The notes beneath the pieces are model-generated. The model was not told the DNA's origin. It saw only the letters and a program-made list of their open reading frames with translations, and did no database searches. Below are positions 1 through 64,000 of a DNA stretch of 64,000 nucleotides, piece by piece (within the stretch, counting starts at the first letter, position 1; each line of letters opens with the position of its first letter). Made by a program: the position numbers and the translations under genes. Source of the stretch: Macrostomum lignano (Eukaryota); the NCBI GenBank assembly GCA_002269645.1, contig NIVC01002291.1, forward strand, positions 1-64,000, given 5' to 3'.

Positions 1-3000
1 GGGAGCCTCTTTTATGACTGCTCGTCATGGAGTTCCTGGTCAAACTGCTCGTCGGAATGCGATGCCGGATTCAAGACTAGGATGAAGATCTGTCGGTCTA
101 GTTTCCGGGATCTGATTGCAAGGCAAAATCTGACGTCGTTGGAAAAGTGCTTTAACCAGGTCGAGCGAGAACCGTGTTTTAACAGAAGATGCTCTAGTAT
201 GTATTTTTTGCAATGCTCTTCTTCGTCACTTGAATTTTCGTTAATCTACTGCAATTTTGTTTTTTTTTCAGAAACTGAGTGCAACCCTGCAGAATGGGGT
301 CCCTGGAGCCCGTGCTCTGGAGAGTGCAGCACTTTGCTTTCAGAGCGGAAGCGGCAGCCGGGCAGCGCTGTGTTGTCAGAATTTTGCAAGAAAGTTCAAC
401 TGCCAGAATCGCGCTTGTGCCCGAAAACGGAAAAAGTGCCGTAAGTTTAGAATCTGCTTTTTTATTAGTATTTCCTTCTTTGTATACCGAGACGCATTCC
501 ATTGTGCTTTACTATTCTTTATTTAGTCTTGCTCTTTTAAAGTAGGATTTAAATCATTTTCCTCTTTCAGTGTGCAAGGATCCCAATGCAGCGTGGAACA
601 ACTGCTCAAACCAATGTCCTTTCACATGCGGCCACCTCTCCGAGCAATCTGCGTGTGTCATGACCTCTGCCTGCGTGCCTGGGTGCGCGTGCAAGCCAGG
701 CTATTACCTGCAGGACGGCCGCTGCGTACCGCAGTCGCAGTGCCGCTGCCCAGGTCTCACACCAACTACATTGGCGATTAGTACAACTGCACTGACGACT
801 CCAGTACTGGAGCCGCTGCCGCCTTGTTTGTGTCTTACTCAAGTCCAAAGGCTCGAATTCGCGGAACCGCCGCTCCTGACAAAATCTCAATGCTGATTCC
901 GGATCTCAACCTATTGATCCCCGCACTGCCAACTATCGTAGGAGGTGGAGCTTCAAAGCCAGCCGATAGCGCTGACTTGAAATCAACGTCAGTTAGCGTT
1001 GGCGCTAAAACCAATCCGCCTGCGACTTCCAGTTCGCAAGCGCCACGCATCCGGGCACGGCAGCGCCGGATCGTGCGTCAATGCTCATCCCCATGCTTCC
1101 TGGCAAACCAGCTGCTACCCCTGTGAAGCCGGCTACGACTGCGACAGCACCGACTCCTACAACACCGGTCAGGATTCGAGGCACTGCAGCGCCAGACGGA
1201 GTAAACCTGCTGATCCCTACGCTATCACTGGGCTCAGCTGCTAATACCACAACTATGGCTCCCAGTACAACTGTTCCAACGACAACTGCGGCGGCATCTG
1301 TAGCACAGTTGCATCCGTGAATGGAATTCCCGCCGCACCTTCTAACGCTGCAACGCCAGGCGCTTTTGCTCCGGGAGTAACGAGCGGGTCGTCAGGCAGC
1401 TTCACAGTGAAGGGCTTTGTTTCTCCGGCTCAAGGACTTGGTAAAGCCAACACAATGGGTGCGTTCCGAGTAACGTCTCTGCTTAACATGAAACGGCCGC
1501 CTCCACCGCCCCCACCGAGGCCCGGAGGCAACCACGGACGGTTCCAACATTCAGCATTCCGACTGCCGCCCAAGTTCCACCTACCTGCACCATCGGGAGG
1601 CAGGCCGGCTTTCAGGCTGCCGGGCCAGTTTAAACCGCCTCCGGCGTTCCGTCCACCCGGCGGTGGCAGCTTTGGAAAGTTTAATCCTGGCAAGCCAGTT
1701 TTCCGCCTGCCTGGAGCTGGCTCTTTCAATCCGCCGGGAAAGCCAGGCACAAAGAATTCGAGTCCGTCTGTGCCTCACACTCCGGCCGCGGCTAGCCCTG
1801 CCCAACCGGTGACTCCTAAGTCATCAGCATCGACCCCGGCTCCCCCACCAGGCCTAAAGCCAGTCCCATCAGGCCAGCAGGCTTCAGTTGCGCCCACTAA
1901 ACCGACTACAAAGGCGCCAGTGCCGATGTCGAGCCAGGGAACCAGAATTCGTGGCACTGCTGCCGACGATCGCGTGGACCTACGAATTCCAACTCTGCCG
2001 AACTTGCTGCCTCTGCCAACTTCTCCAAGGACTAAGCTGTTTACAAAGCGCTCAACGCCGTCAACTAGATCCATGCCGAGCATTGGTCCCCATACAAGCG
2101 CTACCGCTAAGCGAAAACTTACTTCGGCCGCTCCAGTCACTAGCAAGCCTCTACGCCCATCTTTCCCGGGTATTCCGCCAGCGGGACCGCACGCGCCGCC
2201 CGGTGGACAAGGTTCCAGCCCGGCAACGCCTAAGAAGCCGACAACAGTTGCGACAACAACATCGATGGGTACTCGAGCTACTAACAGTTGGGTGATGATT
2301 GGTGGCAGCAACTGTACATGCACATCAGGCAAGACCACCTGCGTTGGAGGGCACGAGGACTCGCTAGCTGCCTGGTCTACGTGGACAGCGTGGTCCAACT
2401 GCAGCGCCCACTGTGGCCAGGGCAAGCAGTACAGGTTCCGCCAGTGTTCTGGCCCAGCCTGCGTTGGAAACGGTCACGCCAATGAGTCCAGAGCTTGCAC
2501 CGGAGTGGACTGCTACTGCGTCTTCAGCCGAGCCAAACTACAGTGGCTGCTAACTGATGATTACTATCACGCCGAGATGTGGGTCGAACGTGACGGAAAA
2601 CCAGGCCTGAGCAGTCCTCTGGAAACAGTGAACGACGGCGATAGACTCGAAAGCGGCTCGGTGCTGCAGGTCGGCTGCCTTCGTTGCACCTGCAAGGACG
2701 GCGGATTTGCCTGCAAACTGCAGCGCTGCGCCAGCGACTGTCAATGGAGCGCCTGGCAGCCGTGGGCCACGTGCAGTGCCACCTGCGGAGGCGGCTTGCA
2801 GACAAGACTACGGACGATTCACAAGCCAGCTGTAGCCGACGGTGCGCCTTGCCAGGCGAGCGGCTTCACGGACACGCAGGCCTGCAACCTGGATCCATGC
2901 CCTGGCTGCTCCTGGTCCAGCTGGTCACAGTGGAGCAACTGCACCGGCAGCGCTACCAGCGACATCGGAGTGCGAGAACGGCGACGCCAGCCGATCGGCA

Positions 3001-6000
3001 GCTGCAAAGAAGCCGACCGCGACCTGCAGCCGTGCCAACTGCGCCCGGCACAGTCCAAATGCAAGCCCGGCCAGCTGCACAGCGCCTGTCACAACGTTAC
3101 AGGCTGCGAGGTGGCTTGCTCTGCCGGCGCTAACGCTAGGACCCTCTGCTCACAGACTGACGCGTGCCTAAGTGGCTGCCTGTGCCCCAAGGGTCAAGTG
3201 ATGGGCCCGAATGGACAGTGCGTTGCCACTGACAAGTGCAGATGCTTGCCAAAATCAATCAACTGTTCAAACTGGTAAGTTTCGAGGTCAGTCTTGAGTA
3301 ATACACACTGAAAACTTCTTGCAGAATAGATGAGGGGCAACATCCCGCACGCCTAGACTAGTCAAGGAGCACTAGTAATATATATTCTGGAAGTCCTTGG
3401 CTGTAGTTTTTACAACGTTTTTAGACACTGCACTTCCTAGGAATGGAAATTTTCAGCTCAAAAGCGTTCTCGAACGACATCGGAGTGCGAGAACGACGAC
3501 GCCAACTGATCGGCAGCTGCAACGAAGCCGACCTTTTCGACATGTTTTGATTAGTTCTCGGTCCAGAGTTATAAAGTCGCCCTTCTAATCAAACTTTGCC
3601 CATCCAATCGAGTAGAAAGTATTTTGAATTATCGCAACTTGAACACCAAGAAATTCCACTCCGCAGCTTCAAGCCAGTCTGCCTGAACGGCCAGCCGACC
3701 TGCCTGCCGGACATGAACTGCCAGCGTCTCTACACCGAGTGGTCGGCCTGGTCGGCTTGCTCAGCCGCCTGCGGCGAGGGTCTCAGCCACCGAACTCGCC
3801 AGCTGCTGCAGGAGGGCCGCCGGCCAGCCGGCTGCGGCAAGTCGGACCTGATCGAGACGCGCCACTGCAACGCCCGGCCGTGCGGCTACGCTTGCAAAGA
3901 TCGGAATGGCGACTTGTACACCGAGGGACAGGCTATGCCGGCGCTGGACCAGTGCTCCATGTGGTGAGCTCAAGCTCTTCATGCATGTACACCCGTGCAT
4001 CTCCTACATGCGTGTCTAATAGTGAGATTCGATCTGGCCTGGACCTCAGCATGCAGTTAGATACAGACGTTCGAAATCATATTTAATCAACTACAAGCCT
4101 CACCCTTTTAATGTCGGTGGTGACTTTTAATGTCGGTTGGTGACTTTTAATGTCGGTTGGTGACTTTTAATGTCGGTGGTGACTTCTAATGTTGTCAAGC
4201 ATTCCGCAACCTTTATTGCACGCATTATATTGGAGATTACACTATTTATTTTTTAATACTGTACGCGTATGCGTAATTCCAAACTGTTTCTCGCACAGAC
4301 AGCATTATTAACATCCTCAACCAACTGCAGCTTCTGCCGCGCCAATCGCACCGAGTGTGTCAGCAAGGCGAAGGTAGGCGAGCCGGTGCCCACCCCGGTC
4401 TGGTCGGCCTGGTCAACCTGGAGCTCCTGCGTCAGCGCGGCTGCCAACAACCGACGCCAGGAGCGGCGCCGCCGGTGCGTGCGCATCTGTCCAGACGACC
4501 CCAGGAAGTGCGGAGAGTTCTTCGACAAGGAGGAATCGGTCGAATGGAAGGCTTGCCTTCCCAAAACACCGCGTAAGCACTTTGAAATGACAGTGTTGGG
4601 ACGGGTGGGGGTCGCAACTCTCCCATTTCTACCGCAGCTCAGCGCTGCTTCAAGCGTACTAACCGATATCAACTCAGCTTAACTTGCATGTTCTGGCGAC
4701 CTCTCTTCTCCCCAGTTCTGAAACGAGACTGCATTGTGTCGCCGGATTGGATCGAGGGCACCTGCTACGCCAACTGCATGGTCCGCTCCGCTGTGGCCAG
4801 AGGATTCCGCACTCTCTACCGGCGAATCCTTCAGCTGCCGGCGAACGGAGGCGCTCCGTGCCCCGAGCTGCGCCGCGAAGACGTGCCGTGCACGAAGACC
4901 TGCCCAGTCGACTGCTCGCAGACCGCCTGGTCTGCCTGGGGCGCCTGCGTCCGCGCCTCCAACTCCGGCTGCTCCGGCCTGCAAGTGCGGTCGCGCGGCG
5001 TCTTAGTGCCGCCCGCCAACGGAGGCCGCGCCTGCGAGGACGCCAAGCAGCTTCGGTCCTGTCTGGCGCCCGGCTGCCAGACCAGCGCCTGTCGGGCTCC
5101 AATGACGAAGCAGCCGCTACAGCAGAGCCGATGCATCGTCCGCTGCTCTGATCTGGCCAGCGAAGACAAGTGCGCGCCAGTCCAGGCTGCCAACGCTGCG
5201 GCCGTCAATGCAACAGTGTGTGCCTGTCCTGCTGGCCAGTACGAACAGGACGGTCGCTGCGTGGCCAAGCAGGCCTGCCGATGCCGCTGGAACGAGGAAC
5301 TGATGGGCCAGCGAAGTCCCGGCACCAGGGAGGAGTTCGCAGCCGGGGAGCGGCTTGTCATGGGCTGCAAGAACTGGTGAGCGGCGGTGAACTCTTCTGC
5401 ACTTACTAAATACCCATTGAAGCACATGTACTACTGTTCAAACAACCAATGTACTGACTGCATAGTGGCCTATCCTGCAATCAGAGAATACAGATGATTG
5501 TAAGGTGGCTTAGACCACTGCCACAAATCAAGACGACATGACAGTCGACCCCTGAACACCCCACCCGGATGCGTATGCGGGCTCACACAGGGTGTACAGT
5601 AGGGGGCGTAGCCTAGCGGTCTAACGCAGCGCTCTGATGTTTCAGCGGCCCAGGCTCGATTCCAAGTCCAGTCATAATAATTTGGGGTTAAATTGGAATC
5701 TCGGCTTGGCTCTGCTCGTGCAATTAACGGCCAGCTTGAGGGCCAACCTCCAAGGCACAGTGAAGTGTATATGCCTAACGATAAATAAAGTCAGGGCCGC
5801 TGTACACTCCTGTGTGAGTGTGTGCCTGTGCGTATGACTGCGTACGTATCCTTGCGCTTGTGTGCCTGCTCAGGGGATGCTCAGTGCATACTACTAGCAC
5901 ACAGCCACCTTCCTCTGCCTCTAATACAGGGTGTACTGCACCCCTGACATTCTTATCGTCAGGAGTGTACACTTTTTGTAGCTTTTGTGGGTTGCCCTTT

Positions 6001-8539
6001 ATTGGCCAGAATAGTGCAGAAAACTCTGGGCCAATATTCGTGCACTAAAGCCCCAAGTTGAGTGTGGCTCACTCACGGAATTTAACCCATGGGGCCGTAT
6101 GGCGCGAGGGTCGGACGCGTTTACCGCTGAGCAGCCCCCACCCATGTAAAGGTGGCTACCTGATTGCTAATTATCGTTACTCTGCCGGTATTTAACAGCA
6201 CCTGCCAGGACGGAGTGTTCAAGTGCAACCGGCTGTCGAGCTGCTCGGACGAGTGCCACTGGTCCAACTGGCGTCCCGAAGGCAAATGCACCGCCGGCTG
6301 CCGGCTCAAGCCGGGCCTGCAGAAGTTTGTGCGCTCGCCGAGAAACTCGGACTACCTGCCGACTAAGGCCTGCCAGGGACCGTCGGTGAAATACGAGCTG
6401 TGCAGCTCAACTCGAAGCTGCGGTAAGTGTGCAAAAAATATGAAACTTTTGTCTAAATGTCAATCTACAAATGAGTACTAAGTCTCTCTAAACTTTCCGA
6501 TCTCTAAGTTGTGTACCGCACAAAATGCAATAAGCATCAGCCCGGTAGCAGACCCTAAATTTCAGCTGCCGTCATCCAGATTCATAAGCCCTAATCTTTC
6601 CAATTCCTAACTGACAACGCCTTGAAAGCTCAATAAAACAGTTAAGGGTTCAGGGGGGTTCTAGTTTAGTGGTTAGAGCGTCGGACTCACGACTTGAAGG
6701 TCGGGGGTTCGATTCCCGATCCCACTAGGAACAATTTGTGTCCTTAAGCAAGGCATTTAACTCTGAATTTCTTCAGTTCACTCAGCTGTAAAATGGTTGC
6801 CAGCATTAGCTGGGGTAATTGAGGGTGCGTGGCGACCCCCAGTCCTTGGACTGAACAGCCGTACGCAGCCTTCAGATGCGCCGCGCAATAGCTGCGGCTG
6901 AGCTGTGGGTTGCACATCTGGCCCAATTGGGGCAGGTGTAATCAATTACGATTATTTATGGTTATTATTAATTGGTTTATATAACGCTTAGGCGCTGGGA
7001 AGTGTTGCCTCATAGGCGTCGCCCTTCATCCTCACTTCCCCTTCCCGTCCATCCAGACTCGCTGTGCCCCAGCGGACAGCGCTACAACGAATTTGGCGAG
7101 TGCGATGAGCAGTGCTACTCAGCGGGCAGCCTCGGACAGCCGCAGCGTCAGCGCTGCCCAGAGCAGGCCTGCGTCTGCGCGCGCGGTCTGGTGAAACGTG
7201 GCGACTCGTGCGTGCCCAAATCCGAGTGCTACAAGTGCTCCAGCGGCAATACTACTCTGCCGGTGAGTAGTTAAGTGGTACACGTGTAGGATTTTAATAA
7301 TTTTGCTTTCGGAAGTTTGACCCGCTGCTTATATATACTACTAGGAATATCAGCATGTAGCCTGTAGGCCAAGCGTCATTCAGAACAAACAATTCATTCG
7401 CATTTTTCATTTAAACAGGACGGCGGCTACTCCGTGGACTTGGCAGCCTGCCAGATTGTCACCTGCGACAAGGGCAGAACAAGCGCTGTGCCGCTCAGCG
7501 TCGACCAGATGCCGGCCTGCAGTCTGGAGGACGAACGGATCGCCCAGTCAGCGCCAGTAAGCACCTGTTTAGCTGCTTTTCTGCTCGCGTGAATGTTGCA
7601 GTCTGGCTTAGGAGGCAAGTCTTAGTCTCACTCAGGGTGGTACAGTCTCACTCAGGGAGGTACAGTCTCACTCAGGGAGGTACAGTCTCACTCAGGGAGG
7701 TACAGTCTCACTCAGGGAGGCACGGTCTCACTCAGGGAGGCACAGTCTCACTCAGGGAGGCACAGTCTCACTCAGGGAGGTACAGTCTCACTCAGGGAGG
7801 TACAGTCTCACTCAGGGAGGCACAGTCTCACTCAGGGAGGCACAGTCTCACTCAGGGAGGTACAGTCTCACTCAGGGAGGCACAGTCTCACTCAGGGAGG
7901 CACAGTCTCACTCAGGGAGGCACAGTCTCACTCAGGGGGTACAATCTCATTCAGGGAGGTACAATCTCACTCAGGGAGGTACAGTCTCACTCAATGAGGC
8001 AGGGTTCCGAGATTTTGTCGATGGTCAAAACCATCCACATATGTGACACTTTGTCACAAAATGTTAGTAATGTGCACTCCATATGCCCAAACAGAAAGTA
8101 GCATAGTATGCATAGAATCTATTTAATGCAACACGACCGTTCGCACCGCCAGAAGGCGAAGGACCCCAACCGCTGCTGCTACCGGGCTTCGGCTTCCGCC
8201 TGCTCGCGCGAGGAGGTGTCAATCTCGAAGTTGGACGACTCCTGCCTGCTGACTTCGCCAATCCGGGTGCCGCACTGCCGCGGCCAGTGTCCGCAGGCGT
8301 CGCCGCTGATCGCGCCGCGACGTTCCGACGTTGTCGCCGCCGAGGTCGCAGCCGCCGACAGCAGCCAGGTGTACCTGTTGAAGCTGCCAGGCGCTCACTG
8401 CACCGGCTGCCTGCCTGACAGGGTGCAGTACTCGCCCACTACGCTGACAGTGAAGTGCAAATCTGGCGAGAGTCGCCAGCTTCGGATGCCGATCGTGGGC
8501 GCGTGCCACTGCAAGCAGGTGCCGTGCCCATCCACCTGA
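1..8539 (+). CDS. 3' portion of a large secreted Cys-rich protein (TSP1 repeats, TIL, vWC-like, Pro/Thr-rich mucin-like region, C-terminal cystine knot); SCO-spondin/mucin/adhesive-protein-like; 5' end outside window
   Basis: Exons with GT-AG boundaries: <1-196, 272-440, 571-3274, 3667-3963, 4331-4572, 4716-5376, 6199-6422, 7057-7262, 7419-7556, 8153-8539 (stop). Phases match at every junction except 440/571. Many WSxWSxCSxxCG TSP1 motifs; TIL (CKDPNAAWNNCSNQCPFTC...CVPGCACKPGYYLQDGRCVPQSQC); last exon has CTCK spacing (CxGxC...CTGCLP...CHC). One 1-nt insertion and three 1-nt deletions between ~424 and ~1305 must be corrected to keep one frame. Confidence 0.88.
3475..3533 (+). other. 59-bp intronic copy of upstream coding sequence (2960-3018)
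   Basis: cgacatcggagtgcgagaacgacgacgccaactgatcggcagctgcaacgaagccgacc matches 2960-3018 with 4 substitutions. Confidence 0.9.
4106..4192. repeat. short tandem repeat, ~19-20-bp unit (TTTTAATGTCGGT(T)GGTGAC), ~4 copies
   Basis: Direct inspection; inside intron 3964-4330. Confidence 0.85.
5602..5670 (+). mobile_element. tRNA-like (Pol III A/B box) head, probable SINE
   Basis: GGGGGCGTAGCCTAGCGG (A-box-like) ... GGCTCGATTCC (B-box-like); no clean cloverleaf. Confidence 0.5.
6077..6139 (-). mobile_element. second tRNA-like head in opposite orientation, probable SINE remnant
   Basis: Reverse complement reads GGGGGCTGCTCAGCGGTAAACGCG...GGGTTAAATTCC (degenerate A and B boxes). Confidence 0.35.
6652..6942 (+). 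mobile_element. tRNA-derived SINE, copy 1 (~290 bp)
   Basis: A box TAGTTTAGTGG, B box GGTTCGATTCC, central GTGTCCTTAAGCAAGGCATTTAAC and CAGCTGTAAAATGG, ATT-rich tail; near-identical copy at 62761-63059. Confidence 0.88.
7621..7993. repeat. intronic minisatellite, 20-bp unit CAGTCTCACTCAGGGAGG(T/C)A, ~18 copies
   Basis: Direct inspection. Confidence 0.95.
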
Positions 8540-9185
8540 ACCACCCAGCTGACAACATCAGATTGAGGATACTAATCAGATTTATTAACTCTCTAGAGAA
8601 CCTGAATCCGGTGGTTGGTTTGACAAAAACTTATCTCATAGATTATTAATCTAAAGCAGAGATTAATGTCTCAATGCTGTTTTGTTAAAATTTTTCCCTA
8701 CTACTTCTAGTAATATTGTTTGGTATTAACTGCAATCCATCAGGCTAATGTGTAGAAAAAAGACGTTAAAATGAATTGGGAATAGCATTTGTTTAAACAA
8801 AAAGTGCTTAGCACAAGACACAGAATCACACAACATCAATAGACAAGCTGTGAAGGACTGCGTGATACCAAACTAAACTATAGCTGTGTTCCATCGAACG
8901 AAACCTAATCTAAACTCTAAACTATTCAATACTGCGGATATTTAACATTTGACAGGCAAAACTTTGGTTGAAGAGATCCCCGAAAAAAATTCATCGATTT
9001 TTGTTGTGCTACTGTCGAAAGAAAGATTTTTATTTTGATTGGGCTGAAAAATAGTAATTAAAATTAAAGGTTATTACTCTGTCATCCACAAATATACTTT
9101 AAAATATTTTATCAAGTGCGACGATTAAACAACAAGTAATATAATCTGTCTTTTAACAAAAAATTTTTCTCAAAAAACAAGGGAC

Positions 9186-9478
9186 ACTCACCTCACGCTT
9201 CGCCTAACTATGAACCTTATCTCCTCCTGACACCCACTTACGCTTCGCCTAACTATGAACCTTATCTCCTCCTGACACCCACTTACGCTTCGCCTAACTA
9301 TGAACCTTATCTCCTCCTGACACCCACTTACGCTTCGCCTAACTATGAACCTTATCTCCTCCTGACACCCACTTACGCTTCGCCTAACTATGAACCTTAC
9401 CCCCTCCTGACACCCACCTCACGCTTCGCCTAGCTCAGACCCTACTCCCTCCTGACACCCACCTCACGCTTCGCCTCT
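9186..9478. repeat. minisatellite, 45-bp unit CACCCACTTACGCTTCGCCTAACTATGAACCTTATCTCCTCCTGA, ~6 copies
   Basis: Direct inspection. Confidence 0.93.
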
Positions 9479-10074
9479 AAGACCCTAGAGTTATAAAACG
9501 TCGCGAAAATAAAAATTCCACTCGGGCTTAAAATCCTGTCCCTGGTAGGGACGGCAACTGTTGAGACAAGGAACACTAGAAGTTACCGTACAACGGAAAT
9601 CGCTTGCTTGTGTTGAGACTTGAGATTTAGGTGCTATCAGTAATCGGAACGAAACACGTCAGCAAGGCTATAAATACGAGGAATGGAACAATTATTTAAC
9701 CGAACTGAGAGCAGAGAATTGAATACAGTGTCTGCGCGTAATTAAAAGTGCCTGCAAAGGGCGACCGAGTGTGATCGGGAACGGAGAGCTATTATTAGCA
9801 TGCTGCAATTATGAGAAATGAAGTTGCTCTGACGAGCTGGATTCTATTTTTAACTTAACTACAACTCGGTTCACTTAAACAGTAAAGTAATTAATTGCCG
9901 CGTAAATATTTGTAATAGAAGAATAAAAATATTTTGTATTTGTCATTTACTCACACTAGACGCGAGTAGAGGGGCGCTACACTTCTTAAATAATGTAAAT
10001 AAAAATAATGTCTTTAGATGTAGTGTCTACAGATGTTACCATATCGTTCAGTCAAAAACATTTTTATGGTAGAA

Positions 10075-10865
10075 CGCTATCTATCGAGTGTCTATGGTAC
10101 AGCTATCTATCGAGTGTCTATGGTAAAGCTATCTATCGAGTGTCTATGGTACAGCTATCTATCGAGTGTCTATGGTAAAGCTATCTATCGAGTGTCTATG
10201 GTACAGCTATCTATCGAGTGTCTATGGTAAAGCTATCTATCGAGTGTCTATGGTAAAGCTATCTATCGAGTGTCTATGGTACAGCTATCTATCGAGTGTC
10301 TATGGTAAAGCTATCTATCGAGTGTCTATGGTACAGCTATCTATCGAGTGTCTATGGTACAGCTATCTATTGAGCGTCTATGGTACAGCTATCTATCGAG
10401 TGTCTATGGTACAGCTATCTATCGAGTGTCTATGGTACAGCTATCTATCGAGTGTCTATGGTACAGCTATCTATTGAGCGTCTATGGTACAGCTATCTAT
10501 CGAGTGTCTATGGTACAGCTATCTATCGAGTGTCTATGGTAAAGCTATCTATCGAGTGTCTATGGTAAAGCTATCTATCGAGTGTCTATGGTAAAGCTAT
10601 CTATCGAGTGTCTATGGTAAAGCTATCTATCGAGTGTCTATGGTAAAGCTATCTATCGAGTGTCTATGGTAAAGCTATCTATCGAGTGTCTATGGTAAAG
10701 CTATCTATCGAGTGTCTATGGTAAAGCTATCTATCGAGTGTCTATGGTAAAGCTATCTATCGAGTGTTTATGGTAAAGCTATCTATCGAGTGTCTATGGT
10801 AAAGCTATCTATCGAGTGTCTATGGTACAGCTATCTATCGAGTGTCCATGGTAAAGCTATCTATG
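10075..10865. repeat. minisatellite, 26-bp unit AGCTATCTATCGAGTGTCTATGGTA(C/A), ~30 copies
   Basis: Direct inspection; explains ORFs 10033-11041. Confidence 0.95.
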
Positions 10866-10929
10866 GAGTGTCATTGTTGATGGACTATCAACAGGAGTTG
10901 CATTCGCTTAATCACCGCTCAATGAAAAT

Positions 10930-11729
10930 TTATTCAGCAGAGCCGCCAGGAGCTCGTGCCTTGCTAGACTCAGCCAGGTGCTGGCCCCTGTCAATCTTGA
11001 TCATCGGGCTCACGTATTCCGTCAGATCGGCAGCCACGTGAATCTCGTCGTCCTTCTTATCGGTCGAAGCGGTCGGATTTTTTTCGATCTTTTCTGTTTT
11101 AGCTGAAGAAGATGCGGCCGCAGCAGCCGCAGCCGCTGCTGTCACATCCTCGGAGGCCGCGCCGCTGAGAGCCATGTCCAAGGGGTTCGAGTACAGAGTG
11201 ACATCGGCCGCGATCATGAAGTCTGGGGAGTAGAACAGTTGCTTTTGTATTGGAGTGCTTAGAAAGGAGTGCTCAGTCTGTATGGTAAGGAGTTATGATA
11301 CAAGCCATGAAATATTAGTACAACAGTTGGGATGGAATGCTCGGAATAGAGTACTTAGAGAGGAGAGTGCCCAGGAAGGATGGAATGCTCAGAATAGAGT
11401 GCTTAGAGAGGAGAGTGCTCAGGCAGGATGAGATGCTTGGAATAGAGTGCTTAGAGAGGAGAGTGCTCAGGCAGGATGAGATGCTTGGAATAGAGTGCTT
11501 AGAGAGGAGAGTGCTCAGGCAGGATGAGATGCTTGGAATAGAGTGCTTAGAGAGGAGAGTGCTCAGGCAGGATGAGATGCTTGGAATAGAGCTCTTAAAC
11601 ATCCTTTCGTGGTCAGCAATCTTAATAAGATATAAAAAATGTAGTCAACCTTGACAACAAAAAAAGAGTTTACTTAGGCAAGTCCCGCAAAGCAAACACA
11701 AAACTACAAGGAAAGCACTCACCGTCCAT
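10930..11729 (-). CDS. putative small orphan protein (~99 aa, MDDFMIAADVTLYSNPLD...), two coding exons
   Basis: ATGGACG|GTGAGT (11729-11723) joins in phase 1 to CCCCAG|AC TTC ATG (11222), open to TAA at 10930. GC-rich with a poly-Ala run like neighbouring genes. A 25-nt exon 11723-11747 has acceptor TTTTTATAG. No family recognised. Confidence 0.5.
11330..11592. repeat. intronic minisatellite, 48-bp unit GAGTGCTTAGAGAGGAGAGTGCTCAGGCAGGATGAGATGCTTGGAATA, ~5 copies
   Basis: Direct inspection. Confidence 0.9.
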
Positions 11730-12409
11730 TGCAACAGCTGCTAGCGCCTATAAAAACTACGCTGATTTTCAGGTATACGAGCTAGACAGCGTCTCGGGTA
11801 GCAACTAAATTTTGTCTCTTTATATGCGATGGAGAGCGAGGCTGCGAAGAGACGTCAGGTAGGTGGACGGAACGCTTCTAGATTCCTCTCACCTTGCGTC
11901 CTCGTCTTCCCTAACCTCCGCCCGACCCTCCGGCCGATCATTTCTCCCCCCATCGGAGCGTGTTATTTTCGAAGCGGCCCGGGCGTTGCTAGGGGCAACG
12001 CCCCCCTTGGACTCGGTACTCGAGTTCAGGCAAGACAGGTGCAAAAGAGATGAGAAGAAGCGAGAGGCAGGCCAGGAAGACTGGAACTGTCTATCCGATT
12101 CCCATGGAATATTTGACTCACCTGTCGTGTCTTGGCTTGATTAGGCCGGCTCTACAAGGCGATTCGAGAGGAATTTCTAATTAACAAAATCCCTAGGGGC
12201 CAAAATTCGGCTGGAGCTTTCGAGTGACGAATTTCTGTTTTGGCGCCTTACCGGCCCCTAGCCGGTATATACTTTATACGGCCCCTAAATTTACATAATT
12301 TACAAAAATTATGTAAATTTATCTATGCCCCCTTCTGGGTCGCTTTCACAATCAGTAGCTTCAGTTTTGGGCTAGCGGAAGTGACTAACTAGCAAGAGCT
12401 TTCGACGCT

Positions 12410-14060
12410 GTGAAGTTTGGAGCTTGTGAAGCTTGGAGCTTGTGGAGTTTGGAGCTTGTGGAGTTTGGAGCTTGTGGAGTTTGGAGCTTGTGGAGTTTGT
12501 AGCTTGTGGAGTTTGGAGCTTGTGGAGTTTGGAGCTTGTGGAGTTTGGAGCTTGTGGAGTTTGGAGCTTCTGGAGTTTGGAGCTTCTGGAGTTTGGAGCT
12601 TGTGAAGTTTGAAGCTTGTGAAGTTTGAAGCTTGTGAAGCTTGAAGCTTGTGAAGCTTGAAGCTTGTGAAGCTTGAAGCTTGTGGAGTTTGGAGCTTGTG
12701 GAGTTTGAAGCTTGTGAAGCTTGAAGCTTGTGGAGTTTGGAGCTTGTGGAGTTTGGAGCTTGTGGAGTTTGGAGCTTGTGGAGTTTGTAGCTTGTGGAGT
12801 TTGGAGCTTGTGGAGTTTGGAGCTTGTGGAGTTTGGAGCTTGTGGAGTTTGGAGCTTCTGGAGTTTGGAGCTTCTGGAGTTTGGAGCTTGTGAAGTTTGA
12901 AGCTTGTGAAGCTTGAAGCTTGTGAAGCTTGAAGCTTGTGAAGCTTGAAGCTTGTGGAGTTTGGAGCTTGTGGAGTTTGAAGCTTGTGAAGCTTGGAGCT
13001 TGTGGAGTTTGGAGCTTGTGGAGTTTGAAGTTTGTGGAGTTTGGAGCTTGTGGAGTTGAAGTTTATGGAGTTTGGAGTTTGGAGCTTGTGGAGTTTGGAG
13101 CTTGTGGAGTTTGTAGCTTGTGAAGTTTGGAGCTTGTGGAGTTTGGAGCTTGTGGAGTTTGGAGCTTCTGGAGTTTGGAGCTTGTGAAGTTTGAAGCTTG
13201 TGAAGCTTGAAGCTTGTGAAGCTTGAAGCTTGTGAAGCTTGAAGCTTGTGAAGCTTGAAGCTTGTGGAGTTTGGAGCTTGTGGAGTTTGAAGCTTGTGAA
13301 GCTTGGAGCTTGTGGAGTTTGGAGCTTGTGGAGTTTGGAGCTTGTGGAGTTTGGAGCTTGTGGAGTTTGGAGCTTGTGGAGTTTGGAGCTTGTGGAGTTT
13401 GGAGCTTGTGGAGTTTGGAGCTTGTGGAGTTTGAAGCTTGTGGAGTTTGGAGCTTGTGGAGCTTGGAGCTTGTGGAGTTTGGAGCTTGTGGAGTTTGGAG
13501 CTTGTGGAGCTTGGAGCTTGTGGAGTTTGGAGCTTGTGGAGTTTGGAGCTTGTGGAGTTTGGAGCTTGTGGAGTTTGGAGCTTGTGGAGTTTGGAGCTTG
13601 TGAAGCTTGAAGCTTGTGGAGTTTGGAGCTTGTGGAGTTTGAAGCTTGTGAAGCTTGGAGCTTGTGGAGTTTGGAGCTTGTGGAGTTTGGAGCTTGTGGA
13701 GTTTGGAGCTTGTGGAGTTTGAAGTTTGTGGAGTTTGGAGCTTGTGGAGTTTGGAGCTTGTGGAGTTTGTAGCTTGTGGAGTTTGGAGCTTGTGGAGTTT
13801 AGAGCTTGTGAAGCTTGAAGCTTGTGAAGCTTGAAGCTTGTGGAGTTTGGAGCTTGTGGAGTTTGAAGCTTGTGAAGCTTGGAGCTTGTGGAGTTTGGAG
13901 CTTGTGAAGTTTGGAGTTTGTGGAGTTTGGAGTTTGTGGAGTTTGGAGCTAGTGGAGTTTGGAGTTTGTGGAGTTTGGAGTTTGTGGAGTTTGGAGCTAG
14001 TGGAGTTTGGAGTTTGTGGAGTTTGGAGTTTGTGGAGTTTGGAGCTTGTGAAGTCTCAAT
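12410..14060. repeat. satellite, 16-bp unit GGAGCTTGTGGAGTTT with GAAGCTTGTGAAGCTT variants, ~100 copies
   Basis: Direct inspection; the 567-aa ORF 12372-14075 is its translation. Confidence 0.97.
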
Positions 14061-14779
14061 CTTGGGAAGCCTCAATCTTGTGAAACGACCGTTCCTTCTC
14101 TACTACACTTCATCGCCCCATAGTCCCAACCTAAGCCTAAACTGCAGTGTACGCTCATAAATTCACTTTGCCCCTGGTCCTTTCTCTCTAACCCTTTCAT
14201 TCTCCATTGCAAGTATTACGAGCGTAATTGCAGATTTCGCGTCCTGGCAAATAAATAAAATTTATGAAAAATCACTGCGAATCATTTCGATTGTTAAAAT
14301 ATGAGCGCAGTCTGCTCAGTCCGATTCAGCAGAGTTTAAATTAGATCGACATGTCGAAGTGATGTAATAAGGAATCATATAGTTTATTTCTGTGTTGCAT
14401 CACAAGAGAGCCATTAAAAAATAGAAAAAGCACAATACTAACAAAGATTCGAATTGGTTTGTTCAATTAGCTGAGTAGCATCAGTAGGAATTACGTGCGT
14501 GTACGAGAATTAATAAAGACAATAGTATAGTTACCACAATCAATGCCTGCGTTGAAAAAACTATTTTGATTGCCTAATTGTCAGGAAAGCTATCAGAATC
14601 ACGTGACGCAGTCAAGATTTCAAGTCAGTTACAGCAAACAACCTAAAACCCCTCGCCAACTTTGCGGCCCTTGTTTTTTAACTAAATTTTATTGCCCAAA
14701 TGCTGACGCACACTAGGTCTACGAAACAAATAAAGTTATCTGTCACATTGATAAACTTAAGATAAGTTTGTCCCCGTGC

Positions 14780-15800
14780 CTTGCCTCTTCTCTACCCCAT
14801 TTTATTGTCCTATAGTCACACACTCCTTAGTCTAAACCGCAATGTACATTATCTGCCGTCTCCCGCCTTGATAAATGTACGCTCGTACATCAAATCAGTC
14901 CTGCCCCAGTCTCTTCTCTATCCAATTTTATTGCCCTACAGTCACACCCCTAAGTCTAAACCGCAATGTACATTATCTGCCGTCTCCCGCCTTGATAAAT
15001 GTACGCTCGTACATCAAATCAGTCCTGTCCCAGTCTTCTCTATCCAATTTTATTGACCTACAGTCACACCCCTAAGTCTAAACCGCAATGTACATTACCT
15101 GCCGTCTCCCGCCTTGATAAATGTACGCTCGTACATCAAATCAGTCCTGTCCCAGTCTCTTCTCTATCCAATTTTATTGCCCTACAGTCACACCCTTAAG
15201 TCTAAACCGCAATGTACATTATCTGCCGTCTCCCGCCTTGATAAATGTACGCTCGTACGAGTAGATCAAATCAGTCCTGCCCCAGTCTCTTCTCTATCCA
15301 ATTTTGTTGCCCTACAGTCACACCCCTAAGTCTAAACCGCAATGAACATTACCTGCCGTCTCCCGCCTTGATAAATGTACGCTCGTACATCAAATCAGTC
15401 CTGCCCCAGTCTCTTCTCTATCCAATTTTATTGCCCTACAGTCACACCCCTAAGTCTAAACCGCAATGTACATTATCTGCCGTCTCCCGCCTTGATAAAT
15501 GTACGCTCGTACATCAAATCAGTCCTGCCCCAGTCTCTTCTCTATCCAATTATTGCCCTACAGTCACACCCCTAAGTCTAAACCGCAATGTACATTATCT
15601 GCCGTCTCCCGCCTTGATAAATGTACGCTCGTACATCAAATCAGTCCTGTCCCAGTCTCTTCTCTATCCAATTTTATTGCCCTACAGTCACACCCCTAAG
15701 TCTAAACCGCAATGTACATTATCTGCCGTCTTGATCGATTTACATCAAATCGGTTCTGGCCCTGTCTTTTCTCTACCCTATATTATTGCTCTATAGTCAC
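14780..15800. repeat. tandem repeat, ~124-bp unit, ~8 copies
   Basis: Recurring CCGCAATGTACATTATCTGCCGTCTCCCGCCTTGATAAATGTACGCTCGTACATCAAATCAG at ~124-bp spacing. Confidence 0.93.
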
Positions 15801-16793
15801 ACACTATAGTCACCTCCTGGCTGCCTCAATTGCGATCTAGAAGGGGGTAGGTTCTAAGGGTCAGCTGACTCTCCATGATAAAACTATAATTTGTGTCACA
15901 TGAGCTCGGGAAACGAAAAAAATCTATAATTAGACCTTTTGAGTAGCTAGATTGCCCTAAAAGTGTCGAAAACGTGCAATTAATTCACGACGTATTATTT
16001 ACTGCTTTTGGCAGTAGCAGATCTGGGAGTGTAAAGGGGGTGTCAGCTGACCCGTTTTGAGGAGAGCAAACCTTAGCAGCCAATTTGACAGAAACTGTAT
16101 ACAGCAATTCAGTAACAGCTGGTTTAATTGTAAGAAAAAGCATCGACTAGAATCAGGAATGAGCAGTCAACAATAGAGATTGCATGATAAAAAATGAGTG
16201 TTGAAATAAAAAACTGCAATCAAGGTCTTCGCACATTCGTATGGGAAATGAATCAGAGCCGGTAGACGCATGGCTTTGGTGGAATTATTCGCATTCTTGG
16301 AAATCAAAACAGTGTTAATCCGTTTTTATCAACAAGTAGACAGATGCAAGCAGCGGAAAAGAGGGATGAGAAGTGCGGAACAGCAGAAGAAAATGCGATA
16401 TTAAAAAACACTAGAAGAAAAGTAAGACGTTGATACTAACGATTTACATAGGAGAAAAAAGCAATTAAAAAACGCGAGCTCACTACTATAAGTACTTGTA
16501 AAGCAAAACAGCAACGAAAAGCGATAAAAGGAGTGTTCGAAAAACAGATTCAATTACTCCGTCTTGAGTAACAACAACGCTCAACAGGAACAAGAGAGAG
16601 AGACAGAGAAAATATGCATCGTTTTGACTTGAATACTATCGTTATAGTGCAAAAGTGTGTGCGTGCCAGATTACACTACTTATAGTAGGCAAGTAGCACA
16701 TTTTAGATGTTTATTAGAAGATTACGAAAATACGACAATATGTTTGTGTGTACTTTTTTAGGCCAAAAAAGCATTTTGTTCGAAAACTTCGAA

Positions 16794-27613
<10,820 letters not shown>

Positions 27614-28363
27614 AGTCCACATGATTTTTAAGGGAGTCAAACCACTTTTAAATTTTTTAATAACTGAAAAATCAAGTCTTTTTAGTATTTTGGGTGTTCT
27701 TAGCTAGAAAAAGACTTAAAATTTTCTATAAAAGATTTTCATTATTAGGTAATAAAACAAATTTTTTCTTTATAAATTATCTGATAAAGTCTAATAAATT
27801 GCTCTAATAGATATTTCACTTTTAAACTAATTTGAAATATTCAGTGTAAAAAATTATTGATGCTTTAGGAAGTTTAGAACAATAAAGTGTTTCATAGTTT
27901 TTTTCTCATTTCAATGTATTGTAAAAGAGCTAGAAATAATTTTTATGATATTTCCATATTGAAGGCATAAAAATTCAAATTCATAAAAATACATCATCCT
28001 TTTATCATGCTTAAATATCACTTAAATTTATCTTTGTTCCACTTTTACTTGACCTTAGTCTGGATAAATTCAGGCTAGATAGTGTGGACACATAATTATT
28101 TTTTTTAAATTTAATTTTAGATAAACATATCAAAATTACATTAGCAATTGCAATGCCTTCTAGGATCCTAGGTCTAAATTCAGGATGCCAAATCGAAAAC
28201 TGTGATACCAGCTAGCATTTCTCAAAAAGTTAAAAAATTAAAATAATATATCTCTATCTATTACCATCAAAGAAACAAGCAGTTATAACATGTTTATTCT
28301 ACTAACCCCTCTAAGAATGTACACAAATATGGGTACATTTGCAGGCTAACTCTATGCCTTAAG

Positions 28364-28481
28364 CAGGCGCCAGGGAACAGGGGGGGGGGGGCAGCTGCCC
28401 CCCTGACATTGAGTTGGTCTGGGCTTGAGTTTTGGAAACTTGGTCTTGCCCCCCTGGCAAAAACTCATTCTGCGGCGCCTG
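28364..28481. mobile_element. 118-bp MITE, hAT-like
   Basis: Termini CAGGCGCC...GGCGCCTG; identical 8-bp flanks GCCTTAAG at 28356-28363 and 28482-28489. Confidence 0.8.
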
Positions 28482-28949
28482 GCCTTAAGGGTTGGTCTAG
28501 GTATTTAAGCATTCAAATCACAGTGCCATTCTCAGAATCATAGGACATAAGTTCACTTTGAGATAATACCAAATTGAAAACTAAGGATACTAGATGGCAT
28601 TAGTCAAAAAGTTTAAAATCTAATAAAATACCATAGCTGGGAAGGTGGCAGTTTTTGGTGAATTTTCCGGCGCAAATTGGCCCTTTTTTGACACACACGG
28701 CGCACACGGCGTACAAGGAAAAATTGGAAATGCTCTGGCGGCGCACATGGTGCATGGCGCTGAAAAAAATATATAGTTACACTTTGTTATACTTAGTAAA
28801 ATATATAGTGTCAGGCCTAATTCCATAATTTGTAAAATAAAATTATGTAAATTATGTAAATCACAATATAAAATATGTAAATGAAATTCAAATTTGTCTA
28901 CCATAAATTCCTTACAGTAGAATAAATACCTTACCTTACCTTACCTTAC

Positions 28950-29133
28950 CAGGGGTGGACCCAGGATTTTATCAAGGGGGGGGCAAGCCTTACGTCTGGT
29001 CAGGCCAGAGCTGCAATTAGGGTACCATGATACCAATATAGCATGATACCAATACATCTGAGGATTATTTTGGCAGAGCTTAGGGGGGGGGGGGGGCATG
29101 GCCCCCTTGGCCCCCCCCCTTGGTCCGCCCCTG
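28950..29133. mobile_element. 184-bp MITE, hAT-like, inserted in a (CCTTA)n array
   Basis: TIR CAGGGGTGGACC / GGTCCGCCCCTG; 8-bp flanks TACCTTAC on both sides; G/C runs typical of such MITEs. Confidence 0.78.
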
Positions 29134-32029
29134 TACCTTACCTTACCTTAGACTTACCTTATCATGGCGCGTTGCGGCGCACAAAATCTTTTCTTCATGG
29201 CGCACGGCGCACAGTGCTCAAAAGCCATCAAAATAGTTCCGGCGCACACTGTGCTAAAATATAAAATATTTTAAAATATAAAATAAAATATAAAAATACT
29301 AATATCGTCAGTCAATCTTTTACACTGCGGAGCCTCTCTGACTCAGAAGTTGCAGAAGTCTGCAGACTCAATTGTAAACATTAGGCCTATCCAAATTTGA
29401 CAGTCAATAGAAGACTTGTCTTGACACCTCAATTAGGCCTAATAAAATTTATACTTAAAATGAAACATGAATTGCAGAAAATATGAAACTAAAAAATGTA
29501 AGCGAAATCAAGCTTGAAAAAACAAAGTGCCAGTTTAGCATCCGTAGGCAAAATTCAAAGATGTGAAAATTAAAAAATTAATACGCTATTATGACGTATG
29601 AGTGGTATGACACATGCTGGCAGAAACCTCAGACTAGATTTCAATGCTAAAATAGCATCATGACTAAGCCTAGCTTGTCAAAAATACGCTTTATGTTTGT
29701 ATTATAGTCAAAACTAATTGATCGAATCAATTGAATAAAAAGTTCTGCAGTCTAAAATAGAACAAAAAGGAAAAAACAGCTTTAGTTTCGTTTGGTTTCT
29801 TGTTGTTTTCCAGTAATCTAGTGATTTTAAACTCGGTGTAAAAATACAAGAACGTGCATTAGTTAAACAAAGCAGGCCCTACCCCAAACGCACTTAAAAA
29901 GATTTTAAGAAAAAAAATTCTACCGAAATTAAATTTTATTCCCTGTCCTATGTTGGTTAAATAAATAAAATTACTCTAAATGACCATATATATTGGTTTC
30001 AGTATATTATAAGTCAAAGTTTTGCCCTAAAATGCTAAGCCCTAAGCAAACGATAGGCCCTATTCATGGTCATGGAGTATGATATAGATACGTTTTTATC
30101 CATCTAATAAAAGACAAAGGGTAATAGATCAAAATACTTAGTTCCCTACCCTTGTAGTAGGCCTAGCCTAGTAGAGCATAATTTCAATTAGATAACTGCA
30201 AAATTGGCCTATAGTATTATGATAGACCGCAAATAAATGATTTAGAAAAAAAATTATTTAAGGTTGGGTTTTTGTGTGTAGTGTCCCTATGCACCCTGAA
30301 TTTTGAAATTTCATCTTGAAGTTGAAATTATATGTTTGATTTAGCTGCAGTCTGTCTTTTCTTGCAATCTATTTTTTTAAACAAGAAAAAAGAAAAATTG
30401 TACTCAAAGCTCCAAAAAATGCATCTTAAAATTGGGCAAAGCCAAAGGGTATGATTTTGTACCTTGCTTTTGACAAAAAAACAGATTTAAGCAAACTAGG
30501 GCTAGGCCATATAAATTAATGAAGTCTTAGGGCCTAGTCTAGGCCTATTTGGTATCAACTAATTAAATATTGATTTGTCTTTTTTAATTAAGCCTAAGCC
30601 TAAGTGTGCTAAGCCTATTATTAGATCAGACATAGTACTTTACCTTAAATAACAACTTATTTTTTTCTTGTTGATCAATTGCTACAAAAGTAATAATAAA
30701 TAAATTATTAGGCTTAGCCTGTTAAATATGGGACATTGTCATAGCCATAGGTTGCATTTCAAAGGTGTAGGTAGGCATAAATGCTACTTGTTGGCAATGT
30801 TTGAGGCATTGGCATTAGCCAATAGGCAGTTAACAAAATTCTAAGTGTATGTTTGCCTTTGTCAATAGGCTAAAGTGCTTGCAACATTAGCAGTAGGCCT
30901 AGGCCCCTACTGTAGCATAGCATCCCTATATTAGCCATTTTGCTTAGTTGTAAATAGTATCAAAGCTCATCACAACTCATCATATCACCAATGCTCATCA
31001 CAATATTTATTAGCCATTCTAGCTAGCACTAGGTGCCCTCAATGGTTAAAATAGCAAGGCAAGATCATTAGCATAGCCAAATATGCTAAGCTGCCTCAGC
31101 CTCTCTAATTGTCATTGATCTAGGCTCTATTGCTGCAGCATGAAGCTGTCATCATTAGAAAGGAGAGCAGTCTATAGCACCTAGTCCAAGTACTAAGACC
31201 ATATATATGCAACCCCCCCTTGATTTACATCGGCAATGCTAGGCCTACTTACTTTTTTTACCAAAAATGTGACTTACCTAAGTAAGAAACCTTAAAGCAA
31301 AAATAATGCAATTTTGGATAAATAGCAAAAGTAACATTGACTGTCTTATTAAGGCTAAATGCCTCATCATCTAATTTGTACTATATCTATATTCTTTTGA
31401 ATGGGCATTTTTGGAACTTATCTCAAAGTCTATCACAATTTACAATAGCCAGATTAGCTAGGTTGGCCAGTTGCAAATGTATAACTAGGACAAACCACAG
31501 ATATTAGTAGAATAACTATTATTCTAGTATCTAAGTGACAAATAAGAAAAGCACAAAAATATCTATCTTCCTGCCTAAAGCATCTTAGAGGATTTCTCAA
31601 AGAAATCCAATAGGCTATCTAGTATTAGCACAATAGCATTTATGTCACAATATAGCACCATAATAATGGAAATTGCCATATTTGAGATATACCCTTTTTG
31701 GCAATATGGTTATGGCATAATAAGAAAAAAGAAACATATGGTTCATAAAAATATTAAAAAATACTTCATAGCCTAAAAAGCTTCAAATAAGTTTTATTAG
31801 CCTATGATAGACTTAGATAGGATATTCCTAGTATATTTAAGCATGCAAGTAGTCAGTATTGTTGAGTGCAAAAGCCAAGCAATTATTCTTAAATATATAA
31901 AACAAGCTGTTGAAACCCGCGGAATTTGAACCCGGGGAATTCCAATCCCCGGAACTATTTTTGCATGTATTCTGAAATCTGAGCCCATCTGAAACAAAAA
32001 CTTGTTAATAGTTAGTTAGTAGGAACTAA

Positions 32030-32830
32030 CCTCTCTCTCTCTGCTTCCCCCTCTCTCTGCTTCCCCCTCTCTCTCTGCTTCCCCCCTCTCTCTGCTTCCC
32101 CCTCTCTCTCTGCTTCCCCCCTCTCTCTGCTTCCCCCTCTCTCTCTGCTTCCCCCCTCTCTCTCTGCTTCCCCCTCTCTCTGCTTCCCCCCTCTATCTTA
32201 TCTCTCCTCTCCCATCTTTCTTCTCCTCTCTACTCTCTCCCCTCCATTCTCCTCTTTTCTCTCCTCTCGCCTCACTCACTTCTCTCTCCCTTTGTCTCTC
32301 CTCTTGTCTCTGTAATCTCTAGTCTCCCATCTCTCGTCTGTTCATTTTCTTCTCTGCTCTCAGCTCATCCCCCCTCTTTCATCTGTCATCTTTACTGTCT
32401 TATATGTTCTCTCATTCTGTCCTCTCTGTACTCTTTTCTTTCACCTCTTTTGTCTCCTCACCTTCCTTTCTCCTTTCTCCTCTTCTCTTCCCTCTTCTAT
32501 ATACTCTCTCCCTCTCTTGTCTCGTCTCTTCTCTCTCCACTCTCCTCCTTTATCTCTCATCTCTCATTTCTCATCTCTCCTTTTTCCTCTTTACTAACTC
32601 CTCTCTGCTCTCCTCTCATCTGCAGCTCTCTGCTCTCTCCTCTCTACTCGCTCCTCTACTCACTCCTCTACTCTCTCTCTACTCGCTCCTCTACTCTCTC
32701 CTCTCTACTCGCTCCTCTCTATTCTCTCCTCTCATTGTCCTCGCTCCCTCATCTCTCCTATTATCTTTTATCTTTTATCTTATTCTCTCTCTCACCTCTC
32801 CTCTTTTTTCGAATCGTCTATTCCTTCTTC
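32030..32830. repeat. CT-rich low-complexity tract beginning with a ~18-bp unit CTCTCTCTCTGCTTCCCC
   Basis: Direct inspection. Confidence 0.9.
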
Positions 32831-34654
32831 TCTCCACTCTCAACTGCCCCTCAGCCATAAGCAGGATTCTTTTCTGGCCTTTGAGGTAAAAGTCTGCCCA
32901 TTCCTGCTTGGAAAGCCAGTTTGTGGGACGTAGTACTCTCATGGCTGTTCTCATGCTTTGATCATGTCATTTTTCTTGCCAATTTGCAAGCCCTGAAAAT
33001 AATTTGTGTATCTTCAGCTCCACTGCAGTCTGCATCAATCTAACAACCAAGGAAATACGCATTTCTTAGGAGGCCATTTAAATTTTAAAGTACCTTTAAG
33101 AGAAACCTTAAATTTCCATGATGTGACTAATTTAGTAGAGTTGTATTGCATTGCATCGCCTTTTCATAAATCTTTCGCTTTTACAAACCATGCTGGATTA
33201 CCCTGATTTGCCATCCACTGTTAAACTGCTGCAGAGTTTGCCTATACAGAGGACGGTGGTTAGAATTTCTCACTAAAATGTTATGGATGGCTAAATGTAG
33301 CCTCTCAACGGGGGGTGCAGAGAAGGCCATAAACAAAGCTATTCCAAAACACTGTACATTTTCTATGTACATTCAGTCCTACCGCCTGATCCTTCGTCTG
33401 GCTCTGGGGGAATGAGTGAGTGAGTGGCACAAACAACAGAAAAAGCAGACAAACTTCACATGCTTACAGTTTCTGTTCTGATTGAGTTAGAGAGTTGAAA
33501 CTTTACATTTAGACAGAGAATGAATCAAAGAAGAATTGTGTTAAGTTAGAAGTCAATCGCTTCACGTGGAGCAAACTTATGGCAACCGAAAGTTAGGCAT
33601 TTTAAAACCTGATTCACACCCTTTGCCCAGATCGGGAAAGAGAGGCAGGCGGGCGAAGGTTGGGGTGGCTGCCTTGCTGAAAAAAACAACATAACTTTAA
33701 AAGTGCACAGCGGCTTTCAGGATTAACTTTGAGATTTGAAATTTTACAGGATTGTGTCAAAATAGTTGAAAATTGCCTGTGTCAAATTTGAAGAGAATCG
33801 GTAGAAGTAGAGCGGCGCTATGGAGGATTTAGTGAAAAAATCGCGCATTTTGAGCAGTTTTTTGCACTTTTAGGTGGGAAGACTCAAATTTAGGAAATTT
33901 TAAGGTAGCCTAAGACATTCTCCGTAGTAAGTTTAGGGTGGGTGTAAAGTTAGGTATAATTTGGTTGAGCGGTTTGGGAGTCCATAGCGATCAAAATTGT
34001 CCACACACAGACACACACACACACAGAGTTTTGATTTTTATAGTTAGAGATGGCATAGTGTTCTATGGCGAGCCTAAAGTATCTATTCATCTTGGCTATT
34101 TGCCACATTAGAATATTTATTTTAAGAGGGCATAATAAAACCAATTTGATAAGAAGGATAAATATAGTATTTTATTAGTTACTCTAATTAAGCCTAAAGA
34201 TCATACATGTGTAACCTTGGGAATCACCCAGCTATCTCTATTGTTAACATACCCATGAAAGTCACTATTGGCTAAGAGCAGTCATGTGAATACTATTCTG
34301 TCCAATAGCAGCTTATATGTATATGTTGCTAATAGAAATAGCCAAATGAATCCCTAGGTTATGCCCAAGCATGCTAAGTATATAAATAGATAAATAACTT
34401 TTAAATCTTGTCATTTTCAGCTTTAGTTAATCTAAATATACTAAATAGCATTCTATACTTATAAGTAAAACTCCAAATCTTATTTTAGTTACAATGCTAC
34501 TGTTTTAGGCCTATAGCATATTTAGCATATTCAATGCTAAATTTCTATGTCATTTCATTCAATTTTTGGCAAAAGGCAATAAGGGTCTATATTTCTGAAA
34601 AATTAAGATTTGTAGGTCTATTAATATAGGAATAAACTTAGAAGTTAGGTCCTA

Positions 34655-35723
34655 CCCGTTGAATTTTGAGTTTTTAAAGTAGGCATGAAAGGTGAAGAGT
34701 TTTACACCTTCTGCCTCACTTTCGCCTCTTTTATGCCTATTTTGTGCCACTTGTGCACCGCGTGTTCACCTGAGTGCCTCTGCAGGGTCAGAAGGTGAAT
34801 ATAAGGCACGAAATAGGCGGTAGGGGCACAGGTGTCATAGGGGAGTTCGGTGTATTAAAGGTGCACAGTGTGCATTGGAGGCACAAAAGGTGAACAAGGT
34901 AGGAATTGGGGGCATTGGTGGAGTGAAAGGTGAAAATGTGCGCTGCGGTGGAGGTGCATAAAAAGTGTACAGTGTGCACTGGAGGCACAAAAGGTGAATA
35001 AAGGGTGCACAGTGGGCACTTTAGGTGTAGAGGCAATTCAAGGGGCGTTCCAACTTGCGACAGTTCTTTGCTACTTTTTCTTATTATTCTTTAAACAGAT
35101 TCAAAGCTTTTCATCACTTTTCGGAACTTTTCCTGAGTATTTGAAAGTTATTAAAACTTATCAGTATAGGAAATGTTTACTTTCGTGGTTTGTCAGGATC
35201 AGGAAGGGGATAGCAGCGATTAGTAAAGGTGTAAATAAAGCTTTTCTATGTTCGATCTGTGCGTGCAATGTACGAGTATGTAACTCTCAGTTAATTTTTT
35301 GTTACTGATTATTAATGCACTAATTCGTGCATAGGCATGAAAGGTGAGCGAGGTGCACAGAAGAGGCACTTTTGGGGTCTATTTCGAGCGTGTTTTGGAA
35401 ATGCACCTGTATACATATTTACGCTGCAACATGTACACCTTATGCACCTCTAATTCATCTTTTGTGCACTTTCTGCGCCCCTTCAGCACCTTTACTGCCC
35501 CTACCGCCGCATCCAATCAAAATTGAGAATTCACCTACTGCCTGACCACTTCACCGATTGTACACCTTTCATGCCTCTTTTCAAAAATATTGGTGACATT
35601 TAGGCATAAAAGGTGCACTCAGGTGCATTTCCAAAACACACACAAAATGGACCACTAAAGTGCCTCTTTTGTGCACCTCGTTCACCTTTTATGCCTCTGC
35701 AGGTGCATAACTTTTCCAACGGG
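34655..35723. mobile_element. probable non-autonomous DNA transposon, ~1.07 kb, CCC...GGG termini
   Basis: Ends CCCGTTGAATTTT / AACTTTTCCAACGGG; CTA directly flanks both ends; internal AGGCAT(G/A)AAAGGTG motifs in both orientations; no ORF. Confidence 0.55.
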
Positions 35724-37375
35724 CTAGACAACTAAGACAACTTCTAGTATAATGATTTAAGTTGATATCTATCTATCTACTATACCTAGAGCTAGGACCT
35801 AATACCTAGGCCTATGTTAAATGTTTGGCTAAAAACTGTATTAGAACATTGCTTTGTTATCTTCAATCATTGAGGATAGCAGATAGCATATTAGGTAGAC
35901 TAGTTGCTTTTGCAAATATTTATTTGTATGTATAATGATAAAACTTATAAGAATTATAAAATTGTCATGATTTATATGCTAGACAATGTTAATGCTATAA
36001 TTTTCTAAGTGCTATAAGTGCTATTTCTACTTTTGAGCTTTCAATAGTTTTATTTATATATTGGTTGTCTGGTTCCCAACACTTTCAACTATCTATAATA
36101 TCATTGTTTCCATCATGGGCTACCTTTCATTCTATGAGGCAGACCTAGTCTAAATCTCTACCTGACTAACAAAGAATACTGTATAGCATTGTTCTAAGTC
36201 TATAGTTGAGACTTTCTTGCTATATATATAATGCAAAGATCCAAACTCTAATAGACTTGCTGAAGCACTGAGTTGTACTGCCCATTGCTAGTATAGAAGT
36301 TCTTTTCTGCTTGACTTGGTTTGTCAATGGTGTTAGGGGCTATGCCCCAAGGCACAGAGATGAAGATAGATGTGCTCCATAGTGTCTTTAGCATTGCAGA
36401 AGTCGCAAAGGCTGGTTTCCTGAGGCCGAGGCATTGCTAGATCTAGGGTTGGCAAACTCTGGCCTGCAAAGCCTTTCTATCTGGCCCTTGGGTTCTTTAA
36501 AACTTCACAATAGCAATTGGACCCACTCAGGGCTTGTGTCTTTTCTCAGTTCCCTTTTCAAATCTCCTCTCTCTCCTTGTTTCTCATCTCTTCGCTCCGC
36601 TGTTCTCATCCCTCCTCTGGCGCACATTCATGTGCTAGGTTCTCCATCTGACCCTTGATGTAAAAAAGTTTATTAACCCCTGATCTGAATGGACAGGATG
36701 CTGACCCTAGCCTAGAGCTGGTTCTGGTTCACCACAGCCTGCTTTCAGGCGGGACCTAGCTGTCCTTAGTGTTATGGAAGTGCAGCCCAACTATTCTGTT
36801 GTTAATATTGAATCATGCAGTCTATGTCTAGACAGAGGGCAGCTTTGGTGCAGTCAATGGTGATGCTGACCTCCACCTGACAATGTGGCAGCTTCAGCCA
36901 CTGTTGGTTGCTGTGGCCTGGTACTAACAGTACAGAAGTGACCACATTCTGGTGCTGAAGGGGAATGTTTTGCTGCTGAAACCGCAAGTACCAGCAGCGT
37001 GATTTATTATTACCATTGTTAAATGCAACAGCCAGTATAATACATGAAGCTGTTATTTTAGCAGATATTAGCAGATTTAGCAGATTTAGAAAATTGTAGA
37101 AACAGAAATTATACTCGCATAGTGGCAACATAGCACTAGTCTATCACTCATACTCTACCCTGCATATACTGAAGTGCTGGCACCCAAGGTGACAAATTCA
37201 AGCCTTGCTTCTGTGCAAGTTAAACTGCCAAATATATTTTAGACTACATCCTGATCTTTAGTGTCGGCCAATTAAAAGTTAAACACTTGTCATTTGTAGT
37301 TGTACGCTGTGTTAGTCAATAAAAGTGCATACAGGAACTGCTTGTACTATATTGCAGCTTAGCCAGAATCTATAG

Positions 37376-40300
37376 ATGGCTACCTCCGGTGCGAGTGGGG
37401 ATGCTGGTGCCAGCGGATCTGGGTAATTTGCTGTTAGGCATTTTATTTTATCGATTTATTTCGCCTTTTAGAAGCAGCCTGTTGCATTATTGAAGCAATT
37501 TCAAATTTTAGATCTGGGCCTAGCTATCAACCAAATAAAAGGCTGCAACAGACTCAAGCTCAAGTTGATGAGGCAAGTGGTTAATACTCATATTGTATTA
37601 GACTGTTAGAGTTAGTAATTGTTCTTTAGGTACAGCTTCACGCCTTCCACCTCCCCGCCAGGTTGTCGGTATTATGCGCGTCAACGTTGAAAAAGTGATG
37701 CAACGCGATGAAAAGATTTCTGACTTGAATGAGCGAGCTGGTAAGTGGCTAATTTACACTTTCAAAACCTACCGCTGTGTTCCTACCGTTATGTCTTCTC
37801 TATGCATTTGTGTTAGTCCCCTATTTATGATAAACATTGGCGCTAACCTTCACTTACTTTCGCACTACTGGAAGAATATCTTTGGCCCTGTTAATCAATG
37901 TTGTCTTCTTTAATTTTAATTAGCTGTTTCTTTATTTGTGTTGTCTTTGCTAATTATTGCGTATCCTGCTGTTAACTAGGCCACCCCCTACTTATAGTAG
38001 TTTGCAGCTTAAACAGAATCAATCAATGACCAGAAAGCATCAGTGAGATTCCTCATCTCATCCTGTACCAGAAGGAATTAATGAGATTTCTCATCTCATC
38101 CTGTACCAGAAGAAATTAATGAGATTTCTCATCTCATCCTGTACCAGAAGGAATTAATGAGATTTCTCATCTCATCCTGTACCGGAAGGAATTAGTGAGA
38201 TTCCTCATCTCATTCTGTACCGGAAGGAATTAATGAGATTTCTCATCTCATTCTGTACCGGAAGGAATTAATGAGATTCCTCATCTCATCCTGTACCAGA
38301 AGGAATTAATGATATTCCTCATCTCATCCTGTACCAGAAGGAATTAATGAGATTTCTCATCTCATCCTGTACCAGAAGGAATTAATGAGATTCCTCATCT
38401 CATCCTGTACCAGAAGGAATTAATGAGATTCCTCATCTCATTCTGTACCGGAAGGAATTAATGAGATTCCTCATCTCATCCTGTACCAGAAGGAATTAAT
38501 GAGATTTCTCATCTCATTCTGTACCAGAAGGAATTAATGAGATTTCTCATCTCATCCTGTACCAGAAGGAATTAATGAGATTTCTCATCTCATCCTGTAC
38601 CAGAAGGAATTAGTGAGATTCCTCATCTCATTCTGTTGATATTTCTCATCCTGTGCCAGAAGGAGTTGGTAAGGTTTCTCATCTCATCTTGTACCAGAAG
38701 GAATTTCTGAGATTCCTCATCTCATCCTGTACCAGAATCAGTGAGATTTCTCATCCTGTCCAAGGCAAAACGAATGCCCCTTGTCATTTGCACCAAGACT
38801 ATAATATGTACCAAGACTAAACCCCGCTTACCGGCTGCACCACACGCCTCAGACGCCCTTCAGGCTGGCGCCTCCCGCTTTGAAGCCAGCGCCGGCCGTC
38901 TAAAACGAAAGTATTGGTGGCAAAACACCAAGGTACTGTGCTGCGAGTTGCCCGGCATGACTTTGAGTCGCTAATGCTGATTTAAGAGAGTAGAGAGTTA
39001 AATGATTGGCTCGGTTTTTGCGATTTTTTTAAACTACCAATTTATAAATTTTATCCAATCAACTGATTAAATGAGAATCATTGTTGACTTCCAACCTGCT
39101 TGACTATTCTTGGCTAACACCCTCCTAGATCTTCGAAAATCGGAATTCCTCAGTTCCTTAAATTAGAATAAGCAGCCAACATCTCATCTCCTCAGTTGCT
39201 GGGCCACCCTCTCAGATCCTCAGTTGCTGGTCCACCCTCTCAGATCCTCAGTTGCTGGTCCAGCCTCTCAGATCCTCAGTTGCTGGTCCAGCCTCTCAGA
39301 TCCTCAGTTGCTGGTCCAGCCTCTCAGATCCTCAGTTGCTGGTCCAGCCTCCCAGATCCTCAGTTGCTGGGTCAGCCTCCCAGATCCTCAGTTGCTGGTC
39401 CAGTCTCCCAGATCCTCAGTTGCTGGTCCAGTCTCCCAGATCCTCAGTTGCTGGTCCAGCCTCCCAGATCCTCAGTTGCTGGGCCAGCCTCCCAGATCCT
39501 CAGTTGCTGGTCCAGTCTCCCAGATCCTCAGTTGCTGGTCCAGTCTCCCAGATCCTCAGTTGCTGGTCCAGCCTCCCAGATCCTCAGTTGCTGGGCCAGC
39601 CTCCCAGATCCTCAGTTGCTGGTCCAGTCTCCCAGATCCTCAGTTGCTGGTCCAGCCTCCCAGATCCTCAGTTGCTGGGCCAGCCTCCCAGATCCTCAGT
39701 TGCTGGTCCAGCCTCCCGGATCCTCAGTTGCTGGTCCAGCCTCCCGGATCCTCAGTTGCTGGTCCAGCCTCCCGGATCCTCAGTTGCTGGTCCAGCCTCC
39801 CGGATCCTCAGTTGCTGGTCCAGCCTCCCAGATCCTCAGTTGCTGGTCCAGCCTCTCAAATCCTCAGTTGCTGGTCCAGCCTCCCAGATCCTCAGTTGCT
39901 GAGACAGCCTCGCAGATCCTCAGTTGCTGGGCCGCCCTTCAGATCCCCAGATTGAGCAACCAACATCGCAGATCCTAAACAGTAGTTAATTCTGTCCTAT
40001 AATCGAGAAATTGTGTATGATGCAGCCTTGCAGTACATTGTTTTGCTTCGATTGATTGCATTTTATCAACAATTTATACCTGCAATTAGCATGCTCACTG
40101 AACAAACCAATATCAATGGTTATTCAGCATAAAGTTCTACACTGATTTGCATTCACTTTTTAATTGCATTGCATTTTGCCACTAACAGACACTCTGCGCA
40201 TTGGGACGCAACAATTTTCTAATGTTGCCACCAGAATGAAACGAAAATACTGCTGGCAGAATGCCAAGGTTGCTCAATGCTTTTTATATACATATAACAT

Positions 40301-42579
40301 GCTTTTGAGTTTTGCTAGTAAAAATTAAGACCAAATTGTGTGCTGGGTTATCTTGACAGTAATTACTCGAAAAGTAACTCATCTAACCTTGCGTATATCA
40401 ATGCACTCGTGCTTCTCAAAAATTGTAACCAGGAGTTTTTTATTTAACTTTTATCTGTACCCCGGCGCATATATTTTATGTATGACCTGAATTGTCACGG
40501 GAAGTTAACACCAGCTAAAGCCCTTCGAAATGTTATTACAGTTATTTTTCACTCTGAAGATTTCACAAAATACAGAAATCTTCTATTTAGATTGCGTGGG
40601 CTGCCAGCCTCCCAGATCCTCAGTTGCTGGGCCAACCTCCCAAATCCTTAGTTGCTGGGTCAGCCTCCCAGATCTCCAGTTACTGGGCCAGCCTCCCAGA
40701 TCCTCAGTTGCTGGGCCACCCTCCCAAATCCTGAGTTGCTGGGCCAGCCTTCCAGATCTTTAGTTGCTGCACAAGCCTCCAAGATCCTCAGTCGGTGGAC
40801 CACCCTCCCAGATCCTCAGTTGCTGGGCCACCCTCTCAGATCCTCAGTTGCTGGTCCACCCTCCCAGTTCCTCAGTTGCTGGGCCAGCCTCCCAGTTCCT
40901 CAGTTGCTGGGCCAGCCTCCCAGATCCTTAGTTGCTGGGCCACCCTCCCAAATCCTCAGTTGCTGGGCTAGTCTCCCGGATCCCCAGTTGCTGGGCCAGC
41001 CTCCCAGATCCTCAGTTGCTGGGCCACCCTCCCAGTTCCTCAGTTACTGGGCCAGCCTCCCAGATCCTCAGTTGCTGGGCCAGCCTTCCAGATCCTCAGC
41101 TGCTGGGCCACCCTCCCAGTTCCTCAGTTGCTGGGCCAGCCTCCCAGTTCCTCAGTTGCTGGGCCAGCCTCCCAGATCCTTAGTTGCTGGGCCAGCCTCC
41201 CAAATCCTCAGTCGCTGGGCTAGTCTCCCGGATCCCCAGTTGCTGGGCCAGCCTCCCAGATCCTCAGTTGCTGGGCCAGCCTTCCAGATCCTTAGTTGCT
41301 GGACCAGCCTCCAAGATCATCAGTCGGTGGACCACCCTCCCAGATCCTCAGTTGCTGGGCCAGCCTACCAGATCTCCAGTTACTGGGCCAGCCTCCCAGA
41401 TCCTCAGTTGCTGGGCCAGCCTCCCAGTTCCTCAGTTGCTGGGCCAGCCTCCCAGATCCTGAGTTGCTGGGCCAGCCTCCCAGATCCTCAGTTGCTTGGC
41501 CAGCTTCCCAGATCCTGAGTTGCTGGGCCAGCCTTCCAGATCCTTAGTTGCTGCACAAGCCTCCAAGATCCTCAGTCGGTGGACCACCCTCCCAGATCCT
41601 CAGTTGCTGGGCCAGCCTCCCAGATCCTCAGTTGCTAGGCCAGCCTCCCAGATCCTCAGTTGCTAGGCCAGCCTCCCAGATCCTGATGCACCTGTAAAAA
41701 AGCTTTCATTGGTCTTTTAGTGGGAAGAAGGAAAAATGGCATATAACAACAAATCCATCTAAAAACGAACAGAAGTCATGCACTCAGACTTTGCTCCATT
41801 TTGCCAATGTTTTTTCAATGCTCGTTTTTACCTGCATAATCCAGTTTAACATGCAACAGTGAGAGTTTTCTGACTCGCCAATGCTAAATAACAGTATTTG
41901 ATTTTTTTTAAAGTTCCAGGCACATGCAGTACATCTAGTTTAAATTGTTTGTTTCAGATGATGCTCATCATCGGTGTCATTGTGGTTATCATCATACTCA
42001 TCATAATCAGTGAGTTCGGCCGGTCCGTTTTTCAGTGGGCTATGACCGAATCGATTTTAGTGGGTTATGACCGATCCTATTACAGTGGGTTATGACCGAT
42101 CCAATTTCAGTGGGTTATGACCGATCCGACTTCAGTGGGGTATGACCGATCCAATTTCAGTGGGTTATGACCGATCCGACTTCAGTGGGGTATGACCGAT
42201 CCAATTTCAGTGGGTTATGACCGATCCGACTTCAGTGGGGTATGACCGATCCAATTTCAGTGGGTTATGACCGATCCGATTTCAGTGGGTTATGACCGAT
42301 CCGACTTCAGTGGGGTATGACCGATCCAATTTCAGTGGGTTATGACCGATCCTACTTCAGTGGGTTATGACCGATCCTACTTCAGTGGGTTATGACCGAT
42401 CCTACTTCAGTGGGTTATGACCGATCCTACTTCAGTGGGTTATGACCAATGCAACCCAATTTAACTCAGTCTACTCAAACTGTCACCACAATAAATTTTC
42501 AGTCTCGGTGGTTAGCAGCAACAAAGGCGGCGGCGGCGGCGGTGGCGGCGGCAGCCCCACATCGGCGCCTGGTCGATAG
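37376..42579 (+). CDS. VAMP: synaptobrevin / VAMP (R-SNARE), ~131 aa
   Basis: Exons 37376-37422, 37512-37572 (GC donor), 37662-37740, 38853-38932, 41958-42009, 42503-42579; 396 nt. Protein: [131 protein letters not shown]; classic synaptobrevin SNARE motif, YWW and TM helix. Confidence 0.96.
38042..38762. repeat. intronic minisatellite, 38-bp unit GAGATTTCTCATCTCATCCTGTACCAGAAGGAATTAAT, ~18 copies
   Basis: Direct inspection. Confidence 0.95.
39190..39977. repeat. 28-bp minisatellite family (CAGATCCTCAGTTGCTGGGCCAGCCTCC), array 1
   Basis: Direct inspection; same family at 40598-41686, 43608-44063, 45923-46374 (+51391-51402), 53265-53665, 55427-55852. Confidence 0.96.
40189..40268 (+). CDS. 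VAMP: alternative (probably mutually exclusive) VAMP exon 4b, [27 protein letters not shown]
   Basis: ACTAACAG| acceptor and |GTTGCT donor; 80 nt with phase 1 in and phase 0 out, the same as exon 38853-38932; open frame, clearly paralogous. Confidence 0.82.
40598..41686. repeat. 28-bp minisatellite family, array 2 (left boundary of the quadruplicated cassette)
   Basis: Direct inspection. Confidence 0.95.
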
Positions 42580-45500
42580 AGAATCCGACACGAAAACGGT
42601 CTGTAGAAGCTGACAAAAATTTAAATTCTGACAAGTTAAGCAGTTTGACAGAAAGTCAAAGTATTCAAGCTGCGCTTAGATAATTTCTTTTTCGAGATAT
42701 TTTGGCACCGTACTTACCTTGCTAATTTAAAAAAAGCTCTCAGTCTCAGTAATTAATGTGTATTATTAGCAATTGCAATAAATGATAAAAATTTTGGAAT
42801 TGATAATCAAAATATCCTACTGTACATCTGTTCATTAGTAGTGCTTTTTGCGTATGTATAATTTGTTATTTTCCTTGTCTAAACAGTTTTCTGATTTGGT
42901 CACTAATTCCTTTGTTCGTTTAACGCGTGATATGCGGCATTTTGGCTATTGAGTAGCGTTGGTAAGAGAGGCCTGGTCAGTCTTCCTTCTAAAGAATTTC
43001 TAAATAAGCGCTACTGTTCTCAAAAAGTTGATTTACATAAACATAAACAAGCTTTTCTATACTGTTTGATACATCGGCTTTCTAAAATATAATGCCGAAA
43101 AAATTAGACTTTTTTGTGTCTTTAAGTAAATTTATTTTCAATAATAAATCTGCCTATGATGGGGGTTGAGCATTGTAGATGAAAATATCTCTATAGTAAT
43201 ATTGCGCATCTGTTGGTACTAATAGGTGGCAAATGTTCATTAGTAGTATGATAAAAGGTGAAAATTACGTGCTGCCGAATCATCATTTATATTATTGTAC
43301 CTATACTAGAGGGCAGGCAACCGTTACAGTAAAATGGGTCTGAAACTCGTTAAGAGCGTCACGCGTTAACATATTATATTTAGTGGGTTTCTAAAAATAG
43401 ATTTTGCTCGCTAATTCTGCCACTCGCAGTAATTGATCACTTTGGCTTGCTGAAGACCGTCTTCTGCAGATGCATAGCGCGCTCCTGTTAAGTGAGTACG
43501 GATTATAAAAGGTGGCGGGGCTAAGGCGCTTGTCAATCATTGGACTGATTGTAATTTTTTGTTTTCTTTGACGCCTGCGTGAAAAATGACCTGGGTCCCG
43601 GCGCTGCCAGATCCTCAGTTGCTAGGCCACCCTCTCAGATCCTCAGTTGCTGGGCCAGCCTCCCAGATCCTCAGTTGCTGGGCCAGCCTCCCAGATCCTC
43701 AGTTGCTGGGCCGCCCTTCAGATCCCCAGATTGAGCAACCAACATCGCAGATCCTCAGTTGCTGGGCCAGCCTCCCAAATCCTCAGTTGCTGGGCCAGCC
43801 TCCCAGATCCTCAGTTGCTGGGCCAGCCTCCCAGATCCTCAGTTGCTGGGCCAGCCTCCCAGATACTCAGTTGCTGGGCCAGCCACCCAGATCCTCAATT
43901 GCTAGGCCAGTCTCCCAGATCCTCAGTTGCTGGGCCAGTCTCCCAGATCCTCAGTTGCTGGGCCAGCCTCCCAGATCCTCAGTTGCTGGGCCAGTCTCCC
44001 AGATCCTCAGTTGCTGGGCCAGTCTCCCAGATCCTCAGTTGCTGGGCCAGCCTCCCAGATCCTGATGCACCTGTAAAAAAGCTTTCATTAGTCTTAGTGC
44101 GAAGAAGGAAAAATGGCATATAACAACAAATCCATCTAAAAACGAACAGAAGTCATGCACTCAGACTTTGCCCCAGTTTGCCAATGTTTTTTTCAATGCT
44201 CGTTTGTACTAGCATAATCCAGTTTAACATGCAACAGTGAGAGTTTTCTGACTCGCCAATGCTAAATAACAGTATTTGATTTTTTTAAAGTTCCAGGCAC
44301 CTGCGGTACATCTAGTTTAAATTGTTTGTTTCAGATGATGCTCATCATCGGTGTCATTGTGGTTATCATCATACTCATCATAATCAGTGAGTTCGGCCGG
44401 TCTGTTTTTCAGTGGGCTATGACCGAATCGATTTTAGTGGGTTATGACCGATCCGATTTCAGTGGGTTATGACCGATCCGACTTCAGTGGGTTATGACCG
44501 ATCCGATTTCAGTGGGTTATGACCAATCTTATTACAGTGGGTTATGACCGATCCAATTTCAGTGGGTTATGACCAATCCTATTACAGTGGGTTATGACCA
44601 ATCCTATTTCAGTGGGTTATGACCGATCCGACTTCAGTGGGTTATGACCGATCCAATTTCAGTGGGTTATGACCGATCCGATTTCAGTGGGTTATGACCG
44701 ATCCGACTTCAGTGGGTTATGACCGATCCAATTTCAGTGGGTTATGACCGATCCGATTTCAGTGGGTTATGACATTTAACATCAGTCTACTCAAACTGTC
44801 ACCGCAATAAATTTTCAGTCTCGGTGGTCAGTAGCAACAAAGGCGGCGGCGGCGGCGGTGGCGGCGGCAGCCCCACATCGGCGCCTGGTCGATAGAGAAT
44901 CCGACACGAAAACGGTCTGTAGAAGCTGACAAAAATTTAAATTCTGACAAGTTAAGCAGTTTGACAGAAAGTCAAAGTATTCAAGCTGCGCTTAGATAAT
45001 TTCTTTTTCGAGATATTTTGGCACCGTACTTACCTTGCTAATTTAAAGAAAGCTCTCAGTCTCAGTAATTAATATGTATTAATAGCAATTGCAATAAATG
45101 ATAAAAATTTTGGAACTAATAATCAAAATATCCTACTGTACATCTGTTCATTAGTAGTGCTTTTTGCGTATGTATAATTTGTTATTTTCCTTGTCTAAAC
45201 AGTTTTCTGATTTGGTCACTAATTCCTTTGTTCGTTTAACGCGTGATATGCGGCATTTTGGCTATTGAGTAGCGTTGGTAAGAGAGGCCTGGTCAGTCTT
45301 CCTTCTAAAGAATTTCTAAATAAGCGCTACTGTTCTCAAAAAGTTGATTTACATAAACATAAACAAGCTTTTCTATACTGTTTGATACATCGGCTTTCTA
45401 AAATATAATGCCGAAAAAATTAGACTTTTTTGTGTCTTTAAGTAAATTTATTTTCAATAATAAATCTGCCTATGATGGGGGTTGAGCATTGTAGATGAAA

Positions 45501-46374
45501 ATATCTCTATAGTAATATTGCGCATCTGTTGGTACTAATAGGTGGCAAATGTTCATTAGTAGTATGATAAAAGGTGAAAATTACGTGCTGCCGAATCATC
45601 ATTTATATTATTGTACCTATACTAGAGGGCAGGCAACCGTTACAGTAAAATGGGTCTGAAACTCGTTAAGAGCGTCACGCGTTAACATATTATATTTAGT
45701 GGGTTTCTAAAAATAGATTTTGCTCGCTAATTCTGCCACTCGCAGTAATTGATCACTTTGGCTTGCTGAAGACCGTCTTCTGCAGATGCATAGCGCGCTC
45801 CTGTTAAGTGAGTACGGATTATAAAAGGTGGCGGGGCTAAGGCGCTTGTCAATCATTGGACTGATTGTAATTTTTTGTTTTCTTTGACGCCTGCGTGAAA
45901 AATGACCTGGGTCCCGGCGCTGCCAGATCCTCAGTTGCTAGGCCACCCTCTCAGATCCTCAGTTGCTGGGCCACCCTCTCAGATCCTCAGTTGCTGGGCC
46001 ACCCTCTCAGATCCTCAGTTGCTGGGCCAGCCTCCCAGATCCTCAGTTGCTGGGCCAGCCTCCCAGATCCTCAGTTGCTGGGCCAGCCTCCCAGATCCTC
46101 AGTTGCTGGGCCGCCCTTCAGATCCCCAGATTGAGCAACCAACATCGCAGATCCTCAGTTGCTGGGCCAGCCTCCCAAATCCTCAGTTGCTGGGCCAGCC
46201 TCCCAGATCCTCAGTTGCTGGGCCAGCCTCCCAGATCCTCAGTTGCTGGGCCAGCCTCCCAGATACTCAGTTGCTGGGCCAGCCTCCCAGATCCTCAATT
46301 GCTAGGCCAGTCTCCCAGATCCTCAGTTGCTGGGCCAGTCTCCCAGATCCTCAGTTGCTGGGCCAGCCTCCCAG

Positions 46375-49300
46375 CAAGGACTACTTAAGTATCGTTTATA
46401 GAAGGACGCTGCACTCGCGGTTCGTGTAATTTTTTTTGAAGGCCAATTTTCGCCGAAAAATACATTAACGAGATACAAAAAATTCACGATTTTCATCTTC
46501 AATGGCTTGCTCAGACTGACTACAACCCTGCTGAAAAGAAAAAACTGCTGAAACTTATCAAAAAGACCTAGTGTATTCGCTCCTCTATTGTATTTCGCCA
46601 AGTTAGTGTCCTTGACACGTTTACTTTTAAATACTTCGTATTTTTTCGAGGGTTTTCAATTCTGTAATGTTAAATGTTAAAGGTTGGATTAAAGTGTTAG
46701 TTTCTCTCAATAATCAGTAGTTTCTTTAGCATTCTATGATGACTGCTTTCTATGTCTTTATTTTTTTGGTAAATTTAAATTAGCTATAGACATTCTATAT
46801 TAAATGTTAGTCTATACCCTGGCTATGCCTGATATATAATAATATCTAGGGCCTACTATGCTTTTTTAGCATGTTCTACAAAAATGTTGTGTAGAAAGGA
46901 CCTACTGATTAGTTTATGAGTAGATCGTTATAAAGTATTATTCTTAATTTGAAGGTAGATAGATATTAGATACTTGCATATTGTATAGAAGGTACTAATT
47001 TTACTATTCTGTCAAATATCTGTAGATTAGGCTTCTTAAACGGTTCTACTGGATACAAAAGTTCTATTTTCAGACTTGTCTTGAAACTTTATATTTTATT
47101 TAAATGATAGGCCTAACAACATATTGAATTTATTTCTGCTGTTTGGAGAGCAGTTTTTTAACCTAGTCTAGTTTAATGGAACCAAGATATATTCAATACT
47201 CAGGCCTTGCATTGAATTTAAAATATAAATATTTATATATAGAAAGTGATTCTAAAGGAAAATGCGTATAATAGACTTTAGAAGACAAATTTTCAACTTT
47301 AGTAATACTATTGAAGTGATTTAGTATAGAATTGATTATATTGGCCTGTTGGGATAAAAGCAATACAGTATTGTAGCAATTTTTTTACTAGATATAATGT
47401 ATAGAAGCTGTATATATTTCTTTTTGTTAGCTTCAGAATTTCTGCAATGCCAATGAAATGCTGTCTTCCAAAGTGTACAAGTAACTACAAATCTGGTGAG
47501 AAGGTGACAGTGTATAGCTTTCCAAAGGATAAAGAAGACTACAGCATGTGGATCCGAGCTTTGCCACCAAATGTTAAGGTATGGTGCTATTGCTGCTATT
47601 GCATATTCTTGTCTTGCTTAATTCACATGCTAATGGAACATTAGTACAATATGATATAATACTTACTGTTTTAGAGTCCATCTAAATACATGGGCATTTG
47701 CCAAAAACATTGGCCAACAAATGCACCAATGTTAAAGGTCAAGCGATTCATGCGCCCTATGGACCCACCAAGTGTATTCCCAAATCTTCCAACAGGCTCT
47801 CTTCGCCTGACTGAGCCAAGTAAGTATATCTCATAGCAAGGTTAAATATTACAGTTTGTACCAAATGATAGGCTTTCTATAATATTTTACTTAATTAAGT
47901 TTTTGTCTGATTTCATACCTTACATATTATTATTCTTACTTCAGAGCACTCTAGAGATGTTCAACGCCGCGGTATTCTGTTAAACCAGCGGGCTCAAATT
48001 GCTGATGAAATGGACTCATTCAATGAGACTGATCGGATTCACTCATGGAGTTCCTTTGTTGAGAAATCTGCCACCCTTGACTTCGTTGCAAATGAGTGGA
48101 TAGTGCAGCGTGACGAATCATGTGTGCGATTTGTCCTTCTTTGGGAACTAAGAGTTGAATGCTCAATTTCAGTCATGTCCGACTTTTCTGTTATTGCAAA
48201 TCGTCATAACACCCCAGTGTCAGTGTCTGAGCTGCTGGGTTTTCAACATCGACTTGAGCGCTACAGCCAATTGGAAGCAGTACAAAATAAAGTTCGACAA
48301 GCTGAAGTAAATCCAATCAAGGAATTCAATGCATATTTGGACGCACTACAGCCACTTTGTCAGGAGCTGCAGAACCCGCGCCATTCATTCCTTGTTCGAC
48401 AGCTGCAACTGAGTGTTGTTCAGCATCATGGCGTACGGTATGCTGCAAATGATATAATGACAGCTGCCAGAATGTACTTCACCAGTCGTGCTGGCTATCG
48501 TGCAATGAGAGAGTTCGCCTGTCTACCACATCCAGACACTCTCAAACGTCATCTGGGTGGACTTGGCAGCATTGGAACCGACACCGACTGTCAGCAAATT
48601 GTCAAGTCGAATTTCGAACACAACACACCGTCTCAGTGCCTGTGCTCAATCATCTTTGATGAAGTGTATGTGCAACCTTCACTTCGTCTCAAAGGTGTCC
48701 ATGTAGTTGGCTTTGCTGAGGATGTTCCACAGAAGCTTGCTCGGACTATTCTCGCCATTATGGTAAAACCATTTATGGGCGCACCTGCGTTTGTTGCCAG
48801 ACTTGTGCCAATCTATAGTTTACAGCCTGCGTTTTTACACAGACAGGTTGTACGACTTATTGAAATTGTCCACGGCTGTGGTGGTACAGTTGTGAGCTTC
48901 ATTTGCGATAATCACTTCACTAACCAGAACTGTTTCAAACTGTTTCATTGCGACACAAACACACCATGGCTTGCCGAAAACCCTGCAGACGCAGAGAAAC
49001 CATTGTTTCTGTTGTTTGACACAGTGCATTTGTTTAAGAATATAAGAAATAATTGGTTCACTCAAGCGCACAAGGAGATCGATTTTCACCCATCAGCAGA
49101 TAAGCAGGAACGTGTTTGCCGAGCACGCTGGAATGATATTGTTGAAATCGAGGAGCGATCCCGTGGACAAGTAGTTCGCCCGACTTCAGTCAACTCTGTC
49201 GCGTGCAATCCGTCTCCACTGGAGCGACAAAAGGTGTCACTAGTTGTCGACATCTTCAACGAGAAGACGGTTGCCGCACTTCGTGTTAACGGTCGCCATG

Positions 49301-51390
49301 ACTCAGCCGACTTTGTGGACCATGTGGTCACCTTTTGGAAAATAGTTAATGTTAAATCACCAGAATCACACGTTGCCTTGAATGACAAACTTAGGGCTCC
49401 AATTACGTCGGAAGAATCTAGCAGCTTGACACATTTACTTAATTTCTCCGCACTGGTGGAGCGCATGCCGGGTGGACGAGGTGCGGGACGCGGTCGGTCG
49501 CTCACCACAGAGACGCGCAACGCTTTAATCCAGACAACAAGAGGTCTGGTGGGCCTCAGCAGACACCTTCTAACCAACCATCGATTTTCTTACGTTCTTC
49601 TTGGTGAGTTCTTTGCATTATTTACATGCAGCAATCAGTTTTTGAATAATTGTTGCTAGGGAATGAATTTAATGAATTGTGGGGATGCAGGTCACGGCTA
49701 TCTAATGGGTCACGAAATTGTCTTTAAGGTGTACTGCAATCAGACAGATTGGAGGCCGAGTTCGCTCTCTACCGCCAGGGCCACGGCGGGTGTTACTACA
49801 TAACAGTCGAGCAAGTTATGGCCAGTGCTCGGCTGCACCGAATGAAATTGTACGGAGCGCTTCAGAACAGCTTTGAGGCTCATGAGCCGGCGACATGCTG
49901 TTCCGATGGGATGAAGGACTCTGATCTAGAGGTGTTTGATCAGCTTCAAGACAAGATCAGCCACAATACAGATGAGGAGAATGCTTCTTTGTACTATATT
50001 TCCGGTTACGTTGCTGCTAAAGAGCATCTTCCAGAAGTTTTTGAAGCATTTGCAACTGAGTTTCCTGGCGGTAGCGAATTTACATCGCTGCTATCTCGTG
50101 GCAAGCTCCGGCACCCGCCAGAGTGGCTTTTAGTTTTCTCCAGCCTGTGCTATGCTTTTTTCTCCTCTGTCAAGATCCACTGCGTCAACTATTGTGTCCG
50201 ATCTTTTATTAACGTTTTTGAAGCTTTCATGGATGTAACTGTTTCAGATCCAGCTCAGGTTAGCCGCATTTCCAGGAGGTTAGCTAACACATTTTTTAAA
50301 GGACTCGTGCGTCGTGATTCGGACCATGTACGAGAGACGCCCGGCAGTGGACGGCGTCTGCGAAAGTTAGCATCAAGTTAGTTATGAGCTGTTTGTACGC
50401 TTTTTGAGAAATCCGTGACATTCTATCAACACACCGAGTTCGTATAAAACTTGAACACCCATTGTACACTTAGACACCTCTAATTTAAACAAACGAAGTG
50501 GACACTGGAAAATATCGAAATATCCAACCAAAAATGCAATAAGCCAAAATCGGAGGCAACATAGCTCGTAGAATTGAAGCGAACATTGTTAATTGATTGA
50601 GCATGTAATTTGACCCATAGTCCATGGTTGTCCATGTTTTATACAGACCCAATTCACATTCACGTCATTGAATATGCTTATGCTTTCATAAGTTGGTTTA
50701 TGCATCTGTTGCTGCTTTCATACGTTGGTTTAAACATTTGTTGCTGCTTTCATAAGTTGGTTTCTGCATTTTACTGCTGTTGCCTACCCAATAGTTGCCA
50801 CAGTTTCTATACACTATACACTATACACAGTCTTATATTTGCAGCCTTACATACATATTTGCCTTACTGTAGCTATCAATTGAGATTAAAGTACAATGAG
50901 CTGCTGTGCAACAAGCAACCAGTTCAGTTCAACATTTTTTGTTTCCAGTCCAACAACGATACATCGATTGTTATCAGCACTGGCATTGTGCCAGTTTCTC
51001 TGCTTTTGCTCTTTGTTATTTTATTGTTGAAAAGATCAGGGATGGCTTTTGAAAAGTACAGACTGACGGGCTTCGTTCTTTGTTAATCTCATCTCATTTT
51101 AATTGGATTACATTAGCTCAATTGTCGGAATTATCCTTTAAATATCCTAGCTTTATTGTTCTATAATAAAGAAGGGGGTAACAGTACCTTGCTGTACATT
51201 TCTCGCGAATACATGTAGTTGCAGCCGAAACTGTTCACTCATCTAAAAGAGGAATAAATTCTGAGCAACCCCGTGAAAAAACTAGACCTCTACATGCAAC
51301 CATTTAAAAATAACAGCATTTTGAAAAATGGCCTTCAAAAAAATCTACACCATTCGGGAGTGCAGCGTCCTTCTACTTAAGTAGTCCTTG
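46375..51390 (+). mobile_element. P-superfamily (THAP-domain) DNA transposon, 5016 bp, apparently full length
   Basis: TIR CAAGGACTACTTAAGTA[TCGTTTATA, left only]GAAGGACGCTGCACTC...TTTTTTGAAGGCCA(A/T)TTTT, ~65 bp and imperfect; 8-bp TSD CCTCCCAG at 46367-46374 and 51391-51398; CA...TG termini. Confidence 0.95.
47447..50381 (+). CDS. P-element/THAP9-like transposase, 4 exons, ~862 aa
   Basis: Exons 47447-47578, 47675-47819, 47945-49603, 49729-50381, GT-AG, phases 0/1/1 consistent, no stops. THAP (CCLPKC...FPKD...W...CQKHW...PPSVF); RNase H-like motifs IIFDEVYV, ICDNHFTN, FDTVHLFKNIRNNW, QSDRLEAEF; C-terminal LYYISGYVA. Confidence 0.92.
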
Positions 51391-54300
51391 CCTCCCAGAT
51401 CCTGATGCACCTGTAAAAAAGCTTTCATTAGTCTTAGTGCGAAGAAGGAAAAATGGCATATAACAACAAATCCATCTAAAAACGAACAGAAGTCATGCAC
51501 TCAGACTTTGCCCCAGTTTGCCAATGTTTTTTTTCAATGCTCGTTTGTACTAGCATAATCCAGTTTAACATGCAACAGTGAGAGTTTTCTGACTCGCCAA
51601 TGCTAAATAACAGTATTTGATTTTTTTAAAGTTCCAGGCACCTGCGGTACATCTAGTTTAAATTGTTTGTTTCAGATGATGCTCATCATCGGTGTCATTG
51701 TGGTTATCATCATACTCATCATAATCAGTGAGTTCGGCCGGTCTGTTTTTCAGTGGGCTATGACCGAATCGATTTTAGTGGGTTATGACCGATCCGATTT
51801 CAGTGGGTTATGACCGATCCGACTTCAGTGGGTTATGACCGATCCGATTTCAGTGGGTTATGACCAATCCTATTACAGTGGGTTATGACCGATCCAATTT
51901 CAGTGGGTTATGACCAATCCTATTACAGTGGGTTATGACCAATCCTATTTCAGTGGGTTATGACCGATCCGACTTCAGTGGGTTATGACCGATCCAATTT
52001 CAGTGGGTTATGACCGATCCGATTTCAGTGGGTTATGACCGATCCGACTTCAGTGGGTTATGACCGATCCAATTTCAGTGGGTTATGACCGATCCGATTT
52101 CAGTGGGTTATGACATTTAACATCAGTCTACTCAAACTGTCACCGCAATAAATTTTCAGTCTCGGTGGTCAGCAGCAACAAAGGCGGCGGCGGCGGCGGT
52201 GGCGGCGGCAGCCCCACATCGGCGCCTGGTCGATAGAGAATCCGACACGAAAACGGTCTGTAGAAGCTGACAAAAATTTAAATTCTGACAAGTTAAGCAG
52301 TTTGACAGAAAGTCAAAGTATTCAAGCTGCGCTTAGATAATTTCTTTTTCGAGATATTTTGGCACCGTACTTACCTTGCTAATTTAAAGAAAGCTCTCAG
52401 TCTCAGTAATTAATATGTATTAATAGCAATTGCAATAAATGATAAAAATTTTGGAACTAATAATCAAAATATCCTACTGTACATCTGTTCATTAGTAGTG
52501 CTTTTTGCGTATGTATAATTTGTTATTTTCCTTGTCTAAACAGTTTTCTGATTTGGTCACTAATTCCTTTGTTCGTTTAACGCGTGATATGCGGCATTTT
52601 GGCTATTGAGTAGCGTTGGTAAGAGAGGCCTGGTCAGTCTTCCTTCTAAAGAATTTCTAAATAAGCGCTACTGTTCTCAAAAAAGTTGATTTACATAAAC
52701 ATAAACAAGCTTTTCTATACTGTTTGATACATCGGCTTTCTAAAATATAATGCCGAAAAAATTAGACTTTTTTGTGTCTTTAAGTAAATTTATTTTCAAT
52801 AATAAATCTGCCTATGATGGGGGTTGAGCATTGTAGATGAAAATATCTCTATAGTAATATTGCGCATCTGTTGGTACTAATAGGTGGCAAATGTTCATTA
52901 GTAGTATGATAAAAGGTGAAAATTACGTGCTGCCGAATCATCATTTATATTATTGTACCTATACTAGAGGGCAGGCAACCGTTACAGTAAAATGGGTCTG
53001 AAACTCGTTAAGAGCGTCACGCGTTAACATATTATATTTAGTGGGTTTCTAAAAATAGATTTTGCTCGCTAATTCTGCCACTCGCAGTAATTGATCACTT
53101 TGGCTTGCTGAAGACCGTCTTCTGCAGATGCATAGCGCGCTCCTGTTAAGTGAGTACGGATTATAAAAGGTGGCGGGGCTAAGGCGCTTGTCAATCATTG
53201 GACTGATTGTAATTTTTTGTTTTCTTTGACGCCTGCGTGAAAAATGACCTGGGTCCCGGCGCTGCCAGATCCTCAGTTGCTAGGCCACCCTCTCAGATCC
53301 TCAGTTGCTGGGCCACCCTCTCAGATCCTCAGTTGCTGGGCCACCCTCTCAGATCCTCAGTTGCTGGGCCAGCCTCCCAGATCCTCAGTTGCTGGGCCAG
53401 CCTCCCAGATCCTCAGTTGCTGGGCCAGCCTCCCAGATCCTCAGTTGCTGGGCCGCCCTTCAGATCCCCAGATTGAGCAACCAACATCGCAGATCCTCAG
53501 TTGCTGGGCCAGCCTCCCAAATCCTCAGTTGCTGGGCCAGCCTCCCAGATCCTCAGTTGCTGGGCCAGCCTCCCAGATCCTCAGTTGCTGGGCCAGCCTC
53601 CCAGATCCTCAGTTGCTGGGCCAGTCTCCCAGATCCTCAGTTGCTGGGCCAGCCTCCCAGATCCTGATGCACCTGTAAAAAAGCTTTCATTAGTCTTAGT
53701 GCGAAGAAGGAAAAATGGCATATAACAACAAATCCATCTAAAAACGAACAGAAGTCATGCACTCAGACTTTGCCCCAGTTTGCCAATGTTTTTTTCAATG
53801 CTCGTTTGTACTAGCATAATCCAGTTTAACATGCAACAGTGAGAGTTTTCTGACTCGCCAATGCTAAATAACAGTATTTGATTTTTTTAAAGTTCCAGGC
53901 ACCTGCGGTACATCTAGTTTAAATTGTTTGTTTCAGATGATGCTCATCATCGGTGTCATTGTGGTTATCATCATACTCATCATAATCAGTGAGTTCGGCC
54001 GGTCTGTTTTTCAGTGGGCTATGACCGAATCGATTTTAGTGGGTTATGACCGATCCGATTTCAGTGGGTTATGACCGATCCGATTTCAGTGGGTTATGAC
54101 CAATCCTATTACAGTGGGTTATGACCGATCCAATTTCAGTGGGTTATGACCAATCCTATTACAGTGGGTTATGACCAATCCTATTTCAGTGGGTTATGAC
54201 CGATCCGACTTCAGTGGGTTATGACCGATCCAATTTCAGTGGGTTATGACCGATCCGATTTCAGTGGGTTATGACATTTAACATCAGTCTACTCAAACTG

Positions 54301-55255
54301 TCACCGCAATAAATTTTCAGTCTCGGTGGTCAGCAGCAACAAAGGCGGCGGCGGCGGCGGTGGCGGCGGCAGCCCCACATCGGCGCCTGGTCGATAGAGA
54401 ATCCGACACGAAAACGGTCTGTAGAAGCTGACAAAAATTTAAATTCTGACAAGTTAAGCAGTTTGACAGAAAGTCAAAGTATTCAAGCTGCGCTTAGATA
54501 ATTTCTTTTTCGAGATATTTTGGCACCGTACTTACCTTGCTAATTTAAAGAAAGCTCTCAGTCTCAGTAATTAATATGTATTAATAGCAATTGCAATAAA
54601 TGATAAAAATTTTGGAACTAATAATCAAAATATCCTACTGTACATCTGTTCATTAGTAGTGCTTTTTGCGTATGTATAATTTGTTATTTTCCTTGTCTAA
54701 ACAGTTTTCTGATTTGGTCACTAATTCCTTTGTTCGTTTAACGCGTGATATGCGGCATTTTGGCTATTGAGTAGCGTTGGTAAGAGAGGCCTGGTCAGTC
54801 TTCCTTCTAAAGAATTTCTAAATAAGCGCTACTGTTCTCAAAAAAGTTGATTTACATAAACATAAACAAGCTTTTCTATACTGTTTGATACATCGGCTTT
54901 CTAAAATATAATGCCGAAAAAATTAGACTTTTTTGTGTCTTTAAGTAAATTTATTTTCAATAATAAATCTGCCTATGATGGGGGTTGAGCATTGTAGATG
55001 AAAATATCTCTATAGTAATATTGCGCATCTGTTGGTACTAATAGGTGGCAAATGTTCATTAGTAGTATGATAAAAGGTGAAAATTACGTGCTGCCGAATC
55101 ATCATTTATATTATTGTACCTATACTAGAGGGCAGGCAACCGTTACAGTAAAATGGGTCTGAAACTCGTTAAGAGCGTCACGCGTTAACATATTATATTT
55201 AGTGGGTTTCTAAAAATAGATTTTGCTCGCTAATTCTGCCACTCGCAGTAATTGA

Positions 55256-58200
55256 TCACTTTGGCTTGCTGAAGACCGTCTTCTGCAGATGCATAGCGCG
55301 CTCCTGTTAAGTGAGTACGGATTATAAAAGGTGGCGGGGCTAAGGCGCTTGTCAATCATTGGACTGATTGTAATTTTTTGTTTTCTTTGACGCCTGCGTG
55401 AAAAATGACCTGGGTCCCGGCGCTGCCAGATCCTCAGTTGCTAGGCCACCCTCTCAGATCCTCAGTTGCTGGGCCACCCTCTCAGATCCTCAGTTGCTGG
55501 GCCACCCTCTCAGATCCTCAGTTGCTGGGCCACCCTCTCAGATCCTCAGTTGCTGGGCCACCCTCTCAGATCCTCAGTTGCTGGGCCACCCTCTCAGATC
55601 CTCAGTTGCTGGGCCACCCTCTCAGATCCTCAGTTGCTGGGCCACCCTCTCAGATCCTCAGTTGCTGGGCCACCCTCTCAGATCCTCAGTTGCTGGGCCA
55701 CCCTCTCAGATCCTCAGTTGCTGGGCCACCCTCTCAGATCCTCAGTTGCTGGACCACCCTCCCAGATCCTCAGTTGCTGGGCCACCCTCTCAGATCCTCA
55801 GTTGCTGGGCCAGCCTCCCAGATCCTCAGTTGCTAGGCCACCCTCTCAGATCCCTATCCCTCCATCACCTGTCCCTCCTCGTTCAGCAGCACCGTCTGCG
55901 CAGTTTTTCCCATCTCCCAGCGGCGAACAGCCGGCAGCTCGATGTTCACGCTGCCGGCTTCGTCATCGTCATCGGAAGTTGCGTCGGCTGTCGGGTCGGG
56001 CTGCTGGCCGGCCGCCCAGAGCCTCACCAGCTGGCCCGGCTCGATCACCAGCATCGGCAGCGACACCTCCGGGCTCGACTGGCTGGCCCGGCCGTCCACC
56101 GTGCGACGGATGCGCCAGCCGCTGAGCCGCTCGGTCTGGGAAGTTCGGTAGCGCCTGCGGCTGCTGGAGCGCTGGACTGCTTCTCACCCTCTACTCAGTC
56201 TGTGCCTTGTCACTCCGCGCCTGTGTCACACTCTGTCTCACCACCTGTCTGTCTCACCATCTGCCTGTCTCACCATCTGTCTGCCTCACCACCTGTCTGT
56301 CTCACCATCTGCCTGTCTCACCATCTGTCTGCCTCACCACCTGTCTGTCTCACCATCTGCCTGTCTCACCATCTGCCTGTCTCACCATCTGTCTGTCTCA
56401 CCATCTGCCTGTCTCACCACCTGTCTGTCTCACCATCTGTCTGTCTCACCATCTGTCTGTCTCACCATCTGCCTGTCTCACCACCTCTGTCTCACCATCT
56501 GCCTGTCTCACCACCTGTCTGTCTCACCATTTGCCTGTCTCACCACCTGTCTGTCTCACCATCTGTCTGTCTCACCATCTGTCTGTCTCACCACCTGTCT
56601 GTCTCACCATCTGTCTGTCTCACCATTTGCCTGTCTCACCACCTGTCTGTCTCACCATCTGCCTGTCTCACGATCTGTCTGTCTCACCATCTGCCTGTCT
56701 CACCACCTGTCTGTCTCACCATCTGTCTGTCTCACGATCTGTCTGTCTCACCATCTGTCTGTCTCACCATCTGTCTGTCTCACGATCTGTCTGTCTCACC
56801 ATCTGCCTGTCTCACCATCTGTCTGTCTCACCACCTGTCTGTCTCACCATCTGCCTGTCTCACTATCTGTCTGTCTCACCACCTGTCTGTCTCACCATCT
56901 GCCTGTCTCACTATCTGTCTGTCTCACCACCTGTCTGTCTCACCATCTGCCTGTCTCACCATCTGCCTGTCTCACCACCTGCCTGTCTCACCCTCTTCCA
57001 CTCTAGATAAAGAAATGAATTCACCAGCGCACCTTTGTGCCGACATTCCGCAGTTTGACGCAGGCCCCATCCTGCGAGCACTCGTCGATGCACACGTTGC
57101 CCTTGTAGGTTTTCTCGTATTGGGTCTTGGCCGTGATCTCCGAAGTCACCGCCTGCACAGGCTGGTAGCTGGCGACTGGAGGGCGCGGGAGGGCCAGACA
57201 GAATGCAGATATCTTGTTTGCTAGAAATGCACTACTATATATTGTTGGCCAATGTACTTTTAGGAGTGTCCAGAAGGGTACTTTAAGGTGTCCTCTTGCT
57301 TTTAAAGTGTGCAAGTACTAAATGTACTGCGATCTTGACCTATTGGCCTATGATGTAGTAACTTGAGTTAATAAATTAATTAATTAACAAATTAACAAAA
57401 ACGCACTACAGGGGCGTACTCATTTTGAGAATGAACTCTCTTAAAGCCAGTTTAGGTTTTTAAAAAGAAAGAATCAACAAGCCGCAATGATTATTGCATA
57501 TTTTGTGCATTTTTCAATGGCTATTTGCCTGCCAGCGGTTTCTCAAGTTTCAGTACTTAAAAAGTAGCAAGTTGCGGGTTTGTAGATATTTATTTGTCCT
57601 GTTTATTTTTATTGAAAACTTTCCTTATTCACGCAACAGTAATGCGATGCGAAGAAAGTATTTTTGGCTGCAATTAGACGGTCAATTCAATAGTTGTAGC
57701 TTTAGCAGGAAATCTGTGTTAGATTTTGATCAAGCACTGCTGATAATTAACCTTCACTAAAGGAAGCAGAGAGTATTGTAGATAATAGCTAGGCTCTATT
57801 GGATGTATCGATCAATTGAATTATTATTGCATGCGATATGAAAAAACAGGTACCGTGCGACAAACTACTGTTTTAATATAGCTTTTTGCGTTCAATTTCA
57901 GAATATAGCTTATTCTGCAAAAAGCGCAAAAAGCTATACTTCTACAGTCAATTTTCTATGCCTGCAATATAAGCTAAAGACTAAGTGTAAAAGCGAAAAA
58001 ACGGGAAAATTGAAAAAATAATCAGTATGCAGATTCTTATAAAGCCTCGGATGCAGTTTCATCTCAAATTTACATGTATGCTTAGCTGCTTGTTTACATA
58101 CATTTAGGCATGGATTGCAATGTCCACTATGTGGGGAGTGAGGTGACTGCGAGACTGGCTAATTGGGGCGGGGAGTGAGCTGTGGCTGCGAGACTGATTG

Positions 58201-59183
58201 GGGCAGGGAGTGAGGTGGCTGCGAGACTGATAAGGGACAGGGAGTGAGGTGGCTGCGAGACTGATAAGGGGCAGGGAGTGAGCTGTGGCTGCGAGACTGA
58301 TAAGGGGCAGGGAGTGAGGTGGCTGCGAGACTGATTGGGGCAGGGAGTGAGGTGGCTGCGAGACTGATAAGGGGCAGGGAGTGAGGTGGCTGCGAGACTG
58401 ATAAGGGGCAGGGAGTGAGCTGTGGCTGCGAGACTGATAAGGGGCAGGGAGTGAGCTGTGGCTGCGAGACTGATTGGGGCAGGGAGTGAGCTGTGGCTGC
58501 GAGACTGATTGGGGCAGGGAGTGAGGTGGCTGCGAGACTGATAAGGGGCGGGGAGTGAGCTGTGGCTGCGAGACTGATAAGGGGCAGGGAGTGAGCTGTG
58601 GCTGCGAGACTGATTGGGGCAGGGAGTGAGGTGGCTGCGAGACTGATAAGGGGCAGGGAGTGAGCTGTGGCTGCGAGACTGATTGAGGCAGGGAGTGAGG
58701 TGGCTGCGAGACTGATTGGGGGTAGGGAGTGAGGCGGTCGTGAGAGGGGCCAATCGGAGGCAAAAAATTTTAGGGCGCTAAAATGTCAGCAGTTACAGTT
58801 AAAAGAACTTACATGTAAAAATCAAGAAACTGCTCAAAAGCCAACAGAACGGCACTGCCGTCATCTTACTACAGAGTTTAGATGAAAAAAATAGTTTGTA
58901 AAACAATAAAAAAAGATGAATAAACAAGAGCAAAGCTTTAACTTACTCGCCATAAATTTAGTAAGGAATAGTACGAATACTCCACTAGCCAATGATAGAG
59001 AAGGAAATTGAATTAATTTTTTGGAAAAATAGGGGTTGGACACAGTTAGCGCCAGACAGACTTAGATATTGGTGCCGCTCGGAGTGGAATAGACCTGCTG
59101 CTGTTGCTGATGTCTGTACGGCGATGACGAAGGCGGAACGGCTCGGCGAATCTCCGTCGAGCTGCCGCTGATGCTGCCGATGC

Positions 59184-59217
<34 letters not shown>

Positions 59218-62200
59218 GCCACGCATCTCGTAGGAGCTGCTGGTGGTCGTTCCATACACTACGTTTTTGCTGCCGACAATCTGCTGTTGCTGTGAGTAGC
59301 CCGAACCGCGTACTGGAAGAAACCGCGGTGTTTAACCGTGTTTTCTTTGACTTTTCTATCTGGGCTCGGCGTTGTGAAAATTTGGGCGCGGTCTGAGGCA
59401 GAGGGGCCCCCGGATGTGGGTGGCTGTTCGGGGGAGGTGGCTGTGGGGGGGCTGTGGGGGTGGCTGTGGGGGGAGGTGGCTGCGGAGTTGGCTGTGGGGG
59501 GAGGTGGCTGTGGAGGGGGTTTGGCTGTGGGGGAAGGTGGCTGCGGAGGTGGCTGTGGGGGAGGTGACTGTGAGGGAGGTGGCTTTGTGGGGAGGAGGTA
59601 GTCGTGTAAATAAATATAATCTAAAGTGCATAAAGTTTACGATAGTTTAACAATCTGTCGAATAGGTCATAAATGCAGCGAAGAAGGCACATGAATTAAT
59701 TGGTTGCATAGAAAATCAATAAATAAAAATGTGTTTATTTATTAAATCAATGAAACATAAAAAATAAATGGTTTCAAGCTACATATAATATTGCAGGTCT
59801 GATTTTAACGATACAAACATTACTCATGTGTCAAGCATGTATAGGTCATACATATTGTGTAAGGCATGCAGTCACTATGATGTGTACGTTTAGCACAGTG
59901 CAACTGGCTTTAGAGAAGTTCAATCTCATACGTACGTCCCTCGAAATCTCTCTACGAGCGACTCTTCTACAAGTAGTAGAAGTTTCACTGCAAAAAGGTT
60001 AATCCCGTGCACGCTACTATGGCAGTAGTCTATACTGCATTTTACAAGGCTTACCGATAAATGACGACGTGTCAGATGTGGTGGTGGCATAAAAAGGGGG
60101 AATTTAAAACTGCGACACTGAAATGGCGGCGCAGTGTGCTGTGTGTGTGTGTGTACATCCTACTTCAAGTAGCATAGTAGAGTTCATCCCACACAGAGTA
60201 GCTCCTCAGAAACCCAGCGGGAGAGGCAGAGTTAATAAATTATTGATTTTTACCCAGCCCAAACTCCCCTTATATCCGCCACTAATCTCAGTTTGGATAA
60301 TTGATAGGAATGGCATGAGTTTCCCTGTGTCCCCTGCCCCCGGATAGTTTCGTATTAAATGAAAGAGCGGTGACCCCAAGGGGTTATTCCAATTACAATT
60401 GGTTCCCGCGGGATGAACTCCTTTCTCTAGCCTCGACGTCAAACTAGAATGATGTTTTTTCAGTAGCTTTTCAGTCCTGTTTGCCTTCTCCAATTACTGA
60501 CTAGGCTGTTGGCTTGAGCAAAGGCGGGCAAAACCCCGGCATGGAGCAGCGTATGACATAAAAGTATCGAATTGAATATGAATGAAAATTGAAACAATGT
60601 CTTGAGCGGAAGGAACAAAGAGCTGATTTAAGGAGAAACAACAAATCTAAATAAATATTAAAACAAAGAGTTGAATAATCCAAGAACAGAGACTTGAATT
60701 GTCCAAGAACAAAGAGTTAAACAAAGAGACTATCTTAGAAAAAAGACTTGAATAATCGGATTGTTTAAGAACGAAGAAGAGTTGGATGGGTAAGGAACAA
60801 AGAGCTCAATAAGAATGCAACAAAGATATAAAATAAAGCCGTCAGACTCACTCTCCTGCTGCTCGGAGCGGCGTTCCACCCGCTGCTCCATGGACACCGT
60901 GGGCTTCTCGGTGTTCCGGAAGCTGCTTTGCCGGCTGATGCTATCAATTTTCTCCAGGGCGATGCCTTCAGCATCAAGAAGCTTCTTGTAGGCGGCGATT
61001 TCCAACTCGAGGCTGATCTTGGCGTCCAGCAGAGCCTGGAGCTCGTTGAGAACTCGTCGCAGGTCGGCCTCGGTGCCGGTAAGCTCTTTCTCAAGCCGCT
61101 CCTGCTCCTCGGCGTGTCGGCGGCGTTCGGATTCGCTCTCGCGCTGGATGTCCTCCAACATGCGCTCCAGGGTGTCGTTCTGCGGGCATTGGATAGTTTG
61201 TGGGGCAAGCAGTCATGCGCATTATCTCTGATTCTCTCACCTATCAGTAATTAGTGGTTTCTGATTCTCTCACCTATCAGTAATTAGTGGTTTCTGATTC
61301 TTTCGCCTATCAGTAATTAGTGGTTTTTGATTATCTCACCTATCAGTAATTAGTGGTTTCTGATTCTCTCACCTATCAGTAATTAGTGGTTTCTGATTCT
61401 CTCACCTATCAGTAATTAGTGGTTTCTGATTCTCTCACCCTTCAGTAATTAATTGCCTCTCATCCGCTCACTAATCAGCAATTACGACAGATGTGACAGT
61501 AACTCATGTGGCATCTCCGCTAGAGGTGTGAGAATTCAAAGAGCATTTTTGAGCGCAGCCTCACCCGAGCCTGCAAGTCTGCAATCTTCTTTCGCAGTTC
61601 TGCCATGGTATCCTTGATCTTCTTGTTCTCCTCTTTGAAGTAGGCCGACTCCGAGGTGCCGTGGTTCTGGTTCTTGGCCAGATCGCGGAACTATAATGAC
61701 AGATGAATGAATGAATGTGCTGGCGCATGACTACAATATTTTTAGCATTAAAAAGCTGTCATTAAGATGTCAAACAAGAACAATAGTAGAATGGATTTAA
61801 GAACAGAAATTTGCAAAAACAAAAACCCAGAACTGCTTTGCAGGGCGAGCGGTGACAGACACACAAGCTCTGCGATTGCGTTGCGTGAGGTCGCATCTTA
61901 GTGGTCTACAGAGGGAAATCGTCCAAAATCACGTAAAATTCACATCTGGCATCCCATTAGTTCCGCTGCAGTTTAAAAAGCACTGTTCTTTGGGGATCTT
62001 TTATGCTATGCAATATCATTTGTGCGGAGAGGTAGGTTCGTAAAAAATAAATAGGGACAAAATAAATACTCTCCATTGTTATAATGGGATCTAAAAAAAC
62101 TGGTTTAGTCTGGTTTGATCAAAGCTTTACTAACTCACCTCTCGATACTGTCAGGAAGGAGATGTGAGTACAGTAAGTCAGTTTGCATGGAGAAACATGA

Positions 62201-63375
62201 AAGTCTCAGAGTCAGGTGAGCCCTCCAAGGACTCTGGCTCACCTTGTTCATGTAGATGGCCTCCAGCTCGACGCGGACGGTGTCCACCTTATCGTCGTAC
62301 TCCTTCTGGATCTCGTGGATGGCTTGGCCCAGCTCCGTCTTCCAGAATTCGCGGCTGTCGTCTTCGTCTCGTTTGATGAGCACGTACAGCTCCTTCAGCT
62401 CCTGCGGCGGGGCGATGGGGGTTGAGATTCGGCTTCAGTCCCACCTGTGGCGTGATTATCTCTCTTCCCCTTCACTCTACCCTCAACTCTACCCTCAACT
62501 CTCCTTCTCCTCTCCCTTGTCCCCTCCCTCCCTTTCTCCCTTCTTCCCTCCCTCTTCCTCTCCCCTCTCTCTCGTTCTCGCCTCTCCTTTCTCCCCTCCC
62601 TCTCTTTCTCCCCTTGCTCTCCTCCCCCTCCTTTCTCCTTCCCTCTCCATCTCCCCTCTCCCTTGTCCCCTCCTTTCTCCCCTCCCTCTCCTGCATTAAA
62701 CTAAGGGGACAGAGCAGTGTTGGGCTATTCAGAGTACAGTAGTAGTACAGTACAGAGTACAGGGCTTGTAGCCTAGTGGTCAGAGCGTCGGACTCACGAC
62801 TTGAAGGTCGGGGGTTCGATTCCCGATCCCACTGGAACAATTTGTGTCCTTGAGCAAGACACTTAACTCTGCATTGCTTCAGTTCACCCAGCTGTAAAAT
62901 GGGTGCCAGCATTAGCTGGGGTAATTGAGGGTGTGTGTGGCGACCACCCAGTCCTTGGACTGAACAGCCGTACGCAGCCTTCAGATGCGCCGCGCAATAG
63001 CTGTGGCTGAGCTGTCGGTTGCACATCTGGCCCAATTGGGGCAGGTGTAATAAAAAAAAGTACAGTACTCCATGCATCTGCTGCTATCGCACCTGATCGT
63101 GCACCCGCTTCAAGAACTCGAGCTCCTCCCGCAGCGTCTGGTTCTCAGTCTGGGCGCCGATACGGGCCGCCGTCTCCGCGTCCAGATCCGTGTGCAGTCT
63201 GGCGATGTCGTCTTTCATCTTGATCAGCTGCTGCTTCACCCGGCCTTTCTCGTCCTCCAGATGGGCGAGACGGCGACGCAGCAGGGCGATCTCGCCGTCC
63301 CGGTCGGCCAGCTCGTGGTTGAGCCTGTCAATCTTCTCGTTGCAATGCTCGTTCTGGTTGTTGGAATCGTTCAGC
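55256..63375 (-). CDS. cytoplasmic intermediate filament protein with lamin-tail domain (protostome long-coil type); 5' end outside window
   Basis: Exons (5' to 3'): 63375-63093, 62401-62243, 61690-61565, 61179-60852, 57175-57033, 56135-55869, 55303-55256 (ERAMHLQKTVFSKPK*); phases consistent. Rod-end motif LLDAKISLELEIAAYKKLLDAE; LTD motifs KGNVCIDECSQDGACVKLRN, LSGWRIRRTVDG, VRLWA, TVLLNEEGQERA. Confidence 0.93.
56225..56990. repeat. intronic satellite, 16-bp unit CTG(T/C)CTGTCTCACCA(T/C), ~47 copies
   Basis: Direct inspection. Confidence 0.95.
58135..58735. repeat. intronic minisatellite, ~31-36-bp unit GGGCAGGGAGTGAG(CTG/G)TGGCTGCGAGACTGAT(AA/T)G
   Basis: Direct inspection. Confidence 0.93.
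59062..59312 (-). CDS. candidate alternative terminal exon of the IF gene (Gly/Ser/Gln-rich tail ending in a stop)
   Basis: TTCTTCCAG| acceptor in phase 1, matching the donor at 60852; reads IRGSGYSQQQQIVGSKNVVYGTTTSSSYEMRG(n)...VYSTPSGTNI*; no convincing phase-1 donor found. Confidence 0.6.
59420..59600. repeat. G-rich degenerate repeat (GGGGGAGGTGGCTGT)n
   Basis: Direct inspection. Confidence 0.8.
61226..61455. repeat. intronic minisatellite, 33-bp unit CTGATTCTCTCACCTATCAGTAATTAGTGGTTT, ~7 copies
   Basis: Direct inspection. Confidence 0.92.
62139..62147 (-). CDS. candidate 9-nt microexon (Tyr-Arg-Glu) in the IF gene
   Basis: CTCACATCTCCTTCCTGACAG|TATCGAGAG|GTGAGTTAG, frame-preserving between two phase-0 junctions. 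Confidence 0.5.
62761..63059 (+). mobile_element. tRNA-derived SINE, copy 2 (antisense in IF intron)
   Basis: A box TAGCCTAGTGG, B box GGTTCGATTCC, GTGTCCTTGAGCAAGACACTTAAC core, TAATAAAAAAAA tail; near-identical to 6652-6942. Confidence 0.9.
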
Positions 63376-63384
63376 CTGGGCGGG

Positions 63385-64000
63385 TGGGTTTGGGGTGGGT
63401 TCTGTTTGGGGTGGGTTCTGTTTGGGGTGGGTTCTGTTTGGGGTGGGTTCTGTTTGGGGTGGGTTCTGTTTGGGGTGGGTTATGTTTGTGGTGGGTTCTG
63501 TTTGGGGTGGGTTCTGTTTGGGATGGGTTCTGTTTGAGATGGGTTCTGTTTGGGGTGGGTTCTGTTTGGGATGGGTTCTGTTTGGGGTGGGTTCTGTTTG
63601 GGGTGGGTTCTGTTTGGGGTGGGTTCTGTTTGGGGTGGGTTCTGTTTGGGTGGGTTTCTGTTTGGGATGGGTTCTGTTTGGGGTGGGTTCTGTTTGGGGT
63701 GGGTTCTGTTTGGGGTGGGTTCTGTTTGTGGTGGGTTCTGTTTGGGATGGGTTATGTTTGTGGTGGGTTCTGTTTGGGGTGGGTTCTGTTTGGGATGGGT
63801 TCTGTTTGAGATGGGTTCTGTTTGGGGTGGGTTCTGTTTGGGGTGGGTTCTGTTTGGGGTGGGTTCTGTTTGGGGTGGGTTCTGTTTGGAGTGGGTTCTG
63901 TTTGGGTGGGTTCTGTTTGGGATGGGTTCTGTTTGGGATGGGTTCTGTTTGGGGTGGGTTCTGTTTGGGGTGGGTTCTGTTTGGGGTGGGTTCTGTTTGG
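63385..64000. repeat. intronic satellite, 16-bp unit GGGGTGGGTTCTGTTT, runs off the window
   Basis: Direct inspection. Confidence 0.96.

Follow-up and report, generated by a model that had tools for sequence, protein, structure and literature searches.

The closest described analogue of the arrangement reported here remains the pair of exons 5a and 5b in vertebrate SNAP-25. These exons are tandem and mutually exclusive, alter the end of the SNARE helix and a membrane-association region with palmitoylated cysteines, and differ at nine residues (PMC2581893). In the window analyzed in this work (the whole stretch of 64,000 nucleotides), we found a synaptobrevin gene with two candidate versions of its fourth exon, hereafter 4a and 4b. 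Both this pair and that of SNAP-25 are tandem duplicates of a neuronal SNARE exon that covers the helix end and the adjacent membrane region. However, SNAP-25 is a Q-SNARE without a transmembrane (TM) anchor in which exon use and phenotype are proven, whereas the window gene encodes an R-SNARE in which 13 of the 27 residues differ, exclusivity would be enforced by the reading frame, and exon use is predicted.

Other exon duplications were found within the VAMP family itself. Tandem 52-nt TM exons, 5a and 5b, are present in genomic DNA of Biomphalaria, a chiton, and the annelid Ridgeia, and the NCBI isoforms (P0128, P0131, and others), which are named "synaptobrevin" and "VAMP3-like", use one TM exon or the other. 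This pair belongs to the same gene family and follows the same plan (80-nt exon 4 and 52-nt exon 5), but the duplicated exon encodes the membrane anchor (MM.. vs. MW..) and not the segment of exon 4. No MW-type TM exon was found in the window, and the VAMP loci of the chiton, Biomphalaria, the annelid, and thrips have a single exon 4 with no second copy. In arthropods, exons 3a and 3b are tandem in thrips genomic DNA (one copy being VVDIMRTNVEKV..), and the N-terminal SNARE half occurs twice in gene models of spiders, an isopod, a mayfly, and a springtail. As in 4a/4b, a duplicated exon of a VAMP gene encodes half of the SNARE motif, but the half concerned is the N-terminal one (layers -4 to +3). 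Because exon 3 is 78-79 nt long in arthropods, several of these gene models wrongly join both copies.

A literature search found no description of tandem exon 3, exon 4, or TM exon pairs in VAMP genes, nor any paper on VAMP diversification by exon duplication, and we know of no published account of the arthropod 3a/3b pair. The preliminary description of this locus had regarded the arrangement as one not known from VAMP genes. Judging from the sequences compared, the exon-4 pair does appear to be new for VAMP genes, but tandem alternative exons as such are already present in the family, namely, exon 3 in arthropods and the TM exon in molluscs and annelids. The vertebrate VAMP5 (myobrevin) has ..KKCWEN.. 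where VAMP2 has ..KYWWKN.. and thus resembles 4b in having Cys-Trp at the same juxtamembrane position; unlike 4b, it is a separate gene and not a splice form. Tomosyn was considered as an R-SNARE precedent and rejected because its alternative exon 13 encodes the WD40 scaffold and not the SNARE motif.

The synaptobrevin gene in the window is complete, has six exons, and encodes a brevin-type R-SNARE, as determined by sequence reading, tblastn with VAMP2, and spliced translation (Table 1). The tblastn search used human VAMP2 and matched exons 2, 3, 4a, and 4b and the TM exon. The zero-layer Arg aligns to VAMP2 VLERDQKLSEL under the established layer numbering. Both predicted isoforms match the Pfam family Synaptobrevin (PF00957) far above the cut-off of 26.4 bits, with 114 bits for isoform a (containing 4a) and 105.1 bits for isoform b (containing 4b). 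With either exon 4, a single C-terminal TM anchor follows directly after a basic, Trp-containing linker, of which 4b retains the second Trp only.

Table 1. Positions of the synaptobrevin gene and associated features in the window, and of the exon-4 copies on a second contig (positions in L047).
Feature	Position	Strand	Description	Basis
Exon 1	37376..37422	+	start codon; 19 aa; donor gtaatt	sequence reading, spliced translation
Exon 2	37512..37572	+	followed by a GC-AG intron, donor gcaagt	tblastn to VAMP2, spliced translation
Exon 3	37662..37740	+	N-terminal half of the SNARE motif with zero-layer Arg; ends in phase 1; donor gtaagt	tblastn to VAMP2, spliced translation
Exon 4a	38853..38932	+	80 nt; canonical C-terminal half of the SNARE motif and juxtamembrane KRKYWW	tblastn, spliced translation
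28-nt minisatellite array 1	39175..39954	+	intron between 4a and 4b	
Exon 4b	40189..40268	+	80 nt; diverged paralogue of 4a; same phase; acceptor ctaacag, weak donor gttgct	
28-nt minisatellite array 2	40603..41684	+	intron between 4b and exon 5; same unit as array 1	
Exon 5	41958..42009	+	transmembrane exon, 52 nt; donor gtgagt; first of four identical copies	
Exon 6, coding part	42503..42579	+	25 aa; stop TAG at 42577-42579	
AATAAA	42777 and 43143	+	downstream of the coding part of exon 6	
Exon-4 copy 4.1, ctg29577l	L047 3887-3966		..KLKNKMWWKNMK	
Exon-4 copy 4.2, ctg29577l	L047 6310-6389		..KLKRKYWWKNLK	
Exon-4 third copy, ctg29577l	L047 17136-17215		EYLTMGAQQFEKSAVRMKRKYFWQNAK	

Exons 4a (cag/AC GCC CTT ... 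ACC AAG/gtactg, with slashes at the exon borders) and 4b (ctaacag/AC ACT CTG ... GCC AAG/gttgct) have the same length, run from phase 1 to phase 0, are bounded by AG and GT, and each specify 27 amino acids when joined to the final G of exon 3. Their local alignment scores 30, compared with 13.1 +/- 2.1 for shuffled sequences (0 of 300 shuffles reached 30), and across the 4.2 kb between exon 3 and the TM exon they are the only 80-nt, in-frame open windows with AG...GT borders. Spliced translation gives a 131-aa protein when either exon is used alone. When both are included, translation stops 16 codons into 4b and the product has 105 aa; when both are skipped, a frameshift leads to an 83-aa product. 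Since 80 is not divisible by three, an early stop is met whenever a transcript carries both copies or lacks both. In these respects, namely, two 80-nt exons of like phase and a frame shift upon double inclusion, the preliminary description was accurate.

The alignment to VAMP2 places layers +4 to +8 in this exon, with L, A, F, A, and L in 4a and L, T, F, A, and M in 4b, all of them hydrophobic or small. The position of VAMP2 Q76 is R in 4a and Q in 4b, and W89 is changed to C in 4b. The layer residues, the residues at the P1 site of toxin cleavage, and the change from WW to CW had thus all been read correctly. The branch-point-like ACTAAC that it noted just before the acceptor of 4b was rejected as a branch point: the motif lies at 40181-40186, and its branch A is 4 nt from the exon, closer than branch points generally lie. 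Better-placed candidates are CTGAT at 40142-40146 and TTAAT near -25, both found by sequence reading.

Taken together, the gene model, the homology of the two exons, the frame relationship, and the signatures of coding constraint described below suggest that 4a and 4b are probably a mutually exclusive exon pair derived from an old tandem duplication. Under this reading, exon 4 of the synaptobrevin gene, covering layers +4 to +8 and the juxtamembrane linker, would have been duplicated in tandem long ago, and one 80-nt copy would be used per transcript, with exclusivity enforced by the frame rule. Transcripts with both copies or neither would yield no membrane-anchored protein and would be likely targets of nonsense-mediated decay. 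The two predicted 131-aa isoforms would have in common the N-terminus, the N-terminal half of the SNARE motif, the TM anchor, and the tail, and would differ at 13 of the 27 residues that carry out the last zippering steps and couple the helix to the membrane. The donor of 4a (gtactg) pairs better with U1 than the donor of 4b (gttgct) does, which makes 4a the probable default; the family-typical sequence of 4a also fits the role of the canonical form. Exon 4b would then be a specialized minor form, with Thr at +5, Met at +8, altered surface residues, and Cys in place of Trp89. Given that exon 4 comprises layers +4 to +8 and the Trp linker, isoform b would be expected to differ in late zippering, surface residues, and membrane insertion, and we infer possible effects on fusion kinetics, regulator binding, or acylation. 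That the Cys of 4b is acylated or palmitoylated is speculative, as are a division of the isoforms between neuronal and gland use and a difference in toxin sensitivity.

The divergence between 4a and 4b is considerable and not evenly distributed. They are identical at 44 of 80 nucleotides (55%) and at 14 of 27 residues, and the identical bases number 15, 18, and 9 of 26 at codon positions 1, 2, and 3, respectively (Fisher p = 0.03). The synonymous differences are saturated (pS 0.76-0.78), with pN at 0.36-0.37. When the 36 base differences were placed randomly, 7.2 residues were identical on average, the probability of at least 14 was 6e-5, and in 50,000 trials no stop-free one attained the observed BLOSUM score. 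The intron flanks of the two exons (120-330 nt on each side) have no similarity, with scores at or below the shuffle mean, and outside the 80 nt the duplicated stretch has therefore decayed. Furthermore, the positions changed in 4b are mainly those that vary in the family, with a mean entropy of 0.92 bits vs. 0.23 bits (p = 0.012) in a sample of 39 different exon-4 peptides drawn from about 200 VAMPs. Under a stricter null of neutral evolution of 4b from birth alongside a constrained 4a, the observed pN predicts a pS of ~0.54, compared with the observed 0.76 (p ~0.03, 17 synonymous sites). As this null is rejected only at that level, and as all of the 4a/4b selection statistics rest on 26 codons, the case for constraint also relies on 4b being free of indels and stops and retaining its splice sites. 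We read these patterns as long-term coding constraint on 4b.

The main rival explanation is that 4b is a dead or dying pseudo-exon, a relic of the tandem duplication that was perhaps once used and now lies outside the productive mRNA. The weak donor and an ACTAAC that is unusable as a branch point would fit such a relic, and so would part of the divergence. The residues that differ between 4a and 4b include A69T, A74T, E78S, L84M, and W89C, and at these five positions 4b replaces a residue that is invariant in the 39-sequence sample, among them core-layer positions (A74 at +5 and L84 at +8) and Trp89. Thr at +5 and Met at +8 occur in 0 of the 39 canonical exon-4 sequences. These replacements could reflect relaxed constraint, and a very recent loss of 4b function would be compatible with all of the selection tests. 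However, 4b has kept an open frame, the exact length, and an intact AG and GT while its flanks were randomized, and neither the codon-position asymmetry nor the conservative nature of the changes is expected under neutral decay. A similar b-type exon is also intact in a second genome, as described below. We therefore consider the loss of 4b from productive mRNA unlikely. The splice-switched pair proposed in the preliminary description is supported indirectly by the codon-position asymmetry, the conservation confined to the exon, the changes at family-variable positions, the Pfam scores, and the exon-4 cluster of the second genome; that 4b is spliced in today is, for its part, what we infer.

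Double inclusion could also be the purpose of 4b. As a mainly regulatory "poison" exon, it would lower synaptobrevin output through transcripts that contain both 4a and 4b, and would give rise to no second protein. The stop 16 codons into 4b upon double inclusion is what such a role calls for. In a search for docking/selector RNA structures, only four short inverted repeats were found between exons 3 and 5. One of them pairs the 3' end of 4a with the acceptor region of 4b over 12 bp at -21.5 kcal/mol, which is borderline (41 of 1000 shuffles were as good) and is in line with a regulatory role. Nevertheless, a poison exon needs no conserved frame in the phase that replaces 4a, and it is in that phase that 4b keeps the heptad residues and the KRKY-W-QN-K linker. 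A purely regulatory exon thus appears quite improbable, and a pair of alternative coding exons is the reading that we prefer.

Minisatellites are abundant in this region, and the 3' end of the gene occurs in four copies of 99-100% identity, which may in part be an assembly problem. A second exon 4 that is itself an assembly or haplotype artefact is nevertheless extremely improbable: mis-assembly or uncollapsed haplotypes would give near-identical copies, but 4a and 4b have just 55% DNA identity and lie in unrelated, unique flanks.

In Macrostomum lignano, the VAMP locus (L001) follows the exon plan of the window gene, with a single exon 4, of which 22 of 27 residues are identical to 4a, and no counterpart of 4b. 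This absence would be in keeping with a pseudo-exon, but the M. lignano locus is synonymously saturated relative to the window (pS 0.70, pN 0.147), and the lack of 4b there therefore says little about the date of the duplication. The motif YQPN[KR]RL before the SNARE motif was found only in M. lignano and two other sequences, and the Gly-rich tail of the window protein resembles that of the M. lignano protein, which makes a flatworm source plausible. The window and M. lignano also have DNA segments of 44-260 nt in common at about 75-98% identity, which are non-coding repeats, one of them beside a tRNA-like match; they were initially taken as a sign of close kinship, which was dropped in view of their repeat nature and of the saturated pS. 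Paralogues from M. lignano are among the proteins retrieved (P0188 and P0194).

The database searches returned no b-type protein, which is a further point on the side of the pseudo-exon. In a search of 5.8 billion proteins with the spliced 4a and 4b isoforms, no protein was closer to 4b than to 4a, and none came from the species of the window; among the roughly 200 VAMP proteins retrieved, 0 had a 4b-like exon-4 segment in a spliced product. A scan of metagenome contigs with 4b-specific peptide patterns found a second or 4b-like exon 4 in 0 of 41 VAMP loci.

When the genomic ORF over 4b was compared with 1.84 billion cluster representatives, the search retrieved a 65-aa ORF (P0205) located on a mollusc-like contig of 228 kb (ERZ22147071:ctg29577l, L047/L045; ENA assembly ERZ22147071). 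This contig has three tandem 80-nt exon-4 copies, all in the same phase and with AG/../GT borders and without a TM exon between them, and exon-4 clusters thus exist in VAMP genes outside the window. Downstream of these copies lie two tandem TM exons of the MM and MW types. The contig and the window gene are alike in having tandem 80-nt exon-4 copies of the same phase, including a b-type copy, and unlike in that the contig has three such copies and two TM exons, with exons 1-3 beyond the contig end. The differences between copies 4.1 and 4.2 are confined to the juxtamembrane linker; given their pS of 0.97, pN of 0.135, and unrelated flanks, both are under purifying selection.

The third copy, EYLTMGAQQFEKSAVRMKRKYFWQNAK, has in common with 4b a Met84 at +8 that is otherwise unseen, the loss of Trp89, QQF, and ..WQNAK. 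Its pN to 4b is 0.236, the lowest to 4b among the exons compared (0.37-0.46 for the others), and either b-type exon compared with any canonical exon 4 gives a pN of 0.34-0.46. With 26 codons compared, these resemblances may stem from common origin or from convergence. It is possible, if rather doubtful, that the b-type exon 4, with Met at +8, the first juxtamembrane Trp replaced, and ..WQNAK, represents an ancient and conserved alternative module in the synaptobrevin genes of lophotrochozoans that is common to the window animal and the source of ctg29577l, and that, with the exon 3 and TM exon pairs, VAMP genes of protostomes are modular. If so, splicing could swap each segment of the fusion machine and thereby adjust fusion kinetics or clamp strength to the cell type.

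Layers +4 to +8 and the Trp-Trp linker complete zippering and pass force to the membrane. To our knowledge, this segment of synaptobrevin has been studied in vertebrates by engineered mutants only. If the exon pair is used as proposed, a natural splice switch would provide an evolved pair of variants for how this segment tunes release, with the nucleation half and the anchor unchanged. The transfer of force to the membrane is gated by the two tryptophans of the linker (PMC7815645). Considered alongside the exon 3 and TM exon pairs of other phyla, the exon-4 pair suggests that exon duplication diversifies the single-copy VAMP genes of invertebrates, where vertebrates and flies rely on separate genes. 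The synaptobrevin gene in the window is neighbored by an ORF with TSP1 repeats, for which the protein search gave distant matches only.

The final two exons of the synaptobrevin gene, the transmembrane (TM) exon 5 and the stop-bearing exon 6, lie within a ~2.3-kb unit that is present in four copies in the window, with 96–100% identity. Within this unit, a 345-bp segment carrying exon 5 is separated by a 25-nt satellite from a unique stretch of 1137 bp carrying exon 6, and a 28-nt satellite completes the unit. Exon 5 shows no differences among the four copies, and the copies of exon 6 have only synonymous differences. Either the satellites mediated a recent tandem amplification of the unit, or the fourfold repeat is an artefact of the assembly. 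One 28-nt minisatellite (repeat sequence TCCTCAGTTGCTGGTCCAGCCTCCCAGA) is common to the regions following exon 4a, exon 4b, and every exon 5/6 unit; it is likely to have been the substrate for unequal crossing-over behind the exon 4 and exon 5/6 duplications. Minisatellites with repeats of 16–55 nt are abundant throughout the window.

Between the second and third units, we found a ~5-kb insert with 53-bp inverted ends (46399–46451 and 51323–51375). It contains an ORF of 549 aa (48010–49659) with a match to the RNase H domain of TNP-like/P-element transposases (PF21787), and is probably a P-element/THAP9-type DNA transposon.

Positions of repeats, neighboring features, and duplicated exons in the window and in comparison loci
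Feature	Sequence	Position	Strand
Exon 5/6 unit, copy 1	window	41685-44063	
Exon 5/6 unit, copy 2	window	44064-46374	
Exon 5/6 unit, copy 3	window	51404-53665	
Exon 5/6 unit, copy 4	window	53666-55853	
Insert between copies 2 and 3	window	46375-51403	
28-nt array after exon 4a	window	39175-39954	
28-nt array after exon 4b	window	40603-41684	
28-nt arrays closing exon 5/6 units	window	43594-44063, 45910-46374, 53252-53665, 55413-55853	
Large TSP1-repeat and cystine-knot (SCO-spondin/mucin-like) gene, upstream of synaptobrevin	window	1317-8539	+
Intermediate-filament rod exon, downstream of synaptobrevin	window	60730-61161	-
Weak tRNA-like match	window	62762-62831	
Segments resembling L001 DNA	window	5632-5886, 6845-6949, 31247-31376, 34202-34360, 62951-63052	
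Exon-4 copies, ERZ22147071:ctg29577l	L047	3887-3966, 6310-6389, 17136-17215	
TM exons, ERZ22147071:ctg29577l	L045	11248-11299, 13157-13208	
Tandem TM exons, mollusc/annelid loci	L002	12762-12812, 14811-14861	
	L046	18257-18307, 19235-19285	
	L048	17318-17368, 18283-18333	
Tandem exon 3 copies, arthropod locus	L003	3757-3834, 4010-4087	

Exon duplications were also found in other VAMP genes. The mollusc-like contig ERZ22147071:ctg29577l (ENA) carries one VAMP gene in which exon 4 occurs three times in tandem and the TM exon twice in tandem. The intron ahead of its third exon-4 copy holds retroelement-like ORFs. Mollusc and annelid synaptobrevin genes have a tandem pair of TM exons, one of the MM.. 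type and the other of the MW.. type, and the RefSeq isoforms named "synaptobrevin" and "VAMP3-like" are products of one and the same locus. In the literature, we found no paper on tandem TM exons in mollusc or annelid synaptobrevin genes. In arthropods, exon 3 is present in tandem copies, one similar to fly Syb and the other to nSyb (proteins P0001, P0002, P0008, P0019, P0026, P0030, P0049, and P0136). Several deposited arthropod gene models join both copies in error, so that the proteins they specify contain one and a half SNARE motifs. Three other contigs, from metagenomes (L027, L031, and L032), have an extra and more diverged exon-3 copy ~3 kb downstream. The top search score (247 bits) belonged to two models of ~225 aa from the nematode Ditylenchus destructor (P0121 and P0122), each with two synaptobrevin domains, which reflect either the fusion of tandem genes or a mistake in annotation.

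For splicing of the gene in the window, exon 4a can form a 12-bp duplex, one G-U pair included, between its 3′ end (UUGGUGGCAAAA, 38914–38925) and 40174–40185, which directly precedes the 4b acceptor. This acceptor segment was the top pairing partner of the exon 4a 3′ end among 84 windows of the interval compared. The duplex has a predicted energy of -21.5 kcal/mol, equalled or bettered in 41 of 1000 shuffles, and this borderline pairing might bear on exon choice. Intron 2 (37573–37661) has a GC donor (GAG|gcaagt) rather than GT.

Codon 9 of exon 4a (38877–38879) encodes Arg at the position of Gln76 in VAMP2, which is P1 in the tetanus/BoNT-B site. Exon 4b keeps Q, the usual residue; of 39 distinct exon-4 sequences, 37 have Q here, two have A, and none has R.

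Non-coding segments of 44–260 nt in the window are ~75–98% identical to stretches of L001, the M. lignano locus used for comparison, that lie near its synaptobrevin gene. Despite this identity, synonymous sites are saturated between the two synaptobrevin genes. The segments probably represent the conserved cores of repeat families common to both sequences, and the weak tRNA-like match is probably a SINE.

Follow-up and report, generated by a model that had tools for sequence, protein, structure and literature searches.

The analysed window, a 64-kb stretch of the Macrostomum lignano genome (GCA_002269645.1 NIVC01002291.1, positions 1-64000), carries a synaptobrevin/VAMP gene on the plus strand and an intermediate-filament (IF) gene on the minus strand. 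Judging from homology and open frames, both are real genes in convergent (tail-to-tail) orientation. Their 3' ends lie together in a segment of which the window shows four copies, set among arrays of a single 28-bp minisatellite (A0 to A5, listed below).

The two convergent genes

The VAMP gene has the following features upstream of, and at the end of, its first 3' module:

37376-37422, plus strand: VAMP exon 1 (tblastn with human VAMP2, sequence read)
37512-37572, plus strand: VAMP exon 2, GC donor
37662-37740, plus strand: VAMP exon 3
38853-38932, plus strand: VAMP exon 4
40189-40268, plus strand: VAMP exon 4' (tblastn, sequence)
42777, plus strand: VAMP poly(A) signal AATAAA in copy 1

Exon 4' is a diverged duplicate of exon 4, of equal length (80 nt) and phase, and lies in 0.63 kb of unique sequence enclosed by A0 and A1. 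The assembled protein matched the Pfam Synaptobrevin profile (PF00957, E 2.9e-33, 114 bits, residues 24-110), and the exon-4' isoform still reached 105 bits. Identity to invertebrate synaptobrevins was 67-82%, with invariant alignment columns at the zero-layer R61 (DLNERADALQ) and at K82, Y83, W84 and W85 of the juxtamembrane KRKYWW motif. The peptide of the duplicated TM exon aligns with the TM segments of homologs, which suggests that it forms the C-terminal anchor. Two homologs, P0005 and P0003 (the latter encoded without interruption on a 1,159-bp Logan run-assembly contig), share the Gly-rich tail (VVS..G8-9.P.T..P), which gives the assignment of the VAMP last exon external support.

The IF gene exceeds the right end of the window, its head and coil 1A lying outside:

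63093-63479, 62275-62434, 61560-61690 and 60967-61212 (all approximate), minus strand: IF rod exons (tblastn with vimentin, open frames)
57033-57150 (approximate), minus strand: start of the IF lamin-tail domain (LTD)
55869-56135, minus strand: IF penultimate coding exon, TERLSGW...NEEGQ, lamin-tail domain, donor CAG/GTGATG
43131-43136, minus strand: IF poly(A) signal AATAAA in copy 1

The rod matched Pfam Filament (PF00038, E 2.3e-28) and terminates in LELEIAAYKKLLDAEG, a YRKLLEGEE-like motif. The tail matched Pfam LTD (PF00932, E 6.6e-11, 43 bits against a cut-off of 34.3), covering profile positions 4-105 of 109 with the duplicated exon and 4-74 without it; the penultimate exon had a tblastn match to P0121 at 98.9% identity. 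UniProt A0A1I8IT99 splices NEEGQ to ERAMHLQKTVFSKPK, which is the proposed joining of the last two IF exons. In that model the IF stop codon is spliced out (CCAAA/GTGATC) and the reading continues antisense through the VAMP last exon; the acceptor of this stop-skipping splice was found in all four copies. A C-terminal CaaX box, the mark of nuclear lamins, is absent from the IF protein, which ends in ...TVFSKPK and a stop or, in an alternative model, in ...ENLLW and a stop. On its predicted sequence, the protein is an intermediate filament of the lamin-tail type (invertebrate cytoplasmic IF / lamin type).

Four copies of a two-gene cassette

Self-BLAST and MAFFT alignment of the window revealed a unique unit of 1.76-1.92 kb in four direct, head-to-tail copies, the number being that read in a single assembly contig. 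Each copy contains the synaptobrevin TM exon and last exon on the plus strand and the IF last exon on the minus strand, followed by a 28-bp array; with the array included, the repeated segment measures about 2.2-2.4 kb (periods of 2379, 2316 with the transposon removed, 2262 and 2188 bp). Cassette limits come from BLAST, MAFFT and exact string search, and the exons of all four copies from exact string search:

41685-43606: cassette copy 1
41958-42009, plus strand: copy 1 TM exon
42030-42447: copy 1 25-bp array
42503-42579, plus strand: copy 1 VAMP last exon
43437-43484, minus strand: copy 1 IF last exon, coding sequence
44064-45922: cassette copy 2
44335-44386 and 44819-44895, plus strand: copy 2 TM and VAMP last exons
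45753-45800, minus strand: copy 2 IF last exon
51404-53264: cassette copy 3
51676-51727 and 52160-52236, plus strand: copy 3 TM and VAMP last exons
53095-53142, minus strand: copy 3 IF last exon
53666-55426: cassette copy 4, the closest to the remainder of the IF gene
53937-53988 and 54321-54397, plus strand: copy 4 TM and VAMP last exons
55256-55303, minus strand: copy 4 IF last exon

By exact string search, the TM exon is identical in the four copies and framed in each by TTTCAG...GTGAGT, while the IF last exon (ERAMHLQKTVFSKPK and a stop, minus strand) is preceded everywhere by the same acceptor, TTAACAG. An earlier sequence-only reading had proposed both the quadruplication of a two-gene 3'-end cassette at this position and its exon content (VAMP TM and last exons on one strand, IF last exon on the other); the alignments confirm the former, and the latter was found in every copy.

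Minisatellite arrays and a transposon at the cassette boundaries

The 28-bp satellite gave 116 matches in the window against 0 expected, all on the plus strand and confined to 39.2-55.9 kb. A0, A1 and A5 were delimited by TRF and unit-by-unit listing, and A2, A3 and A4 by unit listing:

39189-39975, plus strand: A0, in VAMP intron 4, terminating in a 55-bp variant motif (39922-39975)
40603-41684, plus strand: A1, adjoining copy 1 upstream, degenerate (86% matches)
43607-44063, plus strand: hybrid array A2, with 1 CCACCCTCT-type unit, 2 standard units, the 55-bp motif and 11 CCAG(C/T)CTCCC-type units, in this order
45923-46374, plus strand: hybrid array A3, its last unit broken by the transposon
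53265-53665, plus strand: hybrid array A4
55427-55853, plus strand: A5, in the last IF intron, homogeneous CCACCCTCT type, ending 15 nt from the IF splice donor

The window also holds more than 20 other minisatellites in its 64 kb.

The unit has directly oriented satellite on either side (A1 upstream, A5 downstream), and both outer cassette boundaries and all junctions fall within this satellite. The earlier claim that one satellite occupies the upstream VAMP intron and the last IF intron, with the boundaries inside it, is thereby borne out by the unit listing. A2, A3 and A4 share one tripartite layout, with units of downstream type on the left and of upstream type on the right. They start with an AGG-CCACCCTCT unit, as in A5, and 0-2 more CCACCCTCT units, continue with 2-3 standard units, the 55-bp motif and CCAG(C/T)CTCCC units, and end in CCAGCCTCCC units, as in A1, at the same exit junction (...CCTCCCAGATCCT/GATGCAC). 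They differ from one another by whole 28-bp units only. In the unit listing, the 55-bp motif and the CCAGTCTCCC units of the hybrid arrays are absent from A1 and A5 and present in A0; the motif matches the end of A0, next to which comes the exon-4' island.

The transposon between copies 2 and 3 that the sequence-only reading had described as TSD-flanked was recovered with its inverted repeats and duplication:

46375-51390, plus strand, 5016 bp: predicted P-element-superfamily DNA transposon (repeat search, Pfam)
47405-47641 (approximate), plus strand: THAP exon (THAP PF05485, E 3.3e-5, above cut-off)
48010-49659, plus strand: transposase ORF (TNP-like_RNaseH_N PF21787, E 4.7e-7, above cut-off)
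46367-46374 and 51391-51398: 8-bp TSD CCTCCCAG

Its ends are 17-bp perfect TIRs (CAAGGACTACTTAAGTA) with 53-nt subterminal inverted repeats. The element occurs once in the window, and its predicted features place it in the P-element superfamily as THAP9-like.

Divergence among the copies

Outside the 25-bp array, copies 2-4 are 99.93-100% identical to one another in the MAFFT alignment; over 1469 bp, copies 3 and 4 have no substitutions and copy 2 has one. Copy 1 is 98.6% identical to the others over the same non-array sequence, and its private differences are unevenly placed, with 24 in the 666 non-array bp at 41711-42802 and 0 in the other 804 bp. The VAMP half of copy 1 is thus 3.6% diverged and its IF half 0%, with an abrupt end at about 42.8 kb (P ~6e-9 under uniformity). 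The 25-bp arrays of copies 1 to 4 contain 16.7, 14.7, 14.7 and 10.7 units (TRF); in those of copies 2-4 the variants come in a common order, with a single SNP or a clean deletion of 4 units as the difference, and that of copy 1 is built from other variant units and carries an 11-bp indel at its end. Variation in both array length and SNPs had been noted before, and the quoted SNPs that separate copy 1 are real (41924 A/C, 41928 A/G, 42513 T/C, 42516 C/T). The description of copy 1 as the outlier holds for its left (VAMP) half but not for its IF half.

Only two differences among the copies are coding, both synonymous on both strands, so that all four copies encode the same peptides. The splice sites and frames are intact throughout, as had been observed; this carries no functional weight, since only 0-1 substitutions in about 1470 bp separate copies 2-4, and at 99.9-100% identity intact frames reflect youth and not selection.

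The divergence of copy 1 is probably not a sign of greater age. Its abrupt stop at about 42.8 kb speaks for a left flank that is recombinant or chimeric and not for an older first copy; most likely, two haplotypes or subgenomes meet between 42.80 and 43.02 kb, through a crossover or through a switch in assembly. A very unlikely alternative is an old two-copy duplication, about 3.6% diverged, in which the second copy was later amplified anew and gene conversion levelled the differences in the IF half of copy 1 only. It is generally the edge copies of a tandem array that diverge most, and the VAMP half and 25-bp array of copy 1 (variant units, 11-bp indel) do have separate histories. However, such a history requires an additional conversion whose tract ended exactly where the divergence stops and left at least 800 bp without residual differences, and it does not account for the absence from A1 of the motif that every hybrid array contains. 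Both the divergence stop and the motif-less A1 are explained by one crossover with, or switch to, a different haplotype or subgenome.

Proposed origin of the amplification

We consider it likely that the locus is a real, very recent repeat-mediated tandem amplification at the VAMP/IF tail-to-tail junction, and most likely a neutral one. The ancestral state would have been a single 1.9-kb segment with the VAMP TM exon and, for each of the two genes, the last exon and 3'UTR; directly oriented 28-bp arrays would have flanked it, one within intron 4 of VAMP and the other within the last IF intron. Mispairing of these two arrays, by unequal exchange between sister chromatids or homologs or by replication template switching, would have yielded two copies of the segment with a hybrid array at their junction. 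From these 2.3-kb repeats, additional rounds of unequal exchange then raised the number to four, as is indicated by the layout common to the three junction arrays and by their differences of whole 28-bp units only. The P-element-type transposon entered A3 after the amplification.

The hybrid internal arrays are as predicted by unequal exchange between two arrays, and to this extent the layout of A2-A4 fits the mechanism suggested by the sequence-only reading. The present A1, however, is not a simple upstream parent: as it has neither the 55-bp motif nor the CCAGTCTCCC units, an exchange of A1 with A5 in the present haplotype does not reproduce the hybrids.

It is unlikely that the assembler made or inflated the array partly or wholly and that the true locus has fewer copies. 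In that case, the shared 28-bp satellite may have allowed reads from the S/L1/L2 subgenomes or from different haplotypes to be threaded together; another possibility is a chimeric contig, with its join at about 42.8 kb. The near-identity of copies 2-4 is also what over-expansion in assembly would produce, and the switch from 3.6% to 0% within copy 1 can be set beside an inter-subgenome SNP divergence of 1.9-2.4% in M. lignano. As reported for the Mlig_3_7 assembly, 36% of its length lies in subgenome-chimeric scaffolds (PMC10733133), and 180 Mb consists of duplicated non-repetitive blocks (PMC5730564). On the other hand, if the copies stemmed from different subgenomes, a divergence of about 2% would be expected, against the 0-0.07% seen; the tripartite junction layout is not a splice of the contig's A5 and A1, so the junction arrays were not produced by overlapping these two. 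The copies differ by clean whole units (25 x 4 bp; 28 bp) and not by noisy lengths, just one junction is marked by the TSD-flanked transposon, and the 64-kb window contains no Ns. A chimeric join at 42.8 kb would alter the history of copy 1 only and leave at least three young copies. The argument that the transposon and the copy-specific variants speak against an artefact is reasonable but not decisive, given the 36% of Mlig_3_7 reported as chimeric (PMC10733133).

Use of the extra copies

In a real array, VAMP would be expected to splice to its nearest module, copy 1, with polyadenylation at about 42.8 kb, and IF to its nearest, copy 4; the placement of the poly(A) signals suits such usage. 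That would leave copies 2-3 redundant, along with the IF part of copy 1 and the VAMP part of copy 4, all with identical coding capacity, and the four-copy structure is most likely neutral. The spare terminal modules for alternative last exons envisaged earlier bring no protein diversity, because the four copies encode identical peptides.

A functional amplification, providing alternative terminal exons or poly(A) sites, sense/antisense regulators, or a spacer or terminator stack between the convergent units, appears quite improbable. Within one unit, about 350 bp separate the VAMP signal (42777) from the IF signal (43136-43131, minus strand), and a more distal VAMP signal, at 43143, would create an overlap with the IF 3'UTR, while the presumed used ends in copies 1 and 4 now lie about 11.7 kb apart; the A0A1I8IT99 model, with its acceptor in every copy, would also be compatible with such a role. 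Against this, identical peptides and near-identical UTRs offer no isoform gain, copies 2-4 are too young for any selection signal, A0A1I8IT99 is possibly an ab initio prediction, and minisatellite-driven rearrangement is expected here to be frequent and mostly neutral. More speculative still is the idea that the amplification uncouples the two transcription units (modules 7-12 kb apart vs poly(A) signals about 0.35 kb apart), with the middle copies as stacked terminators and copy number tuning both genes; the middle copies might then also be substrates for the stop-skipping IF isoform that runs antisense through the VAMP last exon.

Relation to known systems

The human LPA kringle IV-2 (a 5.5-kb two-exon repeat) and haptoglobin HP2 (a 1.7-kb intragenic duplication) both arose by repeat-mediated unequal crossing-over (NAHR). 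The present locus resembles them in its kilobase-scale head-to-tail amplification of whole exons with their splice sites in near-identical copies, in the expected variability of copy number among individuals and in its later growth by exchange among repeats. Unlike them, the cassette spans two convergent genes and comprises terminal exons and poly(A) signals instead of in-frame internal exons, and recombination would have acted on a 28-bp intronic minisatellite. Since the extra copies lie beyond the first poly(A) site of each gene, neither protein is lengthened.

Alternative 3' terminal exons are known from Drosophila mod(mdg4) and lola and from mammalian VAMP1 A/B; some mod(mdg4) modules lie on the opposite strand, and VAMP genes vary their extreme C-terminus by the choice of last exon. 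Here too, several terminal-exon modules follow common exons, but the modules of those genes encode distinct peptides and have documented use, whereas the present four are putative modules that encode identical peptides.

Tandem and simple repeats are reported to make up 15% of the M. lignano genome (PMC5730564), and the texture of the window is like that of this recently polyploid, minisatellite-rich genome with abundant duplicated blocks (PMC5730564, PMC10733133). The accounts of genome-wide statistics and subgenome structure given there describe neither this locus nor a co-amplification of the 3' ends of two genes. In a minisatellite-rich genome the mechanism is an ordinary one, and the current understanding of duplication mechanisms is unchanged by the locus.

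If real, the array is a clean, datable snapshot of intronic minisatellites remodelling gene ends, in which a single exchange doubles the ends of two genes together, with their terminal exons, UTRs and poly(A) signals. It would then provide raw material for alternative last exons, alter the spacing of convergent transcription and be a likely copy-number polymorphism. For M. lignano genomics, it flags a spot for checking inter-subgenome assembly chimerism. The private SNPs of copy 1 lie in the VAMP last exon and 3'UTR, and VAMP copy usage is therefore directly testable.

Gene structures

By tblastn with human VAMP2 and vimentin as probes, a synaptobrevin (VAMP) gene was located on the + strand and an intermediate-filament (IF) gene on the - strand. 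Four VAMP exons were placed by direct reading of the sequence; the 52-nt TM exon and the last exon, which follow them, both lie within the repeated cassette.

VAMP exons upstream of the cassettes
37376-37422, +, exon 1
37512-37572, +, exon 2, with a GC donor
37662-37740, +, exon 3
38853-38932, +, exon 4

The assembled VAMP protein (131 aa) matches Pfam Synaptobrevin at 2.9e-33 and shares 67-82% identity with invertebrate synaptobrevins; the homolog search returned no identical sequence. The last exon was initially inferred from splice motifs alone. Its peptide aligns in MAFFT with the Gly-rich luminal tails of two VAMP homologs, P0003 and P0005, the first of which is encoded without interruption on a 1,159-bp Logan run-assembly contig, and the assignment therefore holds. 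The BLASTP pairwise alignment ended ahead of the low-complexity TM and tail, and tail conservation refers to the MAFFT alignment only. Intron 2 requires a non-canonical GC donor (GAG/GCAAGT, 37573-37574) for the reading frame; splicing at the closest GT, 4 nt farther on, would shift it.

Exon 4 (38853-38932, +) has a diverged duplicate, exon 4' (40189-40268, +), on a 0.63-kb unique island flanked by two arrays of a 28-bp satellite. Both exons are 80 nt long, with equal phases and AG/GT sites, and the exon-4' isoform scores 105 bits against Synaptobrevin, vs. 114 for the exon-4 isoform. Their joint use would shift the frame, which suggests mutually exclusive alternatives for the SNARE motif's C-terminal half.

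The IF rod exons match Pfam Filament (2.3e-28) and the tail the Lamin Tail Domain (LTD, 6.6e-11). This latter match extends to profile position 105/109 only with the duplicated exon (ERAMHLQKTVFSKPK, then stop), compared with 74/109 without it; thus, the duplicated exon completes the LTD fold. The single match to the IF tail in the homolog search was UniProt A0A1I8IT99 (“LTD domain-containing protein,” Macrostomum lignano; 99% identity), in whose model ...NEEGQ is joined directly to ERAMHLQKTVFSKPK. An exact-protein look-up of P0121, which matches the IF penultimate exon by tblastn, found no record.

A0A1I8IT99 continues IF past its stop codon through a donor overlapping the TGA (CCAAA/GTGATC, 43439/43440, minus strand) and an acceptor CTACAG/ACCG at ~42604, with equivalent positions in copies 2-4, and from there runs antisense across the last exon of VAMP. 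This extension has seven prolines, vs. nine in the window, and one S-to-F change, so the model derives from another copy or assembly. That the cassette serves to uncouple or regulate convergent transcription, this stop-skipping antisense isoform included, is very improbable. The adhesion IF gene macif1 is reported to have 74% identity to planarian IF (PMC4016567), whereas our IF tail/rod-end query gave no planarian homolog at E<=1e-3, which suggests that the present gene is probably not macif1.

Cassette copies

When the first unit was compared with the whole window by self-BLAST, four direct copies (c1-c4) were found, and Tandem Repeats Finder placed an array of one 28-bp minisatellite after every one of them, which confirms the quadruplication described in the sequence-only reading; the interpretation offered there is only partly supported.

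Cassette copies (self-BLAST), 28-bp arrays (Tandem Repeats Finder) and transposon
39189-39975, +, array A0, upstream of the cassettes
40603-41684, +, array A1, upstream of the cassettes
41685-43606, cassette copy c1
43607-44063, +, array A2, after c1
44064-45922, cassette copy c2
45923-46374, +, array A3, after c2
46375-51390, +, P-element-superfamily transposon, 5016 bp, between A3 and c3
51404-53264, cassette copy c3
53265-53665, +, array A4, after c3
53666-55426, cassette copy c4
55427-55853, +, array A5, after c4

With the transposon taken out and its 8-bp TSD allowed for, the repeat periods are 2379, 2316, 2262, and 2188 bp. Exact searches recovered identical versions, in four of four copies, of the TM exon and its flanking TTTCAG/GTGAGT sites, of the peptide from the VAMP last exon, and of the IF last exon and its TTAACAG acceptor; the coding exons and splice sites are thus intact throughout, as had been noted. 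In copy 1, the AATAAA signals lie at 42777 (VAMP) and at 43136-43131 on the minus strand (IF). Rfam and ARAGORN gave no matches inside the cassette.

Outside a second, 25-bp minisatellite in the last VAMP intron, copies 2-4 are 99.93-100% identical to one another and c1 is 98.6% identical to them. All 24 differences of c1 are confined to 41711-42802 (3.6% of 666 non-array bp), and its remaining 804 bp (IF 3'UTR, exon, and intron stub) have none (P ~6e-9 under uniformity). The description of copy 1 as the outlier consequently applies to its VAMP half and not to the rest, the switch falling at 42.80-43.02 kb, between the poly(A) signals of VAMP and IF. Two of the differences are coding (42513 and 42516) and change no amino acid, whichever strand is read. 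Private sites of copy 1 in the VAMP last exon and 3'UTR include 42513, 42732, 42758, 42766, 42800, and 42802; for IF, only intron length, the junctions, or an A-run indel at 43021 can tell the copies apart. In c1, the 25-bp array shows variant units not shared with the others and carries an 11-bp indel at the end; those of c2-c4 have one variant order in common, and a single SNP or the clean deletion of four units distinguishes them.

25-bp arrays in the last VAMP intron
42030-42447, +, in c1
44407-44773, +, in c2
51748-52114, +, in c3
54009-54275, +, in c4

Nearly every 25-bp unit has an acceptor-like (T/C)TTCAG motif, giving 16/14/14/10 potential decoy acceptors directly upstream of the true TTTTCAG acceptor.

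Minisatellite arrays and origin of the cassettes

The 28-bp satellite gave 116 matches, vs. 0 expected by chance, every one on the + strand and none in the window outside 39.2-55.9 kb; its presence both upstream (A0/A1) and downstream (A5) of the units agrees with the earlier description. A unit-by-unit listing revealed one common layout in A2, A3, and A4. Their first unit equals that of A5 (AGG-CCACCCTCT) and is followed by 0-2 more CCACCCTCT units, of which A5 is a homogeneous run; 2-3 standard CCAGCCTCCC units and a 55-bp variant motif come next, and the right part consists of CCAG(C/T)CTCCC units closing in the junction ...CCTCCCAGATCCT/GATGCAC, as does A1. Such a hybrid character would be expected if an array downstream had exchanged unequally with one upstream. 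The three junction arrays differ among themselves only by whole units, and their common layout shows them to be descendants of a single founder junction, which counts against three independent joins.

We consider that the mechanism was most likely repeat-mediated unequal exchange yielding a tandem exon-cassette repeat. The ancestor would have had a single cassette between two direct arrays, and a misaligned array-array exchange would have doubled the cassette and left a hybrid array at the junction. Further unequal exchange, now between 2.3-kb repeats, would then have raised the number to four; the direct orientation of the copies and the whole-unit differences between junction arrays support this step.

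The exchange between intronic arrays that had been proposed is accordingly favored by the hybrid A2-A4, but the 55-bp motif speaks against its simplest form. The motif has an exact counterpart at the 3' end of A0 (39922-39975), where it precedes the exon-4' island instead of further 28-mers, and it is absent from A1 and A5 in the unit-by-unit listing; the simplest exchange model does not fit this. An origin of all sequence left of ~42.8 kb in a haplotype or subgenome other than that of the amplified block, through a real crossover or an assembly switch, would account jointly for the misfit and for the divergence of half of c1. The second half of the motif (AGATTGAGCAACCAACATCGCAGATCCTC) resembles unique sequence left of A0 (AGAATAAGCAGCCAACATCTCATCTCCTC, 39165-39193; ~23/29 by eye), a likeness that may point to an older duplication involving both flank and array.

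The TSD-like 8-bp CAGATCCT at both sides of the unique unit might suggest its insertion into one continuous array. This was rejected, because the right end of the unit is itself a degenerate 28-mer, so that the match merely reflects repeat phase, and because exons of the neighboring genes lie within the unit in the right phase.

The transposon is bounded by perfect TIRs of 17 bp (CAAGGACTACTTAAGTA), carries subterminal inverted repeats of 53 nt, and is flanked by an 8-bp target duplication (CCTCCCAG). Its THAP domain (Pfam 3.3e-5) and TNP-like RNase H transposase (Pfam 4.7e-7, 549-aa ORF) assign it to the P-element superfamily; an exact-protein look-up of the ORF found no record. It sits in the last 28-mer of A3, is the sole copy in the window, and is apparently intact and young. 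Being present in one junction only, it was inserted after that junction already existed, and copies 2 and 3 are therefore physically distinct places.

This insertion also bears on whether the assembly misrepresents the locus, through an inflated copy number or a chimeric left flank. The near-identity of copies 2-4 would suit such an artefact, and M. lignano assemblies are described as chimeric and redundant in PMC5730564 and PMC10733133; the latter gives 36% of the Mlig_3_7 assembly length in S/L-chimeric scaffolds. However, overlapping the contig's own A5 and A1 could not create the structured hybrid layout of the junction arrays, the copy-to-copy differences are whole repeat units, and a TSD-flanked transposon marks one junction. 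PMC10733133 also describes three subgenomes in DV1, with an SNP divergence of 1.9-2.4%; copies from different subgenomes should thus differ by ~2%, vs. the 0-0.07% seen here. A substantial artefact is, on balance, unlikely.

Presumed usage and comparison with known systems

Judging from geometry, VAMP exon 4 (or 4') would be spliced to the nearest TM and last exons, in copy 1, with the transcript ending near 42.8 kb, and IF would be spliced from 55869 to the nearest acceptor, 55303, in copy 4, which would leave the remaining modules redundant. The presumed 3' ends of the two genes would now lie ~11.7 kb apart, compared with ~0.35 kb before, and this might matter. The suggestion that the spare modules act as alternative last exons found no backing, since all four copies encode one peptide set; together with the near-identity of copies 2-4, this provides no evidence for selection or new isoforms. 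Selection as the cause of the intact exons was likewise rejected, as copies 2-4 hardly differ anywhere along their length and both coding differences are synonymous.

Tandem exon-cassette events by repeat-mediated unequal exchange include the human LPA KIV-2 repeat and the haptoglobin HP2 duplication. The M. lignano event is of a like kind, with the twist that its cassette spans a convergent-gene junction and includes the terminal exons and poly(A) signals of both genes. The likeness to the alternative 3' exon arrays of mod(mdg4), lola, and VAMP1 A/B is superficial, because modules there code for different ends, whereas the present cassettes do not. In a literature search on unequal crossing over at minisatellites together with exon duplication and introns, no paper was found.

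Tandem and simple repeats make up 15% of the M. lignano genome (PMC5730564), and more than 20 unrelated minisatellite arrays, many inside introns, occur in the window at 7.6-26.5, 38.0-38.8, and 56.2-64.0 kb; events of this type are therefore expected in such a background.

Examples of unrelated minisatellites
12409-14054, 16 bp x103
22325-23435, 55 bp x20
38029-38636, 38 bp x16
56232-56996, 16 bp x48
63331-64000, extending past the window end

Within an IF intron, the Rfam tRNA model weakly matches 62762-62831 (+), at 30.6 bits vs. a gathering score of 29; ARAGORN found no tRNA there, and the segment is possibly a tRNA-derived SINE remnant. At the other end of the window, 1317-5400 (+) has long open frames with many WSxW/CSxTCG thrombospondin-type-1-like and Cys-rich motifs, which probably belong to an extracellular-matrix gene.
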